Virus record (IMG/VR): IMGVR_UViG_3300042294_003246 | Length of the DNA: 64,000 nt | Strand: one strand, 5' to 3' | Source of the DNA: a virus | Taxonomy: Duplodnaviria; Caudoviricetes | In this document: piece after piece, positions 1-64,000 of the stretch | How the letters are laid out: each line of letters starts with the position of its first letter | How positions within the stretch are numbered: position 1 is the stretch's first letter | Made by a program: the position numbers and the translations under genes | The notes under the pieces: generated by a model | Told to the model about the DNA's origin: nothing | What the model saw: only the letters and a program-made list of their open reading frames with translations | Database searches by the model: none

Positions 1-207
1 AATGGAAGCACAGTATATACAATTGGAACTGAAAAATACTATAACAATGGAAGAATGAAAAAAAGTGATGGAACAATGGTGAATTATTATTGTGATACAA
101 ATAATAAAATTGTTGTGGGTAATAAACCAACCGGAGGTAAATCAACATCACAAAAAACATATAGTAAACCTAAAACAACATCTAAAGCCTCAGATTATTT
201 AGACTAA
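1..207 (+). CDS. 3' end of hypothetical protein (partial)
   Basis: Open frame 1 from window start to TAA at 205-207. Confidence 0.5.
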   Translation, partial: NGSTVYTIGTEKYYNNGRMKKSDGTMVNYYCDTNNKIVVGNKPTGGKSTSQKTYSKPKTTSKASDYLD

Positions 208-211
208 TATT

Positions 212-1459
212 TTGAAAATAATTTTAACAGAACAACAATTACAAATTTTAACCGAAGCGTTAGGAGTTCCTGATGAAATCTTGGATGCCTCAGAAAAACT
301 TTATCAGGTAATTTTAGAAAATTTGAAAACAATACAAGATAAAGAAGACGAGTATAATTTTTCTGGCTCTTTAAATGTTGAAATTGGGAAAAAAAAGAAA
401 ATCAAAATTAAACACTATAATTTAACAATTACAGTTGAAGAGATAGACGATTATAAAGAAAAACCTGACATTTCTTCTATGGGAGTCCAATCAGGGTTTA
501 TGTTTGATAGAAATGTTTTACTTCAAAGAAATCAAATAAAAGAAGATTTAGATCTTTTCATAACCTTTGTTGTAAATCCAAATTGGGAACCACATGAGTT
601 GGTTGAAAAGATGGTTGAAGATCAAAATTACCAAACAGCATCTTTAGCTCACGAATTAAAACATCAATATGATAAACAAGCAAAAGAATTATCATTAGTT
701 GGAAAAAGTGCAGACTATCAAGCAATCCAACAAACAAGCACATTTGGTATTCCAGCAATCGACCGTAAATTTTTTAGATATGCTTATTTCATTTCAATGT
801 CCGAAAACTTAGTTAGACCAGTTGAAGTTGCATCACAAATGAGATCGGCAAACGTATCAAAATCAAAATTTAGAGATTTTATTGAAAATGAAAGAGTTTA
901 TAAAGAATTACTCGAAATAAAAAACTATACTTTTGATAAATTCATCGAAGAGTTGCACGAACAAATGTTCAGAGTAGATGCATTACTTGATCATATTGGT
1001 ACAGATTATTCAAATATGACTGATGATGAAAAAATTAAAGAAGCATTAGAGTTAGTGTATATGGATAGTGTAAATAAAAGAATGGATATTTTCGTAAATA
1101 TGACAAGTGAAAGTTTTGATGAATTAATTGAGATGTCAAAATTATTTGGAAATGTTCCTTCAATGTTGCAATCAAAGGTTAAGGGACTCGAAGAAACAAA
1201 TAAGGTTAGACAAAAATTTTTGAATCAAGCAGTAAAATATCAAAAAAATCCTATAAAATTTTTTGAAGATGAGATAGAAAACTTCAACTTTGTTGCAACA
1301 AAATACTTAAAAAAAATTGGAAAACTTTATGCGATGGCCAAGGATGACGAAAATATGAATGAATCTATACAAAATTGGGACTTACATCAAAAATTAATGG
1401 AAAAAAAATATGGTAAAAGAAAAATTTCAACAACTTACAAATACAAAAATTTTAAATAA
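212..1459 (+). CDS. Hypothetical protein with MKIILTE leader and HExxH zinc-metallopeptidase-like motif
   Basis: 415-aa ORF, TTG start; SLAHELKHQY. Confidence 0.7.
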   Translation: MKIILTEQQLQILTEALGVPDEILDASEKLYQVILENLKTIQDKEDEYNFSGSLNVEIGKKKKIKIKHYNLTITVEEIDDYKEKPDISSMGVQSGFMFDRNVLLQRNQIKEDLDLFITFVVNPNWEPHELVEKMVEDQNYQTASLAHELKHQYDKQAKELSLVGKSADYQAIQQTSTFGIPAIDRKFFRYAYFISMSENLVRPVEVASQMRSANVSKSKFRDFIENERVYKELLEIKNYTFDKFIEELHEQMFRVDALLDHIGTDYSNMTDDEKIKEALELVYMDSVNKRMDIFVNMTSESFDELIEMSKLFGNVPSMLQSKVKGLEETNKVRQKFLNQAVKYQKNPIKFFEDEIENFNFVATKYLKKIGKLYAMAKDDENMNESIQNWDLHQKLMEKKYGKRKISTTYKYKNFK

Positions 1460-1832
1460 ATTAATAATCTTTTTTATATCGGGTATTTTATTATCATTTA
1501 CACCTTCAGATCCAACCAAATACAAAGGAAAAGCAACATACTACGGACAACATTGGACAGGAAGACTTACAGCGTCAGGTGAAAGATTTTACGCCGATAG
1601 TTTAACCGCAGCACACAAATACTTTAAGTTTGGAACAATACTAAAAGTGACTAATTTGAATAATGACTCTGTGTGTTATGTTAAGGTTAATGATAGACTT
1701 CCAAAATCATCATCATTTCTTATTGATCTTAGTTATGGAACCGCAAAACAACTTAATTTTTTAAAAATAGGTGTTATTTACGTAACACTGGAACCCGTTG
1801 ACACGGTTTTAATCGTTAAAGTGAAAAAATAA
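1410..1832 (+). CDS. rlpA: Septal ring lytic transglycosylase RlpA family (DPBB) protein
   Basis: GKATYYG...TASGERF...LTAAH..FKFGT.LKVTN...VKVNDR...IDLS; hydrophobic N-terminus; start uncertain. Confidence 0.85.
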   Translation: MVKEKFQQLTNTKILNKLIIFFISGILLSFTPSDPTKYKGKATYYGQHWTGRLTASGERFYADSLTAAHKYFKFGTILKVTNLNNDSVCYVKVNDRLPKSSSFLIDLSYGTAKQLNFLKIGVIYVTLEPVDTVLIVKVKK

Positions 1833-1992
1833 TAAGTCAAAAGTTGGTTTTGCTCAATAGAGTTAAAGTAATATATTCTTATTACGTATTTCTTCGTATT
1901 TATTAGTAGTCTCGACCGGCCCATGGTAGATGGGGGTTTCCAATAGGATTCTTCAAGTGAGCGTTAAATTTACTTAAACAAGTTTGTACGCA

Positions 1993-4900
1993 ATGAAGAA
2001 TTTATTATTATCGATTTTTGTTTTTATTACAAGTTTTGTTTTTTCACAATCTTGCACACATACGATCAGACTGACTGATACATTTGGTGATGGTTGGAAT
2101 GGAGGTGCGGTTTCTGTATCGGTAAACGGAGTGACTGTATTGAGTAATATAACATTTACTTCAGGATTTGGCCCTGTCAATTTCAATTTTACGGCAGCAA
2201 CTGGTGCTACAATTAGAGTTTGGAGAACTTTAGCGGGAAGTTGGCCAAGTGAAATGAGGGTTCAAATAGTAAACAACACAGGAACAATTCTTTTAAATAC
2301 CATACAACCTGTTACGGGAACAGCAACGACGGGTGGTTATACATGTAATGCTATTTGTTTTATTGTAACTCCAGGTTGCACTAACGTTTCTTCATATGGG
2401 TCTGCAGTTGCTCCATCTACACCAACTACTGTTACAATTAGCTCTTGTAATTTTCAAAGTGAATACAGCACGGTTTCAGGTATTGTTGCTGGTCAAACAT
2501 ATCAATTTGGTTATAGTCTTGGAGGTTATATTACGGTTCATACAGGAACATATAACGGACCTATCGTTGCTTATGGAAATGCACCATTAAATTGGGCATC
2601 AAGTTATACTGGAACCGTTTATGTCCACTACAATACAAATTCAAGTTGTGGAACGACATCTTCATGTGGAACATCTACTGTGACTTGTGTTACTTGTTCC
2701 GCTCCAGCGGCCCCTGCAAATGATTTAGTTTGTAACGCAACACCAATTGTCTGTGGTCAGATGATATCAGGAACAACAGTAAATGCAACTAACAGTGGAA
2801 CGGGAGAAAATGGTATTTGTGGTATTTCACAAACAATGCCAGGTGTTTGGTATAGAGTTACAGGTAATGGTCAAATAATGACCGCTCATTTATGTAATAC
2901 TGCTTGGGATAGTAAAATATCTGTTTTTAGTGGAACTAGTTGTTCCGCATTAACTTGTGTAGGTGGGAATGATGATAACGGACCATTATGTGTTGGAACT
3001 TCAGCATCATATCAATGGACATCAGTTGTTGGACTTAACTATTATATTCTTGTTCATGGATATAGTTCATCAAGTGCATTTCAATTAGGATTAACATGTT
3101 CAACTCCACCACCACCAAACCCAACCTCAATTACAGCAACTTCAAATACAATATGTGTTGGTCAATCAACTACATTAACGGCAAACGGGGCAAGTGGAAC
3201 TGTATATTGGTTTACAGGAGGATGTGGTGTAGGTCAGATTGCAACAGGGAACTCAATAAGTGTAACCCCATCGACAACCACAACATATTACGCAAGAAAC
3301 TACAATGGAGTTCAGTTTAGTAACAATTGTGTGTCTACAACAGTAACGGTAAATAACAATCCGGTCGTATCAACTTCTGCAAGTTTAAGCACAATTTGTC
3401 AGGGTTCATCAACACAACTAAATTCATCTGTTACGGGAGTGTCATCTCCAGGTTCTCTTGCAGTTACAATAACAGGGGGATTATTAGATGAAACAAGTTG
3501 GACTCTAACAAATAATCTTGGAGTTATAATTGGTTCAGGAGGTCCTTATTTCACATCACCTAACGTCACAAATATTGCTTCTTCTGCTAATGGTCCTTAT
3601 GTTTTTTATATTGAAACTATGGGAAGCTGGAATGATAATGTCCCAACCTTTACTATAACTTGTAATGGGTCTACAATACTTTCAGGCTCAATTGGAGGGG
3701 GTTCACAAAATAACTATTGGGTATCAAGTTGCACAACAGCTCCGGTTGTAAATTATATTTGGTCACCATCAACAGGGTTGTCAAACCCAAATATACAAAA
3801 TCCGATAGCAAACCCATCAACTACAACAACCTATACTGTTACTGCAACTTCTAATGGTTGTAGTGGAACTTCAAGTAGAACAATAACCGTAAATCCATTA
3901 CCGAATGTAAGTGCAGGGTCTAATCAAACTGTTTGTTCAGGAACTCAAGTAACACTTAATGGTTCTGGAGCATCAACATACTCTTGGAATAACAGTGTGA
4001 CTAATGGAGTGGCTTTTACACCAACATCAACGCAAACTTATACGGTTACAGGCACAAACGCAAATGGATGTTCTAATACCTCAAGCACTACCGTCACTGT
4101 TCTATCCAATCCTTTGGCAAGCGCAGGAGGGTCTAATAATGGAACATCAACTTGTGGTATAAATCAAGTAACTTTGGGGGCTAACACACCACAAGCGGGT
4201 GAAACAGGAACATGGTCAGTTGTAAGTGGTGTTGGAGGAAGTTTTTCAAATATAAATTCACCCACATCTACGTTTATTGGAAACTATGGCTCAACATATA
4301 CTCTTCAATGGACTGTCTCAAACGGAAATTGTTCTACACCCAATAATATGTTAGTTACATTCAATCAACCAAATGCTTCGTCTTTAGGAGGTGCAATTGG
4401 AACAAACGACTTTTTATGGGGAGGGCTCACTTCTGTTGATTGGTCAACTTCAACAAACTGGTATCAAAAACAAGCTGCAGGACATTTCATTAGAATGTCA
4501 GGAGTTTCACTTCCAACAATAGCAAGTCAGGTTTTTACTTTGGACCAAGTAAATGGCGGAATTTGTATTGGAAACACAACACCAACTTTAAGTGTGAATG
4601 GAGATGCTTATGACGTTTTTATAAATTCAGGAATTACTCTTAATTTAACAAACGACAGTTTGAAAATATCACATGATATCGTAAATAATGGGACATTGAT
4701 CGCAAATACTGGAACTATAAATTTTGTTGGAAATCAAAACTCATCTTTCAATGGAAACGGAACATCACAATTATTTAACATGAAAGTTAATAAATCACAA
4801 GGGGCAACACTAACACTTGGTAACCATGTGAATGTTACTGGTAACTTAAATATGATTCAAGGAAATATTTTTACCTCAAACAACTCCTTATTAACACTAG

Positions 4901-6024
4901 GTTCAAGTAGTTCAAATATAGGTTCATTAACATATAATACAGGAACAATCGTTGGACCGTTCAAAAGATTTTTTAATAATTTATCAACAAACGGTAACGA
5001 GGGACTATTTCCCGTTGGAACTTCAAACTACAACAGATATGCAAGTTTTCAGTTCACAACTTCTCCTGGGGTGAATCAGTCTTTAACTGTTCAATATAAG
5101 AATGGAGCTCCAATTGTTAATGGCACACCTTTATATAATGGACTTCCATTTATGGCCTCAAACGCACTTATTCAAAATTATTCAATTGACGGATATTGGG
5201 AAGTTATACCGACATCAAATAACTATTCGTCTTCAATTTGTCAAACACCGTATAATCTAACTTTATTTGCAAATAACCTTAACGGAATGACAACTCCACA
5301 AATATGCAGAATTATTAAATCTCCTGGTTCAGTTCATACAAGTTGGCAACCATGCGGAAGTCATGTTGCAATACCTGCAAATGCTAATCCAATGGCATTT
5401 TTAATTACAAGCAATAATACACAAGGGTTTAGTTGGTTTAATATTGGGTCGTCTAATTCACAAATTCTTCCTGTTGAGTTATTATCATTTGATGGATCTT
5501 GTAATGATAATGTCATCACATTGGACTGGAAAACAGCAACTGAACATAATTCACATTATTTCGAAATACAAAAATCAAGGGATGGTGAAAATTGGTCTTC
5601 ACTAACAACTTTGGGATCTGCCGGTAACTCAACTCAAGAATTGTCATATACCACAAAAGATGAAAATGCAATCGACGGAAACAATTATTACAAATTAATT
5701 CAATATGATATTGACGGACAATTCAAAGAATATGGACCAATCAATGTGATTTGTAATGGAAACACAAAAGGATATTTTTCAATATTTCCAAATCCAAGTT
5801 CAGGAGATTTTCAAGTTATATTAAATAATAAAAAAATGATTGGTGAAGGACTATTTATAGTTAAGGATACTAAAGGGTCTGAAGTTTATAACCAAGACAT
5901 AAAAGTTTCAACCGGAATAAATTTGTATAATATTTCTGGTTTAAATTTAAGTCCGGGGGTTTATTATGTTAGCATAACTTCTAATGGAATAACTTCTGAA
6001 ACTATAAAACAAATAATAAAATGA
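1993..6024 (+). CDS. Large secreted Ig/PKD-repeat protein with T9SS type A C-terminal sorting domain
   Basis: Signal peptide MKNLLLSIFVFITSFVFSQ; Thr/Ser/Gly/Cys-rich Ig-like repeats; LPVELLSF Ig domain; C-terminal IFPNPSSG...GVYYV motif. ATG at 1993 preferred to TTG at 1984. Confidence 0.9.
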   Translation: MKNLLLSIFVFITSFVFSQSCTHTIRLTDTFGDGWNGGAVSVSVNGVTVLSNITFTSGFGPVNFNFTAATGATIRVWRTLAGSWPSEMRVQIVNNTGTILLNTIQPVTGTATTGGYTCNAICFIVTPGCTNVSSYGSAVAPSTPTTVTISSCNFQSEYSTVSGIVAGQTYQFGYSLGGYITVHTGTYNGPIVAYGNAPLNWASSYTGTVYVHYNTNSSCGTTSSCGTSTVTCVTCSAPAAPANDLVCNATPIVCGQMISGTTVNATNSGTGENGICGISQTMPGVWYRVTGNGQIMTAHLCNTAWDSKISVFSGTSCSALTCVGGNDDNGPLCVGTSASYQWTSVVGLNYYILVHGYSSSSAFQLGLTCSTPPPPNPTSITATSNTICVGQSTTLTANGASGTVYWFTGGCGVGQIATGNSISVTPSTTTTYYARNYNGVQFSNNCVSTTVTVNNNPVVSTSASLSTICQGSSTQLNSSVTGVSSPGSLAVTITGGLLDETSWTLTNNLGVIIGSGGPYFTSPNVTNIASSANGPYVFYIETMGSWNDNVPTFTITCNGSTILSGSIGGGSQNNYWVSSCTTAPVVNYIWSPSTGLSNPNIQNPIANPSTTTTYTVTATSNGCSGTSSRTITVNPLPNVSAGSNQTVCSGTQVTLNGSGASTYSWNNSVTNGVAFTPTSTQTYTVTGTNANGCSNTSSTTVTVLSNPLASAGGSNNGTSTCGINQVTLGANTPQAGETGTWSVVSGVGGSFSNINSPTSTFIGNYGSTYTLQWTVSNGNCSTPNNMLVTFNQPNASSLGGAIGTNDFLWGGLTSVDWSTSTNWYQKQAAGHFIRMSGVSLPTIASQVFTLDQVNGGICIGNTTPTLSVNGDAYDVFINSGITLNLTNDSLKISHDIVNNGTLIANTGTINFVGNQNSSFNGNGTSQLFNMKVNKSQGATLTLGNHVNVTGNLNMIQGNIFTSNNSLLTLGSSSSNIGSLTYNTGTIVGPFKRFFNNLSTNGNEGLFPVGTSNYNRYASFQFTTSPGVNQSLTVQYKNGAPIVNGTPLYNGLPFMASNALIQNYSIDGYWEVIPTSNNYSSSICQTPYNLTLFANNLNGMTTPQICRIIKSPGSVHTSWQPCGSHVAIPANANPMAFLITSNNTQGFSWFNIGSSNSQILPVELLSFDGSCNDNVITLDWKTATEHNSHYFEIQKSRDGENWSSLTTLGSAGNSTQELSYTTKDENAIDGNNYYKLIQYDIDGQFKEYGPINVICNGNTKGYFSIFPNPSSGDFQVILNNKKMIGEGLFIVKDTKGSEVYNQDIKVSTGINLYNISGLNLSPGVYYVSITSNGITSETIKQIIK

Positions 6025-6224
6025 TTTTAACTTTTATTTTTTTAACAATCATAATTTTATTATTTATGATATCAGACATTATAGATTTTGTAAAATATTC
6101 TATAAAAAATTTTCCTTTAACATCGACCGCAATTATTTGGTTTATTTTATTTCTTCTAACTTGTTTTTTGTTTGATCACATTATACAAATCAAGAATTTT
6201 ATTTCAACATACTTTCCGGGGTAA
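6021..6224 (+). CDS. Small membrane protein
   Basis: Two hydrophobic stretches; ATGA overlap with upstream gene. Confidence 0.5.
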   Translation: MILTFIFLTIIILLFMISDIIDFVKYSIKNFPLTSTAIIWFILFLLTCFLFDHIIQIKNFISTYFPG

Positions 6225-6248
6225 TATTTTTTTCATATATTTACCACT

Positions 6249-6851
6249 ATGAAAGCGATATTCTTGGATCATGATGGTGTAATTTGTCTCTCTAATAACT
6301 GGGCTGGACGATCAAAGAAATGGGCAAAATACCGTTCAGCAAATCCTGACAGTAGTAGGGAAAAGAAAGACGCCCCTGTATTTGTTCGATTTGACGACTT
6401 TGATAAAAAGGCAATTAAAATCCTTAATGAGATTATTGAAGAGACAGGATGTGAGATTGTTGTGAGTTCTGATTGGAGACTTCATGCAAATTTAGAAGAA
6501 CTTGGAGATTACTACATCAGTCAAGGTATTATTAAACGACCAATTGCCTTTACTGATATATTCAAAGACATCTTTCCTAAAGAATGGAACGCTTTTAGAT
6601 TTCGTGCTGATCTAGAACTAGAAAGAAGTATGGAAATTAATCATTGGTTAGATAACCACCCTGAAATAACTCATTGGGTTGCTGTTGATGATTTAAACAT
6701 GAGTTTAGAGTTTTTATCAAAATACTTTTCAGATGGCGAATCTGATAAAAATCCTGGGTTATCTAATTTTGTGTTAACACCAAGATCAAGTGAAGGTATT
6801 AAACAATCTGGAATTAAAGAAAAAATAATTAAATATTTGAAAGATGAGTGA
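6249..6851 (+). CDS. HAD-superfamily phosphatase (Swiss Army Knife RNA-repair-like HAD)
   Basis: IFLDHDGV, IVVSSDWR, WVAVDD motifs; paralogue of 18645. Confidence 0.8.
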   Translation: MKAIFLDHDGVICLSNNWAGRSKKWAKYRSANPDSSREKKDAPVFVRFDDFDKKAIKILNEIIEETGCEIVVSSDWRLHANLEELGDYYISQGIIKRPIAFTDIFKDIFPKEWNAFRFRADLELERSMEINHWLDNHPEITHWVAVDDLNMSLEFLSKYFSDGESDKNPGLSNFVLTPRSSEGIKQSGIKEKIIKYLKDE

Positions 6852-7017
6852 CAAGTTTAAAAATCTTAAAGTAGGAGATAGAATAAAAACTAAATTATCA
6901 GGAATGGCAACCGTAATTGAAGTTGGTTGTTATAACGGGACTATGGTTAAATTAAAATGTGATGATCTAAAGTGGTATTGCCCTTATTTTTATGAAACTG
7001 AATTAGAATTGATATGA
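6844..7017 (+). CDS. Small hypothetical protein (57 aa, MSDKFKNLKVGDRIK...)
   Basis: Read manually; fills gap with start/stop overlaps on both sides. Confidence 0.6.
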   Translation: MSDKFKNLKVGDRIKTKLSGMATVIEVGCYNGTMVKLKCDDLKWYCPYFYETELELI

Positions 7018-7397
7018 CTATAGAAGAAATGAATGATTACCTTGAGTCAATTGGAGGACTTGAGAATGGTATGTATTCGAACAAACCAAAAATAACCAGT
7101 TGTGATTTTTTTGATGTTCAGGTTGGTTGGTATCCATTAATTAAAAATTTGATTGATGAACTCATAACATTGGGTTGGGATAAACAAGTGATACAAGTAA
7201 AAGAAAAATTTGGAGGATTGAGATTCTACATTAATGGTGGGTCCGATGAAATATATAACAAAATTACCGAAGCGGAAAAGTTAAGTTATGAAATATGTGA
7301 ACTTTGCGGTAAAAAAGGAGAATTAAGGACAAAAATACGTTGGTTTACAACTTTATGTGATGAACATTATGAAAAAAAACATACACCACTTATTTAA
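7014..7397 (+). CDS. Conserved phage hypothetical (QVKEKFGGLRFY, CxxC)
   Basis: ORF; paralogue of 19323. Confidence 0.75.
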   Translation: MTIEEMNDYLESIGGLENGMYSNKPKITSCDFFDVQVGWYPLIKNLIDELITLGWDKQVIQVKEKFGGLRFYINGGSDEIYNKITEAEKLSYEICELCGKKGELRTKIRWFTTLCDEHYEKKHTPLI

Positions 7398-7683
7398 AAC
7401 AAATCCATCACTTTTAGATAATGTTGAAGTTCAAGAACTAATTGAATATTGTCGGGAACTTGAAGGTGTAATACTTGAAAGAAAAATTGAAGACGAATAC
7501 AACAAAGAACAACACTATAAACAAGTCTTCAAAGAAATATACCAAAGTTGTTGTGAAACTCTAAAAGATGATGAGTTGTCAGAAAGATTTAAGGAAACAC
7601 CAAAAGTTGATTTCAAAGAAACAATATTCAATTTGAAAAATTATATGCTCGAAATGTGTAGATTATATAAATTAGATTTGTAA
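7357..7683 (+). CDS. Hypothetical protein
   Basis: ORF; paralogue of 19645; likely start 7369. Confidence 0.7.
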   Translation: MMNIMKKNIHHLFKTNPSLLDNVEVQELIEYCRELEGVILERKIEDEYNKEQHYKQVFKEIYQSCCETLKDDELSERFKETPKVDFKETIFNLKNYMLEMCRLYKLDL

Positions 7684-7711
7684 AGTAAAAAAACTTTATT
7701 ATCTTTGTTTT

Positions 7712-7894
7712 ATGAAAAAACCCTGTAAAGAATGTCCTCATTTTATTCGTAATCGTCATAATGATATGATTGTGGAGTTTGGTAAAAGAACCGGGAAAAG
7801 TCACAATTGTCATATGACTGAAGGTGTGAAGGATTTATGGAATGTTAAAAATAAAAAATTAGAATGTTATGGCTCAAGAAAAGATAGAAACTAA
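7712..7894 (+). CDS. Small Cys/His-rich protein
   Basis: KPCKECPH...HNCHM; TATCTTTG promoter at 7700-7707. Confidence 0.65.
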   Translation: MKKPCKECPHFIRNRHNDMIVEFGKRTGKSHNCHMTEGVKDLWNVKNKKLECYGSRKDRN

Positions 7895-8204
7895 ATTTGG
7901 AACTTATTATGTGGAAACTGAAACAAACACAAAGAAAACTAGCGACAAGATTAAGGTATTCGTAGAGAGATTAAAAAAGATTGGCATTGAAGTTAAACTT
8001 GTGGGTAACTACCCTTGGGTTTATATTGACGAAATTTGTGGTGTTAAGGTAAAAGAAAAGTTTGAAGGAAATTGGGGATTTACTCTAATATTCTTACCGG
8101 CAAGAACCGACTCACCACCTTCAGAATTCACAGACATCACAAAGATATTCAAGTTAATTAGAAAATATAAAAATGAAAAAGTTCAGATTACCAAGGAAGA
8201 CTAA
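7869..8204 (+). CDS. Hypothetical protein
   Basis: ORF in overlapping operon. Confidence 0.65.
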   Translation: MAQEKIETKFGTYYVETETNTKKTSDKIKVFVERLKKIGIEVKLVGNYPWVYIDEICGVKVKEKFEGNWGFTLIFLPARTDSPPSEFTDITKIFKLIRKYKNEKVQITKED

Positions 8205-8394
8205 AAAGAGATTAAAAAAAGATTTCTACACTTATCCAAAAAGTGAAAGAGATACTTATTTGGTTGCTTGGCCATCAAAATACGAGGAAGATTATATTGC
8301 ATATAAAAAAGGATTGTTAATAGGTTTAAAAGAAGAATCAAAAAAAAGATTAAAAGATGAAAGAAAGAGAGATAATTTACGGAGTGTGCGATAA
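8173..8394 (+). CDS. Hypothetical basic protein
   Basis: ORF in overlapping operon. Confidence 0.6.
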   Translation: MKKFRLPRKTKKRLKKDFYTYPKSERDTYLVAWPSKYEEDYIAYKKGLLIGLKEESKKRLKDERKRDNLRSVR

Positions 8395-8578
8395 GACAGG
8401 ATCTTGTGATTCTTACTTTGGTTTTTTTAAGACCAAGGAGGATGCTGAACACGAAGTTGAGATACAAGCAAAACAACTCAAAGAAGATTTGGGTATGATG
8501 GATATTGAAATCAAATCAGACCGAGCTTTGGTTGAAGGTAAGTTAGTAATAGTTATTCACCAGTATATGTTGAGGTGA
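8357..8578 (+). CDS. Hypothetical protein
   Basis: ORF in overlapping operon. Confidence 0.6.
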   Translation: MKEREIIYGVCDKTGSCDSYFGFFKTKEDAEHEVEIQAKQLKEDLGMMDIEIKSDRALVEGKLVIVIHQYMLR

Positions 8579-8710
8579 TGAGAGAATACATTTTTGTAAT
8601 TTTCATTTTTGAATCAAAAAATTGAAATTTTTTAAAATTATATGGTCTCGGATAATTGATTGATTCGGTGATTACTATTATATTTTTTGAAATATTAAAA
8701 AGATTTTAAG

Positions 8711-9958
8711 ATGCAAAAACTATCATTTTTAGGAAACAATATTGTAGGATCTGAGATTATAAAAATTTCACAACAGATCAAAGAAGTTTCCAAATCAAAA
8801 CCTGTTGAAAATTTTAGTATCGGGGATTTCAATCCTGTAGTAAATCCGATACCCAAAAAACTCAAAAATTATATAGTTGAATCATATGAAAATGATTTGA
8901 CTAATTATCCAATGTCTTCAGGTGAATTGGATCTTAGAACATCAATAAGTAATTACTTAAGAAAAAAAAGAAAAATATCTTATGGTGAAGATGAAATTCT
9001 TGTTGGTTGCGGTGTTAGACCTTTAATTTATACCATATTCAAAAGTATTGTCGATCCTGGAGATGTCGTTATGTATCCTGTTCCGTCTTGGAACAACAAC
9101 CATTATTCTTTTTTACATAACGCAATTAAAATCCCAATAGAATGTAAACCCGAGAATTCTTTCTTTCCAACTTTTGACGATGTTAAAGATAAGTTAGTAA
9201 ACACAAGATTACTTTGTTTATGTTCACCTCAAAATCCCACAGGACGAGTTATCGATAAGGATACACTTAAGCAAATATGTGATGAAATAGTTAAAATTAA
9301 CAAAGAAAAGAGTAAAAAAACTTTTTTGTTTTTTGATCAGATTTATTCTGATTTAGTTCCTGAAGGATTATTTACACATCCTTTGGATGTTTGTCCTGAA
9401 ATTAGAGAATATTTAATTTGTGTTGACGGAATCTCAAAATCCTTGTGTGCCACAGGAGTTAGGGTGGGTTGGACATTTGGTCCAAAAAGTGTAATATCAA
9501 AAATGACTGAAATTTTTTCTCACATCGGGGCTTGGGCACCAAAACCAGAACAGATTGCCGTTGGAAAATTTTTGAATGACTACCAAGAAATTAATGATTT
9601 TATTTCTTCAAAAATAAATCAATATTCTTTTATTTCCAATCAGATTTGTGAATCTTTGGATGATTTGAAAAAATCAAGATTTAATATTGATTATCAAAAA
9701 CCAGAAGGTGGGATATACATATCAATTTATTTTGAACACGTTTCATATTTCGGTAGTGTTGAAAATTTTGTCGAATTTTTAATCAAAAGTTGTGGCGTCG
9801 GAATGGTTCCGTTTGAATATTTTGGATCAAAAGAAAATGAAGGTTGGTTTAGAATGTCTATTGGGGGGATAGACCCAAATAATATTGATAACATAAAGTC
9901 AGTTTTTAAAAAAATATGTCTAAATTCAATATCAGAAATCAATTCATGGATAGTTTAG
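8711..9958 (+). CDS. PLP-dependent aminotransferase class I/II (aspartate aminotransferase-like)
   Basis: LCSPQNPTG, FFDQIY, DGISKS..TGVRVGW (PLP lysine), WFRMS. Confidence 0.9.
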   Translation: MQKLSFLGNNIVGSEIIKISQQIKEVSKSKPVENFSIGDFNPVVNPIPKKLKNYIVESYENDLTNYPMSSGELDLRTSISNYLRKKRKISYGEDEILVGCGVRPLIYTIFKSIVDPGDVVMYPVPSWNNNHYSFLHNAIKIPIECKPENSFFPTFDDVKDKLVNTRLLCLCSPQNPTGRVIDKDTLKQICDEIVKINKEKSKKTFLFFDQIYSDLVPEGLFTHPLDVCPEIREYLICVDGISKSLCATGVRVGWTFGPKSVISKMTEIFSHIGAWAPKPEQIAVGKFLNDYQEINDFISSKINQYSFISNQICESLDDLKKSRFNIDYQKPEGGIYISIYFEHVSYFGSVENFVEFLIKSCGVGMVPFEYFGSKENEGWFRMSIGGIDPNNIDNIKSVFKKICLNSISEINSWIV

Positions 9959-9979
9959 TTTCTGAAATGCTAAAATAAA

Positions 9980-10531
9980 ATGATTAACCCAACAGGAAAA
10001 AAATTAGAGAAACTTTTATTTGGAATGTTTGACGACGCCATACAAGGTGTTGATACATATAACCATAATGGTAGTATGTGGTTGATCTTTACTGATGAAA
10101 TGAAATGGGTTGTGGAATACACTAAAGAACAAACACTATGGTATAATTACTATTTCTTCAAAAACGAAATGGAAATGATAAACTTGGATTGTGTTGATAA
10201 TAAAGACCTTATTCAAAAATGGTTTGAGTCAAGATTTTTGAATAAGAATGAGGTTAAAGAAACTGACAAATCTAATTCCAATTATCGTTTGTGTGTTAAA
10301 GACACCATTCAAAATGGTGTAAAAAACACCTGCTGGAATCGTGGAAGCAAAAACACCCGAGTTAAAGACACCATTCAAAATGGGGTAAAAAACACCCGTG
10401 GATATGTAAAACAGATTGATTCGTTGGTTAAAGACACCATTCAAAATGGGGTAAAAAACACCCAAGCCCCTTACCATTCGTTATATGAGTTAGTTAAAGA
10501 CACCATTCAAAATGGGGTGAAAGAAAAATAG
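9980..10531 (+). CDS. Hypothetical protein, conserved ~105-aa N-domain plus 22-aa VKDTIQNGVKNT repeat units
   Basis: Paralogue of 21016 and 21707. Confidence 0.8.
   Translation: MINPTGKKLEKLLFGMFDDAIQGVDTYNHNGSMWLIFTDEMKWVVEYTKEQTLWYNYYFFKNEMEMINLDCVDNKDLIQKWFESRFLNKNEVKETDKSNSNYRLCVKDTIQNGVKNTCWNRGSKNTRVKDTIQNGVKNTRGYVKQIDSLVKDTIQNGVKNTQAPYHSLYELVKDTIQNGVKEK
10295..10528. CRISPR. CRISPR-like array in frame inside ORF 9980: 4 repeats (36 nt), 3 spacers (30 nt)
   Basis: GTTAAAGACACCATTCAAAATGGGGTAAAAAACACC at 10295, 10361, 10427, 10493 (last degenerate); spacers unique, exactly 30 nt. Confidence 0.7.
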
Positions 10532-10566
10532 ATTTACAAAAAAATTATTTATATATTTGTGTTATT

Positions 10567-10980
10567 ATGAAGAAGATTTATTTAGACGATGTTAGAACGC
10601 CTGTTGATAAAGAATGGATTGTTGTTCGTTCTTACGATGAGTTCGTTGAAAAAATAAATGAGATTGGTTTGAATAATATCCAACTCATTTCGTTAGATCA
10701 CGATTTGGGTGATACCGCAATTGATGAGTGGAAAAGAAATGTTTATACAAACTACACAATTAATTACGATAACATTACCGAAAAGACCGGTATGGATTGT
10801 GTTAAATGGTTGGTTAATGAATGGATGAATGGTAAACCTGTTGTTGATGTTGTGGTTCATTCACACAACGCAATTGGAAGTGGTAATATGTGTGGTTATA
10901 TCAACAACTACAGACACATCAATCGTTTAAAACAAAATTGCATTAGACTTGAGTGGGATTATACAATAGAAAAAATATAA
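10567..10980 (+). CDS. Cyclic-phosphate processing receiver-domain protein
   Basis: IYLDDVRTP and ISLDHDLG motifs, VHSHN. Confidence 0.8.
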   Translation: MKKIYLDDVRTPVDKEWIVVRSYDEFVEKINEIGLNNIQLISLDHDLGDTAIDEWKRNVYTNYTINYDNITEKTGMDCVKWLVNEWMNGKPVVDVVVHSHNAIGSGNMCGYINNYRHINRLKQNCIRLEWDYTIEKI

Positions 10981-10983
10981 GAA

Positions 10984-11508
10984 ATGGATTTAACTAAACT
11001 AACAATGGACGAACTTATTTCTTTAAGAAATAAAATTGAAGGACTTATTCATTCATATGAGGACGGTTATATCTACATATGTTCTGTTCGTCAGTTCGGT
11101 AGTGTTTGGGAAGAAAGACCAACCAGTCTGTATTCATTAAGGGAATTGTGTGATTCTTATTACGGCGACAATGGAATTGTTGATGTTTATACCAATAATC
11201 CAAATTTGGAATTTCCTGAAATGGAGTTTTATAATTATGGTGATGTTATGTATATCAATTCAGAATATGATTACAGGGAGTGGATTAAACACACTAAGGC
11301 TAAAAATCTTATTGAAGATGTAACTGAACGACTTGATGAGTGGGACAAAAGTAAAGATAAACCATTTCAATACCGACCATCTTCCAAACCAATATGGACA
11401 AGAGAAGATGTTAGTGAATGGATTAAAGAGTTTGAAAATACCAAGTGGGATTTTGTTGAACCAAGATCTATGAAGAAAGAATATTCTGAAGAAGATAGTG
11501 ACGAATAA
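10984..11508 (+). CDS. Hypothetical protein
   Basis: 174-aa ORF. Confidence 0.7.
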   Translation: MDLTKLTMDELISLRNKIEGLIHSYEDGYIYICSVRQFGSVWEERPTSLYSLRELCDSYYGDNGIVDVYTNNPNLEFPEMEFYNYGDVMYINSEYDYREWIKHTKAKNLIEDVTERLDEWDKSKDKPFQYRPSSKPIWTREDVSEWIKEFENTKWDFVEPRSMKKEYSEEDSDE

Positions 11509-11532
11509 AAAAAATATTATTATTTTTGTAAA

Positions 11533-12660
11533 ATGGAAAATTTAAATAGTGTTGCATATGTAGGTAAAGTTGGTGTTCCAACTCAAATACCAGGTGCTGA
11601 TAATATAGAACTTGTTACGGTTAATGGTTGGATGGCCATAACCAAAAAAGGTGAATATAAAGAAGGAGACTTGGTTGTTGTTGCAACTACTGACGCTGTA
11701 ATACCACAAGAATTATCTGATAGTATGGGAGTAACTGGTTACCTTCGTAAAGGTCAACGAGTTAGAACCGTGAAACTTCGTGGAGTTTACTCTGAATGTT
11801 TAATAATACCAACTAAATACATACCCGGATATGGAGATCAATATTACGAGGGTATGGATATGATGGAAAGGTTGGGTATATTCAAATACGAACCTCCTGT
11901 TAAGATGGTTGAAATGAGTGTTGGTGGAAGAAAAATCAAATACTACCAAAATCCAAACTTCCATGTTTACTATAAGTTTCCAAATCAAAAGAATGTGCCC
12001 GATATGTTCAATGAAGAGGACGAAGTGGTTATAACAAGAAAACTTCACGGAACTAATGCTCGTTATGCGATAGTTAGGAAGAAAAAACTTTCTTTGTGGG
12101 ACCGAGTTAAAATATTCTTCGGTGATAAATGGAAGGCCTTTGATTACATCTATGGGTCTCATAATGTTGAGAAAGGATCTGACTCACAAGGGTTTTATTC
12201 TACAGATGTTTGGGATGAGGTTGCAAAAAAATACAATATCCGATCAAAACTTTGGAATCACCTAAAAGATACTTACAATCCTGAAGATTTGGAACAGGGT
12301 TTTATTATATATGGTGAAATATATGGTGCTGGCATACAAAAAAACTATGACTATGGTTTATCTGATATAAAATTTGCAGGATTTGATGTTGAGGTTGATG
12401 GAGAATACGAACCATATATGAGAGAAAAAACACACTTCGAGGTAATGGATTTACCACAAGTTGATGTGTTATATCATGGTAATTGGAATAAAGAAGAACA
12501 AGACAAATACGTCTTCAACAACTTTATTGAAGGATCTAAAGTTCCTCATGAAGGTGTTGTTGTAAAGTCAATTACCGGTGATCGTCACAAAGTGGCAAAA
12601 GTTATCAATCCTGACTATTTGATCTACGGAGAAAAAAATAATGTTGGTGACTCCCATTAA
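11533..12660 (+). CDS. RNA ligase (DRB0094/Rnl2-like family)
   Basis: N-terminal IPGADNIE...GQRVRTVKLRGVYSE OB-like region; motif I KLHGTN; IYGEIYG, FAGFDV, HEGVV, KVIN. Confidence 0.9.
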   Translation: MENLNSVAYVGKVGVPTQIPGADNIELVTVNGWMAITKKGEYKEGDLVVVATTDAVIPQELSDSMGVTGYLRKGQRVRTVKLRGVYSECLIIPTKYIPGYGDQYYEGMDMMERLGIFKYEPPVKMVEMSVGGRKIKYYQNPNFHVYYKFPNQKNVPDMFNEEDEVVITRKLHGTNARYAIVRKKKLSLWDRVKIFFGDKWKAFDYIYGSHNVEKGSDSQGFYSTDVWDEVAKKYNIRSKLWNHLKDTYNPEDLEQGFIIYGEIYGAGIQKNYDYGLSDIKFAGFDVEVDGEYEPYMREKTHFEVMDLPQVDVLYHGNWNKEEQDKYVFNNFIEGSKVPHEGVVVKSITGDRHKVAKVINPDYLIYGEKNNVGDSH

Positions 12661-12709
12661 CTTGATGGGATCACCTTTTTTACTTATCATTTAAAAAAAC
12701 AAATAAATT

Positions 12710-12976
12710 ATGCCTTACTTAAGATTACATGTAGATATTGACGAGATCTACGACGACATGGATAGAAGTGACAAAAGACAAATGGCCGAATGGTTATATG
12801 ATGATGGGACATTGGGAAAACACCCCAATCCTGATATTAGAAGACTTATAAGGGGTGAAGAAGAAACACACGGAGAAGCAGAACTTCGAGACAATCTCAC
12901 CAAACTATGGAACGGACATTTTAGACTTTCCAATGAAGACGAAGAAATTATTAAAAAAATTGCAAACAAATTGTGA
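12710..12976 (+). CDS. Hypothetical protein
   Basis: ORF. Confidence 0.65.
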   Translation: MPYLRLHVDIDEIYDDMDRSDKRQMAEWLYDDGTLGKHPNPDIRRLIRGEEETHGEAELRDNLTKLWNGHFRLSNEDEEIIKKIANKL

Positions 12977-13170
12977 TGGAAAATGAATATTTGGTTCGAT
13001 TCGCAAATGAAAGTTATTATCAAACAAGATTAAAAATTGATTCATCCAAAGTTAAAGACCCTCTCGAATTAAGAGAAGAGGTATTTTTTACTATCGATGA
13101 TGTAAGAATGTCGGTGAAAAAAGAAGATTGGAAAAAGATAATAAATAAAGAAGTTAAAAATAAAATATGA
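12973..13170 (+). CDS. Hypothetical protein
   Basis: ORF, overlaps neighbours. Confidence 0.6.
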   Translation: MMENEYLVRFANESYYQTRLKIDSSKVKDPLELREEVFFTIDDVRMSVKKEDWKKIINKEVKNKI

Positions 13171-14174
13171 TGGATAAAGAATTTGAAAAACTAATTGAAG
13201 AATTAGACAACTTAGAAATTAATGAACCCATAAGTATTATGACTAAGTATTCAGATGAACCTTCATTTGATTATAATCAAGAAGAATCTTCTATAAACAC
13301 TAACTCGGCAACTCCAACATGTTGGGGAACATTACAAGACGAAGAATTTGTTCCTGCATTTAAGTCTGTAGATAAAGTTCCTTCTGGTATTTATGAGATA
13401 GTATGGAATAGACAAGTATCTCAACACACAATAAAAAAACAACCTTTTAAAACAGATGAATTATATCAGTTACCTTCTTACGAAATTCAAGACATCCTTA
13501 AAGACATCCAAAATTTTTGGGATCGTAGAGACAAATATAGAGAGTATAACTTTGTTCATAAGCGTGGGATTCTAATGTATGGTGAACCTGGTTGTGGTAA
13601 GTCAGGTATCATCCAATTAATATCAAAACAACTAATTGAAAACGACGGGATTATTCTAAACATTAAAGATCATGACGATGTAGAATACTTTATTGACTTT
13701 ATTGCGACTTTTAGAAAGATTGAACCAAATAGACCATTAATTGTATTATTGGAAGACATTGACTCAATCGCAGGGGAAAGTAATCACTCAACAAGTAAGT
13801 TGTTGAATATATTAGACGGTGTTAAACAGATCGAAGATGTTGTATATATTGCAACAACCAACTATCCTGAGAAACTACAAGAACGTATTACAAATCGACC
13901 ATCTCGTTTTGATCGGAGATATAAAGTTGAACTTCCAAATGAAGAAATTAGAGAAGCATATATTCGTCACAAATTAAAAGATGAGGATTTGAAAAATGTA
14001 AACGTCTCTGAGTGGGTAAAAAGAACTGAAGGAATGTCTCTTTCACACTTGAAGGAAGTCGTAATTTCAACTATTGTTATGGGTAGAGAATTTGAAGAAG
14101 TTATGGATAATTTGGAAGGGTTGAAAAAAGCTCCAACAATTAAAGGATCAGGTAAAGTAGGTTTTGGGCGATGA
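13167..14174 (+). CDS. AAA+ ATPase
   Basis: Walker A GEPGCGKS, Walker B LLEDID, ATTNYPE, RPSRFDR. Confidence 0.9.
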   Translation: MMDKEFEKLIEELDNLEINEPISIMTKYSDEPSFDYNQEESSINTNSATPTCWGTLQDEEFVPAFKSVDKVPSGIYEIVWNRQVSQHTIKKQPFKTDELYQLPSYEIQDILKDIQNFWDRRDKYREYNFVHKRGILMYGEPGCGKSGIIQLISKQLIENDGIILNIKDHDDVEYFIDFIATFRKIEPNRPLIVLLEDIDSIAGESNHSTSKLLNILDGVKQIEDVVYIATTNYPEKLQERITNRPSRFDRRYKVELPNEEIREAYIRHKLKDEDLKNVNVSEWVKRTEGMSLSHLKEVVISTIVMGREFEEVMDNLEGLKKAPTIKGSGKVGFGR

Positions 14175-14479
14175 AAAGATTAATTTTGTATTCACCTTTA
14201 ATCATTATGATGTTATTTAATGTTTTTGCAAGTTTATACTCCAAAAATTTAACATCTTTTTTAATATCAATAATACTAATAGTATTTTTTTACTTTTTTT
14301 ATACAAAAAACACAAACAAATGAAAATAGAACACGACGGAGATATTTATGAAACGGTAATAACTAAACCAATTTTGGAAGGTGATTACTATTACGATTGT
14401 ATGACCCATGAAGTCAAAAAATGTAAAACCTACATTTGTTTTGATCCATGGTCACTAAAAATGGAAATAATAAAAGAAC

Positions 14480-14710
14480 ATGAAACTACAGATGAATAAA
14501 AATCGAACCATTTATTTAACCATCAAATTAATTTTGATTATGGTTTATGTAACTCTAACAAGTTGTAAATCAAGTAAATCAGGATGTGATGCTTATGGAA
14601 CAAACTACGAACTAAAAACCGATTCAACAATCGTTAAATTCCAACATTGTCATATTCCAAAGGAAAATTATTGTTATTACACAACCGATACAATTTATCT
14701 AAAAAAGTAA
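14480..14710 (+). CDS. Small putative lipoprotein
   Basis: Hydrophobic leader with lipobox LTSC followed by KSSKSGCDAYG. Confidence 0.55.
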   Translation: MKLQMNKNRTIYLTIKLILIMVYVTLTSCKSSKSGCDAYGTNYELKTDSTIVKFQHCHIPKENYCYYTTDTIYLKK

Positions 14711-14753
14711 TACAAGACTTTTTTATCTCACTTTTAATGATTACTTTTGTATC

Positions 14754-15146
14754 ATGGAAAAAATACTATACATAATTAGAGGATGCCCAAATTCTGGCAA
14801 ATCGACTTTGGCAAAACAATTGACGGCAAACGTATTCGAAGCCGATCATTATTTTTATGATAATGATGGTAATTATAATTTTGTTCCTTCAGAAATAAAA
14901 GAGGCTCATAAAGAATGTCAAGAGTTTGTTAAACATGCGATGACATCGGGTATTAAAAAAATTGCGGTGTCCAATACCTTCACACAAGAGTGGGAAATGA
15001 AACCATACTTTGAACTTGCAAAAGAACATGGATATATGGTCTTCAGTATTATAGTAGAAAATCGTCACGGAAATACCAACCAACACGGAGTTCCTGATGA
15101 TAAAATAGAACAAATGAAAAATCGATTCCAAATTAAATTAGTATGA
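14754..15146 (+). CDS. P-loop kinase (AAA_33/polynucleotide-kinase-like)
   Basis: IRGCPNSGKST, EADHYF, VSNTFT, HGVP. Confidence 0.85.
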   Translation: MEKILYIIRGCPNSGKSTLAKQLTANVFEADHYFYDNDGNYNFVPSEIKEAHKECQEFVKHAMTSGIKKIAVSNTFTQEWEMKPYFELAKEHGYMVFSIIVENRHGNTNQHGVPDDKIEQMKNRFQIKLV

Positions 15147-15796
15147 AGTTTGATGATATATTAGTAACAGGTAAAGTTTGGGTTACCTCAGATATTCACT
15201 ACAGCCACAAAAATATTTGTCGAGGTGTAACAAATTGGAGAACTCAAGACGGACAAATCCCAATCAATTCTACGAGGGATTTTCAAACAATAGACGAAAT
15301 GAATGACGTGTTGGTAAATAACATCAATTCAAAAGTCGGACAAGATGATACATTAATAATGTTGGGAGATATTGTTTTTGGTGGATTTGAAAATGTTAGG
15401 AAGTTTTTAGATCGTTTAGTTTGTGAAAATATTCATCTTGTTTTAGGAAATCACGATCACCACATACGAAACAATCGAGAAAATATTCGAGAAAGTTTCA
15501 GTAGTGTATCTGATTACTTACAAGTTAAAATCTACGGACAAAACTTTGTGATGTGTCACTATCCCTTCTCAAGTTGGAACGAATTAAATAAAGGATCAAT
15601 TCACTTACACGGACACGTTCATTTGTCTAATAAAGATAAGTGGGGTCGAGGTAAACGACTTGATGTTGGTGTTGATGGAAATAATTATCACCCATATAGT
15701 TTAAGTGAGATTGTGCATATGATGGATCGAAGATCAATTAGTTCTGAATTAGATGTTGATCACCATTTGGATGATTTAGTTGGAGTTGTTGGATAA
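15143..15796 (+). CDS. Calcineurin-like metallophosphoesterase
   Basis: SDIHYSH, LGD, LGNHD, CHYP, HGHVH, DVGVD. Confidence 0.9.
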   Translation: MKFDDILVTGKVWVTSDIHYSHKNICRGVTNWRTQDGQIPINSTRDFQTIDEMNDVLVNNINSKVGQDDTLIMLGDIVFGGFENVRKFLDRLVCENIHLVLGNHDHHIRNNRENIRESFSSVSDYLQVKIYGQNFVMCHYPFSSWNELNKGSIHLHGHVHLSNKDKWGRGKRLDVGVDGNNYHPYSLSEIVHMMDRRSISSELDVDHHLDDLVGVVG

Positions 15797-15872
15797 TTTT
15801 TTTTTCAAAAAGTTTGGTGAATTAATTTTTATCACTATCTTTGTAGTGTAATCATTTAAACACACCATCACT

Positions 15873-16601
15873 ATGTCAACTTTAACTCTCGTCCAAAATT
15901 ATCAAGGTTCTAACTCTTTCGTCCTTAAAATGAAAGATGTAATTTCTAAATATGGCAAACTAACTGTAAGTCAAGCGGCTACTGTTGAAAAGATCTTAAA
16001 TGCTCCTGTTGAAGCAAAACAGGTTGAGTTGACTGAGGACATGAAAAAAATTCAAGCCTACACTGGTGAGAATTCTTTCGTGAAAGATATCCAGTCTAAA
16101 CTTGAGAAATATGGTAAGTTGTCTGATAAACAAGTGTCAGCGGCTTTGAACCAAATTCAAAAAGAGGAAAATAAAGCGGCTACCAAGAAAATGAATATCC
16201 CCGCTGAGGGAGATACAATTCAAGTTGGTCGAAAAATCGGTCAACAAATGAAAGAGACTTATGGTCTTCAGTTTAATCCTACAATTTTGGATATCACTAA
16301 AGTTTTAGGAATTTCACCTAAAGCCGTTAAGTTCGCAGGTAAGATGACTGTGAAGAGAGCAAAAGTTTGTGTGTGTTGTGCAAAGACTTTGACTGACGAG
16401 TTTTCAATGTTGACTACGATGGGTAAGACATGTGCTAAACACATGGGTGTTGAATACATCAAAGACAAGAGTCAGGCGGATCGTTTCCGTGAGGACTACC
16501 TAAAACGAGTAGAAGAGATCGGTGTGATGGAATTTTGGGTTCCTAAGTCACAACTTAAGAACTGGGAAGGTGACACCAACTTCTTACTTGAAATTTTATA
16601 A
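15873..16601 (+). CDS. Hypothetical protein with DUF6011-like Zn motif
   Basis: CVCCAKTLTD..S....MGKTCAKH; TATCTTTG promoter at 15836-15843. Confidence 0.65.
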   Translation: MSTLTLVQNYQGSNSFVLKMKDVISKYGKLTVSQAATVEKILNAPVEAKQVELTEDMKKIQAYTGENSFVKDIQSKLEKYGKLSDKQVSAALNQIQKEENKAATKKMNIPAEGDTIQVGRKIGQQMKETYGLQFNPTILDITKVLGISPKAVKFAGKMTVKRAKVCVCCAKTLTDEFSMLTTMGKTCAKHMGVEYIKDKSQADRFREDYLKRVEEIGVMEFWVPKSQLKNWEGDTNFLLEIL

Positions 16602-16603
16602 TT

Positions 16604-16628
16604 AAATCCCCACTTTAATGTGGGGTTT
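16604..16628 (+). terminator. Intrinsic terminator
   Basis: AAATCCCCAC-TTTAAT-GTGGGGTTT hairpin after stop. Confidence 0.7.
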
Positions 16629-16642
16629 TATATTTATATCAT

Positions 16643-17161
16643 ATGAAAAGACTAATAGAAAGAGTTATTAAACAATATTTGTTTGAAATCAGAAAATTCC
16701 CAAAACAAAAAGGAACTAAGGTTTACAATGATATGATGTATAAAATAATATCAACATATCATCAATGGTTTGATAGACATGGTGACAATACTTATGATGA
16801 GAATTATGATTTGTTTTTTGAAAAAAATCTCTCAGATGATGGTTACAGAGTTGGTGTTCCTGATGAAATATTGGTTCCTATAATACAGAATAAAATAGAA
16901 AAAATTATTGAGAGTTTTAAAATTCACAATCCATGTAATAAAAGAATTATTTTTACTAAAGTAAGAAACGATAATCAAGATGAAGAATATTTTGATTTTG
17001 TTGAATTTGTGATTCAAAAAGATGATAATGAGTTAAAAATTATAAGTTCGGCATTTTCGGAGGACGGTAACTTTTTATATTTTGGAGTAAAACCAAGAAG
17101 TAAAAAAGAAAATTTAAAAGAAAATTCATGTAAAAGTGGTGAAATAGTTGTGCAGTTGTAA
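16643..17161 (+). CDS. Hypothetical protein
   Basis: ORF preceded by TATTTAT motif. Confidence 0.7.
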   Translation: MKRLIERVIKQYLFEIRKFPKQKGTKVYNDMMYKIISTYHQWFDRHGDNTYDENYDLFFEKNLSDDGYRVGVPDEILVPIIQNKIEKIIESFKIHNPCNKRIIFTKVRNDNQDEEYFDFVEFVIQKDDNELKIISSAFSEDGNFLYFGVKPRSKKENLKENSCKSGEIVVQL

Positions 17162-17169
17162 AAAATCAC

Positions 17170-17177
17170 TATCTTTG
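17170..17177 (+). promoter_or_regulatory. Bacteroidota-type -7 promoter element TATCTTTG with no ORF downstream
   Basis: Matches TAnnTTTG; same motif precedes ORFs at 7712, 15873, 30476, 55298. Confidence 0.6.
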
Positions 17178-17184
17178 TTTAAGA

Positions 17185-17400
17185 ATTGATTGTTATTGGT
17201 TCAATCATTAAAAAATACCAATCGTAGGGTGTCTGGCGTAATCCGACACAGGTTGAAAATCCCACCCCTAGGTAAAATTATCCCCATCTTAATGGTGGGG
17301 ATTTTATTTTAAGAGACCCCATCCTTAGTGGTGGGCTTTTAGGACCGTTATCCGTTAGGGTAACAATTAAAAGGGGGAATTCGCTACTCCCCCTTTTTTT
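17185..17400 (+). ncRNA. Candidate structured non-coding RNA(s)
   Basis: GC-rich stems in an ORF-free gap, promoter upstream, hairpin plus U-tract at 17369-17400. Confidence 0.35.
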
Positions 17401-17423
17401 ATTTAACAAAGTATTTATCTTAT

Positions 17424-17870
17424 ATGAAAATAATAATAACAGAAAGTCAGTATAATCTTTTATTTGAAAATAAAAAAAATCAATCTTTAATTGATATTAT
17501 TAAAGAAGAAGGTTGGGAATCTGCCGCTGAATTAGTTGGAGGTATTGAGAATCTTAAAAAATTGACAGGAATTGAAACTCCTATAGATTTTTTAAATATT
17601 TTTACTGATTTGGATGTTGTTCAGAGTGAAGAAGAACCTAATTGGACTTTATTTAGGTATGAAAAAAAAAATAATGTAATGATTTACGATAGAAAAAATA
17701 ACAATGTTTATATATATTATGATGTTATTTGGCCATTTTTAGAAGAAGGTTTTGATCTTAAAAACTCTGAAATACAACAACTTACAGAAGAGTGGTTGTC
17801 TGAGGCTTACAATTTGAGGGGAGTAACAACTTATCCATCTATAATGGGTCGGCACTCATTAGTTGTCTGA
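17424..17870 (+). CDS. MKIIITE-leader hypothetical protein ending in a CRISPR-like unit
   Basis: Paralogue of 47879. Confidence 0.75.
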   Translation: MKIIITESQYNLLFENKKNQSLIDIIKEEGWESAAELVGGIENLKKLTGIETPIDFLNIFTDLDVVQSEEEPNWTLFRYEKKNNVMIYDRKNNNVYIYYDVIWPFLEEGFDLKNSEIQQLTEEWLSEAYNLRGVTTYPSIMGRHSLVV

Positions 17871-17880
17871 GGCTTACAAT
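17795..17880. CRISPR. Mini-array: 36-nt type VI-B-like repeat, 31-nt spacer, 19-nt partial repeat
   Basis: GTTGTCTGAGGCTTACAATTTGAGGGGAGTAACAAC (17795-17830); exact copy of first 19 nt at 17862-17880. Confidence 0.65.
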
Positions 17881-18009
17881 CTATAATGAAATAGTTATAC
17901 TTTCTTTTCTATTTTATATAAACCACTATAATTTGATTATGGTTGGTATTTTATTTACATTTGCAGTATTAGTAATTGGTGTTTTAGGAAAACACAGAAA
18001 ATTTTTAAA

Positions 18010-18645
18010 ATGAAAGTTATATTCTTGGATATTGATGGAGTTATGAACTCTAATGTTTTTTATAAAGAAAGACATAGAAGACGATGGAGAAAACCTATCA
18101 CATGGTGGTATGAATTAAAGCGATTGGTTAGAAAATTGTTTAGAATTAAATCAAAAGGAGTTTCTTTGGCGGATTATAAACCACCTAAAAAGTCTTTCAC
18201 TTTTGAATATCAATTCAAGGATTTACGAGAAGAAACTTGTGATCAAAAGTGGAAATGGTTGAGCGAATGGTGTAATAAAACTAACACAAAAATTTGTGTT
18301 TCTTCGAGTTGGAAACATCACTTTCGTATTGAGGATCATATATCAACACCTTATAGATGGGAAGACGCATTTGTTAAACTTGGATTTAAACCAGGAACTT
18401 ATGTAGGAATCACTGGTAATAGAAGAACTTTACGAGGTGAAGAAATTAAAGAGTGGTTGGATCAACACCCTGAAGTTGATGATTACGCAATATTAGACGA
18501 TGATTCAGATATGTTGACAGAACAATTTTCAAAGTTCCATCACTGTGACACTTGGTTTGGTTTATCCCCAAACCACTTGTATAGAATTGGAAGACAATTT
18601 GAAAACAAAAGTAATTACGAAAGATTAACACAAACAATAAGATAA
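18010..18645 (+). CDS. HAD-superfamily (Swiss Army Knife RNA-repair-like) protein
   Basis: IFLDIDGV, VSSSW, RGEEIKEWL, YAILDDDSDM. Confidence 0.85.
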   Translation: MKVIFLDIDGVMNSNVFYKERHRRRWRKPITWWYELKRLVRKLFRIKSKGVSLADYKPPKKSFTFEYQFKDLREETCDQKWKWLSEWCNKTNTKICVSSSWKHHFRIEDHISTPYRWEDAFVKLGFKPGTYVGITGNRRTLRGEEIKEWLDQHPEVDDYAILDDDSDMLTEQFSKFHHCDTWFGLSPNHLYRIGRQFENKSNYERLTQTIR

Positions 18646-19232
18646 TGAAAGTTATATTCTTAGATCATGATAGTGTAATTTGTCTCTCTAATAATTGGGG
18701 TAGTCGTTACAAAAAACAACACAAATGGGGAGGAAGAAAATTATCCATGACCCCAAGAGAAATTCCGGTGCAATATCGTTTTGATGACTTTGATAAAGGG
18801 ACAATTAAAGTTCTAAATGAGATCATTGAAGAAACTGGATGTGAAATAGTGGTAAGTTCTGATTGGAGATTACATGCAACACTTGATGAACTTGGTGATT
18901 ACTATATTAGTCAAGGTATTATTAAACGACCAATTGCGGTGACTGACATATTTAGAGACCTTTTTCCAAAAGAATGGAATGCGTTTAGATTTCGTGCTGA
19001 GTTGGAATTAGAACGAAGTATGGAGATCGGACATTGGTTAAAGAATCATCCTGAAGTCACACATTGGGTTGCGATTGATGATCTTAATATGAGTCTTGAG
19101 TTTTTATCAAAATACTTCTTGGATAGTGAGGATAAAAACCCTGGTCTAACTAATTTTGTTTTAACACCAAGATCAAGAGAAGGTATTAAACAAAGTGGGA
19201 TTAAAGAAAAGGTTATTAATTTTTTAAAATGA
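18645..19232 (+). CDS. HAD-superfamily protein, paralogue of 6249
   Basis: IFLDHDSV (G to S), VVSSDWR, VAIDD. Confidence 0.8.
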   Translation: MKVIFLDHDSVICLSNNWGSRYKKQHKWGGRKLSMTPREIPVQYRFDDFDKGTIKVLNEIIEETGCEIVVSSDWRLHATLDELGDYYISQGIIKRPIAVTDIFRDLFPKEWNAFRFRAELELERSMEIGHWLKNHPEVTHWVAIDDLNMSLEFLSKYFLDSEDKNPGLTNFVLTPRSREGIKQSGIKEKVINFLK

Positions 19233-19322
19233 AAAGAACAATTCAAAAGATTCTTCTTTGGTGGTCGTTTAGATTTCCAAAGAAAAAACGAAAATCAATT
19301 TGGAATCTTTAAATTATATTAT

Positions 19323-19709
19323 ATGACAGATAAAGAAATGAATGAGTTTTTGGAATCCATTGGAGGATTAGAAAATGGATTTTACAATGATAGACCACCA
19401 ATTAAAGACTCCGGATTCTTTGATGTTGGTTCTGGTTGGTATTCACTAATTAAGGATCTTATAATTGATCTTATTGAGTTAGGATGGGATAAACAAACTT
19501 GTCAGGTGAAGGAAAAGTTTGGTGGATTAAGATTTTATATTAACGGGGCATCAAACGAGGTTCATAAAAGAATAAGTCGGGCGGAAAATCTAAGTTATGA
19601 AACTTGTGAGAAATGTGGCGAAAAAGGAGAATTAAGAACAAATATTGGTTGGCATACCACATTATGCGATAAACATTATGAAGAACATAAATCAAATATT
19701 CAAAGGTAA
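19323..19709 (+). CDS. Conserved phage hypothetical, paralogue of 7014
   Basis: QVKEKFGGLRFY. Confidence 0.75.
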   Translation: MTDKEMNEFLESIGGLENGFYNDRPPIKDSGFFDVGSGWYSLIKDLIIDLIELGWDKQTCQVKEKFGGLRFYINGASNEVHKRISRAENLSYETCEKCGEKGELRTNIGWHTTLCDKHYEEHKSNIQR

Positions 19710-19989
19710 TGAACATTTAATGGATTTGGCACCTATTGAGGAGTTAATCGACTATTGTGTTGAGTTGGAAGGTCAGGTGCTTGAAAAAAAAATAGATGAT
19801 ACTTATAGTAAAGAAGAAATTTATTTACAGATACTAAAAGACATCTATGATAGTTGTATCAATACTTTGACCGATGATGAGTTGGCTCAAACATTTGAAG
19901 AACTACCAAAAACAGATTTTAAACAATCTGTAATAAATTTAAAAAAATACATGGAGGCCGTATCAGAATTATACGGTATTAGATTATGA
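19645..19989 (+). CDS. Hypothetical protein, paralogue of 7357
   Basis: ELIDYCVELEG; real start probably the later MKNINQ. Confidence 0.65.
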   Translation: MVGIPHYAINIMKNINQIFKGNEHLMDLAPIEELIDYCVELEGQVLEKKIDDTYSKEEIYLQILKDIYDSCINTLTDDELAQTFEELPKTDFKQSVINLKKYMEAVSELYGIRL

Positions 19990-20303
19990 GTGAAACAACA
20001 AAACAAAAAGTAAAAATGATTATGGTCCAAGAAAAACCATATATCGTATCGTTAGAGAAAATCGAAATCGGTGATAATGTTATAGTTACAGTTGCAGGTC
20101 AACACGGATCACTTATAAAATGTGAAAACGAGACAATTTATAATTTGGTCACACAAAATAAACTTTCTTCAAATCAGGCGTATAAGGTCTTCATGGAACC
20201 AGAAAACATTAAATTTCAAGCAGATCAAATTGAAAAGATCTTGGAAAATGATGGGTTAATGGACGTTGAGTTTGAGAATGGAGTATATAAATACAGCATA
20301 TGA
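19986..20303 (+). CDS. Hypothetical protein
   Basis: ORF; its 3' end recurs as a fragment at about 29335-29408. Confidence 0.7.
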   Translation: MSETTKQKVKMIMVQEKPYIVSLEKIEIGDNVIVTVAGQHGSLIKCENETIYNLVTQNKLSSNQAYKVFMEPENIKFQADQIEKILENDGLMDVEFENGVYKYSI

Positions 20304-20409
20304 CAAACGTTTTAGAAACTTATGTTCATCTATATGGAATATTATTTGTAATCAACATAATCGGGTTTTATTTACTCTATAGATATTTTAAGAAAAGAAA
20401 AAAGAAATA

Positions 20410-20625
20410 ATGGCTTATATTGAACACAACTTCTTTCCCTTAAAAGTTTGGGTTAGAAATGAATACATGTATCAACATAAAAAAGGACTTGGTGAATTGA
20501 CACCAGGAGTTATAATCTCTGTTAGATGCATGCCAGGTCAAGCGGCACTATTTCAGGTGTTATTGGAAAATGGTGTTTTAAGAGACAAACTCCCAAGTCA
20601 TGCTTTATGGTTAAGATCAAGATAA
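20410..20625 (+). pseudogene. Truncated copy of the 29512 gene
   Basis: Matches the first ~66 aa of ORF 29512 up to KLPSHAL, then diverges and stops. Confidence 0.75.
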
Positions 20626-20696
20626 ATTTATTTTGAACGAAAAGTTTAGTATAAATACCTATTGTCTGAACTTTAAAAAAATCTTATATTTGTATT

Positions 20697-21014
20697 ATGG
20701 AAAAAGTTATTATTGAAAAAGATAAATTACGCAAATGTGTGATCTTGGAAAAAGATGGTGAATATGTATTTCGTTCAGGACATGGAGAGTTCCACGAAGA
20801 TGTTGCAAATAGATCCAAAGAACTTGAACCAGAATTAAAGGATTGGAGAATTCTTGGTGGTGGAAGAGTTAGATGGTCTGATCTTGGAATTAGAGTATAT
20901 GGACGATCAATTGATTATGGTTATATGGATAAAGAGATCGTGGAAGAACTTGTTTCAGAGTTCGCAAAAGAAAATGGTGTTGAATTTACTAACGATACAG
21001 GAATAGGATATTAA
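20697..21014 (+). CDS. Janus/Ocnus family (PHPT1-like phosphohistidine phosphatase) protein
   Basis: EFHEDV, ILGGGRV, IRVYGRSIDYG match the PHPT1 pattern EYHADI / LGGGRI / IHVYGYSMAYG as recalled. Confidence 0.65.
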   Translation: MEKVIIEKDKLRKCVILEKDGEYVFRSGHGEFHEDVANRSKELEPELKDWRILGGGRVRWSDLGIRVYGRSIDYGYMDKEIVEELVSEFAKENGVEFTNDTGIGY

Positions 21015-21015
21015 A

Positions 21016-21585
21016 ATGAAAAATCCATCAGGAAAAAAATTAGATAAGATTTTGTTCAAACTATTTGACCAAATGATTGAAGGTGTTGACCAATACAATC
21101 ATAGTGGTAGTTTATGGATCATCTTTACCAATGAACGACAATGGGTTGTTGAATATACCGAAGGAGGAACTCTATGGTATAACTACAAACTATTCAAAAA
21201 TGAAATGGAATTGGTTGGTATGGATTGCGTTGAAAATAAAGAATACATAACCAGATGGTTTGAATATAGATTTTTGAATAAACCAAAGGTTGATAAAACT
21301 TGGGACAATCCGGTAGATGTGTGGTATCAAATTGAAGACACCATTCAAAATGGGGTGAAGAACACCAAGGTTAGGTCCGCATTGCGCAGGATATCAGTTG
21401 AAGATACCATTCAAAATGGGGTGAAACACACCGGCGGAAAATTGGCTTCGCTGGCCGACCTGGTTGAAGACACCATTCAAAACGGGGTAAAGGAGACCCA
21501 AGAGTGGCGTTTGGATGCGACTCATTATATTATAGACACAATTGAAAATGGAGTGAAACAAACAAAACGAAGTTATGATGGTTAA
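21016..21585 (+). CDS. Paralogue of 9980 with in-frame repeat-spacer units
   Basis: MKNPSGKKL N-domain plus xEDTIQNGVK units. Confidence 0.8.
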   Translation: MKNPSGKKLDKILFKLFDQMIEGVDQYNHSGSLWIIFTNERQWVVEYTEGGTLWYNYKLFKNEMELVGMDCVENKEYITRWFEYRFLNKPKVDKTWDNPVDVWYQIEDTIQNGVKNTKVRSALRRISVEDTIQNGVKHTGGKLASLADLVEDTIQNGVKETQEWRLDATHYIIDTIENGVKQTKRSYDG

Positions 21586-21702
21586 AGAAAACAGAGAACG
21601 AAATATGTCGTTGAAAATGGGGTGAAACACACTACAGGAACATCAACTGACTTACGATATAAAAGGGTTGAATATACCATTCAAAACGGAGAAAAAATTA
21701 AA
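21331..21702. CRISPR. CRISPR-like array: repeats at 21331, 21397, 21463, 21529 and degenerate 21598, 21667
   Basis: 36-nt repeats; spacers 30,30,30,33,33 nt; first three spacers 47-63% GC; array continues past the ORF stop. Confidence 0.7.
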
Positions 21703-21706
21703 TAAA

Positions 21707-22897
21707 ATGAATAATCCATCAGGAAAAAAATTAGAGAAACTTGTCTTTGGGTTGTTTGACCAAATGATTGAAGGTGCAGACAAGTATATTACAGAACAAG
21801 GTTCAACTTGGTTGATCTTTACCGAAGACAAAAGATGGGTGGTTGAATTCACAAAAGATAAAACTTTGTGGTTCAACTATAACCTATTTCAAAATGAGTT
21901 AGATCTAGTCAGTAAGGACTGCACTCAAGAAAGAGATTTGATCAAGAACTGGTTTGAATCAAGATTTTTGGGTATTGATGTGGTTGAGGAAAGTTTAAGC
22001 ACTGCTGGAAAACCATTGAAGGTTAAAGATACCATTCAAAATGGGGTGAAACACACTTGGGATTTAAATGCGGATGAAATTTCTGCAGTTAAAGACACCA
22101 TTCAAAATGGGGTAAGACACACCGATTATTTTGAATATACTAATAATACCTTAGTTGAAGATACCATTCAAGAGGGGGTGAAAGAAACCAATTACAAAAT
22201 TGGTTACCGAAAAGGTGGTATTGAAATCGCAATTCAAAATGGTGTAAAAGAAACACGAACATTCAATTCACCACCAATTAAATACATTGAAGACACCATT
22301 CAAAATGGGGTGAAAGAAACAACACCTAGTGGTTATTTGGGTTCAATGGAGATGAAAGGGAAAATAGTTCATCAAATTGAATCTCCAAAACAAAATAATG
22401 AGGTTGAAGACACCATTCAAAATGGGGTAAGACACACCGAAGTAGATGGGATGAGGATAAGGAGTGGGGTTAAGGACGCCATTCAAAATGGAGTAAAGGA
22501 CACTGTGTTAGCAAAAACGGATAGATTAGTCGGTATTGAAGACACCATTCAAAGTGGTATTAAAGACGTATCTGATAGACCATTCACATTTGGATCAAGT
22601 ATTGATGATGCCATTGAAAATGGTGTTAAAGAAACTAGAGAGGTAACATTCTTGAACCAAATGTTTATTGAAGAAACAATTGAAAAAGTTACACCAGATG
22701 GTGGAGTTGAAATTCCTTCTGATATGAAAGTTGGAACTGGATTGATGAATATGGTAAAAGAATTACGTGATAATGAATGGAGAACATTTGAACATCACGA
22801 TAATTGGATTAAAAACGAACATTATCCAAATCCAACATTTGAACAACAATTTGATACAGGTAATGCTTATAAAGAAATGTTAAAAACTAAAATTTAA
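21707..22897 (+). CDS. Paralogue of 9980 with ~10 repeat units and unrelated C-terminal tail
   Basis: Start placed at ATG 21707 (MNNPSGKK) by paralogy. Confidence 0.8.
   Translation: MNNPSGKKLEKLVFGLFDQMIEGADKYITEQGSTWLIFTEDKRWVVEFTKDKTLWFNYNLFQNELDLVSKDCTQERDLIKNWFESRFLGIDVVEESLSTAGKPLKVKDTIQNGVKHTWDLNADEISAVKDTIQNGVRHTDYFEYTNNTLVEDTIQEGVKETNYKIGYRKGGIEIAIQNGVKETRTFNSPPIKYIEDTIQNGVKETTPSGYLGSMEMKGKIVHQIESPKQNNEVEDTIQNGVRHTEVDGMRIRSGVKDAIQNGVKDTVLAKTDRLVGIEDTIQSGIKDVSDRPFTFGSSIDDAIENGVKETREVTFLNQMFIEETIEKVTPDGGVEIPSDMKVGTGLMNMVKELRDNEWRTFEHHDNWIKNEHYPNPTFEQQFDTGNAYKEMLKTKI
22022..22702. CRISPR. CRISPR-like array: repeats at 22022, 22088, 22154, 22220, 22286, 22403, 22469, 22535, 22601, 22667
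   Basis: Eight 30-nt spacers and one 81-nt; repeats degenerate toward the right. Confidence 0.65.
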
Positions 22898-22901
22898 AAC
22901 T

Positions 22902-23552
22902 ATGATGAAAATTGAAGCAAAAAAAGACGGTAAAGGAAACATTGTAATATCGGAAGATTCCTTTGAAATGATACTGGCTTGTTTAGACAATCAAAAATTT
23001 GTTGGTGAACAGCCACAAAATGGTGATTCGCTTTCGGTAGGCGAAGACAACTATTGGAAAGGACAAGAAGATATTCAAAACACTATTGACCATTATAATA
23101 GAGAATGTAGAAAAATATTACATCAAAAATATGTTTTAAGAACAGAATGTGATGGTTATTTTCTTGCAAAAAAATACGAACATCAAACAGAAGATGCTGA
23201 ATGGACTGGTGAAGATGTTGGATTAGTATATGAACTATTCAAAGATACAAGAATAATTTATAATGAAACAAGAGATTTATTACCATTGGATGGCTCGGAA
23301 AAAATTATAGAGGGAACTGAACCTATTGGTAAAACGAAAGATGGTTGGATTGCAGTTAAACCTGAACCAACACCTTGGTTAATTGAAAGACCATTAAGGT
23401 ATGATTATCAATATTTGACAATTTCAGAAGACGGTAAAACAAATAGAACTTGGAAACAAGATGAAATTAACAAAATTCAAGAATTATTTAATGGTGGGGG
23501 AGAAAAAAGAAAAGAAAAAGATATTACAGACGAACCTTCAATCGAAGACTAA
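22902..23552 (+). CDS. Hypothetical protein
   Basis: 216-aa ORF ending just before the first attC. Confidence 0.7.
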   Translation: MMKIEAKKDGKGNIVISEDSFEMILACLDNQKFVGEQPQNGDSLSVGEDNYWKGQEDIQNTIDHYNRECRKILHQKYVLRTECDGYFLAKKYEHQTEDAEWTGEDVGLVYELFKDTRIIYNETRDLLPLDGSEKIIEGTEPIGKTKDGWIAVKPEPTPWLIERPLRYDYQYLTISEDGKTNRTWKQDEINKIQELFNGGGEKRKEKDITDEPSIED

Positions 23553-23564
23553 ATGTAGTATTAC

Positions 23565-23658
23565 TGCTAACGTTGAAGCATTTGTGTCAGGCGGGCATAG
23601 ATGCAACTTAATATTAACCGCAAGCTGTCCGCCCGCTTGCACAAATGCAGTGTTAGCT
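23565..23658 (+). other. attC site 1
   Basis: TGCTAAC...GCATTTGTGTCAGGCGGGC / GCCCGCTTGCACAAATGC...GTTAGCT. Confidence 0.85.
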
Positions 23659-23669
23659 GCCGTTTAATT

Positions 23670-23876
23670 ATGGAAAGAACAATTAGAACATTAAAAGAAA
23701 TGCGTGAAAAGGCTGAAAGGTCTTTTATTGAAAACTCTATCATTGTCCACAGGGCAAGTTTGGACAGTCCAATACCCGATACAAAGTCGGATTTGGAAAT
23801 GATTATTGAGTTGAACCAAGCAATATCAATTTTGCAAAATGCTACTATGGCGAAGTCTGTCGTAAATGGCAGCTAA
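23670..23876 (+). CDS. Cassette 1 ORF (hypothetical)
   Basis: ATG 23670; TAA lies in the R'' box. Confidence 0.7.
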   Translation: MERTIRTLKEMREKAERSFIENSIIVHRASLDSPIPDTKSDLEMIIELNQAISILQNATMAKSVVNGS

Positions 23877-24001
23877 CGAAAAAGGCTTTGTGCAGGTGGG
23901 GATTTGGAACACGAAAGTTTCAAATCAGTACAAAAGCCTATTAGAATTACTGCTGTTTAATTTAGCAATTCAGCCCCACTTGCACAAAACCGATGTTACC
24001 T
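23871..24001 (+). other. attC site 2
   Basis: AGCTAAC...TTTGTGCAGGTGGGG / CCCCACTTGCACAAA...GTTACCT. Confidence 0.85.
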
Positions 24002-24058
24002 GCCGTTTTTTGTCGGTAACTCACAGATTTGATTTATAAACAATTAAAATAAAGTAAA

Positions 24059-24418
24059 ATGGAAAATTTAAAAGTAGTAAAAATTGATTCAGATTCATTA
24101 GAATTTGATAATGGAATGATTTTATTTTCAGACCACGACCAACAATGCTGTGAGCATCACTATTTGTCTTTGTCAGATTTGACATTGGATGATTTTAAAG
24201 GATTGGAATTTGATTTGTCAAATGATGATTTCTTTGAAAGAATAGAAGATTATGGAATAGCCTTAAAGCCTAAAAATGGACATCCTGTTAGAATACCTGG
24301 TTATGGCTCAAACAACGGCTACTATTCATCAAATCTTGCTTTGATTATAACTAATACTGATGGTCGTGGTGTATTCAAGCAATATGATATTACTGAATGT
24401 CAAGAATGGAACGATTAG
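24059..24418 (+). CDS. Cassette 2 ORF (conserved phage hypothetical)
   Basis: HDQQCCE...GYGSNNGYYS motif. Confidence 0.75.
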   Translation: MENLKVVKIDSDSLEFDNGMILFSDHDQQCCEHHYLSLSDLTLDDFKGLEFDLSNDDFFERIEDYGIALKPKNGHPVRIPGYGSNNGYYSSNLALIITNTDGRGVFKQYDITECQEWND

Positions 24419-24437
24419 CGGTCTGTCTTAAAATGGC

Positions 24438-24569
24438 AGGTAACGGTACTTGTGTAAATTTCAGTGCCGTAAAATTAGTATAAACTTTAAATTAAAAATA
24501 AAATGAAAAATCAAGTAGAAAATTATCAACAAAGCACTGCACAGGCATTGAATTTACACAATGTTAGCA
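24438..24569 (+). other. attC site 3 (contains start codon of next ORF)
   Basis: AGGTAAC...TTGTGTAAATTTCAGTGCC / GGCATTGAATTTACACAA...GTTAGCA. Confidence 0.85.
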
Positions 24570-24736
24570 GTAGTGCCAAAGGTGGACTTCGTAAAATTAA
24601 AGATGCAGAGCAACCTTGCCTACATCCTGACCATAACCCACCGATGCACATTTATTTAACAGCAGGAACTTATGAATATACCTGCCCTTCTTGTGGCAAG
24701 GTTACGACATTTACAGTACCATTGATTACGTTTTGA
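24503..24736 (+). CDS. Cassette 3 ORF (small CxxC protein), starts inside attC3
   Basis: CLHPDHNPP...CPSCG. Confidence 0.7.
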   Translation: MKNQVENYQQSTAQALNLHNVSSSAKGGLRKIKDAEQPCLHPDHNPPMHIYLTAGTYEYTCPSCGKVTTFTVPLITF

Positions 24737-24745
24737 TGGCATTAC

Positions 24746-24830
24746 TGCTAACGGTTTCAAATATGAGAAGTAAATTTTACCTATAAAAATTTGGAAAATC
24801 AAAATTTATTTCTTATATTTGTTGTTATAA
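24746..24830 (+). other. attC site 4
   Basis: TGCTAAC...CAAATATGAGAAGTAAATTTT / AAAATTTATTTCTTATATTTG...GTTATAA. Confidence 0.85.
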
Positions 24831-24870
24831 GTATGTATTATTTTTGTTTTACCTTATAAAAAAATTAAAT

Positions 24871-25146
24871 ATGGAAAATTATATTATTAAAACCCCTGAA
24901 ATAGAGTTTAATAAAGAAGATGTATCAGATTATAAGTTCTTAGGTACATTTAAAGATGTTGATAGTGGAATACCTAAAGTAATTGTATCAAAAATAGAAG
25001 ATACATTAAAAAATTTAGATTCTAATTTGAAAGTCACACCAATGATGGTTGACCCAGAAACTTTAGATATTGTATTCGGTATATTAGAAACAAATGAAGA
25101 AAGTGTTAAGTTAAAATATCATATAAAAATCACAAAACAAAAATAA
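24871..25146 (+). CDS. Cassette 4 ORF (hypothetical)
   Basis: ATG 24871. Confidence 0.65.
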   Translation: MENYIIKTPEIEFNKEDVSDYKFLGTFKDVDSGIPKVIVSKIEDTLKNLDSNLKVTPMMVDPETLDIVFGILETNEESVKLKYHIKITKQK

Positions 25147-25152
25147 TATTAC

Positions 25153-25273
25153 TTATAACGGTTGCAAATATAAGCAGTTATTAACGAAACTTAATTAAAA
25201 GAACAAAATTAAATATTAACCAACAACATTTATTTGGAAGTAATGAAATAATTGCTTATATTTGTTGTTATAA
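25153..25273 (+). other. attC site 5
   Basis: TTATAAC...CAAATATAAGCAGTTATT / AATAATTGCTTATATTTG...GTTATAA. Confidence 0.85.
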
Positions 25274-25285
25274 AACGTTATTTAT

Positions 25286-25486
25286 ATGGAAATAAAATTT
25301 TATTGGAACGGAAGTTTTGCTGGTACTAATCACAGTATGACTATAAATAAAAAAGAGATTAGATTAGGTGGAGTTGTTTCAAACGAAGATGAAGCAAAAC
25401 TGGAAGCAATTGAAATACTCAAAAGAGATTATAATATTGACTACAATGTTGATGAAATAAAATTTGAGTGGGGTGGTCGTTTATAA
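25286..25486 (+). CDS. Cassette 5 ORF (hypothetical)
   Basis: ORF fills cassette. Confidence 0.65.
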   Translation: MEIKFYWNGSFAGTNHSMTINKKEIRLGGVVSNEDEAKLEAIEILKRDYNIDYNVDEIKFEWGGRL

Positions 25487-25490
25487 TGTT

Positions 25491-25622
25491 TTATAACGGT
25501 TGAGTATAACCGAAGGTGGGGATTAAAAGTGCTAAACCCAGACTTACCTACAAAAGTAAATTAGAAGCACAATAACTGATTTTGGGAACTACCGCCCCAC
25601 TTTTGGTTATACTTTGTTAGCG
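25491..25622 (+). other. attC site 6
   Basis: TTATAAC...GTATAACCGAAGGTGGGG / CCCCACTTTTGGTTATAC...GTTAGCG. Confidence 0.85.
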
Positions 25623-25642
25623 GTATGTAAAATTTACGTATT

Positions 25643-25828
25643 ATGAAAGAAATAGAATTGTTAATCAGAAGAGAAAATGCTTTATCTAAGCAAAATTTGT
25701 TATACCAATTATTAGGTAAATTTGGTGATGATTTACCTAAACAGATACAAGATGCTGTAAGATTGATGGCAGAAGAAGAAGGTAGAGAGTATAACAAATT
25801 AGGTACTAAGGTTGCGGAACGGTTGTAG
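25643..25828 (+). CDS. Cassette 6 ORF (hypothetical)
   Basis: ORF fills cassette. Confidence 0.65.
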   Translation: MKEIELLIRRENALSKQNLLYQLLGKFGDDLPKQIQDAVRLMAEEEGREYNKLGTKVAERL

Positions 25829-25841
25829 TAAATTTTATTAC

Positions 25842-25924
25842 CGCTAACGTTTTGCGGCTTTGTGTCAGGCTGCGAAGCGTTGGCATTGAGCGGTCGGGCA
25901 GCTTGCACAAAACCGCTGTTATAC
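25842..25924 (+). other. attC site 7
   Basis: CGCTAAC...TTTGTGTCAGGCTGC / GCAGCTTGCACAAA...GTTATAC. Confidence 0.85.
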
Positions 25925-25960
25925 GCTGGCACGGTTAATTAACAACAAAATTTAATTGAA

Positions 25961-26338
25961 ATGAATATAGATGACTTATTTAAAATCGAACCACAAGAGC
26001 CATACAAGATGAGCCAAAAAGAGTTCGTTGAAAAAACAAAATCTGTTTTAGAAAAAATCTACAATGCTTATTCAAAAGGATGGCAAAGTAGGGTTTTGAG
26101 AGATGGAGAACACCCCGAAGAAAGTGTATGTGATAAATGCACTGGTTGTGGTGTTTTCTTGGAAAATGGAGAAGAAAGAGATTGTGTTCAAGATAGAGAA
26201 CAAGGAGATTGTTTTCACAGATTTTGTGATTACGAACAGGTAGGAATGGATTTAGAAACTCATCTTGCAGATATATCCGATTTACTTTCGGTAGATGAAA
26301 TTGTCAATACGGAGCAGAATGGTAGTGCTTGCGTATAA
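25961..26338 (+). CDS. Cassette 7 ORF (Cys-rich hypothetical)
   Basis: TAA in R'' box. Confidence 0.7.
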   Translation: MNIDDLFKIEPQEPYKMSQKEFVEKTKSVLEKIYNAYSKGWQSRVLRDGEHPEESVCDKCTGCGVFLENGEERDCVQDREQGDCFHRFCDYEQVGMDLETHLADISDLLSVDEIVNTEQNGSACV

Positions 26339-26386
26339 CGTCCGATGATAAACAATCGTTTTAATGTTGTTTATCATTTGTTATGT
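26333..26386 (+). other. attC site 8 (short type)
   Basis: GTATAACGTCCGATGATAAACAATCGTTTTAATGTTGTTTATCATTTGTTATGT. Confidence 0.85.
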
Positions 26387-26495
26387 GTAGTAATTTTGTG
26401 GGTGGAAATTCTTAATTTGAACTATTTATATATAAAATCTCAGATATATTCAGTTCTGAGATTTTATATATAAACTTAAAATAAAAGACAGAACT

Positions 26496-26768
26496 ATGAA
26501 AGAGAATAGAATTAAGAGATTTAAAAACTTCTTAAAAGAAGGAAAATCATATTTAGATGGTTCTGGTGAAAGAGGATTTTCACCGATGGAAATCAAACAA
26601 CTAAATATAGGTGATAAAATAACTTTTCACTTTAATAAATCTTTAATGGACGGTGTTATAACAGATAAAGAAGAACTTCAAAACGGAGACACTTTGTTTA
26701 GTATAGAAACAGAAAAAGGAGTATTGAAGAAAAGTCATAGAAATTTAGAAGTTTATAAAATTTATTAG
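26496..26768 (+). CDS. Cassette 8 ORF (hypothetical, IKRFKNFLKE leader)
   Basis: ORF preceded by TATTTAT motif. Confidence 0.7.
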   Translation: MKENRIKRFKNFLKEGKSYLDGSGERGFSPMEIKQLNIGDKITFHFNKSLMDGVITDKEELQNGDTLFSIETEKGVLKKSHRNLEVYKIY

Positions 26769-26790
26769 TAGGTGGGTAAAAAATTATTAC

Positions 26791-26924
26791 ACATAACGGT
26801 TGGGCGGTTGGCGTTCGTTGCCGACTTTGGAACACGAAACTTTAATTTAAAAACAAAATTTGATATGGAAAACAACACTTCAATTAACCACGAAAACGGC
26901 AATGACGCTAACCGCTTGTTAGCG
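26791..26924 (+). other. attC site 9 (contains start codon of next ORF)
   Basis: ACATAAC...GCGGTTGGCGTTCGTTGCCG / CGGCAATGACGCTAACCGC...GTTAGCG. Confidence 0.85.
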
Positions 26925-27146
26925 GCTGGTGCGGATTTAATCGGAAAGTTTTACGAAATGTTAAATCTTGATGATTCCGTAATGCACCGTTTTAAAATAA
27001 AGCATGTACGCACAGAAACGACTCCTGCTATTGACCATTCCGATGGCAGTCATTCACCAAGCAAAACACATGTTTTGGTTTCGGCAGAAGGTTCAGGGTG
27101 GTTTCGTTTGTATGGCGGTAAAACTGATAGAGTGGTGGAGGAGTAG
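26865..27146 (+). CDS. Cassette 9 ORF, starts inside attC9
   Basis: ATG 26865, MENNTSINHENGNDANRLLAAG. Confidence 0.65.
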   Translation: MENNTSINHENGNDANRLLAAGADLIGKFYEMLNLDDSVMHRFKIKHVRTETTPAIDHSDGSHSPSKTHVLVSAEGSGWFRLYGGKTDRVVEE

Positions 27147-27153
27147 CACTTGC

Positions 27154-27207
27154 CGCTAACGTCCGATGATAAACAATCGTTTTAATGTTGTTTATCATTT
27201 GTTATAA
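27154..27207 (+). other. attC site 10 (short type)
   Basis: Same core as attC8. Confidence 0.85.
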
Positions 27208-27224
27208 GTTGTTTTTTATTATAT

Positions 27225-27641
27225 TTGAATATGGTAGATTTAATAGTAAAGGAAATTGATGACTTTTATATGAATGAATTCAATCTTTTAAAAGAAGAAG
27301 TTCAAAAAAACATAAAAGTTGAGATTATAGATAGTTCAAAATTTGGGGATATAGGTGGGAGATTTAATTTTTTGAAACAGATAATATATGTAAATTCAGA
27401 ACAATCTAATGAGAATATGTTTCTAACACTTCTACATGAATATGGACATTTTCTAACTTTTAGAGATTATATCTATGTATATAATGTTTGTCCTTACGAA
27501 TATGGTAGAAATGTATTAAAACGAGAATTAGGTGCGTATTATCATGGGTGGAAATTCATAAAATCTAACTCAATTGGAGTTTCAAAAAATAAATGGAGAG
27601 AACACCATATTCAAATATTAAAAGATTATGAGATATTATGA
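27225..27641 (+). CDS. Cassette 10 ORF, HExxH metallopeptidase-like (ImmA/IrrE-like)
   Basis: LTLLHEYGH and downstream E..AY motif. Confidence 0.65.
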   Translation: MNMVDLIVKEIDDFYMNEFNLLKEEVQKNIKVEIIDSSKFGDIGGRFNFLKQIIYVNSEQSNENMFLTLLHEYGHFLTFRDYIYVYNVCPYEYGRNVLKRELGAYYHGWKFIKSNSIGVSKNKWREHHIQILKDYEIL

Positions 27642-27648
27642 AAATAAC

Positions 27649-27722
27649 TTATAACGTTTTGCACATACACGCTGTGAGCGTTGTATTGAGGGCAGGGAAA
27701 TAGCGTGTATGTGCTGTTATAG
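27649..27722 (+). other. attC site 11
   Basis: TTATAAC...GCACATACACGCT / AGCGTGTATGTGC...GTTATAG. Confidence 0.85.
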
Positions 27723-27774
27723 GCTGTATTTAAAAGTTTTTAGCGAAGGAATTAACAATTAAAATAAACATAAA

Positions 27775-28332
27775 ATGAAAAAAGTAAAAGAAGCATACGA
27801 TGAAATTTTAAAAGCATTACATAAACACAGAGAAATTTGCGTTTTTGATGTAAGTGAATTGGAAAGAAAAGCCAAAACACATTTATTTGGACTTGAACTG
27901 AAAGAAGTTTACGGGCTAAATATTGACTCTAAACAAATTAAAAATATGGATTGGGTTAGGTTTGGAGAATATAGGGCGATTGGGATGTGGGGCGAAAAAC
28001 ACAGAAGAACTATAATTTGGAGCGTTGATGGAATACAGCCCGAAGATGAAATGTTATTACAAATATGCTTTCCAACTGGTGCATACATTTTTGGAGAAGA
28101 TTATGCCGTAAATTTCTTTCAAAAGTTTTGGCTTGAATTAAAATCATTTACGCCTGATTACATAGACGAAGTAAATCTCGGATTATATTGGAAATTAGAA
28201 AACGCAAAAGATGTTTTTAACTCGTTTGATTTGCTTTTAAAAAAGTACTACGAACTTAATAAAGAAGATGCGAAACAAAGGAGAATTGAAAAGATGAAAA
28301 AAGAACTTGAGCAACTTGAAAACTCTAAATAG
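27775..28332 (+). CDS. Cassette 11 ORF (hypothetical)
   Basis: 185-aa ORF. Confidence 0.75.
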   Translation: MKKVKEAYDEILKALHKHREICVFDVSELERKAKTHLFGLELKEVYGLNIDSKQIKNMDWVRFGEYRAIGMWGEKHRRTIIWSVDGIQPEDEMLLQICFPTGAYIFGEDYAVNFFQKFWLELKSFTPDYIDEVNLGLYWKLENAKDVFNSFDLLLKKYYELNKEDAKQRRIEKMKKELEQLENSK

Positions 28333-28362
28333 TGCAATGGCAAAAAAACTTTTAAATATTGC

Positions 28363-28416
28363 CTATAACGTCTGATGATAAACAATCGTTTTAATGTTGT
28401 TTATCATTTGTTATAT
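28363..28416 (+). other. attC site 12 (short type)
   Basis: Same core as attC8/10 with one C>T change. Confidence 0.85.
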
Positions 28417-28492
28417 TCAGTTATTTTTTCAATTATTTCAAAAAACCGTTTTTTTTTTATTAATATATAGATTATAAAAAAAAATTAAAACT

Positions 28493-28825
28493 ATGAGAAA
28501 ATTAAAATTTTTAAAAACATTTGAATCTCTTTTGGAAGATGATTTCTCTAAAGAAAATATATTGGACAATATTTTAAGTAAAATAGAGAAAGAATTTATG
28601 AATTCACCTATTAAATTTACAGAAATACTTAAAAGAGGAGATAATAGTATCTACATTAAATATGAAATTGACTGGGAGATGCCAGAGACTATGGAAGATT
28701 GGTGGGATTATGAGGAATTTATAGAAAAACATTTAAATAAATTATCAGATAATTTGAATATATTTGAATATAATTATGATTTAACTAGTATTAGAATATA
28801 TCCCCGTAAAAATAAAAATAATTGA
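28493..28825 (+). CDS. Cassette 12 ORF (hypothetical, LKTFESLLE leader)
   Basis: ORF fills cassette. Confidence 0.7.
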   Translation: MRKLKFLKTFESLLEDDFSKENILDNILSKIEKEFMNSPIKFTEILKRGDNSIYIKYEIDWEMPETMEDWWDYEEFIEKHLNKLSDNLNIFEYNYDLTSIRIYPRKNKNN

Positions 28826-28955
28826 ATATAACGGTCGCAGATATGCCCAGTTTGGGATTAAATAGTATAAACTTTAAATTAATATAAAATGAACAAAGAA
28901 GAACAAAATTTGAATAACGCAGAGAACCCCAAATTGGATATATCTGATGTTAGCG
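28826..28955 (+). other. attC site 13 (contains start codon of next ORF)
   Basis: ATATAAC...CAGATATGCCCAGTTTGGG / CCCAAATTGGATATATCTG...GTTAGCG. Confidence 0.85.
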
Positions 28956-29125
28956 GTAGTTATTTATGGATTCCTGTAACGGAGCGACTACCTGAAACCG
29001 AAGATTACTATGCAGTTAGATTTGAAAACGGCATTGAAGATGAAAAACCTTTTAGGATTAGACCAAAGAAAAATATCTTCGGTTTTATGACTATGGAGAA
29101 AGTTACACATTGGGCGGTTCTATAA
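28889..29125 (+). CDS. Cassette 13 ORF, DUF551-like, starts inside attC13
   Basis: WIPVTERLPE...VTHWA. Confidence 0.7.
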   Translation: MNKEEQNLNNAENPKLDISDVSGSYLWIPVTERLPETEDYYAVRFENGIEDEKPFRIRPKKNIFGFMTMEKVTHWAVL

Positions 29126-29129
29126 TTAC

Positions 29130-29184
29130 CGCTAACGTTTTGCGTGTATAAAATCGTTTTAATGTTTTATACACGCTGTTAGCA
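29130..29184 (+). other. attC site 14 (terminal)
   Basis: CGCTAAC...GCGTGTATAAAA / TTTTATACACGC...GTTAGCA. Confidence 0.85.
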
Positions 29185-29404
29185 GTAGTACGGTAATTAA
29201 CCACAAATGCTCATTCGGAGAACTGAACCTTTTTCTTTTCTTTTTTGTGGGTTGGACAAAATAAATTTGAAAAATTTAAAAATAAATAATATGAAATTAG
29301 AAACAATTGAAAATGGAGTTAAAGATGGGATTTGATAAAAAAATATTAGAAAATGATGGGTTGTTGGATGTTGAATTAGATAATGGGGTTTACAAATATA
29401 GTCT

Positions 29405-29512
29405 ATGACGTTACTTGAAACATATGTACATGTGTTTGGGATTTCTTTAACAATAATATTATTGGGAGGATATCTTACATACAGATACTTTAAGAAAAGA
29501 AAGAAAAAATAA
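29405..29512 (+). CDS. Small membrane peptide (35 aa)
   Basis: MTLLETYVHVFGISLTIILLGGYLTYRYFKKRKKK; diverged copy near 20300-20410. Confidence 0.5.
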   Translation: MTLLETYVHVFGISLTIILLGGYLTYRYFKKRKKK

Positions 29513-30144
29513 TGGCTTACATTGAACATAATTTTTATCCTTTAAAAGTTTGGGTTAGAGACGAATACTTTTATCAGGGTAAAAATGGAAAGGGTAATTT
29601 CACTCAAGGGATTATTATTTCTGTGAGATGTATGCCAGGTCAAGCGGCCTTATTTCAAGTTCTATTAGATAATGGGGTTATGAGAGATAAACTCCCGTCA
29701 CATGCACTACTAACAAAACCTGAATTACCAAATCCAGATCTTCCATTTCATTATTTACAATTATGGAATTGTTTTTCATATAATTTCACACTTCTTAAAT
29801 TAAATTTTGTTTCAGGTGGACCTGTTGAAGTTTATATGAAAGATAGAAAATTTTATTCGGGTAAATATTTTGCCACTATAAATTGGGGTTCAAATGATAT
29901 TAATACTGATATCACATTGTCCGAAGATCCAATGGAACATAAATCCCATCACATAATATTATTAGATAACGGACAAATTGCCTTACAACCTAATAATAGA
30001 ATTAAATGGTCCGAACCAAGTTTTGTGACCAAACCCTTTCCTGAAAAACCAGATTACCTCGTTTGTAATGAATTTTATAATGTGGAAGACCATGAAAAAT
30101 GGCACACAGAAGACAGTGAGAGAATGTTTTATGATAACGAATAA
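29512..30144 (+). CDS. Conserved phage hypothetical (MAYIEHNF family)
   Basis: 210-aa ORF; truncated duplicate at 20410. Confidence 0.75.
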   Translation: MAYIEHNFYPLKVWVRDEYFYQGKNGKGNFTQGIIISVRCMPGQAALFQVLLDNGVMRDKLPSHALLTKPELPNPDLPFHYLQLWNCFSYNFTLLKLNFVSGGPVEVYMKDRKFYSGKYFATINWGSNDINTDITLSEDPMEHKSHHIILLDNGQIALQPNNRIKWSEPSFVTKPFPEKPDYLVCNEFYNVEDHEKWHTEDSERMFYDNE

Positions 30145-30194
30145 TAACATATCTCATTGGGCGATCAACGCCATAATACACAAATTCATTTATT

Positions 30195-30416
30195 ATGAAA
30201 ACACTTGATTTACATGGAGTTAAACACGCTGACGTTGCCAAGTTAATGGATCAATTTATTTGGGAACAGATGAATAAAAAATCTAAGGAGATTGAAATCA
30301 TCACCGGCATAAGCCAAACGATGAAAGATGTGGTCATCAAAAATCTAAAAGATTATGAGTTCACCTATAACGAAGCGTGGAACAACCCTGGTAAGTTGAT
30401 AGTAAGTTTAGTTTAG
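30195..30416 (+). CDS. Smr/MutS2-like small domain protein
   Basis: TLDLHG...IITG...NPG. Confidence 0.65.
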   Translation: MKTLDLHGVKHADVAKLMDQFIWEQMNKKSKEIEIITGISQTMKDVVIKNLKDYEFTYNEAWNNPGKLIVSLV

Positions 30417-30433
30417 TGAAAAAAAAGTGTGAT

Positions 30434-30462
30434 CCCCCGGTTGAATAAGTCGGGGGTTTTTT
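30434..30462 (+). terminator. Intrinsic terminator
   Basis: CCCCCGG...TCGGGGG then T run. Confidence 0.7.
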
Positions 30463-30475
30463 CTATCTTTGTGTT

Positions 30476-32212
30476 ATGTTGCAAGTAGAAGGTAAAACAT
30501 TTCATAAGTTTATTGAGTTAAAGTCTTATAAAACGCAGACTTTCAAAAACTCCTGTCCTATAGAGTATGGACCTGTATATCGTAACGGGAATAATGAATG
30601 TATTATAAAAAAAACAGGTAGATTTTATTACGACGAACTCTTTTTGTCTGAAGAAGACTATGTTAAAAATTTTGGAAACATATGGGCTCAAGTAGACTTT
30701 ACAAGACAACGAGTTTTTATTGAAGAAGGGGAAGACTCAATTTCAATAAAGGCTCAGTATTACCATAAATGGAGAATAGTAGGAAAAAGATTCTTTGTGG
30801 TAAGAAAACACACAAACTACCTATCCTTCAATTTCAAAACCAAAATGTTCTACACAGGTACATTCAAAGGAAAGAATAAAACAAAGATTGGAAACTCCAT
30901 GAAGGTTGATCCAAGTTTTAGAGCTATTAGAGATTTAGAATACACTTTGAAAATTCATAATTCTGTTAGACCTGAAAGTTATTTTTATTTTTTTTTAGAA
31001 AAAATATGGGATAGACTTGGACTTGAAAACACACAAAACTTTGAGACAAAAAATCCTTTTACCCATTATAGTTTAACAAAGTATTTGATCAAAGGTGTAA
31101 AAATACCAAACAATTGGATTCAATACACCGACACATTTGTCCCAATCAAAACTCTTAGAAGTTGTGATATGAACTTAGTTGATGGGGTTATGAAAATGTT
31201 AAAATTAAAAGGGTCAAAAATTAAAAGAATTCTTAATGAAATCCCAAATGTCAATTTTGATAGACTTACAGGTCTCTACTATTTGTTAGGAATTGATAGA
31301 TTCAATAAACTACCTGATAAAATATTCGATTATCAATTCTCAAATGATAGATATGGTAACCCCATTGAAGAAAATCCTGCGGGAGGACAATATTGGTATT
31401 GTACCCATCAGGACTATTTTAAAGATTTTAAAAGAAAGTTTCCTGAGTTAACTAATAAAGAAAAAGATAGAATCCTAACCCTTGGTGAACATCTTGATGA
31501 TGCGGTATTTCATACACTTATTGAACATTTAGAGTTCAAAAAGAAACTAAATGAACTTGGTGAAGATGTTAAGTTGAAATTTCAAAATAGAAGTACCTTC
31601 AATTTAGAACACGAAGAGTTTAGTAGATTACTTACTTCATACACAAGAGGTGAGGTTGAAAGATATTATGGTGAAATTGATACTTTAGAAACACCTATTG
31701 AACACGAGGGTGAAACATATTATCCTGTACTATTGAGAAAAACACTAGATTACGAGAAAGAATCACAACACCAACATAATTGTGTAAGAACATATTGTGA
31801 AAGACCCGATTCAATAATCTTCTCAATTCGAAAAGGTTCTATAAATGGTCAAGAAAGGATTACTGTTGAATACCAATTTAGAAAAAATGAAATTCTTAAT
31901 GTTCAAGAAAGAGCAAGGTTTAATGAGTTACCAAATGAAACATTTTCTCATGTTGCAAAAATTCAGTTGGCAAATATTAATTTAGAATATAAACTTGGGA
32001 CACTTAAACTTCCAAAGTTGACTAAAAGATATCGTAATGGTAAAATAACGGAACAGTTCTCGACTTTTGAAATTGACTTTGATAATGGAACAAGAGTTAT
32101 TCCTATGACACCAAGATGGAATTATGAAACACTTGAGTTCAATTCATGGCAAAACGAAATTTTAGATATGCAACAAGTTCCTGTGAATGATTTTTGGGAT
32201 GAATTACCATAA
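30476..32212 (+). CDS. PcfJ-like domain protein
   Basis: C-terminal YEKESQHQHNCVRTY...ITVE...VQER; TATCTTTG promoter at 30464. Confidence 0.7.
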   Translation: MLQVEGKTFHKFIELKSYKTQTFKNSCPIEYGPVYRNGNNECIIKKTGRFYYDELFLSEEDYVKNFGNIWAQVDFTRQRVFIEEGEDSISIKAQYYHKWRIVGKRFFVVRKHTNYLSFNFKTKMFYTGTFKGKNKTKIGNSMKVDPSFRAIRDLEYTLKIHNSVRPESYFYFFLEKIWDRLGLENTQNFETKNPFTHYSLTKYLIKGVKIPNNWIQYTDTFVPIKTLRSCDMNLVDGVMKMLKLKGSKIKRILNEIPNVNFDRLTGLYYLLGIDRFNKLPDKIFDYQFSNDRYGNPIEENPAGGQYWYCTHQDYFKDFKRKFPELTNKEKDRILTLGEHLDDAVFHTLIEHLEFKKKLNELGEDVKLKFQNRSTFNLEHEEFSRLLTSYTRGEVERYYGEIDTLETPIEHEGETYYPVLLRKTLDYEKESQHQHNCVRTYCERPDSIIFSIRKGSINGQERITVEYQFRKNEILNVQERARFNELPNETFSHVAKIQLANINLEYKLGTLKLPKLTKRYRNGKITEQFSTFEIDFDNGTRVIPMTPRWNYETLEFNSWQNEILDMQQVPVNDFWDELP

Positions 32213-32241
32213 TTTTATTATATTTGTAAAAAACATATAAA

Positions 32242-32523
32242 ATGACAGAAAGACAACAAGAACTTTTGATTGAAATGGTTACCAAAATTGATGAAGCCAG
32301 AACTTATAATCTAATTTCAGGTGTCTTGACATTCTTGTGGTTATTTGAATTCATATACTTAATTTTTTGGGATAACAATCTCAATATAACTTTATATTTT
32401 ACTATTTGGTTGGTTTGTATGGTTGGTTGGGTTCACATGGATAGAAAGTTTAAAAAGAGTATGAAAGAATATAACGAATTAAAAGACGAATACATAACAG
32501 AATTTGGAGATGAAAACATATAA
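32242..32523 (+). CDS. Membrane protein
   Basis: Two hydrophobic helices. Confidence 0.65.
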   Translation: MTERQQELLIEMVTKIDEARTYNLISGVLTFLWLFEFIYLIFWDNNLNITLYFTIWLVCMVGWVHMDRKFKKSMKEYNELKDEYITEFGDENI

Positions 32524-33091
32524 ACAACTACCGATCCCTGAAGACACGGCTTGGGATAGATCAACATTATACGGGAGATTACATTGGAGAATTAGAGATT
32601 TTATAACCAGTTGTCATAACTTAATCAAGTGGTTTCCAACTATTTGGAACGATAGAGATTGGGATGATAGTTTTATCTTAAAGATTCTACAAAAGAAAAT
32701 TGAATTTCAAAGAAAAGAACTTGTTAATTCCAACCGACACATGAGAATTGAACTTGATAATCGTGATATGACTTTAGCTCTTAATTTACTTGAAAGAGTA
32801 AATGAAGAATACTACCAATTGGAGTGTATGGATTATTGGGATAACGATATGATATTCGACGATGTTCCTGATAAACCTGGATTTAAATCAATTGATTTTG
32901 AGGAAAAGTGGGAAAAATATGATGAATACCTTTCTAAATATCCTTCTTCAGTTCGTGCGGTTGTTAAAGAACATGGAGAACAAGATGACAAAAAGCGTTT
33001 ATGTTTATTGGTTTCCCATTATAATCATAATAAAGCAAATAAACTACTATTCAGAGTGCTTGAGGAAAGACTTGCATTTTGGTGGGATTAA
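32504..33091 (+). CDS. Conserved phage hypothetical
   Basis: WFPTIWNDRDWD...FWWD. Confidence 0.7.
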   Translation: MEMKTYKQLPIPEDTAWDRSTLYGRLHWRIRDFITSCHNLIKWFPTIWNDRDWDDSFILKILQKKIEFQRKELVNSNRHMRIELDNRDMTLALNLLERVNEEYYQLECMDYWDNDMIFDDVPDKPGFKSIDFEEKWEKYDEYLSKYPSSVRAVVKEHGEQDDKKRLCLLVSHYNHNKANKLLFRVLEERLAFWWD

Positions 33092-33279
33092 AAAATAAAA
33101 TTATGGATAAAAGAATGATTCAAGGACAGTTAATGAATGAGCATCGTTTGATATCAAACGAGATTGCCGATATCAAAGCATCAAGTTTTGAATTAACTAA
33201 AGAACAAAAACAAAGAATCTCTGAACTTGAAATTAAATTAAAAGTAATTGCTCAAAAGTTATATACACTATACCTATAG
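33079..33279 (+). CDS. Hypothetical coiled-coil protein
   Basis: ORF. Confidence 0.55.
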   Translation: MVGLKNKIMDKRMIQGQLMNEHRLISNEIADIKASSFELTKEQKQRISELEIKLKVIAQKLYTLYL

Positions 33280-33282
33280 TTT

Positions 33283-33534
33283 ATGGATGGATATTTGATA
33301 TTTTTCGAAAATCAATGGGTGGTAAAAAATTTATCCCAAAATGATAATAAAGTTTATCCAATATGGGAAGAAAACCAAGAATGGATCAATAAACCATCAA
33401 CAAAAAAAATACTTAAAGATGGTGTTGAGGTTGTATTTGACATCATAACTTCTGGTGAATATAGTGAAGAAAAACAACAAATTATTAAAACTGATTTTGC
33501 TAAAATTAAGGCAATTTATTTTGAAAGTTTATGA
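33283..33534 (+). CDS. Hypothetical protein
   Basis: ORF. Confidence 0.6.
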   Translation: MDGYLIFFENQWVVKNLSQNDNKVYPIWEENQEWINKPSTKKILKDGVEVVFDIITSGEYSEEKQQIIKTDFAKIKAIYFESL

Positions 33535-33836
33535 AATTTGATAAAAGAATTTTAGATCTTAGTAAAACGATATATCAAACTTCGGTTATGTGTCATGAGT
33601 CCAAACAAGACCCAAATAAACAAATTGATAAAATAAAAACGATGATTCGTGAGTTTATTAGACTTGAGGTTGTTCCTTATGAGCTAACAGAACAAGAAAA
33701 AACAAGTTTTATTATTGAAAATGAATTAAAGATTATTGAGGCGGTTAGGAATGGGCACAAACCATGTGATAATGATGAATTTTCGAAAACAAGGGAAAAA
33801 ATAAATAAATACAGAAAAGATTTAAAATTAATATGA
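33531..33836 (+). CDS. Hypothetical protein
   Basis: ORF. Confidence 0.6.
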   Translation: MKFDKRILDLSKTIYQTSVMCHESKQDPNKQIDKIKTMIREFIRLEVVPYELTEQEKTSFIIENELKIIEAVRNGHKPCDNDEFSKTREKINKYRKDLKLI

Positions 33837-34120
33837 GCGAAGATAGAATACCTTACCCGTTAGACGACTCTCAAGGAGGTCCTGATGGTGCATTTAAAGA
33901 TAAAAATGTAAAATCAACTTGTATTGGTTCAGAAGGATATTACCACGACGACGAGGATATGTCAATTTGGGATAATACCCTTCGAGATGGATTACAGGAG
34001 TTTGAAGTTTATGAAACCATTCAAAAAATAAGAAACTATTATAATGGTCATCATAATATTGACGGAAGACCACCTTCAAGAAAAGATTTTAATGATTACC
34101 TTGATTCGTTAGAAAAATAG
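33833..34120 (+). CDS. Hypothetical protein
   Basis: ORF. Confidence 0.6.
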   Translation: MSEDRIPYPLDDSQGGPDGAFKDKNVKSTCIGSEGYYHDDEDMSIWDNTLRDGLQEFEVYETIQKIRNYYNGHHNIDGRPPSRKDFNDYLDSLEK

Positions 34121-34135
34121 TTTTATTTTTAAACC

Positions 34136-34384
34136 ATGACAGAAAAAGAATTACATTTATTAGGATTCGATAAAGAATTTATCGACGAATACGAAGGAGA
34201 CGAAACTTATTATTACTACTACGAAATTGCCAGTGGTCTATCACTTATTTCTTGTTCAAGTGAAGATGTTGAAGACCATATGTGGTATGTTGAGGTCTTC
34301 AACACAGAACCATCAATTAGATTTACTGAGTTTGGACAACTACAAGGTCTTATTAATTTATTGACTTCTGCAATAGTAAAATGA
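34136..34384 (+). CDS. Hypothetical protein
   Basis: ORF. Confidence 0.6.
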   Translation: MTEKELHLLGFDKEFIDEYEGDETYYYYYEIASGLSLISCSSEDVEDHMWYVEVFNTEPSIRFTEFGQLQGLINLLTSAIVK

Positions 34385-34665
34385 GTAATCTAATTAAAAA
34401 TTACCCAAAGCCGGGTGAAAAATACCAACACTATAAAGGTGGTCAATACGAAGTTATTTGCATGTGTAATCACACAGATACTGACGAACCGCTAGTCATT
34501 TACAAATCACTTTCTTTTGGATCACAATATGCAAGACCATTTTCCGAGTGGAATGATCAAGTCGATACTCAAAACTACGGAGGTAAAGAACAACCAATTT
34601 TTAGATTTAAAAAAAATAGAAAAGTAATGATGAATAATTTAGTTATCAAAAAAGATAGTAATTGA
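34381..34665 (+). CDS. DUF1653 family protein
   Basis: YQHYKGGQYEV...H..T.E.LVIY....ARPFSEW. Confidence 0.8.
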   Translation: MSNLIKNYPKPGEKYQHYKGGQYEVICMCNHTDTDEPLVIYKSLSFGSQYARPFSEWNDQVDTQNYGGKEQPIFRFKKNRKVMMNNLVIKKDSN

Positions 34666-34707
34666 ATATAAAAATAAGATAGTAGATATTTATAATAAAC
34701 AAGTAAA

Positions 34708-35556
34708 ATGATTATCTATAAAATAACTAACAATCTTAATAATAAAATCTATATCGGTCAAGATAGAAATAATAACCCATCTTACTTCGGAAGTGGTAAA
34801 AAAATACAAAGAGCCATAAAAAAATATGGTAAAGAAAATTTTGTAAAAGAAATTTTAGAAGAGTGTGTTGATGAAAATCATATGAATGAAAGAGAAGTTT
34901 ACTGGATATTAAAATATAATAGTCAAGATAGAAAAATTGGTTATAATATAAGTAATGGTGGTAAAGAGGGTGACAGACAAATAGGTCAAGACATTACTAA
35001 AAACGGAATTTATAATTATTGGGTTGAAAAACACGGTCAGGAAGAAGCTGATATTAGAAAAAAACAACAAATTGAAAAAATCATAAAACATAACAAGGAA
35101 AACGGCACAGAACTAACTAAAAAAGGTCGTTATAGTTTATGGTTAGAAAAATATGGTAAAGAAGAGGCCGATAGAAGACATTTTGAATGGAGATTAAAAA
35201 TATCACAACATCAGCAATATAAATTAGAGAATGGGTGGAAGCATACTGACGAAGCCAAAGAAAAAATATCAAAGGCGGGTAAAGGTAGGAAACTATCTGA
35301 AGAAACAAAAAATAAAATGAGAAAACCTAAACCAAAAGGGTTTTCAGAAAAACTATCAAAATTGAAAAAAGGTGTGTCAACAGGATCATCAAAAAAAAGA
35401 TTACAGGTTTTACAATTTGATTTAAATGGTAATTTACTTTATACTTGGGATAGTATAACAGAAGTTGAAAAACAATTAAAAATATTCAATATATCTGCGG
35501 TATGTAAAGGAAAACAAGAAACCGCTGGTGGTTATAAATGGGAATATAAAAAATAA
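34708..35556 (+). CDS. GIY-YIG homing endonuclease with NUMOD3/NUMOD1 motifs
   Basis: IIYKITN..N.KIYIGQ; KHTDEAKEKIS; AGGYKWEY. Confidence 0.88.
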   Translation: MIIYKITNNLNNKIYIGQDRNNNPSYFGSGKKIQRAIKKYGKENFVKEILEECVDENHMNEREVYWILKYNSQDRKIGYNISNGGKEGDRQIGQDITKNGIYNYWVEKHGQEEADIRKKQQIEKIIKHNKENGTELTKKGRYSLWLEKYGKEEADRRHFEWRLKISQHQQYKLENGWKHTDEAKEKISKAGKGRKLSEETKNKMRKPKPKGFSEKLSKLKKGVSTGSSKKRLQVLQFDLNGNLLYTWDSITEVEKQLKIFNISAVCKGKQETAGGYKWEYKK

Positions 35557-35561
35557 CGAAA

Positions 35562-36656
35562 ATGAATAATTTAGACAAACAATACCAAGATTTACTTCAA
35601 GATATTTTGGATAATGGGGTAAAAAAAGAAACAAGAAATGGAGGAACCATCAGTGTTTTTGGTCGTCAGATCAGACACAACATGAGTGAAGGATTTCCTT
35701 TACTCACAACCAAGAAAATGTTTTGGAAAGGAATTGTAACTGAATTGATTTGGTTCCTACGTGGTGATACGAACATTAAATACCTTATAGATAATGATTG
35801 TCATATTTGGGACGGTGATGCTTATAAGAACTACGGTCAAAAGATTATCTCTGGAGGTTACCAAAATTTAGTTGCAATAGGATGGCCTAGTACACAAGAA
35901 GAGTTCATCAACAAAATCAAAACAGATGATGAGTTTGCTAAGAAGTGGGGAGATTTAGGTCCTGTGTATGGTAGACAATGGAGAGCGTGGGGTGGCTTTG
36001 ATAAAAAACCTTCAGGATGGAATCATGGGGCTGTTACTCATTTTTCTGAAGTGCCTAAACTTGACCAGATAAAAAATCTTATTCACGACCTTAAAACAAA
36101 TCCTGATAGCCGAAGATTGATGGTTACAGCTTGGAACCCATCGGAATTGGACCAGATGACTCTTCCACCTTGTCATTATGGATTTCAAATTTATACAAGA
36201 GAGTTCAGTTTACAGGAAAGAAAAGACATATATGATAAATCGTCTTATGTTAAAGATATTTTTCCGACAGATGAAAATGGATGGAATAGTTTATTCAATG
36301 ATTGTAGTATACCAACCAGGGCAATCTCTTTAATGTTCAATATGAGAAGCAATGATGTTCCGCTCGGGCTTCCATTTAATTTGGCTTCATATGGGTTACT
36401 TTTGATGATATTGGCAAAAGAGGTTAATATGGTACCTGAAGAATTGATTTCAAATATGGGAGATTGTCACATATATCTAAATCAAATTGATGGTGTGAAA
36501 GAACAATTAACAAGAGAACCATTTGAATTACCAACTCTTAATCAGTTCCCCACCTATGAAGGTTCAAGACCATCAATAGAATCTTATACTATTGGCGATT
36601 TCACACTTAAAAATTACAAATCACACCCAAGTATAAAAATGCCACTTTCTAACTAA
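35562..36656 (+). CDS. thyA: Thymidylate synthase
   Basis: FPLLTTKK, LGPVYGRQWR, LPPCH, RSNDVPLGLPFN, GDCHIY. Confidence 0.97.
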   Translation: MNNLDKQYQDLLQDILDNGVKKETRNGGTISVFGRQIRHNMSEGFPLLTTKKMFWKGIVTELIWFLRGDTNIKYLIDNDCHIWDGDAYKNYGQKIISGGYQNLVAIGWPSTQEEFINKIKTDDEFAKKWGDLGPVYGRQWRAWGGFDKKPSGWNHGAVTHFSEVPKLDQIKNLIHDLKTNPDSRRLMVTAWNPSELDQMTLPPCHYGFQIYTREFSLQERKDIYDKSSYVKDIFPTDENGWNSLFNDCSIPTRAISLMFNMRSNDVPLGLPFNLASYGLLLMILAKEVNMVPEELISNMGDCHIYLNQIDGVKEQLTREPFELPTLNQFPTYEGSRPSIESYTIGDFTLKNYKSHPSIKMPLSN

Positions 36657-36711
36657 CTTTTTATTATTTGAGGATATTTATATTAAAGGATAAACCTTAA
36701 AGTAAATCAAT

Positions 36712-37545
36712 ATGAAGAAATTTTTAGTTTATGAAATAAAAAACAACATTAATGGTAAATCTTATGTCGGACAATATAGTGGATTATCATTTGAAAAATA
36801 TTTTGGGAGTGGAAAGTTGATTAAGTTAGCCATAAAAAAATATGGGTTAGAAAATTTCTCTAAAACTATTTTAGAAGAGTGTTCTAATAAAGATGAGTTG
36901 AATGAAAAAGAAATTTTTTGGATTGATAAACTCAAAACAATTGCAAACGGCTATAATTTAACTGAAGGTGGCACTGGTGGAGATTTATCTGAATTTATTA
37001 AGTATGATGAGAATTGGGTTGAAAACCAAAGACTCTCAACAAAAAAGTATTGGGACAATATCAGTGATGATGAAAGAAAAAAAAGAAGTGAAAGTGTATC
37101 TGGCGAAAAAAATGGAATGTATGGTAAAGAAGGATTTTGGAAAGGTAAGAAAATACCTAAAGAAATTGTAAAAAAATCATTAGATAATAGAAGAAGTTAT
37201 GATAAAGAACAAAATCCTAATTGGAAGGGAGGTTTAACTTATGTCTATTGTGAATGTGGTAAAAGAATAGGTTACGGTCACACTCATTGTAATAAATGTA
37301 GACCAAGAAGTAATGACGATAATCCATTTTTTGGTAAACAACATTCGGAAGAAACTAAAAATAAGTTAAGTGAAATCAGAAAAGGAACTTATAATGGAGA
37401 ACAGAATATACCAATAATAATTGATGATGTTGAATACCGTTCTGCTGGTGAGGCATCCAAAATACTTAATCTACCTATGGCAACGATAAGATGGAGGGTT
37501 TTAAGTAAAAATAAAAAATTTGACAATTACAAATACAAAGATTAA
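36712..37545 (+). CDS. GIY-YIG homing endonuclease with NUMOD3 motif
   Basis: VYEIKN.INGKSYVGQ; GYNLTEGG; KQHSEETKNKLS. Confidence 0.88.
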   Translation: MKKFLVYEIKNNINGKSYVGQYSGLSFEKYFGSGKLIKLAIKKYGLENFSKTILEECSNKDELNEKEIFWIDKLKTIANGYNLTEGGTGGDLSEFIKYDENWVENQRLSTKKYWDNISDDERKKRSESVSGEKNGMYGKEGFWKGKKIPKEIVKKSLDNRRSYDKEQNPNWKGGLTYVYCECGKRIGYGHTHCNKCRPRSNDDNPFFGKQHSEETKNKLSEIRKGTYNGEQNIPIIIDDVEYRSAGEASKILNLPMATIRWRVLSKNKKFDNYKYKD

Positions 37546-37688
37546 AATTAAATTAATATGACACACCACAATGTTTGGTTTAAAAGATGGTTTAACCCCA
37601 CGCTAAGAAAGATATTCAAAGTTGAGATATGTTCTTTAATTGATGGTGAAACTGTGATTGGGTATGGAATAAGAAAATATAAAAAGTT

Positions 37689-38372
37689 ATGTTAGGATTA
37701 AGAAAGGTTGAACCTGGTAGATGGAGAAATGATTGGATGGAGTTTTACCCTGGATTCCATAAATGGAATTTAAGATACCTACCAAGTAATGGATTAAATT
37801 GGAAATTAGATTTTTGTTTTATTTGGGGTCAATTTTATATGACATTCAAAACAAACAAACCACCAAAATATAAGGATGAAAGACCAAAATATGGATTTTA
37901 TTTTTATTCGGTAGGTAGTTGGTTTCCTGATTCATTATGGATCCATAGAGGAACAAAAAAAATAAAATGTATTGATTTACCTTGGCAATATGATTGGGTA
38001 AGAACATCCAAATTTCTAAAAGATGGAACATGGGCACACCAAACCAAAAAAAATAAAATTGATTTTTATACTCCTGAATGGAAAGAAAAAATCCATAAAG
38101 AAACACATAAATACTATTACATTCACGACGATTTGTTCCAAGATACTGAGGCCACTTGTAAGTTAGAGGAAAGAGAATGGAGACCAAGAATGTTCAGGTG
38201 GACACGACTTTTTAGAAAAGTAAGACGAAGTATTGATGTTGATTTCAGTAATCCGATTGGGAAAGGTGTTGATTCATATAAAGGAGGAACTTATGGTGCG
38301 GGACACGACACTAATAAAGGTGAGACAATTAAACAATGTCTTAAAAGAATGATGAAAGAAAGAAAATTTTAA
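37689..38372 (+). CDS. Hypothetical aromatic-rich protein
   Basis: 227-aa ORF. Confidence 0.7.
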   Translation: MLGLRKVEPGRWRNDWMEFYPGFHKWNLRYLPSNGLNWKLDFCFIWGQFYMTFKTNKPPKYKDERPKYGFYFYSVGSWFPDSLWIHRGTKKIKCIDLPWQYDWVRTSKFLKDGTWAHQTKKNKIDFYTPEWKEKIHKETHKYYYIHDDLFQDTEATCKLEEREWRPRMFRWTRLFRKVRRSIDVDFSNPIGKGVDSYKGGTYGAGHDTNKGETIKQCLKRMMKERKF

Positions 38373-38388
38373 CAACAAAAAATAAATT

Positions 38389-38700
38389 ATGACAGGAAAA
38401 TACCTAATTACAACAGACAGATATTTTGTCGCACCTGACGGAAAAACTTATACCGCAGTTTGGGGTGATGTTAATATTTTAGAAGACTCCATTCTCGGAG
38501 TTAAAACGAACAGAAATAGTGCCAACTGGTATGCGATGGTTGGTAAAAATGGTAAAGAAATTACTATTGCGGGATGTCAAATATTTTACGCTATTAAGTG
38601 TGAGGAAAAACCATACACAGAAGACGTGGAAGATTGGACGGTTGATAATGGTAAGTTTGATACATACGTAAGACCAACTAAAATTTACATCGCAGAATAA
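38389..38700 (+). CDS. Hypothetical protein
   Basis: ORF. Confidence 0.7.
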   Translation: MTGKYLITTDRYFVAPDGKTYTAVWGDVNILEDSILGVKTNRNSANWYAMVGKNGKEITIAGCQIFYAIKCEEKPYTEDVEDWTVDNGKFDTYVRPTKIYIAE

Positions 38701-38727
38701 CACTCAACAATTAAAGTTTATTAAATT

Positions 38728-39276
38728 ATGAAAAAAAAAATTTCACAAGAAGAAATTCAAGAAATTGAAAGATTAACAGGGGGAAAAATTGGAACACATA
38801 CATTTGGACCAAACAACGAAAACACATTGGAAAATTCATTCTTATCGCCTGATGGAACATATATCGGTAGTATTGATGAAGCAAGATGGTATGTTAAAAA
38901 TAAAATGATGGTTGATGAAAATTATCCCCACGGAGTTGCTGCGGTTATTATCGAAGATACATATGGAACTGATAACCCTGTTATCGAAGGGATGTATGGA
39001 TACACTCACAGAGGTGGTAGTCTTTTCAAAATCGGAGATAGATTATTTGATGGGGATTATGAACCCGTTAAAGAAGATTACCCTGAAGAACAATGGAATG
39101 AATACGAAACAAAGTTCGCGGATTTATATCAAGAAGAAGATGAACTTGGTAGAAAATGGATGGATGAAGACGGAATATCTTATGTAATACCATTCAAATT
39201 AAGAGGATCAAAATTGATTGAAACAATGGAAGAAGCATTTGAAGCCGCTAAAAATATGTCAAATTATTTAAGTTAA
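38728..39276 (+). CDS. Hypothetical protein
   Basis: ORF. Confidence 0.7.
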   Translation: MKKKISQEEIQEIERLTGGKIGTHTFGPNNENTLENSFLSPDGTYIGSIDEARWYVKNKMMVDENYPHGVAAVIIEDTYGTDNPVIEGMYGYTHRGGSLFKIGDRLFDGDYEPVKEDYPEEQWNEYETKFADLYQEEDELGRKWMDEDGISYVIPFKLRGSKLIETMEEAFEAAKNMSNYLS

Positions 39277-39280
39277 TATT

Positions 39281-39718
39281 ATGAAAACAAAAGTATATTC
39301 AGCTTTCCCCGGTGTAGGGAAAACAACTTACTTCAATACAACAGATAGAAATGTATTGGATAGTGATAGTTCAAAGTTTGACAAGAAACATTTTCCTGAC
39401 AACTACATTGAACACATCGAAAGAAACGTAGAAGATCCAAAGGTTGATAAGATTCTTGTTTCATCACATAAAGATGTAAGAGATGCTCTATTAAAAAAAG
39501 GTATTCCATTCGTATTAGTTTATCCTGACAGAAGTCTAAAAGACGAATACATTCAACGATATAAAGAAAGAGGAAATAACGATTCGTTTGTTGACTTATT
39601 GGACAAAAATTGGGATAATTGGATGGACGAGATGGATCAAATGGAAGCACCTGAAGGTCAAACTTTATATAAGGTAAAATTAGGTCCGGGTCAATACTTA
39701 ACAGATGTAATAGATTAA
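39281..39718 (+). CDS. P-loop nucleotide-kinase-like protein
   Basis: SAFPGVGKT, DSDSS. Confidence 0.7.
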   Translation: MKTKVYSAFPGVGKTTYFNTTDRNVLDSDSSKFDKKHFPDNYIEHIERNVEDPKVDKILVSSHKDVRDALLKKGIPFVLVYPDRSLKDEYIQRYKERGNNDSFVDLLDKNWDNWMDEMDQMEAPEGQTLYKVKLGPGQYLTDVID

Positions 39719-39721
39719 AAA

Positions 39722-39958
39722 ATGAAAGAACAAAACGATTGGAATGATCCCATTTTATCAGATGGAGATTTTCCACAAGTAAACAAAACAAAATTCCAAG
39801 TAGGAGACAAGGCAGTAAAATTAAAAGGATATAAGTTTCCTTGCACCATCGTATCGGTATTTAAAACCGTAGAAGGAAATGTTAGAGTCGTAGGAGAAAT
39901 GGATGAACACGGACTTCTTCACATCTTCAACGAAGATCAATTAGAACGCACCAACTAA
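39722..39958 (+). CDS. Small SH3-like protein resembling the DfrB (R67) fold
   Basis: F.VGD...K..G...TIV...T..G...E.H...HIF...LER pattern. Confidence 0.4.
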   Translation: MKEQNDWNDPILSDGDFPQVNKTKFQVGDKAVKLKGYKFPCTIVSVFKTVEGNVRVVGEMDEHGLLHIFNEDQLERTN

Positions 39959-40171
39959 AATGAAAAATTTAAAAAAATATACAATCAAAGAAATTTTTAT
40001 TTCTGAGTTAGGTTATTTGATGGTGAAACTTTATAACAATGAAAAACAAGTTTTTACAACTTTAAATCTTGGTAATTGGAAAGACAATTTAAACTTTGAT
40101 TTATATAATATAAATCTTGATGAGGTGGGCAAAAAATAAAACAATCAATATTTATTATTAAAACAATAGAT

Positions 40172-41056
40172 ATGAAAGTTCTAAAATTAGGATCTAAAGG
40201 TAAAGAAGTTGAAGATTTACAAAAATATTTAAAAATTAAGGTTGATGGTGATTTTGGACCAAAAACCGAAGAGTCGGTTAAAAAATTCCAAAAAGAAAAT
40301 AAACTAACCGCCGATGGTGTTGTTGGTGAAAAAACATGGAATGCCATGGGATTTGGTATTACCACCGACCTTCAAGAAACGACATTATCAACAGAAAAAC
40401 TGATTATAGATCAAAAATTTTTAGATAAAGACGAATACCTGATAGGACCAACAAAAAAAGAATATTTGTTTTTACATCACACCGCAGGTGGAAACAACCC
40501 ATACCAAGTTATTACAATGTGGAATAACGATACAAGAGGACGAATTGGAACTGAGTTTGTTTTAGGAGGACAATCTGTTTTTAACGGAAATGAAACTTAT
40601 GATGGGACAATCGTTCAGGCATTTCCTGAAGGTTGTTATGGTTGGCACTTAGGAGATAATGGATCACAACACATGCACTCACACTCAGTTGGAATTGAGG
40701 TATGTAATTTTGGTCAAATTAAAAATGGTTTAACTTATACAGGACAAAAAGCTGACCCAAAACAAATTGTGGAACTTAAACAATCATTTAGAGGGTATAA
40801 GTTCTGGCATAGATATTCAGACAAACAAATTGAGACATTGAGATCTTTAATTTTACATATTGCAAATAGAGACAGCATCGACATTCGAAAAGGTTTAATT
40901 GAAGAAATCAAAAATAAAGGAGCTTTAGGTTTTGAATTTAATTCTGACGCATATTATGGTAGAGTAAAAGGAATGTGGACTCACACAAACACCAGAAAAG
41001 ATAAGTTCGACATGTTCCCCCAACAAGAACTTATTGATATGTTATTATCTTTGTAA
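40172..41056 (+). CDS. N-acetylmuramoyl-L-alanine amidase with N-terminal peptidoglycan-binding domain (endolysin)
   Basis: LKLGSKG..V..LQ..L...DGDFGPKT; LHHTAG, SVGIE, WTH.N.R.DK.D. Confidence 0.9.
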   Translation: MKVLKLGSKGKEVEDLQKYLKIKVDGDFGPKTEESVKKFQKENKLTADGVVGEKTWNAMGFGITTDLQETTLSTEKLIIDQKFLDKDEYLIGPTKKEYLFLHHTAGGNNPYQVITMWNNDTRGRIGTEFVLGGQSVFNGNETYDGTIVQAFPEGCYGWHLGDNGSQHMHSHSVGIEVCNFGQIKNGLTYTGQKADPKQIVELKQSFRGYKFWHRYSDKQIETLRSLILHIANRDSIDIRKGLIEEIKNKGALGFEFNSDAYYGRVKGMWTHTNTRKDKFDMFPQQELIDMLLSL

Positions 41057-41075
41057 TGTATTAAAAATATTATTT

Positions 41076-41103
41076 AAACCCCATCTCAACAGGTGGGGTT
41101 TTT
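41076..41103 (+). terminator. Intrinsic terminator
   Basis: AAACCCCATCTCAACAGGTGGGGTTTTT. Confidence 0.7.
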
Positions 41104-41179
41104 TGTTTTTACCTATTGACTATGATATTTATTTTTGTTAAAATTTATTAACAAATAAACCCTTAATAAAAGTCGAAAC

Positions 41180-41356
41180 ATGAAAAATGTATTTTTTGTA
41201 AGTTTGATGTTACTTGGGACTACACTTGGTGTTGTTTCTTGTGGTGAAAAAAAAGAAAACGAAACCACACAAGAAGCAAAATCTGAAGATTCAACAAAAA
41301 ATGTTGATACTCAAAGTGTAAAACAAGATACACTTGTGCTAGACAACCAGAAATAA
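41180..41356 (+). CDS. Small lipoprotein (58 aa)
   Basis: MKNVFFVSLMLLGTTLGVVSC lipobox; read manually. Confidence 0.65.
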   Translation: MKNVFFVSLMLLGTTLGVVSCGEKKENETTQEAKSEDSTKNVDTQSVKQDTLVLDNQK

Positions 41357-41452
41357 TAATATGTATCAATTTGGATATTATTTCTCCCCCATCCTGTAAG
41401 GTGGGGTTTTTTGTTTGACATTTGTATTTAAATTTGTTATTTTTGTTTTATT

Positions 41453-41776
41453 ATGACAGATCAAGAAATCATTAAATACGGAGAAATACAATACTTAAAG
41501 GGTAGGTTAGATGAACTATTCAAAGCTCTATCAACAATAACCAATATTGATAGAAAAAGAAGATTAGACCAACGAATTGAAAAATATTTCAACAAATTAA
41601 AAAAAGTTGATGAGGTTGCATTTCATTTATATCAAGTTGAGTTGGTAAACAGACAAAGGTCGAAAGAAAAGTCCAAGAACGAAATCAAAGACCTATTGGA
41701 ACAAATTCTAATTAATGAAAATATTACAAATGAAGATATTCTTGATAGAATTAAAAAACAAATAGATCTATACTGA
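41453..41776 (+). CDS. Hypothetical protein
   Basis: ORF. Confidence 0.65.
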   Translation: MTDQEIIKYGEIQYLKGRLDELFKALSTITNIDRKRRLDQRIEKYFNKLKKVDEVAFHLYQVELVNRQRSKEKSKNEIKDLLEQILINENITNEDILDRIKKQIDLY

Positions 41777-42009
41777 TGAAAACCAAAATACATGTGAATC
41801 AACATCACATTAGGTCTAATAAAACAAAGAATACCGATTTACCTGTTATAACAATCAAACAAGGTAGAAGAAACACATATTGTAATGAGGTTGAAATTCT
41901 CGGACCTAGTAGGATTGTTTATTGTGGAAGTGGCGATGAAAAACCACTATTAAGTTGTGGGGCAAGAGTCGTAATAGAAACTGAGAGTGAAATTAAAATA
42001 ATAAGTTGA
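41776..42009 (+). CDS. Conserved phage hypothetical
   Basis: IHVNQH.IRSN...PLLSCGARVVIET. Confidence 0.7.
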   Translation: MKTKIHVNQHHIRSNKTKNTDLPVITIKQGRRNTYCNEVEILGPSRIVYCGSGDEKPLLSCGARVVIETESEIKIIS

Positions 42010-42386
42010 TGAGCGATAAAAAACCTGATAATGTTTCTGATAACCCTGGTTTATTACCATATGGTAGTAATGTTGGTGCTCCGGCAATAAAGGTCACCAA
42101 TATGGAACATTGGAAGGAACCAAGAATTATAAATGTCAATCAACAATTTGAGGATAAATTTTTGGAACTCAAAGAGGAGTATGAAAAATTAATTGAAGAA
42201 TACAGATGGAATGAATTGGTTTACAAAGCAAATTTTAGTTTTGAACCGGTAATTGGTAAAGTTTATCACCTTTATTATTCCTCAGACGAAAAAATATTCT
42301 TATCTTTGATATCACCAAATGAATGGAATAAAAAATATATTGGGACTTTTAAATTTAATTATAATAATAAATGGACAAAACTATGA
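42006..42386 (+). CDS. DUF2452 family protein
   Basis: FEPVIGKVYHLY...FLSLISPNEW. Confidence 0.7.
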   Translation: MMSDKKPDNVSDNPGLLPYGSNVGAPAIKVTNMEHWKEPRIINVNQQFEDKFLELKEEYEKLIEEYRWNELVYKANFSFEPVIGKVYHLYYSSDEKIFLSLISPNEWNKKYIGTFKFNYNNKWTKL

Positions 42387-42577
42387 ATGCAAACAAAGAT
42401 TTTGAATTTGTGCTTAGAGTATTAAACTCAAGCGAAAACCGTGAACACATTAAAACTACAGATAAACTGTTTGAAAATTTCAAAAACAAGTGGAAACGAA
42501 ATATGGAATGTTATGAGCTTGTAGATTACATGTTCAAATATAAAGTAGAAAGAAAAAGAAATAAAAAAAATATATGA
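42371..42577 (+). CDS. Hypothetical protein
   Basis: ORF. Confidence 0.55.
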   Translation: MDKTMNANKDFEFVLRVLNSSENREHIKTTDKLFENFKNKWKRNMECYELVDYMFKYKVERKRNKKNI

Positions 42578-43266
42578 AACTTACAATAATTTCAGATACT
42601 CACAACAAACATAAACACGTTACCGGTGATTTACCGGGTGGTGACTTGTTAATTCATGCAGGAGACCTTAGTTCTATGGGTTATGAACACGAGATTCGTG
42701 AGTTCGCTAAGTGGTACAATGGGTTGGATAATTACACCAGTAAAGTTTTTATTGCTGGTAACCATGATTGGGGATTTCAAAACAATGTTGATAAAGTAAA
42801 AGAGATTGTTGGTTTCTATAATAATATAACTTATTTGGAAGATAGTTTTATGGGAATAATTGAAGGAGGGGAACCTGAAGTTAAAATTTGGGGTAGTCCT
42901 TGGCAACCTGTGTTTTATAATTGGGCATTTAATCTCCCACGAAATGGTGAGGAATTAAAGTCAAAATGGGATATGATACCTGAAGACATTGATATTCTAA
43001 TCACTCACGGTCCAGCTTGGGGGTTTTTGGATGATGTTGAAGGTCGTCGTGGACAACACTTGGGTTGTGAACTACTAACAGAACGAATTAAACAAATCAA
43101 ACCTAAAATTCATATCTGTGGACACATCCATAGTGGTTATGGACATTATTATGATGGACATACTCATTACTTCAACGCATCAGTATTGAATGAACGATAT
43201 CTTTATTCTCATTTACCTTGGAATATAGATTGGGATCCAATTACAAATGAGGTTAAGTTTTTATAA
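42574..43266 (+). CDS. Metallophosphoesterase (MPPED/239FB-like)
   Basis: ISDTH, HAGD, AGNHD, THGP, CGHIH. Confidence 0.9.
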   Translation: MKLTIISDTHNKHKHVTGDLPGGDLLIHAGDLSSMGYEHEIREFAKWYNGLDNYTSKVFIAGNHDWGFQNNVDKVKEIVGFYNNITYLEDSFMGIIEGGEPEVKIWGSPWQPVFYNWAFNLPRNGEELKSKWDMIPEDIDILITHGPAWGFLDDVEGRRGQHLGCELLTERIKQIKPKIHICGHIHSGYGHYYDGHTHYFNASVLNERYLYSHLPWNIDWDPITNEVKFL

Positions 43267-43306
43267 CTTAATCTCATTTTGATATATTTATAATAAAATA
43301 TATATT

Positions 43307-43819
43307 ATGAATAAGTTTGATTTAACCGAAAAATTGAAAGAAGAATTAAAAAAAAGAAATCTTTGGGAACAAGAAGATGATGAAGATAATGATGATAATG
43401 AGTCTGATGATAATCAAGATGACGAAGATTCAGACGAAGATTCAGAAAATCATAACGAAGATTTCTGTGAAATGGTTTGTCAGTTATTACACTCACAAAC
43501 ACAAATTCATATTTTCCATTTAGGGACCAAATCATATGCCGAACATAAAGCATTACAGGGTTATTACGAAGGTATTGATGCTTTAACTGATGGTCTAATT
43601 GAATCTTATCAGGGTAAATATGGTCTTTTAACAAATTACAAATCATATAAGAATCAATCATACAAAAACAAAAACCAAGTATTAAAATATTTTACAAGTT
43701 TATTAAATATGATTGAAGAAAAAAGAGAATCGGTTGAGGACTCTTACATCCAAAACCAAATTGATACGGTTCAAGAATTGATTTATTCAACAATGTATAA
43801 GTTGAAATTTCTTAACTAA
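43307..43819 (+). CDS. Ferritin-like DUF5856 protein with acidic N-terminal linker
   Basis: Q.HIFH..T.SYAEHKAL..YY....L.D.L.ESYQG.YG. Confidence 0.75.
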   Translation: MNKFDLTEKLKEELKKRNLWEQEDDEDNDDNESDDNQDDEDSDEDSENHNEDFCEMVCQLLHSQTQIHIFHLGTKSYAEHKALQGYYEGIDALTDGLIESYQGKYGLLTNYKSYKNQSYKNKNQVLKYFTSLLNMIEEKRESVEDSYIQNQIDTVQELIYSTMYKLKFLN

Positions 43820-44634
43820 TCTATTTCGTAAATATTATTTATTACATTCAGAGGATCTCCTTCACAATCACCTTCATAATTTCGGCATAGTTGGTCGACT
43901 TCAATCTTGTCGTCAACCTCACTGATATCAAGTAATATTGGTTCTGAATGATATATCATATTAACTTGATCATCGTTCAAGAATGTATCTACAGGTAATG
44001 ATTTAAGTTCAGGGTTCAAACCAAAAAAATCAATTTCATCTTCTGTATAGTATTCATCACTTGATTCATAGTCACCATTTCCATCACAATAATCACAATC
44101 AACTTGTCCATAACCATCACATCTATCACAGCCAAATTCACCTTTACCATCACACCAAGAACATTCAATTTCACCATTTCCTTGACAATCTGAACATGGT
44201 TCACCATCTACTTCACCAGATCCATCACAGTTTCTACATTCTTCAGTTCCATTTCCTGAACATCTATCACAATCTACATCACCACTACCATCACATGTGC
44301 TACAATATTCAGTTCCTGATCCATCACATTCATGACAAGTTATATCACGATAACCCAAATCTCTATAATGATACATTCCGATGTTTATAAGATTACCACG
44401 AACTTTAGAAAAAGAAGATTCAATATCTTTAGTTCGTGAAAAGAAGTAAACCATAAACGCGATCTCTACTTTTTCTATTCTTTTAACATTCTTCAAAAGA
44501 AGTTTCAATAGTTCATCACTATTGATATGACTCATAATTTGTTGAACATTCATATCATTATCACCATGTTCATCAACTAAATGATTATAAACTTGTTTTG
44601 TGAATACTTTATATTTTGAAGGTTGTAAGGACAT
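43816..44634 (-). CDS. Protein with DnaJ-type CxxCxGxG zinc-finger repeats
   Basis: Eight tandem CxxCxG[N/S/K/Y]G motifs; no J-domain HPD. Confidence 0.75.
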   Translation of the reverse strand: MSLQPSKYKVFTKQVYNHLVDEHGDNDMNVQQIMSHINSDELLKLLLKNVKRIEKVEIAFMVYFFSRTKDIESSFSKVRGNLINIGMYHYRDLGYRDITCHECDGSGTEYCSTCDGSGDVDCDRCSGNGTEECRNCDGSGEVDGEPCSDCQGNGEIECSWCDGKGEFGCDRCDGYGQVDCDYCDGNGDYESSDEYYTEDEIDFFGLNPELKSLPVDTFLNDDQVNMIYHSEPILLDISEVDDKIEVDQLCRNYEGDCEGDPLNVINNIYEID

Positions 44635-44656
44635 TATTTAGTTTTATAAATAAATA

Positions 44657-44956
44657 TTGTATTTTTTAGTTATGAACGAATATCCATCAATTAATAAAGA
44701 TTTATTTTTCTATTTGGTTAGACACAATAAAGTGTTTTTTCCTCCTAATTCTTTATTTAATTCTAATAAACCCCATGTTGTAGTAGAGGATAGGTTCTTT
44801 CAAATTGAGAATAATAAAAAGTATTTGAAAAGAAAGATCTATAATCTAATAGAACAAGAAAAACCAGAGTTAGTAGAGGGAAAAGAAAATATTTCAAAAA
44901 CTAATAAAACAATTAAGTATTTTTTACAAGAATCAAATAAAATTAAAAAACTATAA
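44657..44956 (+). CDS. Hypothetical protein
   Basis: ORF. Confidence 0.5.
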   Translation: MYFLVMNEYPSINKDLFFYLVRHNKVFFPPNSLFNSNKPHVVVEDRFFQIENNKKYLKRKIYNLIEQEKPELVEGKENISKTNKTIKYFLQESNKIKKL

Positions 44957-44960
44957 AATT

Positions 44961-45314
44961 ATGGCTCACCCGGTGCTTCACGCAAAATCAAATCAAAAAA
45001 AATTCGGAGGAAAATGGGAAGATTATATACATCTTCACGAATGGATGGATTCCACTAAATCGTGGTATGGACATTCATTACATAGAATGTGGAGACACCA
45101 CAGTGAAGGTATATTTGAGGCGGAATCAAAATTTGGGGTTTATTTTACAAATTCTGACGGGAAAGTGGTTTATACAAGATACTGTTTGGAAAGTCATGTC
45201 AAAGAAGATTGTGATGGAATTATACCATCGGCATCAGATTGGATGAGAATTCTAATATCAGGTGAAAGACCAACTTGGGCGACAAGATCAAAAAAGTTAG
45301 AGTTTGAAGATTAA
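44961..45314 (+). CDS. DUF6915 family protein
   Basis: MAHP..HA.S..KKFGG..EDY..LH.WMD...HR..RHH. Confidence 0.75.
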   Translation: MAHPVLHAKSNQKKFGGKWEDYIHLHEWMDSTKSWYGHSLHRMWRHHSEGIFEAESKFGVYFTNSDGKVVYTRYCLESHVKEDCDGIIPSASDWMRILISGERPTWATRSKKLEFED

Positions 45315-45337
45315 AAGTATTTATAATAAAAGTTTAG

Positions 45338-46075
45338 ATGGAACTAACAGACAAACAAAAACATGATTTAAGAAGATTTTCTTTGATACTAAATTCCTTG
45401 AACATGGAAGATGGTGTAGAATGGGTATATAGACATTATGATGACTGGGAAAGTGATTATCCTGACGGACCTTATTATAGAAATAAAAATGTAAAAGGTG
45501 AATTAGATTTTTTACCAGGATCAATAGGACCTTTGTTTGATGAAATAAAAGAAAATTTTGATACTGATCTTTTTTATAATGATTACTACGACAATTACAC
45601 AGGAGGTCTTCAGATATTTGTAAACGCCGAAAAGAAAATGTTAATTGTGAAATATTATTATTACACAATGATCACAGAGGATAGCAGAATAGAAAGATCA
45701 TTCAAAGAATTATCTGAAACGACTAATCCATGGAGAAGGGGTGAAAGAGAATTAACCAAACTTACAAATGAAGACTTTTTAAACAGAATGAAAGAAGAAT
45801 ACGGTTCTTATGTTGAATTGAAATATGATGGTAGTGGTGATAGTGGGTGGATTGATGATAATGTAGATAGTGATAAAGGAAGTAAAGTTTCAACTAATCA
45901 ACTTGAAGATATTGCGTATGAGGCTTTAGAATTGTTTCATGCGGGATGGGAAATCAATGAAGGATCAAGCGGGACAATGACATTTAATTTTGAAAATCAA
46001 ACTTTTACTGTTGAACACTATCAAAATATTGAAGATGAAGCTGAAGACTTCTATAAATCTTTTTCCTTTGCTTAA
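45338..46075 (+). CDS. DUF6878-like protein
   Basis: YDGSGDSG...GWEINEGSSG. Confidence 0.65.
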   Translation: MELTDKQKHDLRRFSLILNSLNMEDGVEWVYRHYDDWESDYPDGPYYRNKNVKGELDFLPGSIGPLFDEIKENFDTDLFYNDYYDNYTGGLQIFVNAEKKMLIVKYYYYTMITEDSRIERSFKELSETTNPWRRGERELTKLTNEDFLNRMKEEYGSYVELKYDGSGDSGWIDDNVDSDKGSKVSTNQLEDIAYEALELFHAGWEINEGSSGTMTFNFENQTFTVEHYQNIEDEAEDFYKSFSFA

Positions 46076-46939
46076 ATGAACAAGTTAATTAAAGAAGAAA
46101 TACTAAGAATAAATGAGTTAATGAATACAAAAATTCTTAACGAATCGGAATATAAAGAATGCTCAAGATTTTCAGATTCTCCACAGAAATTACTTGTTTG
46201 TAGAAAAATCGCATCACTTAAAAGTTGGTTACACAAAGACGATGGATTTGGAATGAAAAATGTTATAAATAATAAAATTGAAGATTTAAAAACCGACATT
46301 CCTCAAAACTTAAAACAACAATTTATTCAAGGGGCAAACTTATTGTATTCACTAAATAAAATAAATGAAAGACAAAGGGATTACTTTATAGATAATAAAG
46401 TTAATTCAGCTAAATTGGTATACATAAACGGTGATTGGCAATTAATTAATAAGTTAAACACAAACTATTCTGATTTGGCAGAAATGTTAACAGATATGAT
46501 TTATAAAGGTGGAGATAGGGCTAGACCAATAATTCAAAATATTATTAGAGATCCTAAAGCTGCTTTGTCATCAATACAACCCAAAATAATAGAATTAGTT
46601 GATAAGTATTTTGAGGATCCTAATGTGTTAATTGACTATACAAAAAATATAGAAAGATCAACATCTATAGGTGAAATTGCTGAAAAACAAGTTGAAGATA
46701 AGTTAATCACAAAAGGTTTTACAACCGATTACGCTGGAGGTAATGGCGATCTAATCGATATGTCTTTTGGGACAGATTTAATCATGACATCACCGGAATA
46801 CGGGACAAAAACAATCCAAGTAAAAAATTCTGAAAAGGCTTGGAATAAGTCTGATGAATATCCTTACGTTGATTGGGTTATAATTTCAAACCCTTTTACC
46901 ATTTATGATAATAAAACAAAGGAAGTTGTTGAATTATGA
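46076..46939 (+). CDS. Hypothetical protein, possible PD-(D/E)xK nuclease C-terminus
   Basis: D...GTDL...IQVK. Confidence 0.45.
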   Translation: MNKLIKEEILRINELMNTKILNESEYKECSRFSDSPQKLLVCRKIASLKSWLHKDDGFGMKNVINNKIEDLKTDIPQNLKQQFIQGANLLYSLNKINERQRDYFIDNKVNSAKLVYINGDWQLINKLNTNYSDLAEMLTDMIYKGGDRARPIIQNIIRDPKAALSSIQPKIIELVDKYFEDPNVLIDYTKNIERSTSIGEIAEKQVEDKLITKGFTTDYAGGNGDLIDMSFGTDLIMTSPEYGTKTIQVKNSEKAWNKSDEYPYVDWVIISNPFTIYDNKTKEVVEL

Positions 46940-47496
46940 AAATAATAATATCAGAACACCAATTTAATTTTCTTAACGAAAGTGATGTTAATAGAAATAT
47001 TGATGCTATCAAAAAGTATTGGAAAAGTGAATTGAAAAAAGGAAATCAAATTAGATTTAATAAAGACGAACTTGAATATTGGGGTATTATTAAAACTTCA
47101 GATGAAATACATGCTCAATTAGCATTTCAGATATTAGTTGGAGATGAGGAGTTCGCTAAAAAATTCATAAACAAATTATTAAATAAAACATTTTCAACAA
47201 AAGACTTTAGTGATAGAATTGTAGGTGGTTATGATTTTGAATGGATTATTACTCAAATGAATTATCAAGATTTTGATTTCTTTTTGTATGGTCAAACACT
47301 ACCAGGTGGAACTGTTAGTCTAATTATGATGGATGGTAGAAATCTGACTTTACAGGAAGCTTTAGAAGACGAAGATATTGGTTGGGAAATTCAAGAGGAA
47401 GTTAACAACGTTGTTCAGGACTGTATGAACGAAATAATTTTACCGGCCACAGGTTATGATGTAGAAGTTCCGGTTATTTATATTGCAGAAGAATGA
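46936..47496 (+). CDS. MKIIISE-leader hypothetical protein
   Basis: ORF. Confidence 0.7.
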   Translation: MKIIISEHQFNFLNESDVNRNIDAIKKYWKSELKKGNQIRFNKDELEYWGIIKTSDEIHAQLAFQILVGDEEFAKKFINKLLNKTFSTKDFSDRIVGGYDFEWIITQMNYQDFDFFLYGQTLPGGTVSLIMMDGRNLTLQEALEDEDIGWEIQEEVNNVVQDCMNEIILPATGYDVEVPVIYIAEE

Positions 47497-47879
47497 AAAT
47501 AATAATTTCAGAACGACAACAAAAGTTATTAACCGAGTCAAAAAAACTTGAGTCGGCACAAAATCTTATTGATCAGGCATTTGAGGAATTAAGAGAAAAC
47601 TGTGAAAAAAATTGGGTTGAACAATATGCTTGTGATCAAATGGAAACCGTTGAAGAGATTAAAGTTGTTGCATCTGAAAAAGGATCAGCGACCACAAGAG
47701 GTCAAAAAACTAATTTTTGGTTGATTGAAGTTGACATATATTATTCATCATTAGGATATACACCTTTTGAAGATTTTATTTATCAAATCCAATGGGAAGT
47801 TAGAGAAATTGTCGGATCAAGAAATATTATTATAACCATCCGAGGTACTATAAACTCAAACAAAGACCTAAACTGGTAA
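47493..47879 (+). CDS. MKIIISE-leader hypothetical protein
   Basis: ORF. Confidence 0.7.
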   Translation: MKIIISERQQKLLTESKKLESAQNLIDQAFEELRENCEKNWVEQYACDQMETVEEIKVVASEKGSATTRGQKTNFWLIEVDIYYSSLGYTPFEDFIYQIQWEVREIVGSRNIIITIRGTINSNKDLNW

Positions 47880-48322
47880 TGAAAATAATAATATCAGAAT
47901 CACAATATAATTTACTTTTAGAATCAAAGTTGAAACAAAATCTTAAACAGGAAATTAAAGATTTTGGAGTAAAAGATACTGCTGAACTTGTTAATGGTTT
48001 CGATAATTTAATGGAAATTTTAAACATAAATTCTCCGATGGATTTTTTACATTTGTTTGATGACTTGGATGTTGTTCAAAGTGAAATGGACCCTGATTGG
48101 ACTTTATTTCGATATAAACCAAAACATAATTTGATGGTTCACAATAGAAAAAATAGAACTGTTTTCATTAATTACGAAGAAATTTGGAAACCTTTATTTG
48201 ATACTGGTCTTTTCGATCCTGACATAAAGGAACTTACAAAAGAGTGGTTGTCTAGTGTCTACAACTTAAGGGGAGTCACAACCGAAAGGTTTTATCAAGC
48301 TTCTCCATGGTTAGTTGTCTAG
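47879..48322 (+). CDS. MKIIISE-leader protein, paralogue of 17424, ending in a CRISPR-like unit
   Basis: Shared FLHLF.DLDVVQSE..WTLFRY...WLS..YNLRGVTT. Confidence 0.75.
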   Translation: MKIIISESQYNLLLESKLKQNLKQEIKDFGVKDTAELVNGFDNLMEILNINSPMDFLHLFDDLDVVQSEMDPDWTLFRYKPKHNLMVHNRKNRTVFINYEEIWKPLFDTGLFDPDIKELTKEWLSSVYNLRGVTTERFYQASPWLVV

Positions 48323-48333
48323 TGTCTACAATT
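48247..48333. CRISPR. Mini-array: 36-nt repeat, 31-nt spacer, ~19-nt partial repeat
   Basis: GTTGTCTAGTGTCTACAACTTAAGGGGAGTCACAAC (48247-48282); first 18 nt recur at 48314. Confidence 0.6.
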
Positions 48334-48347
48334 TAAAAAAATAGAAT

Positions 48348-48749
48348 ATGAAAATAATAATTACAGAATCACAAGTTAGTCTTCTCAAAGAAAATTCCAT
48401 TGTGGATATGGATCTTCAACAACTATATGACAGGGCCATAAAATTAAAAAAAGTGGTTTCTAAAAATGTCCAAAGAGAGTTGGAAGATTATTCTTGGTTT
48501 GATGGATTACAGGTAAGTATTGATAGAGATTGGGGAGGACTACCTTATTATTTTTTTAACATAAAAACAAATTTGTCCCTAACAGAGGATGAATTTTATA
48601 GTCAAGAATTAGGTGATGAAATTTATGATAAAATTGGTGATGTTTTTGGTCACTTTTTTCCAGAGGTTAATAAAAATACACAATATAACTTAACTGGTGT
48701 TTGGGATGCTTCTATAACAGACAGACATGGTTATGTAACTCACATTTAG
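48348..48749 (+). CDS. MKIIITE-leader hypothetical protein
   Basis: ORF. Confidence 0.7.
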   Translation: MKIIITESQVSLLKENSIVDMDLQQLYDRAIKLKKVVSKNVQRELEDYSWFDGLQVSIDRDWGGLPYYFFNIKTNLSLTEDEFYSQELGDEIYDKIGDVFGHFFPEVNKNTQYNLTGVWDASITDRHGYVTHI

Positions 48750-48764
48750 AACTATTTATTTAAT

Positions 48765-49454
48765 ATGAAAATCATCATTTCAGAAGATCAACAAAAAGTA
48801 TTACTTGAATCAAAACAAATTGATTCAGTTCAAAATCTTGTTGATATGGCGGTTGAAGATTATGTTGAAGGTTGTTCTAGAAGACATGCATTTAGAAATC
48901 TTGAACTTGCACTTTGTAAAGGGTTCAAGAACGGAACAACAAAACTTAAAGTTTTAGAAGTAAAAAAAATACACGACCATTATGATGTAAAACTTTCTAT
49001 ACACACAGATCAAGAATGGTTTCAAAGAGCGGACTTTCAAGATTTTGAAATCACATTAATACTTAAAGTTGCAAATATAATAGGAACACACAAATATGGG
49101 TTTGATATTAAGGACATGGAATTAAATGATCGTGATGAAGAAGTGATTTCTGAAAGTCGTGAAATGAGTACTAAACTAAGACGAAGATTTAGTGAACTTG
49201 AAAAAATTGGAGAGTCAATAGAGTATCAAACTGAAATACAAGATCCATGTGATTTTGAGGATGAGAATGACTATGCTGACTATTGTATTGGACAAGGACT
49301 TTATTTTTATTACAACGATGATGAAGATGAAGACTATGAATATCCACCAGACGAAATGGTTGAGGTTAGAGATGAGGTAGAAGAATATTTAGAAGAAAAA
49401 TACCACAATTATTTAGTAGATATTTATAATGACTTAGTAGAAAACTGTAACTAA
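48765..49454 (+). CDS. MKIIISE-leader hypothetical protein, two-domain
   Basis: ORF. Confidence 0.7.
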   Translation: MKIIISEDQQKVLLESKQIDSVQNLVDMAVEDYVEGCSRRHAFRNLELALCKGFKNGTTKLKVLEVKKIHDHYDVKLSIHTDQEWFQRADFQDFEITLILKVANIIGTHKYGFDIKDMELNDRDEEVISESREMSTKLRRRFSELEKIGESIEYQTEIQDPCDFEDENDYADYCIGQGLYFYYNDDEDEDYEYPPDEMVEVRDEVEEYLEEKYHNYLVDIYNDLVENCN

Positions 49455-49759
49455 TGAAAATACTATTAACAGAAAAACAGGCCGATAGAATATTCAACGA
49501 AAAGATTGAATGCGAAAAGTGCGAACACTCTTGGAAAAAAGAAAATGATGACAAACATCCATTTCTTTGTCATGATTGTGGGTGGGACCAAAAAAAAGGT
49601 CTTTACGATAAAGAAAACTTATTTAAGTTTTGGAAAGGAAAATTATCTAAAGAACCAATTGAAGAAAAGTGGTCTGAAAAATATAAAAGATCAATCAACT
49701 GTAATAACCCAAAAGGTTTTAGTCAAAAGGCTCATTGTCAAGGGAGAAAGAAAAAATAA
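49454..49759 (+). CDS. Small Cys-rich protein
   Basis: CEKC...CHDCG; KWSEKYKRSINCNNPKGFSQKAHC. Confidence 0.7.
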   Translation: MKILLTEKQADRIFNEKIECEKCEHSWKKENDDKHPFLCHDCGWDQKKGLYDKENLFKFWKGKLSKEPIEEKWSEKYKRSINCNNPKGFSQKAHCQGRKKK

Positions 49760-49760
49760 A

Positions 49761-50546
49761 ATGGAGTTTAAACAAGTTAAAATTTCTTCTAATTTATCAG
49801 AATTTTTTTCTGATAATTTCAAAAAAAAATGGAATTTAGTTGATTATTACGATACTAATAAACCGGCAATTTTTTTTGGTTTATACACAAATACAGATAG
49901 ATTGTTTTTGCAAAATCATAAAGGAAAAAGTTTGGTAATTTGGGGAGGTTCTGACTTAGATAGACCAAAATCTTTAAGTTTAGTTAAAAACTTAGTAGAT
50001 ATTGGTTCATGCTATACTTGGGTTTATCCAGGTTTTTTTTCGGAAGTATTAAGTAAATACAAAATAAAACATAAAAAAATTTTTGTTCCTATAAAAAACT
50101 ATGACGAGTTCCAACCAATTGAATGTGGGGATAAAATTTACGTTTATAAAGGAATTTTAGGCAACAGAAAAGATTATTTTAAATGGGACGAGGTAATCCA
50201 ACCAATAATAAACCATTTTGGTAAAGATAATATTTTGTATACTCAAAACGAAACAATTGAAACTTTAAAAAATAAATTTTATAAAAATTCTTTTGTGTAT
50301 ATTAAACCAAATGAAAAAGGTGGTTGTACTACCATGTTCGAAATGGCTTATATGGGAAGAAAAACAATAGGTTTAGGGTTTGAAAACTGTGAATTTTTTT
50401 CTACCTATAAAAACACTAACAACCTAATCCAACAAATCGAAGATGAATCAAAAAAAATTGGTAAAATAAATTATAAAACTTCAGAGTCTATAAAAAATAC
50501 CTTTATTTCGGATAATTCTTGGTTATACTCTAACTATTATGAATAA
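49761..50546 (+). CDS. Putative glycosyltransferase (GT-B-like)
   Basis: WGGSD; EKGGCTTMFEM..MG nucleotide-binding-like motif; ATG 49761. Confidence 0.55.
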   Translation: MEFKQVKISSNLSEFFSDNFKKKWNLVDYYDTNKPAIFFGLYTNTDRLFLQNHKGKSLVIWGGSDLDRPKSLSLVKNLVDIGSCYTWVYPGFFSEVLSKYKIKHKKIFVPIKNYDEFQPIECGDKIYVYKGILGNRKDYFKWDEVIQPIINHFGKDNILYTQNETIETLKNKFYKNSFVYIKPNEKGGCTTMFEMAYMGRKTIGLGFENCEFFSTYKNTNNLIQQIEDESKKIGKINYKTSESIKNTFISDNSWLYSNYYE

Positions 50547-51303
50547 TGTTTTTTGTGAGGATTTCCGAGTAGGTAAAAATACTTTTATTTCACCTAAGGC
50601 AACTATAAAAGGAATAAATGGTAATGCAAAAAAAATAACAATAGGTGATAATACTTATATCGGCGACAATGTTCAAATAATAATTGATGAATTAGAAATT
50701 GGTGATTATTGTAAAATACACCATCACACAAATATTCATGGTTATTTACCTATGAAAATAGGACATAACGCATGGATTGGACAAGGTTGTATAATTGATT
50801 CTATAGGTGGAGTTACTATTGGAAACAATTGTGGTATTGGTGCCTATTCTCAATTGTGGAGTCATATTAAGTATGGGGATCCTTTAATTGGTTGTAACTA
50901 CAACGATAATAAACCTTTGACAATTGGGAATGATGTTTGGTTTGTTGGTCATTGTATTGTTTCACCAATACACGCAAAAGATAGATCAATGGCCTTGGTT
51001 GGTAGTGTAATAACAAAAGATATGGAAACAGATCAAGTTTACGCCGGAAGTCCTGCAAAAAATATAACTTCTAAAGTTAAACCACAATTTACCGACATAA
51101 CTTTACAGGAGAAATGGGATTTAATAAAAAAAATACCTAAAACTGATGATATTGAAATTGTTGAGTCAAATAGTGAAATTATTTGTAACAAAAAAAGTTA
51201 TTTTAATATAAATGAAAGAACCTACACAAAAAAAAATACAGATACTGAAATTGCCTTTATGAAAAAGTTACAATCTCAATTAATAAAATTTGTACCAAAA
51301 TAA
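50539..51303 (+). CDS. Hexapeptide-repeat (LbH) acyltransferase
   Basis: ITIGDNTYIG, IGHNAWIG, IGNDVW, YAGSPAK. Confidence 0.88.
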   Translation: MNNVFCEDFRVGKNTFISPKATIKGINGNAKKITIGDNTYIGDNVQIIIDELEIGDYCKIHHHTNIHGYLPMKIGHNAWIGQGCIIDSIGGVTIGNNCGIGAYSQLWSHIKYGDPLIGCNYNDNKPLTIGNDVWFVGHCIVSPIHAKDRSMALVGSVITKDMETDQVYAGSPAKNITSKVKPQFTDITLQEKWDLIKKIPKTDDIEIVESNSEIICNKKSYFNINERTYTKKNTDTEIAFMKKLQSQLIKFVPK

Positions 51304-51308
51304 AAAAT

Positions 51309-51944
51309 ATGCCAATAAAAGAACATAACCCATACAAAATAGTAAAAATGTTTGAAGAAGAAATTGCTTCTTACACTGGTGCTAAATATGCAATATCTGT
51401 TGATAGTTGTACAAATGCCTTATTTTTGATGTGTAAATATCATCAAGTTAAAGAAGTTACGATTCCCTCAAAAACATATTTATCTGTCCCTATGAGTATA
51501 ATTAATGCTGGTGGTGAAGTTATTTTTGATAAAAGGGAAATTACAAATCATTGGAGCGGTTTATATCAATTAAAACCATATCCAATTTATGACTCAGCAA
51601 AAAGATTAACATCAAACATGTATATTCCTGGTTCTTATATGGGTTTATCTTTCCATATAAAAAAACAACTTGGTATTGGAAAAGGAGGTATGATACTAAC
51701 GGACGATGAAGTGGCCGCAAAGTGGTTTAAAAAGGCAAGATATGAGGGTAGAAGTGAAAAGTTTTATAAAGAAGATAATATTGAAACAATTGGTTGGAAT
51801 ATGTATATGACACCACAGGAAGCTGCTCATGGACTTTGCCTTTTACAAAATTATCCCGAAAACAATATAGATTTAAATGAAATAAATGGATATAGAGATC
51901 TAACTGATTTCCATATTTTTAAAGATTGTAAAGTAATTAAATAA
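51309..51944 (+). CDS. DegT/DnrJ/EryC1/StrS sugar aminotransferase (short)
   Basis: AISVDSCTNAL, YDSA, SFHIKK...GKGGMI, GWNMYM. Confidence 0.85.
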   Translation: MPIKEHNPYKIVKMFEEEIASYTGAKYAISVDSCTNALFLMCKYHQVKEVTIPSKTYLSVPMSIINAGGEVIFDKREITNHWSGLYQLKPYPIYDSAKRLTSNMYIPGSYMGLSFHIKKQLGIGKGGMILTDDEVAAKWFKKARYEGRSEKFYKEDNIETIGWNMYMTPQEAAHGLCLLQNYPENNIDLNEINGYRDLTDFHIFKDCKVIK

Positions 51945-51945
51945 A

Positions 51946-52656
51946 ATGAAACATTCTGTAATTGTAACAGGATTCAATTGTGAGTTATATGCCGAAGAGT
52001 GTATTCGGTCAATTCTGAATCAAACATATGATAATTTTGAAATATTAATTTATAATGATGGGAGCGTTGATTCTACCAAAAAAGTTTTAGAGCAATTCAA
52101 ATCAAATAAAAATATAAAAATATATAACAATGAAACAAATATGGGTGCATTATATGGTAGGTATAACTTAAATAAATTAGCACAAGGTGAAATTGTTTCT
52201 TTTGTTGGTTTAGATGATAAATTAAGTTTAGATGCTTTGGAAATAGTTACTAATTATTATACACCAGAAATAAAAATGACATACGGCAATTGGGTTGATA
52301 TGGACACTAATGTTGTTTTTGAAGTTGAAGAATACAGTGAAGAAACTTTTGAATTAAAATTATTTAGAAAAACAAAATGGAAAGCTACTGCTTTAAACAC
52401 TTTTAGAAAAAGTTTGATTGATACGATACCTGAAACTATTTTAAAAATGGACGGTAATTTTTTTACAAATTGTACAGATTTGGCATACAGTTATCCATGT
52501 TTGGAACAGTGTTCAAAAAAAGAAGTGTCTGTAATAAAAGAACCAATTTATATTTATAGAAAAAATCACCCTAATACTACTTTAAAAAGACTAGGAAGAA
52601 CAAATAAAAATATGGTTAGAGAATATATATCTAAACAAAAAATTTTTAAAATTTAA
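51946..52656 (+). CDS. Glycosyltransferase family 2
   Basis: SVIVTGFN...SILNQT...DGSVD...LDD. Confidence 0.85.
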   Translation: MKHSVIVTGFNCELYAEECIRSILNQTYDNFEILIYNDGSVDSTKKVLEQFKSNKNIKIYNNETNMGALYGRYNLNKLAQGEIVSFVGLDDKLSLDALEIVTNYYTPEIKMTYGNWVDMDTNVVFEVEEYSEETFELKLFRKTKWKATALNTFRKSLIDTIPETILKMDGNFFTNCTDLAYSYPCLEQCSKKEVSVIKEPIYIYRKNHPNTTLKRLGRTNKNMVREYISKQKIFKI

Positions 52657-52662
52657 TTCTCT

Positions 52663-53364
52663 ATGGGAAACCAAGTATTTGACTACTGCATCATAATCAC
52701 CACTTTTGATAGACAGTTGGCACTAAAAAACCTTTTAAAAAAAATTTTACATCAAAAAGGGGATAAAAAAATTCAAATCGTAGTTTTTGATGACGGAGGT
52801 AAAGAAAATCTTATTAATTACGATGAAAATATAAAATATATAAAATTTTCAAATAATCACGGTAAAAAAAAGTTTTGGTATATAATCGATCAGACTTTTA
52901 AATATATAAGGAATATTGAATCAAAATATTATATATACTTACAAGATGACTTATTAGTGGATGATAATTTTATTTTAGACGTTACAAATTTATATGAGAA
53001 TTTAAATGACCACAAAAAAATTTCTTTGGAGTTTAGAACCGATGTAAGAACAAAAAGACCAAATTGGTCAAACTTTACACCAAACATAATTGACAATTAC
53101 ATTCAAACACAATGGGTTGAATTAGATTTTATTGCGGAAAAAAAATTCTTTGAGGTTTTAGATTTCAAAATTAACCCCATTTCAGAAAACAGATGGAACA
53201 AAGACCCAAATTTAAGTTCAGGGGTTGGATACCAATTAACAAAAAGGTTAAATGATTTAGGTTATACAATGTATCATACCAAAGTATCATTAGTTAAACA
53301 TGGTTTTGAAAAATCAAAAATGAACATTAACGAAAGAATGGTTAATGACTTAAATATTTTTTAA
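52663..53364 (+). CDS. Glycosyltransferase (GT-A fold)
   Basis: IIITTFDR, VFDDG, LQDD. Confidence 0.75.
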   Translation: MGNQVFDYCIIITTFDRQLALKNLLKKILHQKGDKKIQIVVFDDGGKENLINYDENIKYIKFSNNHGKKKFWYIIDQTFKYIRNIESKYYIYLQDDLLVDDNFILDVTNLYENLNDHKKISLEFRTDVRTKRPNWSNFTPNIIDNYIQTQWVELDFIAEKKFFEVLDFKINPISENRWNKDPNLSSGVGYQLTKRLNDLGYTMYHTKVSLVKHGFEKSKMNINERMVNDLNIF

Positions 53365-53365
53365 G

Positions 53366-54316
53366 ATGAGTAAAATTGTTGTGAATATATCATCATACAA
53401 AAGAAATGATGGTTTAGAAAAAGTAATAAATTCGGTAATTGAAGATTGTGACAAAATAAACGTTGCCTTAAATTCTTATGAAGGTGAAATACCAAAATTT
53501 CTTTTTGACAATAAGATTAATATTTTAATAACTGACAACTCAAAGGGAGATGCTTATAAGTTTTATTTTTTAAATAATACCGAAGATGCTTATTACATTA
53601 CATTAGACGATGATATAATTTACCCTAAAAATTTTATAAAAAAAATCATTCAAAAATGCGACTTTTACGAAAGAAAAAAAGTAATTACTTATCATGGAAG
53701 AAATTTTGAAAATTTCCCTATACAATCATATTACAAATCCAAATCAAAAAGATATCATTTTTTACAAGAGGTCTCGAAAGACACAAAAGTGCAATTTGGA
53801 GGAACAGGATTGATGTGTTTTCATACCAATTTACTTAAAATACCATTTGAATATTTTATATTTCCAAATATGGCCGATGTTTGGTTAGGAAAATATTGTA
53901 TGGAAAATAAAATTGAGATTATTTGTTTGAAACACCTAAAAGGTTATATACAATATATACCACAAAAAACCACAATTTATGATGTAGAATCTAAAAATGA
54001 TTTTATACAAACACAAGTTGTAAATTCTATTTTTAATAAAACGATTAACTTAGAAAATTTAAAAAACTATAATAAAAATAATTCGTTAGAACAAATTCCT
54101 AATATATCAATTCCGCAACCAACTCCACCACCACATGAACCGGTAAAAATTGAAAAAACTTTAGAAATAAATAAAAAAACAATTGATTACCAAAAAGTTA
54201 ATAGAATATTTTCAAATTTACAAAATAATACACAACAAAAACCACAGGTTAATACAAATAATCTGAAACTTAATTCAAAACAAATTTCAACATTTAATAA
54301 AAAGAAATTCAGATGA
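53366..54316 (+). CDS. Glycosyltransferase (GT-A fold)
   Basis: ITLDDDIIYP, GGTG, MADVW. Confidence 0.75.
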   Translation: MSKIVVNISSYKRNDGLEKVINSVIEDCDKINVALNSYEGEIPKFLFDNKINILITDNSKGDAYKFYFLNNTEDAYYITLDDDIIYPKNFIKKIIQKCDFYERKKVITYHGRNFENFPIQSYYKSKSKRYHFLQEVSKDTKVQFGGTGLMCFHTNLLKIPFEYFIFPNMADVWLGKYCMENKIEIICLKHLKGYIQYIPQKTTIYDVESKNDFIQTQVVNSIFNKTINLENLKNYNKNNSLEQIPNISIPQPTPPPHEPVKIEKTLEINKKTIDYQKVNRIFSNLQNNTQQKPQVNTNNLKLNSKQISTFNKKKFR

Positions 54317-55269
54317 GTTTAAGTGTTATTATACCAACTTATAAAAATGTTATTTTTTTGGATGAACTTTTTTTATCTATAGAAAATAGTAGATATGATA
54401 ATGAATTTGAAGTTTTGATTGGAATTGATAATTGTTATGAAACGATCGATTACATTTATAATAAAGAATTTCCAAAAAACTTTAAGTTTTTTTTCTTTTT
54501 GGAAAATCAAGGTCCCTATCTAATTAAAAATACTTTAGTTGAAATAAGTCAGTATAATAAAATTTTGTTCTTTGATTCTGATGATGTTATTCTGCCAAAT
54601 TTATTTGAGGAAATTGACAGTCAATTAAACATATATGATTTGATCAAACCAAAATATATTGATTTTGAGGATAAGAACAATCAACGAGAGTTCAAACAAC
54701 AAAAAAATACATTTGGTGAGGGAGTTTTTGGGATTAAAAAAGACATATTTTTAAGTATTAATGGATTTGAGGGATGGAGAGTTGCCGCAGACTCAGATCT
54801 TATGTCTCGACTATATAAAATGAATTTAAAAATATTACATACGAATCATATTCTATTTCATAGAAGATTACACAAAAATTCTTTAACAATTCATCCTGAG
54901 ACAAACTTATCATCAAAAATTAGGGCTAAATATTTTTTCATTAGTAAAAATAAACCAAAACATTTTTTAAAATTGGAGGGGCTCAAAACGAGTGAATATA
55001 AAGTTGTTGATATTGAAAATAAAGAATTTACAAAATCTTTGATTGAGTTAAAAGAAGAACACGAAATAACCGAATATGAGAAAAAAAAGTTGAAACACGA
55101 ATCTATTTCTACGATTTTTTCTAATCAACCAAAAAGAGATATTCCGAAAGAACCAAAAAAAATAAATTATGATGCCATTAACAACAACAGATCGATGTTG
55201 TATCATCCTAATTTGAACTCTGCCTTAAAAAAGGCAAAACTTGATAATTTGAAAAAAAAATTTAGATAG
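54313..55269 (+). CDS. Glycosyltransferase family 2
   Basis: SVIIPTY, FFDSDD, AADSD. Confidence 0.8.
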   Translation: MSLSVIIPTYKNVIFLDELFLSIENSRYDNEFEVLIGIDNCYETIDYIYNKEFPKNFKFFFFLENQGPYLIKNTLVEISQYNKILFFDSDDVILPNLFEEIDSQLNIYDLIKPKYIDFEDKNNQREFKQQKNTFGEGVFGIKKDIFLSINGFEGWRVAADSDLMSRLYKMNLKILHTNHILFHRRLHKNSLTIHPETNLSSKIRAKYFFISKNKPKHFLKLEGLKTSEYKVVDIENKEFTKSLIELKEEHEITEYEKKKLKHESISTIFSNQPKRDIPKEPKKINYDAINNNRSMLYHPNLNSALKKAKLDNLKKKFR

Positions 55270-55297
55270 AATAATATTTTTTCTTATCTTTGTTTTA

Positions 55298-55660
55298 ATG
55301 AAACACCCAAGAAAGGAAGGAAAGGTAATTAGTGATAAGGACATTAAGTTTGTTAAAAAACTTTTGAAAAAAAATCCTATTATTTTTGAAAGTAATATTC
55401 ATATTAAAGATGATTGCTTGGTTGAAATCACAAATATTAGAAAATATGCGAATAGTTGGTATTATGGTTCTAACGCTAAATTTGTGTATGAAGTGGATGT
55501 CAAAGTTAAAAAAAACGATTCTTCCCGTTGGTGTAACTACACAAACACTAACTATAAAAACAGAAGAATAAGATCTTGGAAAACGGAACAACTATTTCGA
55601 GAAGAGTTATGTTATTTTAACATTATGGACTTTTGTATATCAAAGATTTCCTACGAATAG
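55298..55660 (+). CDS. Hypothetical protein
   Basis: ORF; TATCTTTG at 55285. Confidence 0.65.
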   Translation: MKHPRKEGKVISDKDIKFVKKLLKKNPIIFESNIHIKDDCLVEITNIRKYANSWYYGSNAKFVYEVDVKVKKNDSSRWCNYTNTNYKNRRIRSWKTEQLFREELCYFNIMDFCISKISYE

Positions 55661-55681
55661 AATTCGTCTATATTTATAGAC

Positions 55682-56599
55682 ATGAAAGTTTCACTTACAG
55701 AAGAACAATTTCAAAGAATCCAAACTAAATTCGTTTATGAAAGTATTATAGATGACATGGTGTTCAAACTATCATTAATCATAGAGAATGATGGTAAAAC
55801 CGAACCAGACATGGAATGGGACTTTGAAAATGTTAAAAAGGATATTGATTTAGCAAAATCTTGGGTTCAAACAAAAGAAGATGCCAAAGAGTTTTTACAG
55901 ACTTTGTCTAATAAAATAAAAAACCTACCTTCTCAAATTAAAAGAAAAATTATCAAATATGTGATTTTTTCTTTAATTGGTCTTATTAGTATTGGACAAA
56001 TAAAAAATTATTTAGAACCACCACTTGAAACTGCAGTTAAACAAGAAAAAGAAATTATTAAAAATGTCGTTAAGGATTTAAGGATTAGAAAGTCATCAGA
56101 CAAATTATTAAATCATTTAAAATGGGAAGAAGGTTCAATAATCCATAAAGGTGAACCAGTATTAACGGCTTATAATCTTGGTGATGGTGCAAAAACAATT
56201 GGTTATGGTCATGCTGTGTTTCCTGATGAAGAAGAATCGTTTGAATTTCTTCCAAGATATAATAAAATCATTTCAGGTAAAACCAAAATCACAAAAGAAC
56301 AAGCAGAAACACTACTTAAAGACGATATTAAAGAGGCAGAAAGTATTATCAATAGAATACTAGATCAGTGGGAAGAACAAGGAATTACGCCACCAATAAC
56401 TCAAAGTATGTATGATGCAATGGTGTCTATGGCATACAACATGGGACCTGGTATTAGAACATCCGATTTTATCCAATATGTTAAACGAGGTGATTTGGAA
56501 GGGGCAAAAAAGGAAATACTAAACACAAGTTCTCACATGTTTAACGAATACCCTGGTTTGAAAACAAGACGAGAAAGAGAATATAAAATGTTTGGGTAA
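55682..56599 (+). CDS. GH24 lysozyme with long N-terminal extension
   Basis: WEEG...AY.LGDG..TIGYGH; QSMYDAMVSMAYNMG; GL..RR.RE. Confidence 0.85.
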   Translation: MKVSLTEEQFQRIQTKFVYESIIDDMVFKLSLIIENDGKTEPDMEWDFENVKKDIDLAKSWVQTKEDAKEFLQTLSNKIKNLPSQIKRKIIKYVIFSLIGLISIGQIKNYLEPPLETAVKQEKEIIKNVVKDLRIRKSSDKLLNHLKWEEGSIIHKGEPVLTAYNLGDGAKTIGYGHAVFPDEEESFEFLPRYNKIISGKTKITKEQAETLLKDDIKEAESIINRILDQWEEQGITPPITQSMYDAMVSMAYNMGPGIRTSDFIQYVKRGDLEGAKKEILNTSSHMFNEYPGLKTRREREYKMFG

Positions 56600-57255
56600 T
56601 GGATAACGAAAAAATATTAAAACTATTCAAACATTTTGCAGGTGATCCTTTGGACATACATGGTTTGGTTGTTACACCCGTTAAAGTAGAACCATCTGTT
56701 AGAAGAAATGGTAGAACTAACATGTATTTCAGAGTTCAAAACCCGAATGATGTTTCATATTTTTCACCAATTGTTGGGGATTATATTTATGATGAAACAG
56801 AAGACTTTGGGGATTTTGTAAATGAAAAAATTGATGTGTATTTTGTACCAAACTTTAAACAAGGAATTTATTTAAATGAAGAATTAAAATCAAGAATTCA
56901 AAAAGTGTTTAATTCCGTTAAAGAGATTAATTTTACATTAGGAACTCCTTTTATTGGTTATGAAAGATACAAATTATTTATTGAATCAGTTGGTGTATCA
57001 ACAAGTTATTGGGATAATGAAAGTTTTGGTTTATACAATAATGTGAAAGTAGTAAGAGCCGAAAAAGATGGTGAGTGGTGGGATCCTAAAGTTGTTGTAA
57101 GTGAATATCTTAATGACTTTCTACCTGACAAAGAAAGTTACTGGGAAACAGAAAATCTTTACCCCCAAATTGACAACATCTTAAACAATTATCCCCTATT
57201 TAGGGATCCATACGGCAACAATTTAGGTTACTACGATACCAAGTTTATCCAATAA
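56599..57255 (+). CDS. Hypothetical protein
   Basis: ORF. Confidence 0.7.
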   Translation: MDNEKILKLFKHFAGDPLDIHGLVVTPVKVEPSVRRNGRTNMYFRVQNPNDVSYFSPIVGDYIYDETEDFGDFVNEKIDVYFVPNFKQGIYLNEELKSRIQKVFNSVKEINFTLGTPFIGYERYKLFIESVGVSTSYWDNESFGLYNNVKVVRAEKDGEWWDPKVVVSEYLNDFLPDKESYWETENLYPQIDNILNNYPLFRDPYGNNLGYYDTKFIQ

Positions 57256-58519
57256 CTTTTTTTGATCTTTTTTTACGGTGAAAAGAAATCACAAATCTGT
57301 GAACTTCATTTTGAACTTCAGCAAGCAAAAATCCAAACTCATTTCGTGGAATATCAAATGACGACCCGTCAGTCAAGTGGATTGTTTGAGATTGGTGTTT
57401 GTCGTTTTTGGAAATAGAAATCAAATCAATACGAGATAACAAACCAAGAGATTCAAATACTTGTTTTGCAACACCCAACTGACCTTTACCACCATCAATA
57501 ACAACAAGTGAAGGTAACTCTTGTTTTTCGTTCAAAAGTCTTGTAAAACGACGAGAAAGAACTTCAGTGAATGAAGCGTAGTCATCAGGACCCTCAACAG
57601 TTTTGATGTTAAACTTACGGTAGTTTGACTTATCAGTTTTACCATTCTTGTAACGAACAAGAGCAGACACTTGACAGTCACCACTAGTGTGAGAATTGTC
57701 AAACGCCTCAATCAAAGTAGGAACATTGATAAGACCCAAAGATTCTTTAAACTGACGAGCAACATCATTATACTTTCTAACACGAAAAGGTTCAAGTTTC
57801 TTTTGAAGTGAATCAACAACAGAGATTTTAGTTTTGAACTCTTGAGCTTTCTCAAACTCCATAGAATCAGAAAAATATTTCATAGACTTTTTCAAACGAC
57901 TACGAACCTTGTCAAACTCAAAAGAAAATACTTCTTTCATCTCACTTACAATCTTCTTGTAGGAGAACTTTAGAATGTTTGAAATACAAGGTGCATTACA
58001 ACGACCAAGATGAAACTCCAAACAAGTTTTGAACTTTTCGTTTGAAATGTTTTCTTCAGTCAAGTTGTAAGAACAAGAACGAAGATTGAAGATGTCGTGA
58101 ACCATTTCATAGATCTCATAACAAGAGTTGGAACTTGTAGACTCAAGAAGGATCTGACCTGAAAAGTTAGAAGGATTACAAACTTGTAAACGAGGGAACT
58201 CCTCATCACTCAAAGTAATAAACCAACGACGAGATCTGTCGTCTTTTGCTTTGATGTTGTATTTTGGTTTCAAAGACTTGATAAGTTCGTCCTCCAACAA
58301 AAGAGCCTGTGACTCATCGTTAGTAGTCATGAACTCAACATCACGGATCTCACTCACAAGAGAAGTAGTCTTGATATCCTTGTGATTTTTTTGAAAGTAA
58401 GACTTCACTCGTTTCGGTAAAAACTTTGACTTACCCACATAGATGATCTGACCCTTCTCATTTTTGAAAAGGTAACAACCACTTGATTGGGGAATGTTTG
58501 AAAGTTTCTCTGTAATCAC
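57245..58519 (-). CDS. uvrC: Excinuclease ABC subunit C (lacks C-terminal HhH)
   Basis: GCYLFK...IYVGKSK.L..RV.SYF; PKYNI; EFEKA; IEAFDNSH; DDYAS; IDGGKGQ; RFVISFHR. GTG start at 58519 behind TATATTTG. Confidence 0.93.
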   Translation of the reverse strand: MITEKLSNIPQSSGCYLFKNEKGQIIYVGKSKFLPKRVKSYFQKNHKDIKTTSLVSEIRDVEFMTTNDESQALLLEDELIKSLKPKYNIKAKDDRSRRWFITLSDEEFPRLQVCNPSNFSGQILLESTSSNSCYEIYEMVHDIFNLRSCSYNLTEENISNEKFKTCLEFHLGRCNAPCISNILKFSYKKIVSEMKEVFSFEFDKVRSRLKKSMKYFSDSMEFEKAQEFKTKISVVDSLQKKLEPFRVRKYNDVARQFKESLGLINVPTLIEAFDNSHTSGDCQVSALVRYKNGKTDKSNYRKFNIKTVEGPDDYASFTEVLSRRFTRLLNEKQELPSLVVIDGGKGQLGVAKQVFESLGLLSRIDLISISKNDKHQSQTIHLTDGSSFDIPRNEFGFLLAEVQNEVHRFVISFHRKKRSKKVIG

Positions 58520-58608
58520 AATACAAATATAGTGAAAATCTTTCAAATAATAACATAAACATCATAAACTTTCATTGGCCCAAACCTAATTATTTTTTTG
58601 TCGTATTT

Positions 58609-59670
58609 ATGTGTATGAAACTAATATCTTTTATAGTATCTATATTTCTATTTTTCATTAGTTTATCACAAACTCAAACCGTAACTTTTAATTATACAGG
58701 TGCTGTTCAAACATGGGTTGTTCCACCTTGTGTTACTTCTATCAATGTAGTCGCCGCAGGAGCAAAAGGTGGAGGTGCTATTGGAGGAAACGGAGCAAGA
58801 ATAACCGCAACAATAGCCGTAACACCAGGTCAAACTCTGAATATATATGTTGGTGGAATGGGGACATGTGGAAATAATTCAGGAGGATGGAATGGTGGAG
58901 GAACAGGATATGCTTCTAACCCTGCGAATGTAACATATAATTCTTGTGGTGGTGGAGGTGCAACTGATATTAGAATTGGAGGAACCGCACTTGCAAATAG
59001 AGTAATTGTTGCAGGAGCGGGTGGTGGTAAAGGTGGAGGATCAAACACAAATACACCTGGTGGTGGAGCCTTATGTAATAACGGAGCAAACGGAGGAAAT
59101 ACCTTTGGTGCTGGCGGTGGAGGAGGAACACAAGTTGCAGGAGGAAATGGTGGTGCTCCTTGGGCAGGAACACCTCCTGGTGGTCAAGCAGGAACATTAG
59201 GTCAAGGTGGAAATGGTGGATTTTGGCAAACGGCATCAGGTGGCGGTGGCGGTGGCGGTCGTTATGGCGGTGGCGGTGGAGGAAATGATGGATGTTGCAC
59301 TGGTGCTAACGGTGGAGGTGGTGGCGGTGGAGGATCTTCACTTGTCCCTGTTGGAGGAACTTGTTTACCCACAAACAACACAGGACACGGATATTTAACA
59401 ATCACTTACACACCCGTTAATTTGGTGGTTAACCCAACCTCAACAAATGTCACATGTTTTGGATTATGTGATGGAACCGCAAACTCAAATGTAACAACAC
59501 CAGGGGCCACTTTTCTTTGGTCACCGGGAGGACAAACAACCCCTTCAATATCAAATCTTTGTCCTGGCACATATACCGTAACGGTAAATATAAGTGGTTG
59601 CACAGCAACAGGATCTGTAACTATAACCCAACCTAATCAAATATTGTTAGGTCCAATAAACCATAATTAA
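58609..59670 (+). CDS. Secreted glycine-rich-domain protein with SprB-like repeat
   Basis: Signal peptide; GGGGATDIR...RVIVAGAGGG; NVTCFGLCDG; ends PINHN. Confidence 0.8.
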   Translation: MCMKLISFIVSIFLFFISLSQTQTVTFNYTGAVQTWVVPPCVTSINVVAAGAKGGGAIGGNGARITATIAVTPGQTLNIYVGGMGTCGNNSGGWNGGGTGYASNPANVTYNSCGGGGATDIRIGGTALANRVIVAGAGGGKGGGSNTNTPGGGALCNNGANGGNTFGAGGGGGTQVAGGNGGAPWAGTPPGGQAGTLGQGGNGGFWQTASGGGGGGGRYGGGGGGNDGCCTGANGGGGGGGGSSLVPVGGTCLPTNNTGHGYLTITYTPVNLVVNPTSTNVTCFGLCDGTANSNVTTPGATFLWSPGGQTTPSISNLCPGTYTVTVNISGCTATGSVTITQPNQILLGPINHN

Positions 59671-59679
59671 AATAAAAAA

Positions 59680-60246
59680 ATGAAAAAATTATTTGTATTA
59701 CTATTCATGTTTTTGACTACAACACTTTTTGGTCAATTAACAACAAACAATCCCGACACAATTTGTTTTCAATCAGGAACCCTTTCTCAATACACCGTTA
59801 CTTCAGTTGGTAATGGAAACTATAACTGGACAATCCCTGCGTGTGCAACAATCCAATCAGGGCAAGGAACAAATACAATATTTGTCAATTGGTCCAATTG
59901 TCCTGCGGGTCTTATCAATAATGGTGTGTCGGTTACTTATACAAGTCCTCAAGGGTGTTTTTCACCAGCGGTTAACCTAAATGTTTTAATTTATAATGTT
60001 GTTCCAACAATAACTCAAATTGGACCATTTTGTTCAACAGATCCATGTGTTCCTTTAGTTGGAACTCCTGCGGGTGGGATTTGGTCGGGACCTGGTGTTG
60101 TTAATGGTCAATTCTGTCCTCAAACTGCGGGAGCAGGAACACACACAATATCTTATTTATATTCAAACGGAGGATGTTCATTTTCAACAACAATAAACGT
60201 AGTTGTAAACCCATTACCAACATTAACACCAATATCACATAACTAA
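59680..60246 (+). CDS. Secreted Ig/PKD-like protein
   Basis: Signal peptide; ends PISHN. Confidence 0.75.
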   Translation: MKKLFVLLFMFLTTTLFGQLTTNNPDTICFQSGTLSQYTVTSVGNGNYNWTIPACATIQSGQGTNTIFVNWSNCPAGLINNGVSVTYTSPQGCFSPAVNLNVLIYNVVPTITQIGPFCSTDPCVPLVGTPAGGIWSGPGVVNGQFCPQTAGAGTHTISYLYSNGGCSFSTTINVVVNPLPTLTPISHN

Positions 60247-60815
60247 TGAAACAATTATTGTTTTTGTTTTTATTTTTTAGTTTAACTTGTTTTTCACAAC
60301 AAGAATTTGAAATATGTGAAAGTTCAAATACCGTGACATATTCAACTTCAATTGATATGAGTGGAACTATTGAATGGTTTTTGAATGGTTTCAGTTTAGG
60401 AAACGGAAACGATATGAGTATTACATATAGTCAACCTGGTGATTATCAAATAGTGGCGGTTGGTTATAATGATTTAGGATGTCCAGGTCCACCTGTTGTG
60501 TATAATGTGAGTGTAACAAAATGTGATCCCTTAATTTATTGGGTCCCAAATTCTTTTACACCCGATAATAATGAATTTAATCAAACGTGGGGACCAGTAA
60601 TAACAAGTGGGATTTCTTTAGAAAACTTTGAACTTACGGTTTATAATAGGTGGGGAAATATTGTTTGGCAAAGTAAAAACGCAAATACAAATTGGGACGG
60701 AACATATAATGGTAGTTTTGTTCCTGATGGAACATACTCTTGGATTATGAAAATTGACTTATTAGACTCTGATGAATTGAAAGTTATTTCAGGTTTTGTT
60801 ACTATTATCAAATAA
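60246..60815 (+). CDS. Gliding-motility-associated C-terminal (T9SS type B) domain protein
   Basis: WVPNSFTPD...YNRWG..V......WDG...G...PDGTY.W. Confidence 0.88.
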   Translation: MKQLLFLFLFFSLTCFSQQEFEICESSNTVTYSTSIDMSGTIEWFLNGFSLGNGNDMSITYSQPGDYQIVAVGYNDLGCPGPPVVYNVSVTKCDPLIYWVPNSFTPDNNEFNQTWGPVITSGISLENFELTVYNRWGNIVWQSKNANTNWDGTYNGSFVPDGTYSWIMKIDLLDSDELKVISGFVTIIK

Positions 60816-60824
60816 AATTGATAT

Positions 60825-61175
60825 ATGGAAATAACTAAAATAAATTATAAAGAAGTTTATGAAAACTTCAAGGAAGTAAAACCAGATCTTTTAGATGAAT
60901 ATGCGACTTACTACGGATGTTATATCAAAGACAAGTTAGTTGGAATTGTTTCTTATGTTGAACATGATTCAGTTATTTATTTGTGCCATGCTTATGTTTT
61001 AGAAGAGTATAGAGATAGGGGAATCTACAAATTACTTTGGAACTATAGAGATTCAAAAATACATGATACAGAAAAAACAATCTATGCTCACTGTAATGTT
61101 GATAGTTTGAAATACTTTATTAACAACGGTTTCTCTATTGAGAAAGCACTTTTCAAAGTTGTTAAAAACAAATAA
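60825..61175 (+). CDS. GNAT acetyltransferase
   Basis: YVLEEYRDRGIY. Confidence 0.75.
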   Translation: MEITKINYKEVYENFKEVKPDLLDEYATYYGCYIKDKLVGIVSYVEHDSVIYLCHAYVLEEYRDRGIYKLLWNYRDSKIHDTEKTIYAHCNVDSLKYFINNGFSIEKALFKVVKNK

Positions 61176-61229
61176 AAAAGTTTCAATATTTTCTTTTTTA
61201 TGTCATTTACATTTACTATATTTTAGTAT

Positions 61230-61547
61230 ATGTTAAGACATCAAAACCCAATTCAAATTAAAGCGACAACAACAGGATTTGCTTCACCAGCAGAAACCTA
61301 TGTTGATAAAAGGTTAGATCTAAACGACTTAATTGTTAAAGATCATTATACAACATTTTATTTTAAGTATTCAGGACCAAGTGTGTTTGGAATTAACCAA
61401 GGAGATACAATTGTAATTGACCGAACTGAGGATCCAAAAGATGGGGATTTGGTAGTTTTAACAGAAAAAACACACTTCAAACTTAGAGAATACAAAGGAC
61501 AAAAAAACTTATGGGGAAAAGTAACATGGATATTAAAGAAAATGTAA
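61230..61547 (+). CDS. umuD: UmuD-like S24 family protein
   Basis: TGFASPAE..D..LDLN..IV...TF...G.S...GD...D...GD.V; adjacent to umuC-like gene. Confidence 0.75.
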   Translation: MLRHQNPIQIKATTTGFASPAETYVDKRLDLNDLIVKDHYTTFYFKYSGPSVFGINQGDTIVIDRTEDPKDGDLVVLTEKTHFKLREYKGQKNLWGKVTWILKKM

Positions 61548-62743
61548 GAAAGATTGGAATTATTGACTGTAACAACTTTTATGTTAGTTGTGAACGGTTA
61601 TTTAACCCTGAGTCAATTGGAAGACCTACCGTTGTATTATCAAACAACGACGGATGTGTGATTGCCAGATCTCAAGAAGCAAAAGATCTTGGAATTAAAA
61701 TGGGTGAACCATTTTTCAAGAGCCGTGAGTTCATGGACCAACATAGATTTTGCGTCTATTCATCAAATTATAACTTGTATGGTGATATCTCAGATCGGGT
61801 TATGAAAGTGATTGGTGAGTTTGGAAATGACATTGAAGTGTATTCTATTGATGAAGCTTTTGTTGATTTTTCAAACATTCCTCTTGAAGATCTAACAGAA
61901 ACATTATTGGGAATCAAAGAAGAAGTAAGAAAGAAAGTTGGAATCCCTGTATCTATCGGTGTTGGTCCGAACAAAACCTTAGCTAAACTAACATCTTATT
62001 TAGCTAAACAACAGCTAAACTATAATGGTGTGTGTTCATACTGGGACTTACCAAACTTTAGAAATATTTGTTATGGAATTGATGTAGATGAAGTTTGGGG
62101 TATTGGTAGAAAATGGGCAAAAAAATTAAAAAACATCGGTGTTGAATCGGTAGGTCAGTTTATTAACACAAACGAATATACTGTTAGAAAGTTGATGAAT
62201 ATCAATGGTGTAAAAACACAATTGGAGTTAACAGAGATGTATTGTTTTCCAATTCAAAAAAAATCCAAACCAAAGAAGAATATCGCTTCCACTCGTTCAT
62301 TTGGAAAAGATGTACAGGACTTTGATCAATTGGGTGAAGCGATGTATACCTACATTAAAAACGGTGTAAAAAAACTAAGTCAAAACAAATTGTTTGCAAA
62401 TAAGGCAACCATATTTGTTTCAGGAAACTATCATAAAGGAGATAAGTATCACCATTCTAAAACAATCAAACTACAAACCCCAACAAGAGATCCCGATCTT
62501 ATTTGGTCTCAGATTCATGAACAATACAAAGTTCTTTGTAATAAATCTGAAAAATATAAAAAGTGTGGAATTGTTTTTAATGAACTAACTCCCGACACAA
62601 TTATTCAAACCTCTTTATTCAATGATGAGGTCCAAGTTGTTGAAGCACCACAGAATGAAACTCATGAGTGGGAAATGAGACAAGACTATATTACTCAAAA
62701 ATATACTACATCTTGGGATGAACTCCCTTATGTTTTTGTGTAG
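61511..62743 (+). CDS. umuC: Y-family DNA polymerase (UmuC-like, C-terminal DUF4113-like)
   Basis: DCNNFYVSCE, SNNDGC, YSIDEAF, SIGVGPNKTLAK, WEMRQ...YTTSW.ELP. Confidence 0.92.
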   Translation: MGKSNMDIKENVRKIGIIDCNNFYVSCERLFNPESIGRPTVVLSNNDGCVIARSQEAKDLGIKMGEPFFKSREFMDQHRFCVYSSNYNLYGDISDRVMKVIGEFGNDIEVYSIDEAFVDFSNIPLEDLTETLLGIKEEVRKKVGIPVSIGVGPNKTLAKLTSYLAKQQLNYNGVCSYWDLPNFRNICYGIDVDEVWGIGRKWAKKLKNIGVESVGQFINTNEYTVRKLMNINGVKTQLELTEMYCFPIQKKSKPKKNIASTRSFGKDVQDFDQLGEAMYTYIKNGVKKLSQNKLFANKATIFVSGNYHKGDKYHHSKTIKLQTPTRDPDLIWSQIHEQYKVLCNKSEKYKKCGIVFNELTPDTIIQTSLFNDEVQVVEAPQNETHEWEMRQDYITQKYTTSWDELPYVFV

Positions 62744-62906
62744 AAAAGTATTTGAATGTAATTGTAAAACTTATTCGAAAAATCTTGAAGGAAAATGAAC
62801 CTAGATTACCCAAAAAATTATGAACCAAAAATCAAAATAAAAGTTGAGAGTAAAAAAACTTATAACAAAGGGAAAAAACTAGCTTATTAAATTACTAATT
62901 AAATAG

Positions 62907-63191
62907 TTACATATTTTTTAAAACCATCTCCAAAGTATATATAGACTCTTTATCTTTTTTAGTTTGGATCTTTTTAGATTTCAAATAAGATAGCGAATCC
63001 ATAATTTCTTGTTTTTTAGAAGTTGTAGGCTTTACCTCTTTGACGGAAGTTGTGTTTGAGTTCAAAACTTTTTTAACACTCGGAGTTTGTGAAGGTAAAT
63101 TTGTATTATATAACAAATTATAAATCTTCGCCGCAGTCGTAGTGTCCTTAGCAAATAAATAAATGAGAAAAAATTTAAATATCTTATACAT
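62907..63191 (-). CDS. Hypothetical protein
   Basis: ORF from MYKIFKFF. Confidence 0.5.
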   Translation of the reverse strand: MYKIFKFFLIYLFAKDTTTAAKIYNLLYNTNLPSQTPSVKKVLNSNTTSVKEVKPTTSKKQEIMDSLSYLKSKKIQTKKDKESIYTLEMVLKNM

Positions 63192-63201
63192 CCAAACAAA
63201 T

Positions 63202-63414
63202 TTAAAATAAACCAATTTCTTCAGCTTCCTCAACAGTTAGATTATCCAAACCGATTTTTAACATAGAGAAAAACTCCAAAACGGAAATATCAACACTTTT
63301 TTCTTCTTCAACTATTTCAACATAATCAGGTTCTTCATCAAACTCAAACATGCTATCTTCAAAACGTGAGTCAATAAACTCATAAATGCGGTCGGTAATT
63401 TTGTTCATCTTCAT
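63202..63414 (-). CDS. Small acidic hypothetical protein
   Basis: TATCTTTG on minus strand at 63419-63426. Confidence 0.55.
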   Translation of the reverse strand: MKMNKITDRIYEFIDSRFEDSMFEFDEEPDYVEIVEEEKSVDISVLEFFSMLKIGLDNLTVEEAEEIGLF

Positions 63415-63487
63415 ACAACAAAGATACAATTTTAAATGAAATAAATTACTTTTTTCATAAATAAATTTTCTAAAGTATTTATATGAT

Positions 63488-64000
63488 ATGAGAGATTTAA
63501 TAATTCAAGTAATAACTGAAGAATCTAAAAAACTACTTAAAGAAAGTGGTATCAGAGATATTAAAAAACTTTCCAAAAGATATCAAATGGCCAAAATCTA
63601 TTTTCATCAAGATTTAGATGGAGTTACCACGGCATTGGCAATGAAAAACTATTTGGAAAACAACGGAATCAAAGTTGTTGATGCCGAAATTATTCAATAT
63701 GGATCAAAAGAGTTTGCAATTCATAAACCTGAAGGTGAAGGTGATATAATGCCAGTCTTAGTGGATTTTGCTCACGGTAAACCGATGTTTGTAATTCACA
63801 CAGATCACCACGACACTCAAGCTGGTGTAGAACAGGGAACATCAACAAACTTCAAACCATCAAGATCGAATGTTGAAACAATTTCACAATCAATTTCACC
63901 AAGAGATATTTTTAGTCAAGACGATATCGAAACAATTTCTATGATTGACTCAGCAGATTTTGCAAAACATGATATTACTCCACAACAAGTTTTGAAATAT
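63488..64000 (+). CDS. DHH-family phosphoesterase-like protein (partial)
   Basis: YFHQDLDG, VLVDF, HTDHH; runs off window end. Confidence 0.75.
   Translation, partial: MRDLIIQVITEESKKLLKESGIRDIKKLSKRYQMAKIYFHQDLDGVTTALAMKNYLENNGIKVVDAEIIQYGSKEFAIHKPEGEGDIMPVLVDFAHGKPMFVIHTDHHDTQAGVEQGTSTNFKPSRSNVETISQSISPRDIFSQDDIETISMIDSADFAKHDITPQQVLKY

Follow-up and report, generated by a model that had tools for sequence, protein, structure and literature searches.

The outer arms of the cassette array carried by the viral DNA analysed here (a stretch of 64 kb, referred to as the window) are, judged from their sequences, the two ends of a mobile cassette of about 1.1 kb, designated Z, and not those of a resident backbone site. 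Z lies in the window inside out, a layout that looks like the footprint of a circular cassette entering a phage gene by ordinary recombination and not like a built-in docking site. Taking the explanation as a whole, we consider it likely that Z entered by a single crossover between a circle and an arr (repeat-array) gene at the 11-nt sequence AGAAACAATTG. The array itself is part of a cassette system, integron-like in kind, that is found in phages of Bacteroidota, and the phage carrying it is a giant lake phage.

Thirteen cassettes (23572–29136, plus strand) make up the array, a number that follows from the 14 attC-like sites bounding them and that is based on a site finder, a pairing matrix and predicted folds. 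The site finder returned exactly 14 sites, from 23568 to 29181, and none elsewhere in the 64 kb. On the plus strand, TAAC starts at 23568, 23874, 24441, 24749, 25156, 25494 and 25845 in sites 1–7 and at 26336, 26794, 27157, 27652, 28366, 28829 and 29133 in sites 8–14. In each cassette an inner palindrome is followed by GTTA and a tail, then comes the ORF, and an arm with TAAC closes the unit; the cargo is mostly unknown, with matches that include DUF7448 and a weak IrrE/M78-like one. As in integrons, all 14 sites are imperfect palindromes of the attC type, with an unpaired spacer and the two cores R''(..AAC) and R'(GTT..). They have TAAC...GTTA cores and an asymmetric internal loop of 4–6 nt versus 1–3 nt; a T·G pair at position 7 is conserved, and the top strand of every site is predicted to fold more stably than the bottom strand. 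An Rfam search of the window returned no family.

Pairing of the cassette ends follows a simple rule. At all 14 sites, and cyclically too, the arm of a site pairs best with the tail of the preceding site, i.e., the outer R-box half comes from the adjacent cassette (14/14 sites), which holds generally across other loci. Swapping in the partner end is predicted to stabilise all 14 sites by about 3 to 14 kcal/mol. At other loci, 8/10 or more Watson-Crick pairs are formed by 41% of the 164 distinct end pairs of cassettes, compared with 0% of same-site pairs and 1.8% of random pairs at the same threshold. The inner palindromes appear not to be stably linked to either neighbour: among 10 informative pairs of homologous cassettes, the upstream palindrome alone was kept in three, the downstream one alone in none, and neither flank in seven. 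An IS200/IS605-type element or a transposon with terminal inverted repeats was considered for the inverted ends and rejected, as the ends are cassette-specific and co-vary, which points to pairing and not to a common transposase site; the cassette ORFs and the 20 large window ORFs scanned included no HUH or DDE gene.

The arm before the first site (arm 1, GTATTACTGCTAAC; 23558–23571, plus strand) complements the tail after the last site (tail 14, GTTAGCAGTAGTAC; 29178–29191, plus strand) with 13/14 Watson-Crick pairs and one G·T, and not its adjacent tail, in agreement with the first-pass annotation. When the 14 nt beyond the TAAC/GTTA core are counted, arm 1 forms 10 Watson-Crick and three G·T pairs with tail 14, versus just five Watson-Crick pairs with its own adjacent tail. 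Tail 14 is the best complement of arm 1 in the 64-kb window, where only two complements with at most two mismatches are found, at 29178 (one mismatch) and at 24563 (tail 3; two mismatches); shuffling predicts 0.24 (both strands). Tail 3 equals tail 14 in the raw count with arm 1, and its better partner is arm 4 (11/14). Ends of the GCAGTAGT class are common, and within this array tail 3 and arm 4 also belong to it.

Outside the window the same ends delimit a compact cassette. Z has tail 14 as its 5' end (R' half) and arm 1 as its 3' end (R'' half), and between them follow a conserved leader, a small ORF and the 22902 gene. It occurs in this normal order in at least four other contigs with the same ends or a 3-nt variant, and in a fifth with co-varying ends. 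Exact tail and exact arm are combined in L179, L180 and L181, where Z resides inside other arrays. In L003, also within an array, the arm differs in the 3 nt adjoining TAAC and is unpaired with its tail, and in L185 the Z body is the same but its two ends differ, and they do so in a co-varying manner. The exact 16-mer of the tail has 74 distinct occurrences in IMG/VR, of which 50 could be evaluated for the arm; the exact 14-mer of the arm lies 241–1301 nt downstream in 43 of these 50, and in none is it found within 8 kb upstream. Thus, the order in the window is unique among the evaluable tail-bearing contigs. This co-occurrence of exact ends, together with the pairing, bears out the earlier proposal that the outer arms are partners which formerly made up one attC-like site.

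The homology is not restricted to the ends, as both window flanks (29162–29313 and 22672–23572) match the ends of compact Z at 83–95% identity. The 22902 gene (22902–23552, plus strand) encodes a protein of 216 amino acids of no known family and is cargo of Z in all five contigs with the compact form; members of its family are backbone genes with no sites nearby in L198 and L200–202. The leader (29192–29290, plus strand) follows the tail 14 sequence in at least 48 distinct IMG/VR sequences, and an alignment of 48 leaders revealed no conserved secondary structure. The inner palindrome of site 14 (29137–29177, plus strand) has its 3' half in common with the site before Z in L179, L181 and L003, and it is probably the inner part of Z's own attC.

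Both reciprocal junctions of Z are present in the window according to the junction alignment. The sequence AGAAACAATTG occurs exactly twice in the 64 kb, as a direct repeat at 22672–22682 and 29299–29309, and these copies delimit the homology to compact Z, which starts at the first and stops at the second. The first copy lies in arr3 (21668–22897, plus strand), a fusion gene in which the N-domain and repeats of a resident arr gene are followed by the C-terminal domain of the Z small ORF. The second lies in a putative recombination scar (29291–29335, plus strand) composed of the start codon of Z and five further codons, the last arr repeat and the arr stop codon (MKLETIENGVKDGI followed by the stop). 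In the relative L006, the arr3 orthologue ends in KDGI plus stop and overlaps the start MGFDKKIL; the end of the scar in the window is exactly alike. This L006 orthologue is devoid of the C-terminal domain of the Z small ORF (VTPDGG domain). Z is thus circularly permuted relative to its compact form and flanked by the 11-mer as a direct repeat, which is the arrangement expected of Campbell-type integration.

Based on these features we propose the following course of events. Once the cassette is circular, its specific tail (after GTTA) and arm (before TAAC) would pair, and the circular molecule, consisting of Z alone or of Z with some or all of the 13 cassettes, would recombine once with the resident arr gene at AGAAACAATTG. 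This crossover would fuse the arr gene to the Z small ORF to give arr3, leave the 14-codon scar at 29291, and turn Z inside out, and the attC of Z would therefore come to lie in the middle. The 13 cassettes now located within this attC may have come with the circle, or they may have been added later by attC x attC recombination, presumably catalysed in trans by an Xer-like recombinase that is lacking from the 64-kb window. The pairing, compact Z in other contigs, the reciprocal junctions and the missing island in relatives are observations, whereas the circle, the order of events and the enzyme are inferences. Among the points against the circle crossover, 11 nt of shared sequence is short for homologous recombination, and the arm variant of Z in L003 fails to pair with its tail.

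The direction of events may also be reversed. The compact form of Z starts with MKLETI, which resembles an arr repeat unit, and compact Z could therefore derive by excision from a window-like arrangement. The ancestral locus would then have consisted of an arr3 gene with the C-terminal domain, the 22902 gene, attC, leader and repeat, and the two copies of AGAAACAATTG would have looped out a compact Z circle that was captured by other arrays. The geometry of the junctions is symmetrical and fits this order of events as well, and so does the occurrence of the 22902 family as an ordinary backbone gene in other phages, which means that a cassette must once have taken up the gene. However, the reverse course demands a 14-codon mini-ORF behind the leader as an ancestral feature, and it is at odds with the L006 orthologue of arr3 and with L180, where the same Z domain is encoded by a stand-alone ORF with a different N-terminus. 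Moreover, the compact form of Z is widespread, and the arrangement of the window was seen in a single phage only. We regard excision as unlikely.

A region of 360 bp is duplicated in the window: the left copy (20233–20594, plus strand) is 76% identical to 29338–29696 and contains the 3' end of the small membrane gene 19986 and the first 61 codons of a ferredoxin-like gene, the fragment of which ends as a truncated ORF (20410–20625). The right copy (29338–29696, plus strand) continues into the intact ferredoxin-like gene (29512–30144). Syntenic relatives have a single copy and lack the island of about 8.7 kb that separates the two (20595–29337, plus strand), which comprises a PHPT1-like gene, two arr genes, the 22902 gene, the cassette array and the front part of Z. 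In five of them (L006, L025, L029, L043 and L054) the sequence corresponding to window position ~20600 is joined directly to that at 29338, and no attC-like site is present at the island position. At the right junction of the island, the first eight codons (MGFDKKIL; 29325–29349, plus strand) of a 33531-like gene are joined to the 3' part of a gene-19986 copy, with the fusion point at 29349. A separate event of illegitimate recombination may have put the whole block between the duplicated 19986–29512 copies.

These relatives are also relevant to the model of the first-pass annotation, in which a resident backbone attC-like site downstream of the 22902 gene received the 13 cassettes by successive insertion, with no attI being involved. 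That the arms pair, and that the window contains neither an attI-like motif nor a recombinase, speaks for this model. Its final step may even be right, as the attC of Z would act exactly as such a site after Z had integrated. A single resident site is nevertheless contradicted by the five syntenic relatives, which have neither the island with its 22902 gene nor a site at the locus, and by the arms bounding mobile Z elsewhere. Likewise, no empty site was encountered: a search of IMG/VR for arm 1 and tail 14 around an inner length of 30–91 nt returned no such site, and this absence of an empty site with paired arms is the outcome which the annotation itself had named as refuting its model. Neither was a shorter array seen in the same phage, whose contigs are about 250–300 kb long and whose copies are 100% identical over 10.2 kb. 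Reads from 24 lake runs (2016–2024) contained 82–100% of the sampled words, which indicates that the phage retained its full set of 13 cassettes over these years. Successive insertion of the 13 cassettes looks the same as their arrival en bloc. Altogether, we consider a resident backbone site improbable.

The claim that there is no separate attI holds for the window, where no attI-like motif was detected and no recombinase was found by tblastn across the 64 kb or by Pfam searches of 20 of the largest ORFs. It does not extend to related arrays, which have an attI-like junction and a recombinase at their right (3') end. At 58 of 66 recombinase loci, a variable arm with TAAC abuts the conserved motif TAWTATATATA 49–61 nt before the recombinase gene, and arrays lie only upstream of this TAAC|TAWTATATATA junction. 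Mainly because of these junctions we assigned the cassettes their polarity, and the crossover can therefore be placed just after TAAC; the loci also illustrate the make-up of a complete platform. An array directly upstream of a gene for an Xer-like recombinase of about 266 amino acids, with the conserved junction, is present in L003 (recombinase gene at 13454–14251), L139, L147 and L169 and not in the window. The 266-residue enzyme scores 161 bits on TIGR02249 (cut-off 265), with the match in two stretches, and its best match is an Xer family.

A chance combination of left arm and right tail from two unrelated truncated cassettes that share the commonest end type, conceivable given the GCAGTAGT ends of tail 3 and arm 4 and the 74 exact tails in IMG/VR, is highly improbable because whole flanks, not 14-mers alone, match the ends of one compact cassette, and the 11-mer at which they meet is the same on both sides.

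Arrays of orphan attC sites (CALINs) are frequent, and their origin away from an integrase is still debated. The locus offers a concrete route, namely a cassette circle that recombines through its cargo and not through attC. The intact attC left in the genome might act as a landing pad, or it might carry an entire array. That Z is circularly permuted is indirect evidence for phage cassette circles in this system; if the proposed course is true, the window preserves a natural footprint of the circular intermediate, and the arr3 fusion protein illustrates that cassette traffic can remodel phage genes. It is tempting to generalise that Bacteroidota phages possess an integron-like system of their own, with an Xer-like recombinase, an attI-like site at the array's 3' end and attC sites 5' of the ORFs, whose circles also enter by recombination within cargo, thereby seeding recombinase-less arrays and making fusion genes, with the window keeping both reciprocal junctions of one such event; for this wider view we see the chances as evenly balanced.

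The term CALIN denotes attC sites, two or more in number, that are clustered with no integron integrase nearby (Cury et al. 2016, bioRxiv 10.1101/030866), and the window, with 14 sites called by the site finder and no recombinase found within 64 kb by the tblastn and Pfam searches, conforms to this definition. Classical integrons and CALINs resemble the array in having single-ORF cassettes that are separated by imperfect palindromes; these have AAC/GTT cores, contain an unpaired spacer and take their outer half from the neighbouring cassette. CALINs also share with it the absence of an integrase nearby. By contrast, the basal stem here is at least 14 bp long and cassette-specific, and the more stable fold is predicted for the top strand, the bottom strand being the one that is folded and recombined in classical integrons. 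Moreover, attC lies 5' of its ORF and the attI-like junction at the array's 3' end, unlike in integrons, where attI is found at the 5' promoter end and attC 3' of the ORF. An integron integrase with its IntI-specific extra domain was not found in the window, where tblastn returned no homologue and the 20 large ORFs showed no recombinase domain, and the related 266-aa Xer-like enzyme falls below the integron-integrase cut-off.

Phage CALINs described by Qi et al. (2023, PMC9892861) are also attC-type arrays with methyltransferase cargo in virulent phages of marine and freshwater bacteria, as exemplified by Polaribacter phage P12002L, whose CALIN contains methyltransferase cassettes. The portion of that work considered here gives few attC sites per CALIN (three in the best-described example), reports no phage recombinase or attI for them and deals neither with the pairing of ends nor with permuted cassettes. 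The site type and the leader of the window are shared by Flavobacterium phage mymlan6-1.

PeSLs are cassettes of a promoter and a stem-loop in T4-type phages that are exchanged via shared sequence homology. Like the cassettes of the array, they involve small accessory ORFs, which in the hyperplastic regions of T4-related phages are shuffled via structured intergenic elements. One promoter and stem-loop sequence recurs at the boundaries of PeSL units, whereas the flanks here differ between cassettes and co-vary within a cassette, and complete arrays are accompanied by a dedicated tyrosine recombinase.

Insertion by an integrase at 'attG' sites, outside the att sites proper (bioRxiv 10.1101/2022.09.11.507474), is comparable in that cassettes seed new genomic locations without attI. 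There, however, attC is the crossover point and is split at the junctions, whereas in the window attC remains whole in the interior and the junctions fall within an ORF. A further parallel to the layout of Z is Campbell-type integration, with an insert that is circularly permuted relative to its free form and a short crossover sequence that remains as a flanking direct repeat. The proposed event differs in that the crossover would lie in a coding repeat and not in the element's own recombination site, and in that the element would be a non-replicating cassette circle and not a prophage. Compared with these systems, the type of array is known, and the new part is the inside-out cassette.

The array at 23558-29191 consists of 14 attC-like sites, imperfect palindromes built around a TAAC...GTTA core, and 13 single-ORF cassettes, every one on the + strand. 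A simple site finder, which required TAAC and GTTA to enclose an inner stem set off by a short asymmetric loop, returned exactly these 14 sites and no others in the 64-kb window. The arm GTATTACTGCTAAC (23558-23571), at the left edge of the first site, is complementary to the tail GTTAGCAGTAGTAC (29178-29191), at the right edge of the last site, except for one G·T position. No other stretch of the window complements the arm as well as this tail does, and shuffles yielded an expectation of 0.24 matches with at most two mismatches. The arm and its own adjacent tail are not partners, pairing at 5 of the 14 positions outside the core. In a 14 x 14 pairing matrix the best partner of arm(i) was tail(i-1) at every site, also cyclically, and replacing the own flank with the partner flank lowered the predicted folding energy by about 3 to 14 kcal/mol at 14 of 14 sites. 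Based on matrix, shuffles and folds, the complementarity of the outer arms over 5.6 kb, as described in the first-pass annotation, is real. Position 7 beyond the core (e.g. 23561 with 29188) shows a conserved wobble, T in the arm opposite G in the tail, in 12 of the 14 pairs of the window and in 102 of 164 pairs elsewhere. Since at each site this wobble makes the top strand the more stably folded of the two, it may represent a strand-choice signal.

The outer arms had been interpreted as one resident attC-like site that received all 13 cassettes, an interpretation that is only partly supported. They do reconstitute one attC, but it is best explained as that of a trapped mobile cassette, Z, and not as a resident docking site. 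The exact 16-mer tail GTTAGCAGTAGTACGG is present in 92 IMG/VR stretches representing 74 distinct occurrences, most of them preceded by diverse inner palindromes. The exact arm 14-mer is located 241-1301 nt downstream of the tail (median 874) in 43 of 50 evaluable IMG/VR occurrences and within 8 kb upstream in none of the 50; thus, in one common class of cassette ends the tail normally comes before the arm. Three contigs (L179, L180, L181) carry a compact, ~1.1-kb Z between two sites of a larger array in the order tail, leader, small ORF, orthologue of the 22902 gene (22902-23552), and arm with TAAC. Leader and small ORF correspond to window positions 29162-29313 (83-95% identical) and 22672-22897, respectively. 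The Z unit of contig L003 (= L187-189) has an additional ORF and a 3-nt arm variant. In L185 the Z body is unchanged and the end pair is different (TATGCAGTGCG... and ...GCATTGCATA) with pairing kept, and because both ends were altered together this is a compensatory change. Orthologues of the 22902 gene lie in cassette Z at these five loci; more distant homologues belong to the ordinary phage backbone and have no neighbouring sites.

In at least 48 distinct sequences of IMG/VR (L088-L166), the GTTAGCAGTAGTACGG tail is followed by a leader of ~75 nt (AACCACAAATGCTCAWTCGGAGAACTGAACC, a T-rich run, GWGCGRTGG; window 29192-29290); the palindromes upstream and the ORFs downstream differ, many of the latter encoding methyltransferases. 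As no conserved RNA structure was detected in this leader, it may serve as a promoter or bind a protein. One cassette beginning with this tail and leader (L094, 758-1420) encodes an NPPY-motif methyltransferase and has an arm, ATATTGCGTATAAC, which does not match the tail and thus marks a recombinant exception to the pairing rule. Window sites 26336-26383, 27157-27204 and 28366-28413 share a nearly identical short inner palindrome that is 98-100% identical in an unrelated array (L003, 11993-12048). Inner palindromes appear to be swapped independently of cassette bodies (7 of 10 informative pairs).

How Z came to flank the array is suggested by its junctions. The compact form reads leader-ATGAAATTAGAAACAATTG-TAAAAGTTACACC..., the window junction within the repeat-array gene arr3 (21668-22897) reads ...GAAGAAACAATTG-AAAAAGTTACACC..., and the right end reads leader-ATGAAATTAGAAACAATTG-AAAATGGAGTTAAAGATGGGATTTGA. 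This right end closes with a last arr repeat and the stop of arr (ENGVKDGI*), overlapping ATGGGATTTGATAAAAAAATATTAG. In the syntenic relative L006, the arr3 orthologue, whose N-terminal domain is 89% identical, lacks the VTPDGG C-terminal domain and terminates in ...KDGI*, overlapping MGFDKKIL of the next gene. Only two copies of the 11-mer AGAAACAATTG exist in the window (22672 and 29299), and the 6627 bp separating them are accounted for by Z (~1.06 kb) and the 13 cassettes (5565 bp). The two copies are probably the reciprocal products of a single crossover between a Z-bearing circle and a resident arr gene, which would have permuted Z such that its attC became internal. The circle might have contained Z alone, with cassettes acquired later via attC x attC recombination, or have been a multi-cassette circle. 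The reverse direction, in which compact Z was born by excision, is less likely than such a capture of Z. A further illegitimate join (KKIL to ENDG at 29349) together with a 360-bp duplication would have brought the block to its present locus.

That duplication, whose copies are 76% identical, brackets the island (~20595-29337), and its left copy terminates in a truncated ferredoxin-like gene. The left junction of the island is marked by this truncated second copy of the ferredoxin-like gene (29512-30144) at 20410-20625, which retains 61 codons followed by a short read-through. Collinearity with the window extends from ~7.7 kb to 42 kb in five syntenic relatives (L006, L025, L029, L043, L054); in these, ~20600 joins straight to 29338, and their retrieved DNA contains no attC-like site. 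Of the other ~75 loci retrieved by way of the 29512 gene, few contain a site. No sequence in IMG/VR matched a pattern of arm 1, 30-91 nt (a range covering both possible ancestral inner palindromes) and tail 14. Further copies of this phage show 100% identity over 20000-30200, and each of 24 metagenome runs from the lake, dated 2016-2024, contained 82-100% of the sampled array words. The predicted relatives with an empty or shorter array were not found in IMG/VR, same-phage copies or lake runs.

The proposed absence of a separate attI holds for the window, where neither an attI-like motif nor a recombinase gene (tblastn; Pfam on 20 large ORFs) was detected, but not for related platforms, where an attI-like site lies at the 3' end. 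The L003 array terminates in a half-site (arm plus TAAC, then non-palindromic sequence) adjoining the sole tyrosine recombinase of this contig (266 aa). Among 66 evaluable IMG/VR loci with the 266-aa enzyme, 58 show a conserved TAWTATATATA, 49-61 nt ahead of the recombinase gene, that directly follows a variable arm and its TAAC. Full sites are located upstream of this gene (median of 4 within 6 kb), and no locus (0 of 66) has two or more downstream. Complete platforms thus possess an attI-like site, with crossover just after TAAC, and a cassette accordingly comprises inner palindrome, GTTA, tail, ORF, arm and TAAC. In L203-L282 this conserved junction (58 of 66 loci) continues for ~20 nt to an AATCA-type box, and arrays are on its upstream side only. 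The recombinase is Xer-like, scores below the integron-integrase cut-off, and has thousands of close relatives. The window array is an orphan array. In a 462-kb uncultured phage (L001, LR756500.1), positions 5690-6440 contain the ORF of the window's last cassette in decayed form (91% identical), its site core lost to a 3-nt deletion, and then part of the N-terminal domain of the recombinase (residues 32-104, 45% identity); this looks like a degenerating platform.

Elsewhere in the window (34708-38372 and 57245-58546), two GIY-YIG homing-endonuclease genes flank thymidylate synthase, an Acb3-like CBASS-inhibitor gene is located at 37689-38372, and a UvrC-like GIY-YIG/RNase H gene is encoded on the minus strand.

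Our literature search found no description of a permuted cassette with its ends flanking an array, nor any of a cassette captured by way of a cargo repeat. CALINs as such have been published for phages and include methyltransferase cassettes in a Polaribacter phage (PMC9892861).

Follow-up and report, generated by a model that had tools for sequence, protein, structure and literature searches.

Integrons are built from single-ORF cassettes bounded by imperfect-palindrome sites (attC) with AAC/GTT cores. Crossover in the core leaves the two ends of each cassette complementary to one another and implies a circular intermediate, and a tyrosine recombinase gene lies at one end of the array by a non-hairpin attI site. 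One strand of the site folds better, and arrays that contain no enzyme exist too. The system described here shares these traits, with a putative attI-like site where integrons have attI. Bacteroidetes have next to no complete integrons or integron integrases (PMC9024848). CALINs of virulent phages, in which attC-like sites flank small genes and methyltransferases, were described by Qi et al. 2023 (PMC9892861). In that study, the sites were regarded as parts of integrons on which bacterial IntI acts; neither a phage recombinase dedicated to them nor an attI-like site or an inverted polarity was reported. The hyperplastic regions of large T4-type phages contain small accessory ORFs separated by conserved stem-loop motifs, the PeSLs, which mark the borders of swapped modules (PMC2839356, PMC4122927). 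These promoter-terminator motifs are thought to act through homologous recombination, and they have no cassette-specific complementary ends, fixed 4-bp crossover core or associated recombinase. The CTX-type IMEX and the dif modules of Acinetobacter plasmids use a Xer-family enzyme. XerCD recombines the folded single-stranded site of CTX phage. These elements depend on host XerC/D and dif-like 28-bp sites, integrate at chromosomal dif, and are not organised as arrays of hairpin-bounded single-gene cassettes.

Here we analyse a cassette array of a large lake-water phage. Taken as a whole, the comparisons are in our judgement likely to reflect an integron-like cassette system, separate from integrons proper, that occurs in Bacteroidota and their phages. 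We found no paper that describes it, and it is apparently undescribed as a system.

Architecture of the Array

The window (the whole 64-kb stretch of DNA that was analysed) has a phage-like gene content. Its exact aminotransferase, in the same gene order, is encoded on contigs 246,519 and 297,378 bp long, which supports the earlier view that this is a jumbo phage. Fourteen TAACG...TGTTA hairpin sites, all on the + strand, span 23568-29181 at a density of 14 sites in 5.6 kb. They measure 48-128 bp from core to core, or 54-134 bp once 3 nt are added per side, and all 14 have the attC-type form of an imperfect inverted repeat with AAC...GTT cores and a variable centre. A detector that used the two pentamers and inner-stem pairing alone, leaving the flanks unused, returned the 14 sites and one false positive, and shuffled windows gave 0-1 matches each (both strands). 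The extra match, at 30368-30476, is an ordinary terminator and not a site of the array. One ORF lies between each pair of sites, which gives 13 co-oriented single ORFs of 61-185 aa. The cargo consists of small accessory proteins, most of which have no assigned function. The ORFs of cassettes 3, 9 and 13 start inside the upstream hairpin, and those of cassettes 1 and 7 stop at the TAA within TAAC. The original prediction had listed 14 sites of 54-134 bp, 13 single co-oriented ORFs between them and two stops in the R'' box, and all three counts stand. The 48-bp hairpins (sites 8, 10 and 12) are nearly identical to one another. The sites and cassettes are as follows, with C_x denoting an opened cassette that surrounds the array.

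23568..23655, + strand, site 1, 88 bp; left flank is part of opened cassette C_x
23652..23877, + strand, cassette 1, ORF 23670-23876, 68 aa; stop is the TAA of TAAC
23874..23998, + strand, site 2, 125 bp; hairpin and cassette 2 both shared with L078
23995..24444, + strand, cassette 2, ORF 24059-24418, 119 aa, DUF7448; 88% identity to L078, homology stops at TAAC
24441..24566, + strand, site 3, 126 bp; start codon of cassette 3 ORF within loop
24563..24752, + strand, cassette 3, ORF 24503-24736, 77 aa, zinc-ribbon-like; start within site 3
24749..24827, + strand, site 4, 79 bp; 94% identity to L136 9086-9174
24824..25159, + strand, cassette 4, ORF 24871-25146, 91 aa
25156..25270, + strand, site 5, 115 bp
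25267..25497, + strand, cassette 5, ORF 25286-25486, 66 aa; 88% identity to L017, homology from core to core (-1..0)
25494..25619, + strand, site 6, 126 bp; shared with L136 together with cassette 6
25616..25848, + strand, cassette 6, ORF 25643-25828, 61 aa; shared with L136
25845..25921, + strand, site 7, 77 bp
25918..26339, + strand, cassette 7, ORF 25961-26338, 125 aa, Cys-rich; stop is the TAA of TAAC
26336..26383, + strand, site 8, 48-bp class, CGTTTTAATG loop
26380..26797, + strand, cassette 8, ORF 26496-26768, 90 aa
26794..26921, + strand, site 9, 128 bp; start codon of cassette 9 ORF within loop
26918..27160, + strand, cassette 9, ORF 26865-27146, 93 aa; start within site 9
27157..27204, + strand, site 10, 48-bp class
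27201..27655, + strand, cassette 10, ORF 27231-27641, 136 aa, weak match to IrrE/M78-like metalloprotease; shared with L168 and L047
27652..27719, + strand, site 11, 68 bp
27716..28369, + strand, cassette 11, ORF 27775-28332, 185 aa
28366..28413, + strand, site 12, 48-bp class
28410..28832, + strand, cassette 12, ORF 28493-28825, 110 aa
28829..28952, + strand, site 13, 124 bp; start codon of cassette 13 ORF within loop
28949..29136, + strand, cassette 13, ORF 28889-29125, 78 aa; 91% identity to a core-less copy in the 462-kb phage LR756500
29133..29181, + strand, site 14, 49 bp; hairpin of opened C_x, 3' arm matches the hairpin preceding C_x in L136

Several of the hairpin loops hold A/T-rich leaders and start codons. 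Rfam gave no match in the window.

Cassette Ends and the Crossover Point

Each cassette had been predicted to carry ends that complement one another, and this holds for 13/13 cassettes. The own-end flanks match at 9-11 of 12 positions per cassette, except for cassette 4 with only 7/12; the end pairing of cassette 10 was read by eye. Most non-own flank pairs match at 1-7 of 12 positions, and the two flanks of any single site pair at the 4-bp core alone. Own-end pairing in the window reaches 15 bp, with a G.T fixed at position 11. Among 447 unique viral-locus cassettes, 70-90% have a Watson-Crick pair at positions 5-10 and 12-15, compared with 28-55% for random partners; 341 of the cassettes carry G.T at position 11, and complementarity drops towards the random level beyond position 15. 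Because the ends of each cassette are complementary over 15 bp, they carry the footprint of site-specific recombination via a circular form.

This footprint bears on the reading that the hairpins are mainly regulatory RNA or DNA (terminators, processing sites or promoter-bearing spacers) and that shuffling occurs by homologous recombination as with PeSLs (PMC2839356, PMC4122927). Such a role would fit the G.U-type bias of the sense strand, which suits RNA folding, and the leaders and start codons in the loops; the nearly identical 48-bp hairpins could serve as homology patches, and the array's own entry into the backbone was a homology-driven crossover (see below). However, homologous exchange from repeat to repeat can neither give rise to nor preserve 15-bp complementary ends that are specific to each cassette and share a fixed mismatch. 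Nor can it explain why homology stops precisely at the 4-bp cores when the hairpins differ, or why an invariant motif junction lies by the recombinase gene, as described below. PeSL-type borders would be set by homologous exchange and show no site-specific footprint, whereas the borders seen here are core-exact and the ends complementary. We regard the PeSL-like reading as unlikely.

Polarity and Folding Strand

Cassette families found beside different neighbours suggest which hairpin belongs to which ORF. When the downstream neighbour differs, the downstream hairpin is kept in 1 of 12 families; when the upstream neighbour differs, the upstream hairpin is kept in 4 of 7 (6 of 7 at >=0.69 identity), these 7 and 12 being few independent families. 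Judged from these comparisons, a hairpin and the ORF that follows it move as a pair, and the polarity is inverted relative to integrons. The sense strand is the more stable one in 392 of 459 hairpins.

These results have to be set against the possibility that the array is a classical integron fragment (CALIN), whose true attC sites are moved by a host or phage IntI. The AAC/GTT cores, the imperfect palindrome with its unpaired spacer and the own-end complementarity are all hallmarks of attC. In addition, HattCI called a site of this hairpin family, in Polaribacter phage P12002L, an attC, and IntI1 recombined other phage-borne sites (PMC9892861). Yet of the six phage sites assayed with IntI1, only P12002L_attC1, which belongs to the hairpin family seen here, gave no recombinants (Qi et al. 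2023; PMC9892861). An integron attC lies 3' of its ORF, and its antisense (bottom) strand is the one that folds and recombines; here, the hairpin lies 5' of the ORF, the sense strand folds better, and the start of an ORF may fall within the site. The outer stem spans 15 bp and has a conserved G.T, while integrons have a 7-bp R box.

Recombinase and attI-Like Site in Relatives

Arrays of the same type of site occur on many viral contigs as well as on chromosomes of Bacteroidota, and classical integrons are almost absent from these hosts. The enzyme that adjoins the arrays is a Xer-type tyrosine recombinase of ~268 aa. Its catalytic motifs are conserved and it aligns with XerA from end to end. 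TIGR02249 matches it in two pieces only, skipping model positions 205-255, and in comparison with VchIntIA (2a3v) the phage enzyme has 29 residues where IntI has 77. Thus, the ~48-residue insertion specific to IntI (I2 helix region) is absent from the recombinase of the array relatives. Viral loci with a recombinase of >=47% identity and upstream DNA present carry 1-16 co-oriented sites upstream of the recombinase gene; downstream of it and on the opposite strand there are almost none. In 59/59 unique loci, the array terminates in (T/C)AAC plus TAYYATATRT, a conserved non-hairpin motif that resembles attI and lies 40-50 nt upstream of the recombinase start codon. In phages, unlike in integrons, the recombinase gene is co-oriented with the cassettes. 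Two bacterial chromosomes have it at the same array end on the opposite strand, so the geometry is not uniform.

The window itself has no tblastn match to a tyrosine recombinase. A profile of 82 diverse recombinase homologs reached a best E of 0.31 in the window, versus 3e-124 for the positive control, in agreement with the original prediction that no tyrosine recombinase occurs there. The attI-like motif is likewise absent from the 64-kb window, outside of which lie ~180-230 kb of the phage genome. Five larger relatives have neither the recombinase nor the 48-bp site class. The phage itself seems to be without the recombinase of the system, and recombinase and attI-like site are probably absent from this phage lineage as well as from the window. 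With 14 clustered sites and no tyrosine recombinase in 64 kb, the array resembles a CALIN, i.e., at least two clustered sites with no integrase nearby. The label applies in a descriptive sense only, because the sites differ from attC in the other respects given above. The window has the hairpins, the 15-bp own-end stem with G.T and the co-oriented small cassettes of the Xer-type system and contains neither its motif nor its ~268-aa recombinase, so it is best placed as an enzyme-less member of that system.

The original prediction was right about a mobile cassette array with integron-type logic, about the jumbo phage and about the absence of a recombinase nearby. The IntI-type system that it also proposed is not supported: 59/59 relatives pair the array with a Xer-type enzyme without the IntI insertion, and polarity and better-folding strand are inverted. 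We consider the integron fragment highly improbable. A borrowed enzyme is plausible; rather than an IntI, it would come from a co-infecting phage or from a platform of this same system on a Bacteroidota chromosome.

The Xer-like nature of the array-linked enzyme also raises the question of whether the sites are substrates of the housekeeping XerC/D of the host, as in dif modules and CTX-type IMEX, the phage Xer-like gene being accessory or unrelated. Complete phages such as mymlan6-1, which have sites and no tyrosine recombinase at all, would be in line with this. Against it, the arrays are tightly linked to a dedicated recombinase clade, which is common among viral contigs and has no match above 48% identity in the species genomes searched, and a conserved attI-like site abuts the recombinase gene. 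Dependence on host XerC/D is in our view quite unlikely.

Proposed Cassette System

The steps of the mechanism that we propose for the Xer-type cassette system are all deduced from sequence. The mobile unit would comprise a hairpin site and the ORF that follows it, beginning at the C of a TAAC core and ending with the TAA of the next core. In the circular unit, the ends would pair to give a 15-bp outer stem that stacks on the hairpin and has the G.T at position 11. The ~268-aa Xer-type recombinase without the I2 insertion may exchange strands at TAA|C, with the folded sense strand as its probable substrate. Circles would then be inserted at another hairpin site or at the conserved attI-like site by the recombinase gene. 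An array that has no enzyme of its own would be filled and shuffled in trans, either by a co-infecting phage or from a platform on the host chromosome. We give an even chance to the stronger view that Bacteroidota and their phages run a system of their own, autonomous and sister to the integron, in which an I2-less Xer-type recombinase joins folded sense-strand hairpins with an attI-like site. If so, unrelated phages, jumbo phages included, could trade accessory and counter-defence genes during co-infection, and single-strand cassette recombination would have been either invented independently or retained here in an ancestral state.

Entry of the Array Into the Phage Backbone

A crossover between the intact end of a backbone gene (L117) and the intact start of the C_x ORF (L136) yields two reciprocal junctions, and the window has both. 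The features involved are as follows.

22672..22686, + strand, left copy of the crossover microhomology, AGAAACAATTGAAAA; from junction alignment
22672..23571, + strand, 3' part of C_x; last 74 codons fused onto backbone gene 21668-22897, plus ORF 22902-23552; 93.5% identity to L136 10000-10820
29178..29313, + strand, 5' part of C_x; conserved leader module and first ORF codons; 95% identity to L136 9863-10014 and 91% to phage mymlan6-1, from or just before the GTTA core
29299..29313, + strand, right-hand copy of this microhomology; the displaced 3' end of the backbone gene comes next

The junction alignments show a Campbell-type integration, over ~15 nt of microhomology, in which a circular molecule carrying C_x entered backbone gene 21668-22897 at its 3' end. 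The whole array lies within one opened cassette, C_x. The integration placed one hairpin site in the backbone, and this site now holds 13 further cassettes. The closest backbone relatives have no array. As backbone relatives have neither array nor enzyme, the array of the window was probably filled in trans.

A fixed gene order and content across relatives had been named as evidence against shuffling. Relatives vary in both, and together with the array-free state of the closest backbone relatives this removes the objection. Cassettes 2, 6, 10 and 13 recur in other contexts. G001 and the window have backbones almost without DNA similarity, and between them C_x is 93-95% and the hairpins 94-100% identical. 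Joints at sites in metagenome contigs have short sides, and excision in this phage is not proven by them. One observation does not fit a strict single crossover side: in mymlan6-1, the C_x leader is shared from GTTA on and is preceded by a different hairpin.

Hairpin sites and single-gene cassettes

Fourteen sites are found on the + strand of the window between 23568 and 29181. Each runs from TAACG to TGTTA around an imperfect inverted repeat, and the sites measure 48-128 bp from core to core (TAAC to GTTA). Sites 8, 10 and 12 are 48-bp hairpins that are near-identical to each other. The sites separate 13 single ORFs of 61-185 aa, all co-oriented. The site detector considered only the pentamer at each end and base pairing between the inner arms, and ignored the flanks. 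It returned all 14 sites and one false positive from the window, and 0-1 matches from each shuffled window (both strands). The coordinates, the detector and the shuffled controls thus confirm the 14 sites and 13 single co-oriented ORFs of the original prediction. The false positive, a 15th candidate at 30368-30476, was rejected because it looks like an ordinary terminator. Its source is a G+C-rich hairpin followed by a T-run (30431-30462) after the ORF at 30195-30416, as in an ordinary intrinsic terminator.

The bases after each GTTA are complementary to those before the next TAAC in 13/13 window cassettes, and the flanks of any single site pair with each other over the 4-bp core only. The pairing spans 15 bp and always has G.T at position 11, a stronger form of the pairing of cassette ends that had been predicted. 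This rule holds well beyond the window. Across 447 unique cassettes, Watson-Crick pairs occur at positions 5-10 and 12-15 in 70-90% of cases vs 28-55% when partners are drawn at random, 341/447 have a sense-strand G.T at position 11, and complementarity drops towards the random level past position 15. Because the flanks were unused in detection, the own-end complementarity is independent evidence. The TAA of TAAC serves as the stop codon of cassettes 1 and 7. An Rfam scan of the window gave no match and a tRNA scan of the window found none. Short motifs recur in the loops of the ~125-bp hairpins: TTTGGAACACGAAA in sites 2 (23900-23925) and 9 (26826-26850) and AGTATAAACTTTAAATTAA in sites 3 (24474-24500) and 13 (28862-28888). 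These may be expression signals travelling with the cassettes.

A Xer-type recombinase and an attI-like junction in related loci

More than 113 IMG/VR stretches, from contigs of 4-465 kb, contain the exact 34-mer of the 48-bp hairpin; among ~185,000 prokaryotic species genomes it turns up in a single 1.4-kb scrap. The viral loci carry co-oriented arrays of up to 17 detected sites. Two named phages carry detected sites as well: the cultured Flavobacterium phage mymlan6-1, itself enzyme-less, has seven and Polaribacter phage P12002L has three, and in both phages the sites flank methyltransferase genes.

Each of three large array-bearing contigs encodes a tyrosine recombinase of 266-268 aa. Its best family match is XerA. 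The two proteins align over their whole length (XerA structure 4a8e), and the catalytic motifs are kept. The integron-integrase model matches it in two pieces only, with model positions 205-255 skipped, and against VchIntIA (2a3v) 29 residues of the phage enzyme stand opposite 77 IntI residues. The IntI-specific insertion is therefore absent from the phage enzyme. Viral contigs hold 96 relatives of this recombinase at 50-100% identity, and its best matches in species genomes reach at most 48%. A mechanism of the HUH/IS200 type was dropped, as no such gene accompanies the arrays, whereas the tyrosine recombinase does.

Essentially every viral recombinase locus with upstream DNA has 1-16 co-oriented sites upstream of the gene, and almost none are found downstream of it or on the other strand. 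In 59/59 unique loci the last cassette ends in its own complementary flank and (T/C)AAC. In all 59 the next element is no hairpin: the conserved motif TAYYATATRT stands there, 40-50 nt upstream of the recombinase start codon. On sequence grounds, we read this junction as the putative counterpart of attI, the integron insertion site. The window has neither element: the attI-like motif was not found in it, and the recombinase is absent, in agreement with the earlier statement that the window holds no tyrosine recombinase.

In prokaryotic assemblies, a looser pattern of the 48-bp class has at least 120 matching stretches, nearly all from Bacteroidota, and some of these contain real arrays. The complete chromosome CP006772 has nine such sites, all forward, over 57 kb, ending 382 bp from a recombinase homolog, and a Fluviicola chromosome has a similar arrangement.

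Chromosomal arrays with a recombinase homolog
G005, CP006772.1 2249436-2307458: sites and recombinase homolog on opposite strands; the array ends beside the homolog
G006, CP121319.1 ~2528806-2557384: sites and recombinase homolog on opposite strands; the array ends beside the homolog

The homologs at these two arrays are at 42-51% identity, their strand arrangement is unlike that of the phage loci, and the arrays extend over tens of kb. A phage-only system is rejected: the exact 34-mer hardly occurs outside viral contigs, but sites of this class are also found in Bacteroidota chromosomes, so these chromosomes share the system with the phages of Bacteroidota.

Insertion of cassette C_x into the backbone

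The flanks at the two ends of the array, before site 1 and after site 14, are complementary to each other. In the comparison locus L136, window pieces 29162-29313 and 22672-23492 are contiguous and form one ordinary cassette, C_x.

Window features at the insertion
21668-22897: backbone gene entered by C_x
22672-23571: 3' part of C_x
23568-29181, + strand: array
29178-29313: 5' part of C_x, with site 14 as its hairpin

Alignments place both reciprocal crossover products in the window, within ~15 nt of microhomology. The partners were the 3' end of the backbone gene, intact in locus L117, and the 5' end of the C_x ORF, intact in L136. Such reciprocal junctions are the signature of a Campbell-type insertion of a circular molecule, and are the most direct evidence in this analysis for circular cassette DNA. 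The C_x insertion put one hairpin site into the backbone, and 13 further cassettes are now found at that site; alternatively, the inserted circle may already have carried the 13 cassettes. The array is absent from the closest backbone relatives, and five larger relatives, of which three are at least 93% complete, have neither the recombinase nor the 48-bp site class. C_x is also found at 93-95% identity in G001, whose backbone is otherwise unrelated, and cassettes therefore move between unrelated phages. Joints in metagenome contigs cluster at the cores, but their sides are 20-35 nt long and contig-derived, and they were not counted as evidence of excision.

A block with a phrog_3704 ferredoxin-like gene, a PcfJ-like gene and their neighbours lies downstream of the array (window 29500-33530). 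In the backbone relatives L118, L124 and L125 the same block lies upstream of the 21.0-22.7 kb gene, so a second rearrangement took place, with the insertion or after it.

The cassette unit and its polarity

Polarity was scored over cassette families in a de-duplicated, side-specific test. Where the downstream neighbour differs, the downstream hairpin is common to 1/12 families, and that one belongs to the ubiquitous 48-bp class; where the upstream neighbour differs, the upstream hairpin is common to 4/7 families (6/7 at an identity of at least 0.69), and both family numbers are small. Homology of window cassettes 2, 6, 10 and 13 with other loci reaches into the upstream hairpin, and homology of window cassettes never extends more than 8 nt beyond the downstream core. 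Three ORFs (cassettes 3, 9 and 13) have their start codon within the upstream hairpin, and the better-folding strand is the sense strand in 392/459 hairpins. Hairpin sharing, ORF starts and sense-strand folding together indicate that the mobile unit is a hairpin and the ORF that follows it; exchange would fall at TAA|C. One misfit to a single crossover side is the C_x leader, which is common to the window and mymlan6-1 behind a different hairpin.

This ~90-nt leader follows the GTTA of site 14 and is 91-95% conserved (window 29178-29270, L002, which is mymlan6-1, 3501-3586, and L136 9879-9970). It is found in the 38.5-kb mymlan6-1, where it is annotated as a 38-aa CDS, and in L136 and L203, always at a cassette start, and may be a promoter or 5' leader. 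A copy of the cassette 13 ORF, 91% identical, lies at 5998-6241 of the 462-kb uncultured phage LR756500.1 and extends to the N-terminal codons located in site 13. A 3-nt deletion removes its GTTA core, and it has no recognisable hairpin arms and no downstream site. It looks like a fossilised cassette.

Relation to integrons

Seventeen CALINs (attC clusters without an integrase) have been reported in phages, and IntI1 recombines 5/6 phage-borne sites; no dedicated recombinase was reported (Qi et al., 2023; PMC9892861). The sole failing site with IntI1 is P12002L_attC1 (Qi et al., 2023; PMC9892861). It is identical to a site detected here (NC_028924 30008-30056) and belongs to the TAACG...TGTTA hairpin family. 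Complete integrons are almost absent from Bacteroidetes (IntegronFinder 2.0; PMC9024848). The polarity of integron cassettes is opposite to that of a unit of hairpin and downstream ORF, although the integron order of array, attI-like site and recombinase is matched when read along the folded strand. The nearest phage precedent is the PeSL cassettes of T4-type phages, which differ in that they rest on homologous exchange.

The original prediction was of IntI-type integron shuffling. The comparison with integrons fits the working of the array; membership of the integron family fails on the enzyme, the polarity and the one published functional test, the IntI1 assay. We place the window array, as a member without the enzyme, in an integron-like system that occurs in Bacteroidota and in their phages, and we infer every step of its mechanism from sequence comparison. 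A literature search found no paper on a cassette system of this recombinase and these hairpins, and it appears to be undescribed as a system. Standard integron finders would call such arrays CALINs at most, so the system is probably under-counted.

In the current view, integron integrases became able to recombine single-strand hairpins when they acquired the I2 helix (PMC7790495). Widespread attC-like hairpins with an attI-like site and a Xer-type enzyme that lacks this helix would test that view, and a Xer-type cassette system would offer a natural comparison for integron origins. For phage biology, it would supply a site-specific mechanism for fast turnover of small accessory genes. The window adds a concrete route by which an enzyme-less phage obtains a landing site, namely Campbell-type insertion of a cassette circle at short microhomology.

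Phage setting and cargo

The gene content of the window is phage-like, with co-oriented genes, thyA between GIY-YIG endonucleases, an endolysin, an RNA ligase and a Y-family polymerase. Contigs of 246,519 bp and 297,378 bp encode the exact window aminotransferase in the same gene order, which bears out the claim of a jumbo phage genome. One 107-kb contig is 100% identical to window 51511-64000. Neither IMG/VR nor the GenBank phage set yielded an exact copy of the window DNA. The array is present at 82-100% of sampled words in 24 metagenome runs (2016-2024) of lake or freshwater origin. A Bacteroidota host is indicated by one protein, which has a T9SS sorting domain. This 1346-aa protein (1984-6024) combines Ig-like (CHU_C-associated) domains with the type IX secretion C-terminal sorting domain and is unusual among phage genes.

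Most cassette proteins are small and functionally uncharacterised. The cassette 2 protein matches DUF7448, and weak matches link cassette 3 to a zinc ribbon, cassette 7 to a Cys-rich region and cassette 10 to IrrE/M78-like metalloproteases. Methyltransferases are common cargo in relatives. By analogy with them the cargo may act in host takeover or counter-defence, and, because they are common, the exchanged genes may include ones for counter-defence, also where the phages have unrelated backbones.

The thymidylate synthase gene (35562-36656) lies between GIY-YIG homing-endonuclease genes (34708-37545). Its product may carry an insertion, as its 364 aa exceed the 266-position Pfam profile. At 61230-62743 a Peptidase_S24 (UmuD/LexA-like) gene overlaps the Y-family DNA polymerase gene and forms a umuDC-like pair in a phage.

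Follow-up and report, generated by a model that had tools for sequence, protein, structure and literature searches.

The window, a 64,000-nucleotide stretch of one strand of a jumbo phage from a lake, contains 13 small genes that are probably swappable cassettes, with folded recombination hairpins between them. The array spans positions 23565-29184, and all of the features described here are on the plus strand. Each site consists of an nnnTAAC box (R'', the left box), a G with an unpaired spacer of 3-5 nt, a long imperfect stem-loop and a GTTAnnn box (R', the right box). TAAC and GTTA, with their AAC and GTT cores, are present in 14 of the 14 sites. In the folds, the unpaired spacer lies right after TAACG, with 3-5 nt in the left arm versus 0-2 nt in the right arm in 13-14 of the 14 sites, as the first-pass annotation had noticed. 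The hairpins look like integron-type cassette boundaries.

All 14 hairpins (attC1 to attC14) were delimited by folding. The nnnTAAC box of hairpin 1 (23565-23658; TGCTAAC ... GTTAGCT) is the reverse complement of the GTTAnnn box of hairpin 14. Hairpin 2 (23871-24001; AGCTAAC ... GTTACCT) shares its body family with a hairpin of phage mymlan6-1. The loop of hairpin 3 (24438-24569; AGGTAAC ... GTTAGCA) contains the ATG of ORF 24503 (24503-24736), which starts 65 nt into the hairpin and encodes a Zn-ribbon-like small protein of 77 aa. Hairpin 4 (24746-24830; TGCTAAC ... GTTATAA) and hairpin 5 (25153-25273; TTATAAC ... GTTATAA; family D18) carry the pattern TTTG-N20-TATATTTG in their right arms, at 24790-24821 and 25233-25264. 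Hairpin 6 (25491-25622; TTATAAC ... GTTAGCG) is followed by hairpin 7 (25842-25924; CGCTAAC ... GTTATAC), whose right arm and leader are 85% identical to a hairpin preceding a methyltransferase gene in 37 Flavobacterium phage records. Hairpins 8 (26333-26386), 10 (27154-27207) and 12 (28363-28416) are of a short 54-nt type with a common body (family D13). ORF 26865 (26865-27146; 93 aa) has its ATG in the loop of hairpin 9 (26791-26924; ACATAAC ... GTTAGCG), 74 nt from the start of the hairpin. Hairpin 11 (27649-27722) has the boxes TTATAAC ... GTTATAG. Hairpin 13 (28826-28955; ATATAAC ... GTTAGCG) holds in its loop the ATG of ORF 28889 (28889-29125; 78 aa), 63 nt into the hairpin. The last site, hairpin 14 (29130-29184; CGCTAAC ... 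GTTAGCA), has the same hairpin type as site P12002L_attC1 (Qi et al. 2023).

The boxes of neighboring sites are complementary. R' of each site is the reverse complement of R'' of the next at 13 of the 13 junctions, and hairpin 14 pairs with hairpin 1 in a wrap-around. None of 100,000 permutations was as good, the maximum being 9. The complementarity extends about 10 bases beyond the boxes (7.0 of 10 at neighbors versus 3.9 of 10 for non-neighbors), and the rule is kept at 33 of the 44 unique junctions in siphophages. As in integrons, each cassette opens with a box complementary to the inverse box of the site that belongs to it; unlike integron cassettes, the cassette ends pair over approximately 17 nt. 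No tyrosine recombinase was found in the 64-kb window, nor in five siphophages, LR756500.1, LR756504.1 and Peternella_1. With 14 serial sites in 5.6 kb and no integrase near, the array corresponds to a CALIN (at least two attC sites in series), an assignment that presupposes attC-like status. Seven metagenome contigs from seven samples carry the array with 100% identity; therefore, no shuffling is visible in this phage itself.

The loops of hairpins 3, 9 and 13 each contain the start of an ORF that continues across GTTAGC; two different frames are used, which agrees with the first-pass annotation. R' is read as AAT GTT AGC (N-V-S) in ORF 24503, GAT GTT AGC (D-V-S) in ORF 28889 and CGC TTG TTA GCG (R-L-L-A) in ORF 26865. 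The first 22 codons of ORF 24503 lie inside the loop and right arm of hairpin 3. After R' there is no in-frame ATG, GTG or TTG until 30 codons before the stop in ORF 24503 and about 12 in ORF 28889; therefore, both must start in the hairpin. Starts of this kind occur at 3 of the 14 sites in the window and at 17 of 76 viral sites of one family. It is extremely unlikely that they are artefacts of ORF calling, with translation beginning after R' and a right-arm frame that is open by accident. That explanation fits with a leader that is not conserved as protein, one right arm being read in three frames. It also fits with the homologues of ORF 24503, which share a conserved core from GGLRKIKD behind leaders of 0 to 40 aa, some starting right at the core, and with the internal ATG 30 codons downstream in ORF 26865, although the residues between R' and this ATG (AGADLIGKFYE) are kept as protein in homologues. 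It does not account for ORFs 24503 and 28889, or for several siphophage methyltransferases that have no start after R' and whose conserved domain begins about 5 residues after it. The proportion of viral sites with an open frame also argues against it, as does the 91% identical homologue of ORF 28889 in the uncultured phage LR756500.1, which keeps the leader with 6-nt and 3-nt indels in frame.

The leaders are found on other proteins as well. In contig L263, a body 95% identical to that of hairpin 9 and the very same 21-aa leader stand before an unrelated ORF. Cellulophaga phage phi19:3 has a hairpin and leader related to hairpin 13 ahead of an unrelated protein (gp033). Many further cases in IMG/VR have identical or near-identical leaders coded by hairpins on unrelated proteins, in all three frames. 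The earlier suggestion that shuffling creates N-terminal fusions is thus partly true; the on/off expression switches proposed with it are not supported.

The same hairpin type fills arrays in the chromosomes of F. cauense, F. enshiense and F. sp. SM15. The order in these arrays is recombinase, attI-like site, ORF and hairpin, so that the gene comes before its hairpin. The adjacent recombinase, upstream of the array, is an Xer/IntI-like protein of 356 aa. It scores 219-225 bits on the NF040815 profile (cut-off 220) and about 211 bits on TIGR02249 (cut-off 265), with profile positions 177-238 unmatched. In the conserved attI-like site, TGCGTATATAyAkGAG|TTAGCn, the nnn agrees with the first hairpin. 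The crossover box in these arrays is the one adjoining the large spacer (8 versus 2 nt in the bacterial sites), and on the phage coding strand this box is 5' of the body. The large spacer is in the 3' arm relative to the ORFs in 7 of 7 bacterial loci, whereas it is in the 5' arm in the window and five phage loci. The same contrast was observed in 94 viral hairpins and 69 bacterial or MAG hairpins. Among the decided cases (70 viral and 56 bacterial or MAG), the downstream ORF is on the TAACG-spacer strand of the hairpin at a ratio of 70:0 in viruses and 13:43 in bacteria and MAGs; the corresponding ratios for the upstream ORF are 56:2 and 13:42. The left box of the first-pass annotation is the classical R' box read on the bottom strand.

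The unit that moves can be seen in recent rearrangements of related phages. In 11 cultured Flavobacterium siphophages that have this hairpin type, the combination of a body and its downstream flank turns up 11 times in an additional upstream context, and the reverse was seen once. In lillamy9-1 compared with lillamy9-3, a 444-nt block made up of a body and its downstream ORF is translocated and reinserted at the terminal TTATAAC half-site, and all of its junctions fall within the (A)TAAC box. In five upstream contexts, BLAST identity to hairpin b1 begins exactly at TAAC. In contig L274, unrelated DNA lies upstream of the body of hairpin 7 and 2,876 identical bases; the two parts meet at the nnn of the left box, a junction that could be an assembly chimera. 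Over longer times bodies and genes are not linked, since the same bodies stand beside unrelated genes on both sides (the 54-nt body in three copies in the window, and others in L263 and L262).

The first-pass annotation had proposed that the body travels with the downstream gene, with crossover near AAC, and had suggested checking whether a body co-occurs with its upstream or its downstream ORF. The recent rearrangements favor the downstream ORF 11 to 1, including the clean 444-nt translocation. With the Flavobacterium arrays and the strand contrast, they make up three independent lines that support a reversed cassette polarity, for the window itself mainly by homology. A classical polarity on the phage coding strand is very unlikely. 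It would assign the body to the upstream gene, put the crossover at G|TT of the right box and make the ORFs that start in hairpins fusions of a cassette lacking a start that landed behind a hairpin bearing an ATG. The near-identical leaders on unrelated proteins (L263 against ORF 26865, gp033 of phi19:3 against ORF 28889 and the IMG/VR cases) speak for it. Also in its favor is contig L262, in which another hairpin, with its own leader and an identical GTTAGCA box, precedes ORF 24503. One siphophage junction (U8|B3, then D2 or D9) keeps the upstream flank and body constant while the downstream flanks differ, a single case consistent with crossover at the other box. However, the recent events run 11 to 1 against this polarity, and the bacterial attI junction and the side of the spacer put the crossover box at the phage 5' end. 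Hairpin families common to unrelated cassettes are normal in chromosomal integrons, and such sharing is uninformative on the position of the crossover.

The promoter-like pattern is where it had been reported, just before R' in hairpins 4 and 5. TATATTTG is at 24814-24821 and 25257-25264, in each case 2 nt 5' of GTTATAA and with TTTG exactly 20 nt 5' of it. The right arm of hairpin 5 is a copy of that of hairpin 4 (79% identical). A third match is made up of a TTTG in hairpin 10 and TATATTTG at 27220-27227, just 3 nt 5' of an ATG, giving 3 of the 14 sites. In the window, TAnnTTTG by itself is about as frequent as chance predicts (128 occurrences versus 109 expected). The claim that the sites supply promoters is not supported, as the consensus match is in a single hairpin family; for hairpins 4 and 5 the match to a Bacteroidota-type consensus weakly suggests a promoter.

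This consensus match would agree with a likeness to the PeSLs (promoter-early stem-loops) of T4-type phages (Arbiol 2010, PMC2839356; Comeau 2014, PMC4122927). Like the sites here, PeSLs are intergenic stem-loops in the variable regions of large phages, just 5' of small ORFans, and are tied to gene shuffling, the hairpin moving with the downstream gene as an expression module. There is little probability that the hairpins are regulatory cassettes of this sort, with a terminator and a promoter, exchanged by homologous recombination with no site-specific enzyme. T-runs after several hairpins and the failure to find a recombinase in the phages searched would agree with it, as would the occurrence of PeSLs upstream of ORFans and their formation of mini-circles (PMC2839356). 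PeSLs, however, have a conserved sequence (a sigma-70, host-type early promoter and a GC stem) and a stem-loop terminator. The hairpin sequences here differ, and the junctions are confined to a box of 4-5 bases between unrelated sequences. The three variable positions of a box pair with the box that follows in 13 of 13 cases, and the same sites adjoin a tyrosine recombinase and an attI-like site in chromosomes of the host genus. A terminator scan also gave no excess (2 found versus 2.1 expected).

The comparison with integrons includes sedentary chromosomal integrons of the "inverted integrase" type. As in attC sites, the hairpins are imperfect palindromes with structure conserved over sequence and AAC...GTT boxes at the base; as in integrons, an excised cassette was reinserted at the terminal site, and in host-genus chromosomes a tyrosine recombinase and an attI-like site adjoin the arrays. 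In most attC sites a G follows AAC on the cleaved strand (PMC2727003), and a G follows AAC in the window sites on the strand that would be cleaved. The consensus RYYYAAC/GTTRRRY, however, fits 0 of the 14 sites, and no R' box agrees with GTTRRRY (e.g. GTTAGCT, GTTATAA and GTTACCT). attC sites have L''/L' boxes, and extrahelical bases on the R''-L'' arm set the choice of strand (PMC2727003); no L boxes or conserved single bulged G or T are evident in the folds, which have one asymmetric spacer and then a continuous stem. A complete integron has an IntI with an integron-specific extra domain by attI and an array, whereas the Flavobacterium-associated recombinase is without the integron-integrase profile stretch between 176 and 239. 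The phages also depart from the classical layout, in which attC comes after its gene and, as read on the coding strand, crossover takes place at the 3' end of attC: every gene is inverted, and the site precedes the gene and can encode its start.

CALINs have been described in virulent phages (Qi et al. 2023, Front Microbiol, PMC9892861). They are integrase-less attC-like clusters between small genes and methyltransferase genes in Flavobacteriia phages, as in the window. The Polaribacter phage site P12002L_attC1 has the hairpin type of hairpins 8 and 14 and shares its coding strand with the methyltransferase ORFs, and the primer for it appears to be listed as "bottom strand". The sole published test of this hairpin type used P12002L_attC1 with IntI1; of six phage sites, this was the one exception that IntI1 did not recombine. 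The paper ascribes the "divergent directions" that it noted to mosaicism. It has no systematic inverted layout, starts inside hairpins or tie to Flavobacterium chromosomal arrays, and no published description of inverted phage cassette arrays was found in the literature.

It is quite probable that the array as a whole is explained as inverted, integrase-less and integron-like. The span 23565-29184 would then hold 13 gene cassettes in an array, with 14 folded-DNA recombination sites as their boundaries, and the sites would belong to a Bacteroidota integron-like system. In Flavobacterium chromosomes the site follows the gene and crossover would take place at G|TTA of the spacer-proximal box. The phage genes are on the other strand, so that, read along the coding strand, the hairpin would have the crossover box, nnnTAA|C, at its 5' end. 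The mobile unit of the phage would be the hairpin body, the R' box, the gene and the next nnnTAA. Since the hairpin moves at the front of the unit, it would form the 5' part of the cassette to which it belongs, where it can carry a translation start. An Xer-like recombinase of the host or a phage would act on the folded coding strand, and the same recombination would have built the array in the window. Hairpin promoters would fire and leaders coded by hairpins would be translated.

Classically, the attC body moves with the upstream gene and the crossover is at G/TT. Integron cassettes are generally regarded as promoterless genes followed by attC, expressed from a platform promoter, and the choice of attC strand serves to keep the orientation of the cassette. 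A whole class of arrays in phages of Bacteroidota, an abundant aquatic phylum, would have the same kind of site reversed. Each cassette would bring a 5' region with it, and a protein's start can be encoded within the recombination site. A broader possibility is offered tentatively, as less probable than the array explanation itself. The hairpin of Bacteroidota phages may be a portable expression head (a possible upstream transcript end, a promoter or translation start and an N-terminal peptide of about 20 residues) that recombination or cassette genesis puts on unrelated proteins in any frame, with genes built and switched in a site-specific manner similar to exon shuffling by an Xer-like recombinase without the domain that defines integron integrases. 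The Flavobacterium recombinase is below current integron-finding thresholds; therefore, standard tools would likely overlook both the phage and the chromosomal arrays. The system can be tested, since the Baltic Flavobacterium phages have been cultured together with their hosts. The phage arrays would be tied to a chromosomal gene-capture system in Flavobacterium. As units that provide for their own expression, anti-restriction methylases and small early genes may be retained and swapped by phages without an integrase.

The window has 14 imperfect hairpins of 54-134 nt (attC1 to attC14) at 23565-29184, separated by small ORFs on the + strand and located by a constrained-fold screen. Each starts with nnnTAACG, has 3-5 unpaired nt on the left arm, a long stem and a variable loop, and ends in GTTAnnn. 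The excess of unpaired bases on the left arm that was reported in the first-pass annotation is present in 13-14 of the 14 sites. Ungapped-arm and energy-only screens were dropped, as they returned no sites or mostly false ones in coding DNA. An Rfam search gave only two matches, both at chance level.

The right-box variable triplet is the reverse complement of the next left-box triplet at all 13 junctions, and attC14 (29130-29184) also pairs with attC1. None of 100,000 permutations reached the observed value (maximum 9), and a hairpin pairs with itself in the variable triplet in only 1 of 14 cases. The complementarity extends about 10 bases further, with 7.0/10 matches between neighbors vs 3.9/10 between non-neighbors. 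Together, the triplets and these additional bases give every inter-hairpin unit inverted ends of about 17 nt. Inverted cassette ends are a hallmark of integron cassettes. This hallmark is symmetric and therefore contains no information on polarity.

Several other features of the array were observed. A 54-nt body occurs three times (attC8, 26333-26386; attC10, 27154-27207; attC12, 28363-28416) with unrelated genes on both sides and differs only in the box triplets, which suggests either local homogenization or that newly formed cassettes receive a house hairpin. Between attC8 and ORF 26496 there is a perfect AT-rich inverted repeat (TTATATATAAAATCTCAGA...TCTGAGATTTTATATATAA, 26424-26475); its Rfam match is at chance level. 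The cassette ORF at 27231-27641 encodes LLHEYGHFL, an HExxH motif of the kind present in small zinc metallopeptidases. One array protein is also known from contigs as long as 298,910 bp. The ~85 nt directly 3' of attC14 (29177-29263; GTAGTACGG..AACCACAAATGCTCATTCGGAGAACTGAACCTTTTTCTTTTCTTTTTTG) are ~91% identical to siphophage mymlan6-1 (L002, ~3001-3087), where the stretch follows a different hairpin; the two phages have different genes after it, and it may represent a conserved module in its own right (leader, small RNA or promoter).

Hairpins of the type seen in the window occupy the early-gene/methyltransferase region of cultured Baltic Flavobacterium siphophages and are present in Winogradskyella and Cellulophaga phages, in Polaribacter phage P12002L and on 90 or more IMG/VR contigs. 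They are also found in bacteria. A 17-mer from one hairpin family matches many Flavobacterium chromosomes, where arrays of near-identical 134-165-nt hairpins between ORFs are spread across many small contigs. F. enshiense and F. sp. SM15 have a 356-aa tyrosine recombinase upstream of the array, on the ORF strand, followed by a conserved attI-like site (TGCGTATATAyAkGAG/TTAGCn, the last bases of which match the first hairpin), the first ORF and the first hairpin. Complete integron-like platforms with recombinase, attI-like site and hairpins are located on comparison contigs L255 (2440-2480) and L256 (1085-1050, minus strand). The Flavobacterium order is that of a classical integron, with the GTTA box on the 3' side of the hairpin as the crossover point. 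Against the 'XerA/integron integrase' model the recombinase score is at the cut-off; it falls below that of the integron-integrase model, where profile positions 177-238, the integron-specific stretch, are unmatched.

The polarity of the phage sites was compared with that of the bacterial ones. The large spacer (8 vs 2 nt) is on the 3' arm relative to the ORFs, adjoining the crossover box, in 7/7 bacterial loci, and on the 5' arm in the window and five phage loci. Gene strands were counted relative to the 5'-TAACG-spacer strand of each hairpin. Around 94 viral hairpins, 70 downstream ORFs are on the same strand and 0 on the opposite one, and upstream ORFs divide 56 to 2; around 69 bacterial or MAG hairpins, the same-to-opposite counts are 13 to 43 downstream and 13 to 42 upstream. 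The spacer side and the strand counts indicate that the phage genes are inverted relative to the site; read along the phage coding strand, the crossover box therefore comes at the 5' end of the hairpin.

This placement can be set beside the rearrangements among related phages. In 11 siphophage genomes there are 107 hairpins; taking upstream flank, body and downstream flank together, they fall into 45 distinct combinations. A body and its downstream flank occur with 11 additional upstream flanks, and the reverse pattern occurs once; the earlier proposal that the body travels with the downstream gene is thus supported in these genomes. More than one body follows nine upstream flanks, and more than one precedes three downstream flanks. 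For the hairpin before one methyltransferase, identity begins exactly at TAAC in five upstream contexts. The clearest individual rearrangement separates the genomes lillamy9-1 and lillamy9-3 (each 38,268 bp), which differ in the position of a 444-nt block consisting of a body and an ORF. In one genome the block is between two cassettes; in the other it occupies the terminal TTATAAC half-site, where the array ends on its downstream side. All three junctions overlap solely in (A)TAAC. Since the analogy with bacteria would put the attI-like site at the downstream end of the array, the event can be read as the block being excised and then reinserted at the primary site. Bodies shared by unrelated genes (the 54-nt body with three copies, and contigs L263 and L262) were rejected as uninformative for crossover placement, since chromosomal integrons normally have homogeneous sites across their cassettes.

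For the array in the window, the 2,995-nt metagenome contig L274 has the attC7 body (25842-25924) and 2,876 downstream bases at 100% identity. Its positions 1-119 are unrelated upstream DNA joined at the left-box variable triplet (TGC/TAAC instead of CGC/TAAC). This junction could reflect a genuine variant of the array, or it could be a chimera produced in assembly where a hairpin is shared. Seven metagenome contigs with the array, from seven samples, are 100% identical and show no informative rearrangement; given this identity, the array may be static in this phage.

No tyrosine recombinase was found in the window or in the five siphophages and three other phages searched. In three of 118 viral loci, a relative of the Flavobacterium recombinase is encoded on the coding strand downstream of an array; the proteins have 263-276 aa and are 38-43% identical to it. 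Two of these IMG/VR genes are just 3' of a hairpin (L212, 1055-1885; L168, 5941-6732), and the third (L139, 1091-1921) is separated by an additional ORF from the 17-mer, which is ~1 kb upstream of it. Phage phi19:3 encodes a tyrosine recombinase, gp036, that was rejected as the array enzyme; its sole model match is XerD, with 27.6 bits (E 1.7e-6) and far under the cut-off, and it matches no integron-integrase model.

Qi et al. 2023 described attC clusters without an integrase in virulent phages, and P12002L_attC1 is the sole site there not recombined by IntI1 (PMC9892861). That site is of the same hairpin type as those in the window and is on the coding strand. IntegronFinder 2.0 reports only one complete integron in Bacteroidetes. 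The nearest functional analogue is the PeSLs of T4-type phages, which work by homology. Neither the inverted layout nor start codons within the sites are described in the literature searched.

Promoters inside the hairpins had also been proposed. TATATTTG is indeed 2 nt 5' of the right box in attC4 (24746-24830) and attC5 (25153-25273), with TTTG exactly 20 nt upstream, the Bacteroidota -33/-7 arrangement. TTTG-N18-22-TAnnTTTG occurs 11 times in the window vs 5.4 expected, and the array holds 3 of the 8 + strand matches. The promoter proposal was not upheld, since attC4 and attC5 represent the same family in two copies, the third array match stops 3 nt short of its ATG, and TAnnTTTG by itself occurs at chance level in the window. 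Sigma-70 promoter and terminator scans gave no excess vs shuffles. Four metatranscriptome runs contain small shares (0.05-0.13) of the words of the array.

The start codons suggested by the first-pass annotation are supported. ORFs 24503, 26865 and 28889 begin 65, 74 and 63 nt into attC3 (24438-24569), attC9 (26791-26924) and attC13 (28826-28955), and continue across the right box, where they encode N-V-S, R-L-L-A and D-V-S, respectively. Initiation after the right box does not fit ORFs 24503 and 28889, which have no possible start until near the stop codon. In ORF 26865 there is an ATG 30 codons downstream, yet the residues before it are conserved among homologues. Many long hairpins (~125-135 nt) contain the ATG of a real gene, and some methyltransferases with such starts have a conserved domain that begins a few residues past the box and no alternative start. 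Among the 76 hairpins that represent one family in the IMG/VR set, 17 contain the ATG of a gene.

The hairpin-coded leader is not conserved at the protein level, as all three frames of one right arm are used, and the length of the leader ranges from 0 to 40 residues among homologues of ORF 24503. The 21-residue leader of ORF 26865 heads, in identical form, an unrelated protein in L263, and in phage phi19:3 an unrelated protein is headed by a leader resembling that of ORF 28889. These shared leaders indicate that N-terminal fusions, the other possibility raised earlier, exist; they may result from rare crossover at the other box or from the first formation of cassettes.

Follow-up and report, generated by a model that had tools for sequence, protein, structure and literature searches.

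The window analysed here (64,000 nt of DNA from the Caudoviricetes virus record IMGVR_UViG_3300042294_003246) carries in its ORF list, on the + strand at 47879..48322, a gene for a 147-aa protein, of which residues 1-134 represent a conserved phage protein family and the last 13 are the translation of a spacer and of an out-of-frame half repeat. The last 12 conserved codons of this gene double as a full 36-nt repeat (48247..48282, + strand; GTTGT...CACAAC), which is read in frame as L-S-S-V-Y-N-L-R-G-V-T-T. The repeat is followed, on the same strand, by a unique 31-nt spacer (48283..48313) that stems from a bacterial recA, its + strand letters being antisense to the recA mRNA, and by a terminal partial copy (48314..48336) that corresponds to the first 23 nt of the repeat, is identical to it at 22/23 positions (18 nt exact) and supplies the TAG. 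The locus (48247-48336) hence consists of one full and one partial repeat. As their start-to-start spacing of 67 nt shifts the frame, the partial copy is read GTT GTC TAG and closes the ORF (stop at 48320-48322).

A paralogous gene (17424..17870, + strand; 55% identical protein) bears a mini-array of its own at 17795..17880 (+ strand), in which a repeat (17795-17830) and a 31-nt spacer (17831-17861) are followed by a half repeat (17862-17880) that is a 19/19 copy, with a spacing likewise of 67 nt. The preliminary description had reported the same layout of 36-nt repeat, 31-nt insert and half repeat at both loci, and we confirmed it, the period being 67 nt in either case. The half copy that it placed at 48314 is indeed there, though it extends to 23 nt and not to 18. 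Its statement that each half copy matches the repeat of its own gene held as well, by way of a variable block (AGTGTC vs GAGGCT) that is present in both copies of each locus. The inserts of the two paralogues are unrelated, as had been described, so homology between inserts offers no ground for rejecting the claim. Exact GTTGTCT-N6-TACAA sites occur four times in the window, and these are both copies at both paralogues (in the shuffle control, the mean was 0.6 matches at <=1 mismatch).

We found no terminator from the gene through the array to the gene that follows, and since none separates them the array at 48247 is probably co-transcribed with the gene cluster as part of an operon transcript. 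Positions 48348-48535, within the gene just 3' of the array, are matched with full identity by a 188-nt freshwater metatranscriptome contig, which hints that the cluster is expressed (DNA carry-over being possible). No RNA contig over the array itself was present among the Logan contigs. Neither the repeat nor the whole unit showed a stable fold beyond that of shuffled sequences (z 0.3-1.1), no hairpin being predicted, and Rfam returned no gathering-score match in the window, the signal around the array being noise only.

The array gene had no homologue in GenBank phages and its protein matched no Pfam family; it has 453 relatives, none of them named. Its AF2 model is of high quality (pLDDT 90.5), and a fold search of the model against the PDB and the AFDB clusters gave no informative match. 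A scan of IMG/VR with the repeat core recovered 47 loci of 1-6 units each, with periods of 64-69 nt. Each of these arrays starts in frame where the gene for a homologue of one ~135-aa protein ends, and as their periods are mostly not multiples of 3, units past the first run out of frame. Within an array the repeats are near-identical and the inserts unrelated. The constancy of insert length that the preliminary description had led one to look for was borne out: the 76 distinct inserts measure 27-33 nt except for one of 23 and one of 41, the great majority being of 31 nt (29), 30 nt (23), 29 nt (8) or 32 nt (7), with few of 27, 28 and 33.

The contents of the arrays vary between close relatives. 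We counted 60 different spacer-encoded tails in 107 proteins closely homologous to that of the window, and a close relative of the 17795 locus (L040) shares its repeat and downstream flank and carries five and three spacers. The recA spacer, in turn, persists in homologues that are 84-100% identical, where it shows point variants. One homologue (L005) ends in a single diverged repeat copy and has no array, and a query made of the gene end and array of L026 matched the genome G402 at about 10 or more sites. The locus at 48247 and its relatives are real CRISPR-type arrays, in that they show 36-nt direct repeats with unique spacers, a protospacer and polar growth.

The growth is seen on an ENA scaffold (L193) with a gene 100% identical to that of the window, where the order is full repeat, new 29-nt insert, second identical full repeat, the window's 31-nt spacer and half repeat. 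In comparison with the window, one spacer and one whole 36-nt repeat have been added on the gene side of the locus, and this gene-side gain is the signature of CRISPR adaptation. The sole difference between L017 and L012/L053 is, again, the gene-proximal spacer. The separate integration events that had been postulated for the two paralogues are thus borne out between loci and also between strains, given the one spacer and one full repeat gained by L193. The accompanying idea, integration with target duplication, stands for the whole 36-nt repeat and falls for the half copy as a duplicated product. The half repeat is an old, conserved array end and not an integration product; it is retained in orthologues that have other spacers, and it forms the array end in L001, L193 and L194.

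The co-variation of the half copy with the repeat of its own gene would be accounted for by recombination between repeats in which the half copy takes part. We infer this to be the cause of the match, so that the concerted conversion offered earlier as the other explanation survives in this form, with the qualification that one terminal copy in L002/L003 differs from the repeat to which it belongs. No array-length variants were found among the contigs of four runs (contigs drop rare variants). A truncated end is also found in the Cas13b array of genome G034 (L069, about 10260-10620), which closes with a spacer and the first 20 nt of the repeat. In the same array one repeat is split after nt 20 by an insert, which gives a full-spacer-half layout as in the phage.

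A protospacer search, also suggested in the preliminary description, was successful and identified a bacterial recA as the source of the spacer. Its 22-nt core led to one JGI metagenome contig (L188), to which the whole spacer (48283-48313) aligns at 29/31 positions, within the 5' part of recA and antisense to the mRNA. The same recA is present on contigs of 12-15 kb amid housekeeping genes, and the context (GAPDH, PGK and AccD genes) is chromosomal. When the gene was traced through genomes, G502 gave the best match (77% identity) among those sampled from the phylum, and among 164 genomes of the genus of G502 one, G1010, carries a recA 98% identical to that of L188; the spacer itself aligns to G1010 at 28/31 positions (in a search with E 6e-8). 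At <=3 mismatches, a sample of 251 Bacteroidota genomes contained no match to the recA spacer.

The window locus was detected in at least 14 lake-water metagenomes, spanning 2016 to 2024. In three runs (X9, X10 and X18; two lake DNA runs and one freshwater metatranscriptome in which part of the stretch is present), separate contigs align to the window over 48285-48317 alone and have recA-like flanks beyond. As these recA-flanked contigs come from runs that bear the phage, the bacterium with the protospacer lives alongside it, and this co-occurring bacterium is probably the host. The GC content of the spacers (37%) is higher than that of the phage (30.5%; p about 1e-9), which speaks for a foreign origin.

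A second spacer was traced to the same genome. When the window region 9900-22200 was compared with G1010, the best match was 10331-10361 (E 0.002), which is the first spacer of an array of a sister kind (10331-10360; type B, see below) plus one base. The alignment (27/30) ends at the spacer borders and lies, in sense orientation, in a LemA-like gene. A single bacterial genome of 2.3 Mb is thus matched by two spacers of the same phage. In L193, the newly gained spacer (958-986) has a weak, suggestive match in G1010 (C10, about 80734-80764; 26/31, E 0.017), in a gene for an SprB-like repeat protein, and may represent a third host protospacer. The known protospacers accordingly number two, perhaps three, and their orientations are mixed.

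The other ~20 spacers of the region 9900-22200 had no match in G1010. No protospacers of the 76 type-A spacers (those of the 48247 kind) or of 408 type-B spacers were found in 1.6 Mb of related phage loci, and an exact core scan of IMG/VR with four spacers recovered no viral protospacer. The GenBank phages contained no protospacer for the arrays of L040 or L026, and the array of L026 matched five large phage contigs by its repeats only. The array on L056 (a 1.8-kb phage-like contig in a Flavobacterium bin) found no protospacer in its own bin (G001). Comparison of the L040 arrays with G1010 and four congeners gave matches that fall outside the spacers, and these were discarded.

The sister arrays (type B) lie at 10295-10528, at 21334-21705 and at about 22020-22700, the last inside the ORF 21668..22897. 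Their 36-nt repeat encodes VKDTIQNGVKNT (V-K-D-T-I-Q-N-G-V-K-N-T), and the N-terminal domain of the type-B proteins aligns with that of the type-A family. At 117 IMG/VR loci, all 366 distinct type-B inserts (366/366) are multiples of 3 nt, 30 nt accounting for 89%, and none of them (0/366) contains an in-frame stop, while 36% and 60% have stops in the other two forward frames. Multiples of three free of stops imply that type-B inserts are translated. The insert at 10331-10360 is host DNA read in a frame other than that of the host LemA-like gene, and one of its three differences from G1010 changes TGA to GGA and removes the would-be stop in the phage frame. The type-A inserts of in-frame length (30, 33 and 27 nt) resemble the type-B length distribution. 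These observations fit one DNA-level generator for both kinds of array, with frame selection solely where the array is translated.

We looked for the machinery that could have written the arrays. A complete related phage of 296 kb and four partial ones yielded no Cas1 and no Cas13b, and none of the large ORFs of the window had a Cas-like or integrase-like match. On the bacterial side, G1010, which of all genomes comes closest to the source of the spacer, lacks Cas1, and 9/164 genomes of the putative host genus possess it; Cas13b was found in 0/164 of them by the same model that does detect it in G034. The Cas1 locus of G982, a member of the genus, consists of cas9-cas1-cas2 and then a type II-C array in which 47-nt repeats alternate with spacers of 29-31 nt, a spacer length like that of the phage arrays. 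The window repeat agrees with this 47-nt repeat at 12/18 positions over the first 18 nt and at 13/18 over the last 18 nt, and the total of 25/36 (p 1e-4) is reached in the orientation of the phage gene only. By this alignment, the phage repeat looks like the II-C repeat of the host genus minus its central 11 nt.

A likeness to Cas13b repeats was also noted. In Flavobacteriaceae, arrays with GTTG...ACAAC repeats of 36 nt and spacers of 30 nt adjoin cas13b (in one case cas9-cas1). The commonest repeat of the phage family matches two Cas13b repeats at 23/36 positions (shuffle p about 0.001), and the two repeats of the window match two genuine ones at 20-24/36. We tried to derive the orientation of the repeat from this likeness and abandoned it as not decisive, both strands scoring 19-24/36. 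A search for the repeat core in 185,579 species genomes found no bacterial array, the sole true match being the phage-like contig L056.

In Flavobacterium columnare, a II-C Cas1 feeds a VI-B array with 36-nt repeats in trans, and the VI-B array gained many host-derived spacers; moreover, VI-B and II-C repeats share end motifs, the II-C repeat being about 11 bp longer in most species (PMC8092290). This published in-trans adaptation from II-C to VI-B, together with the likeness of the repeat ends, makes a host II-C adaptation module the likeliest candidate for the writer of the phage arrays. Since the II-C repeat of the genus measures 47 nt, a ruler that copies 36 nt must be assumed.

We thus favour, with a probability of roughly 0.55, the reading that the locus at 48247 is a genuine CRISPR-type repeat-spacer unit at the 3' end of a multi-copy jumbo-phage gene and that its writer is a host Cas1-Cas2. 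New units, each made of a full repeat and a foreign fragment of ~30 nt, would be added on the gene-proximal side by a host-supplied Cas1-Cas2 integrase, most likely that of a II-C module acting in trans on a VI-B-like 36-nt repeat, and the integrated fragments would be host DNA freed during infection. Recombination between repeats would delete units and shrink the arrays, and the terminal half copy, by joining in it, would have its likeness to the repeat of its own gene refreshed. The array would be transcribed with the gene cluster. Given that a Cas13b guide needs a full 3' repeat and that an array of one spacer has its only full repeat on the upstream side, the recA spacer would not be such a guide, and we take it to be a passenger and not an active guide. 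A possible benefit to the phage is that of a repeat mimic acting as a decoy, whether of host CRISPR proteins or of the integrase; that the host genus lacks Cas13b weakens the case for this role. Indeed, a genus in which Cas1 is rare and Cas13b missing is hard to square both with high spacer turnover and with a role as Cas13b decoy.

Rare Cas1 in the genus together with this high turnover leaves real room for a phage-encoded writer. Such an enzyme, an integrase outside the Pfam Cas1 family, would insert host DNA fragments beside the 36-nt repeat, from which the phage may gain variable tails or cassettes, or RNAs against host genes. The scarcity of Cas1 and the missing Cas13b favour it, as do the very high turnover in many arrays per genome, the tie of the layout to one protein superfamily across diverse phages and the 366 translated type-B inserts, all stop-free multiples of three. 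No candidate enzyme came forward, however: the complete relative is devoid of Cas1 and the large ORFs of the window lack an integrase-like match, while the repeat ends, in resembling the II-C repeat of the host genus and Cas13b repeats, point to host machinery. Furthermore, metagenome assemblies often lose CRISPR loci, and the host Cas1 may be under-counted. We consider a phage-encoded writer of this kind rather improbable. A wider formulation, which we advance tentatively as somewhat easier to entertain, is that this freshwater jumbo-phage family owns, or has fully co-opted, a spacer writer that places 30-nt pieces of host chromosome next to a coding 36-nt repeat, yielding untranslated arrays and variable protein tails in type A and translated 10-residue cassettes in type B. 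If true, CRISPR-adaptation chemistry would be writing into phage genes, and not for immunity.

In place of a passenger, the recA spacer could be a working guide, the RNA made in gene direction being antisense to the host recA mRNA and directing Cas13b, Cas9 or a phage protein to silence or cut recA, which would cripple repair and SOS. Its antisense orientation and its retention, with point variants, in homologues of 84-100% identity agree with such a function; recA transcripts with the target occur in the lake metatranscriptome, and no spacer matches the relatives of the phage, as expected if self-targeting were purged. Against it, the spacer is followed by 23 nt of repeat where Cas13b needs the full 3' repeat, none of the 164 genomes of the putative host genus encodes Cas13b, and the second mapped spacer is in sense orientation in the unrelated LemA-like gene. 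Target recognition by Cas13 is accompanied by collateral cleavage, so activated Cas13b would also damage phage transcripts, and the Cas9 route would need a tracrRNA to pair with repeats that differ between the paralogues. A working guide is thus unlikely in our opinion. That nothing was inserted at all, the gene end being repetitive at the protein level, locally duplicated in tandem or repeated by chance, is hardly credible. It is true that the repeat is coding and conserved as protein, that L005 ends in a single copy and that the sister type-B arrays are translated repeat proteins; but most type-A periods (64-69 nt) are not divisible by 3, the later units run out of frame, identical repeats alternate with unrelated inserts, one of which matches a bacterial recA, and L193 differs from the window by exactly one repeat and one spacer.

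The favoured reading, a CRISPR-type unit written by a host Cas1-Cas2, calls for comparison with the described systems. In its way of working, the locus corresponds to CRISPR adaptation into an array of VI-B type. With VI-B (Cas13b) arrays the phage arrays share the 36-nt repeat (GTTG...CACAAC), spacers of ~30 nt and gain on the leader side; with those VI-B arrays that are served by II-C in trans (PMC8092290) they share the many spacers from the host chromosome and the fact that cas1 and cas2 do not adjoin the array; and with the Cas13b array of G034, the truncated terminal repeat. Unlike VI-B arrays, they reside in a phage, in many copies per genome, and their 'leader' is a protein-coding gene whose last 12 codons are the repeat. 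The identity to VI-B repeats is limited to 20-24/36, no hairpin is predicted and the spacer lengths are looser (29-32 nt; 31 here). The effector was found neither in the phage relatives nor in the putative host genus, and 3' of the spacer the repeat extends for only 23 nt; it is on the effector and on the 3' repeat that membership in VI-B fails.

Viral mini-arrays carry repeats identical to those of the host and spacers aimed at related viruses (PMC11656645). The phage locus is like these mini-arrays and the single repeat units or RNA anti-CRISPRs (PMC11656645) in being Cas-less, in having one or few spacers and in its presumed reliance on host CRISPR proteins. It differs from them in that no identical host repeat was found (the best repeat in the host genus reaching 25/36), in that the mapped spacers are bacterial chromosomal, with no viral match for four, and in that the repeat is coding. 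With neither an identical host repeat nor viral targets found, the locus falls outside the group of viral mini-arrays described so far.

Ectopic 'neo-CRISPR' loci arise when Cas1-Cas2 integrates spacers at sites that resemble a leader-repeat junction, with a target duplication of repeat length. The phage arrays have in common with them the insertion of spacers and the repeat-length duplication outside a canonical CRISPR locus; unlike them, the phage site is conserved, is reused in nature and is inherited across a large phage gene family. In the literature we found no paper on arrays in which the coding end of a phage gene serves as the repeat. What sets the locus apart from known viral mini-arrays is a repeat within the coding sequence of a phage protein, arrays behind many paralogous genes per genome and traced spacers from the chromosome of a co-occurring, probably host, bacterium. 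The arrays constitute a natural system for asking whether, in the course of infection, phage genomes are written into by CRISPR integrases, whether arrays serve phages as decoy, guide or source of protein variation and whether a non-Cas1 writer exists. The traced spacers, moreover, directly connect an uncultured lake jumbo phage with its probable host.

Several features of the neighbourhood were also recorded. The array gene (47879-47925) and its paralogue (17424-17470) share an N-terminal MKII(I/S/T)ExQ..LL.E leader with the ORFs at 46936, 47493, 48348 and 48765, and the small ORFs that share it form a tandem run and are otherwise unrelated. We take this leader to resemble the capsid-targeting leaders of the T4 internal proteins, in which case the array gene would presumably encode an injected head protein. 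The product of 1984-6024 is a protein of 1346 aa that contains a CHU_C-associated Ig-like domain and weakly matches the type IX secretion sorting tail (23.7 bits, below the Pfam cut-off of 27), which would fit a Bacteroidota host. Finally, a 66-nt tandem repeat of 1.9 copies (44190-44316) lies within a CxxC-rich ORF on the minus strand (43816..44634); this is a protein repeat of the ordinary sort and has no relation to the arrays.
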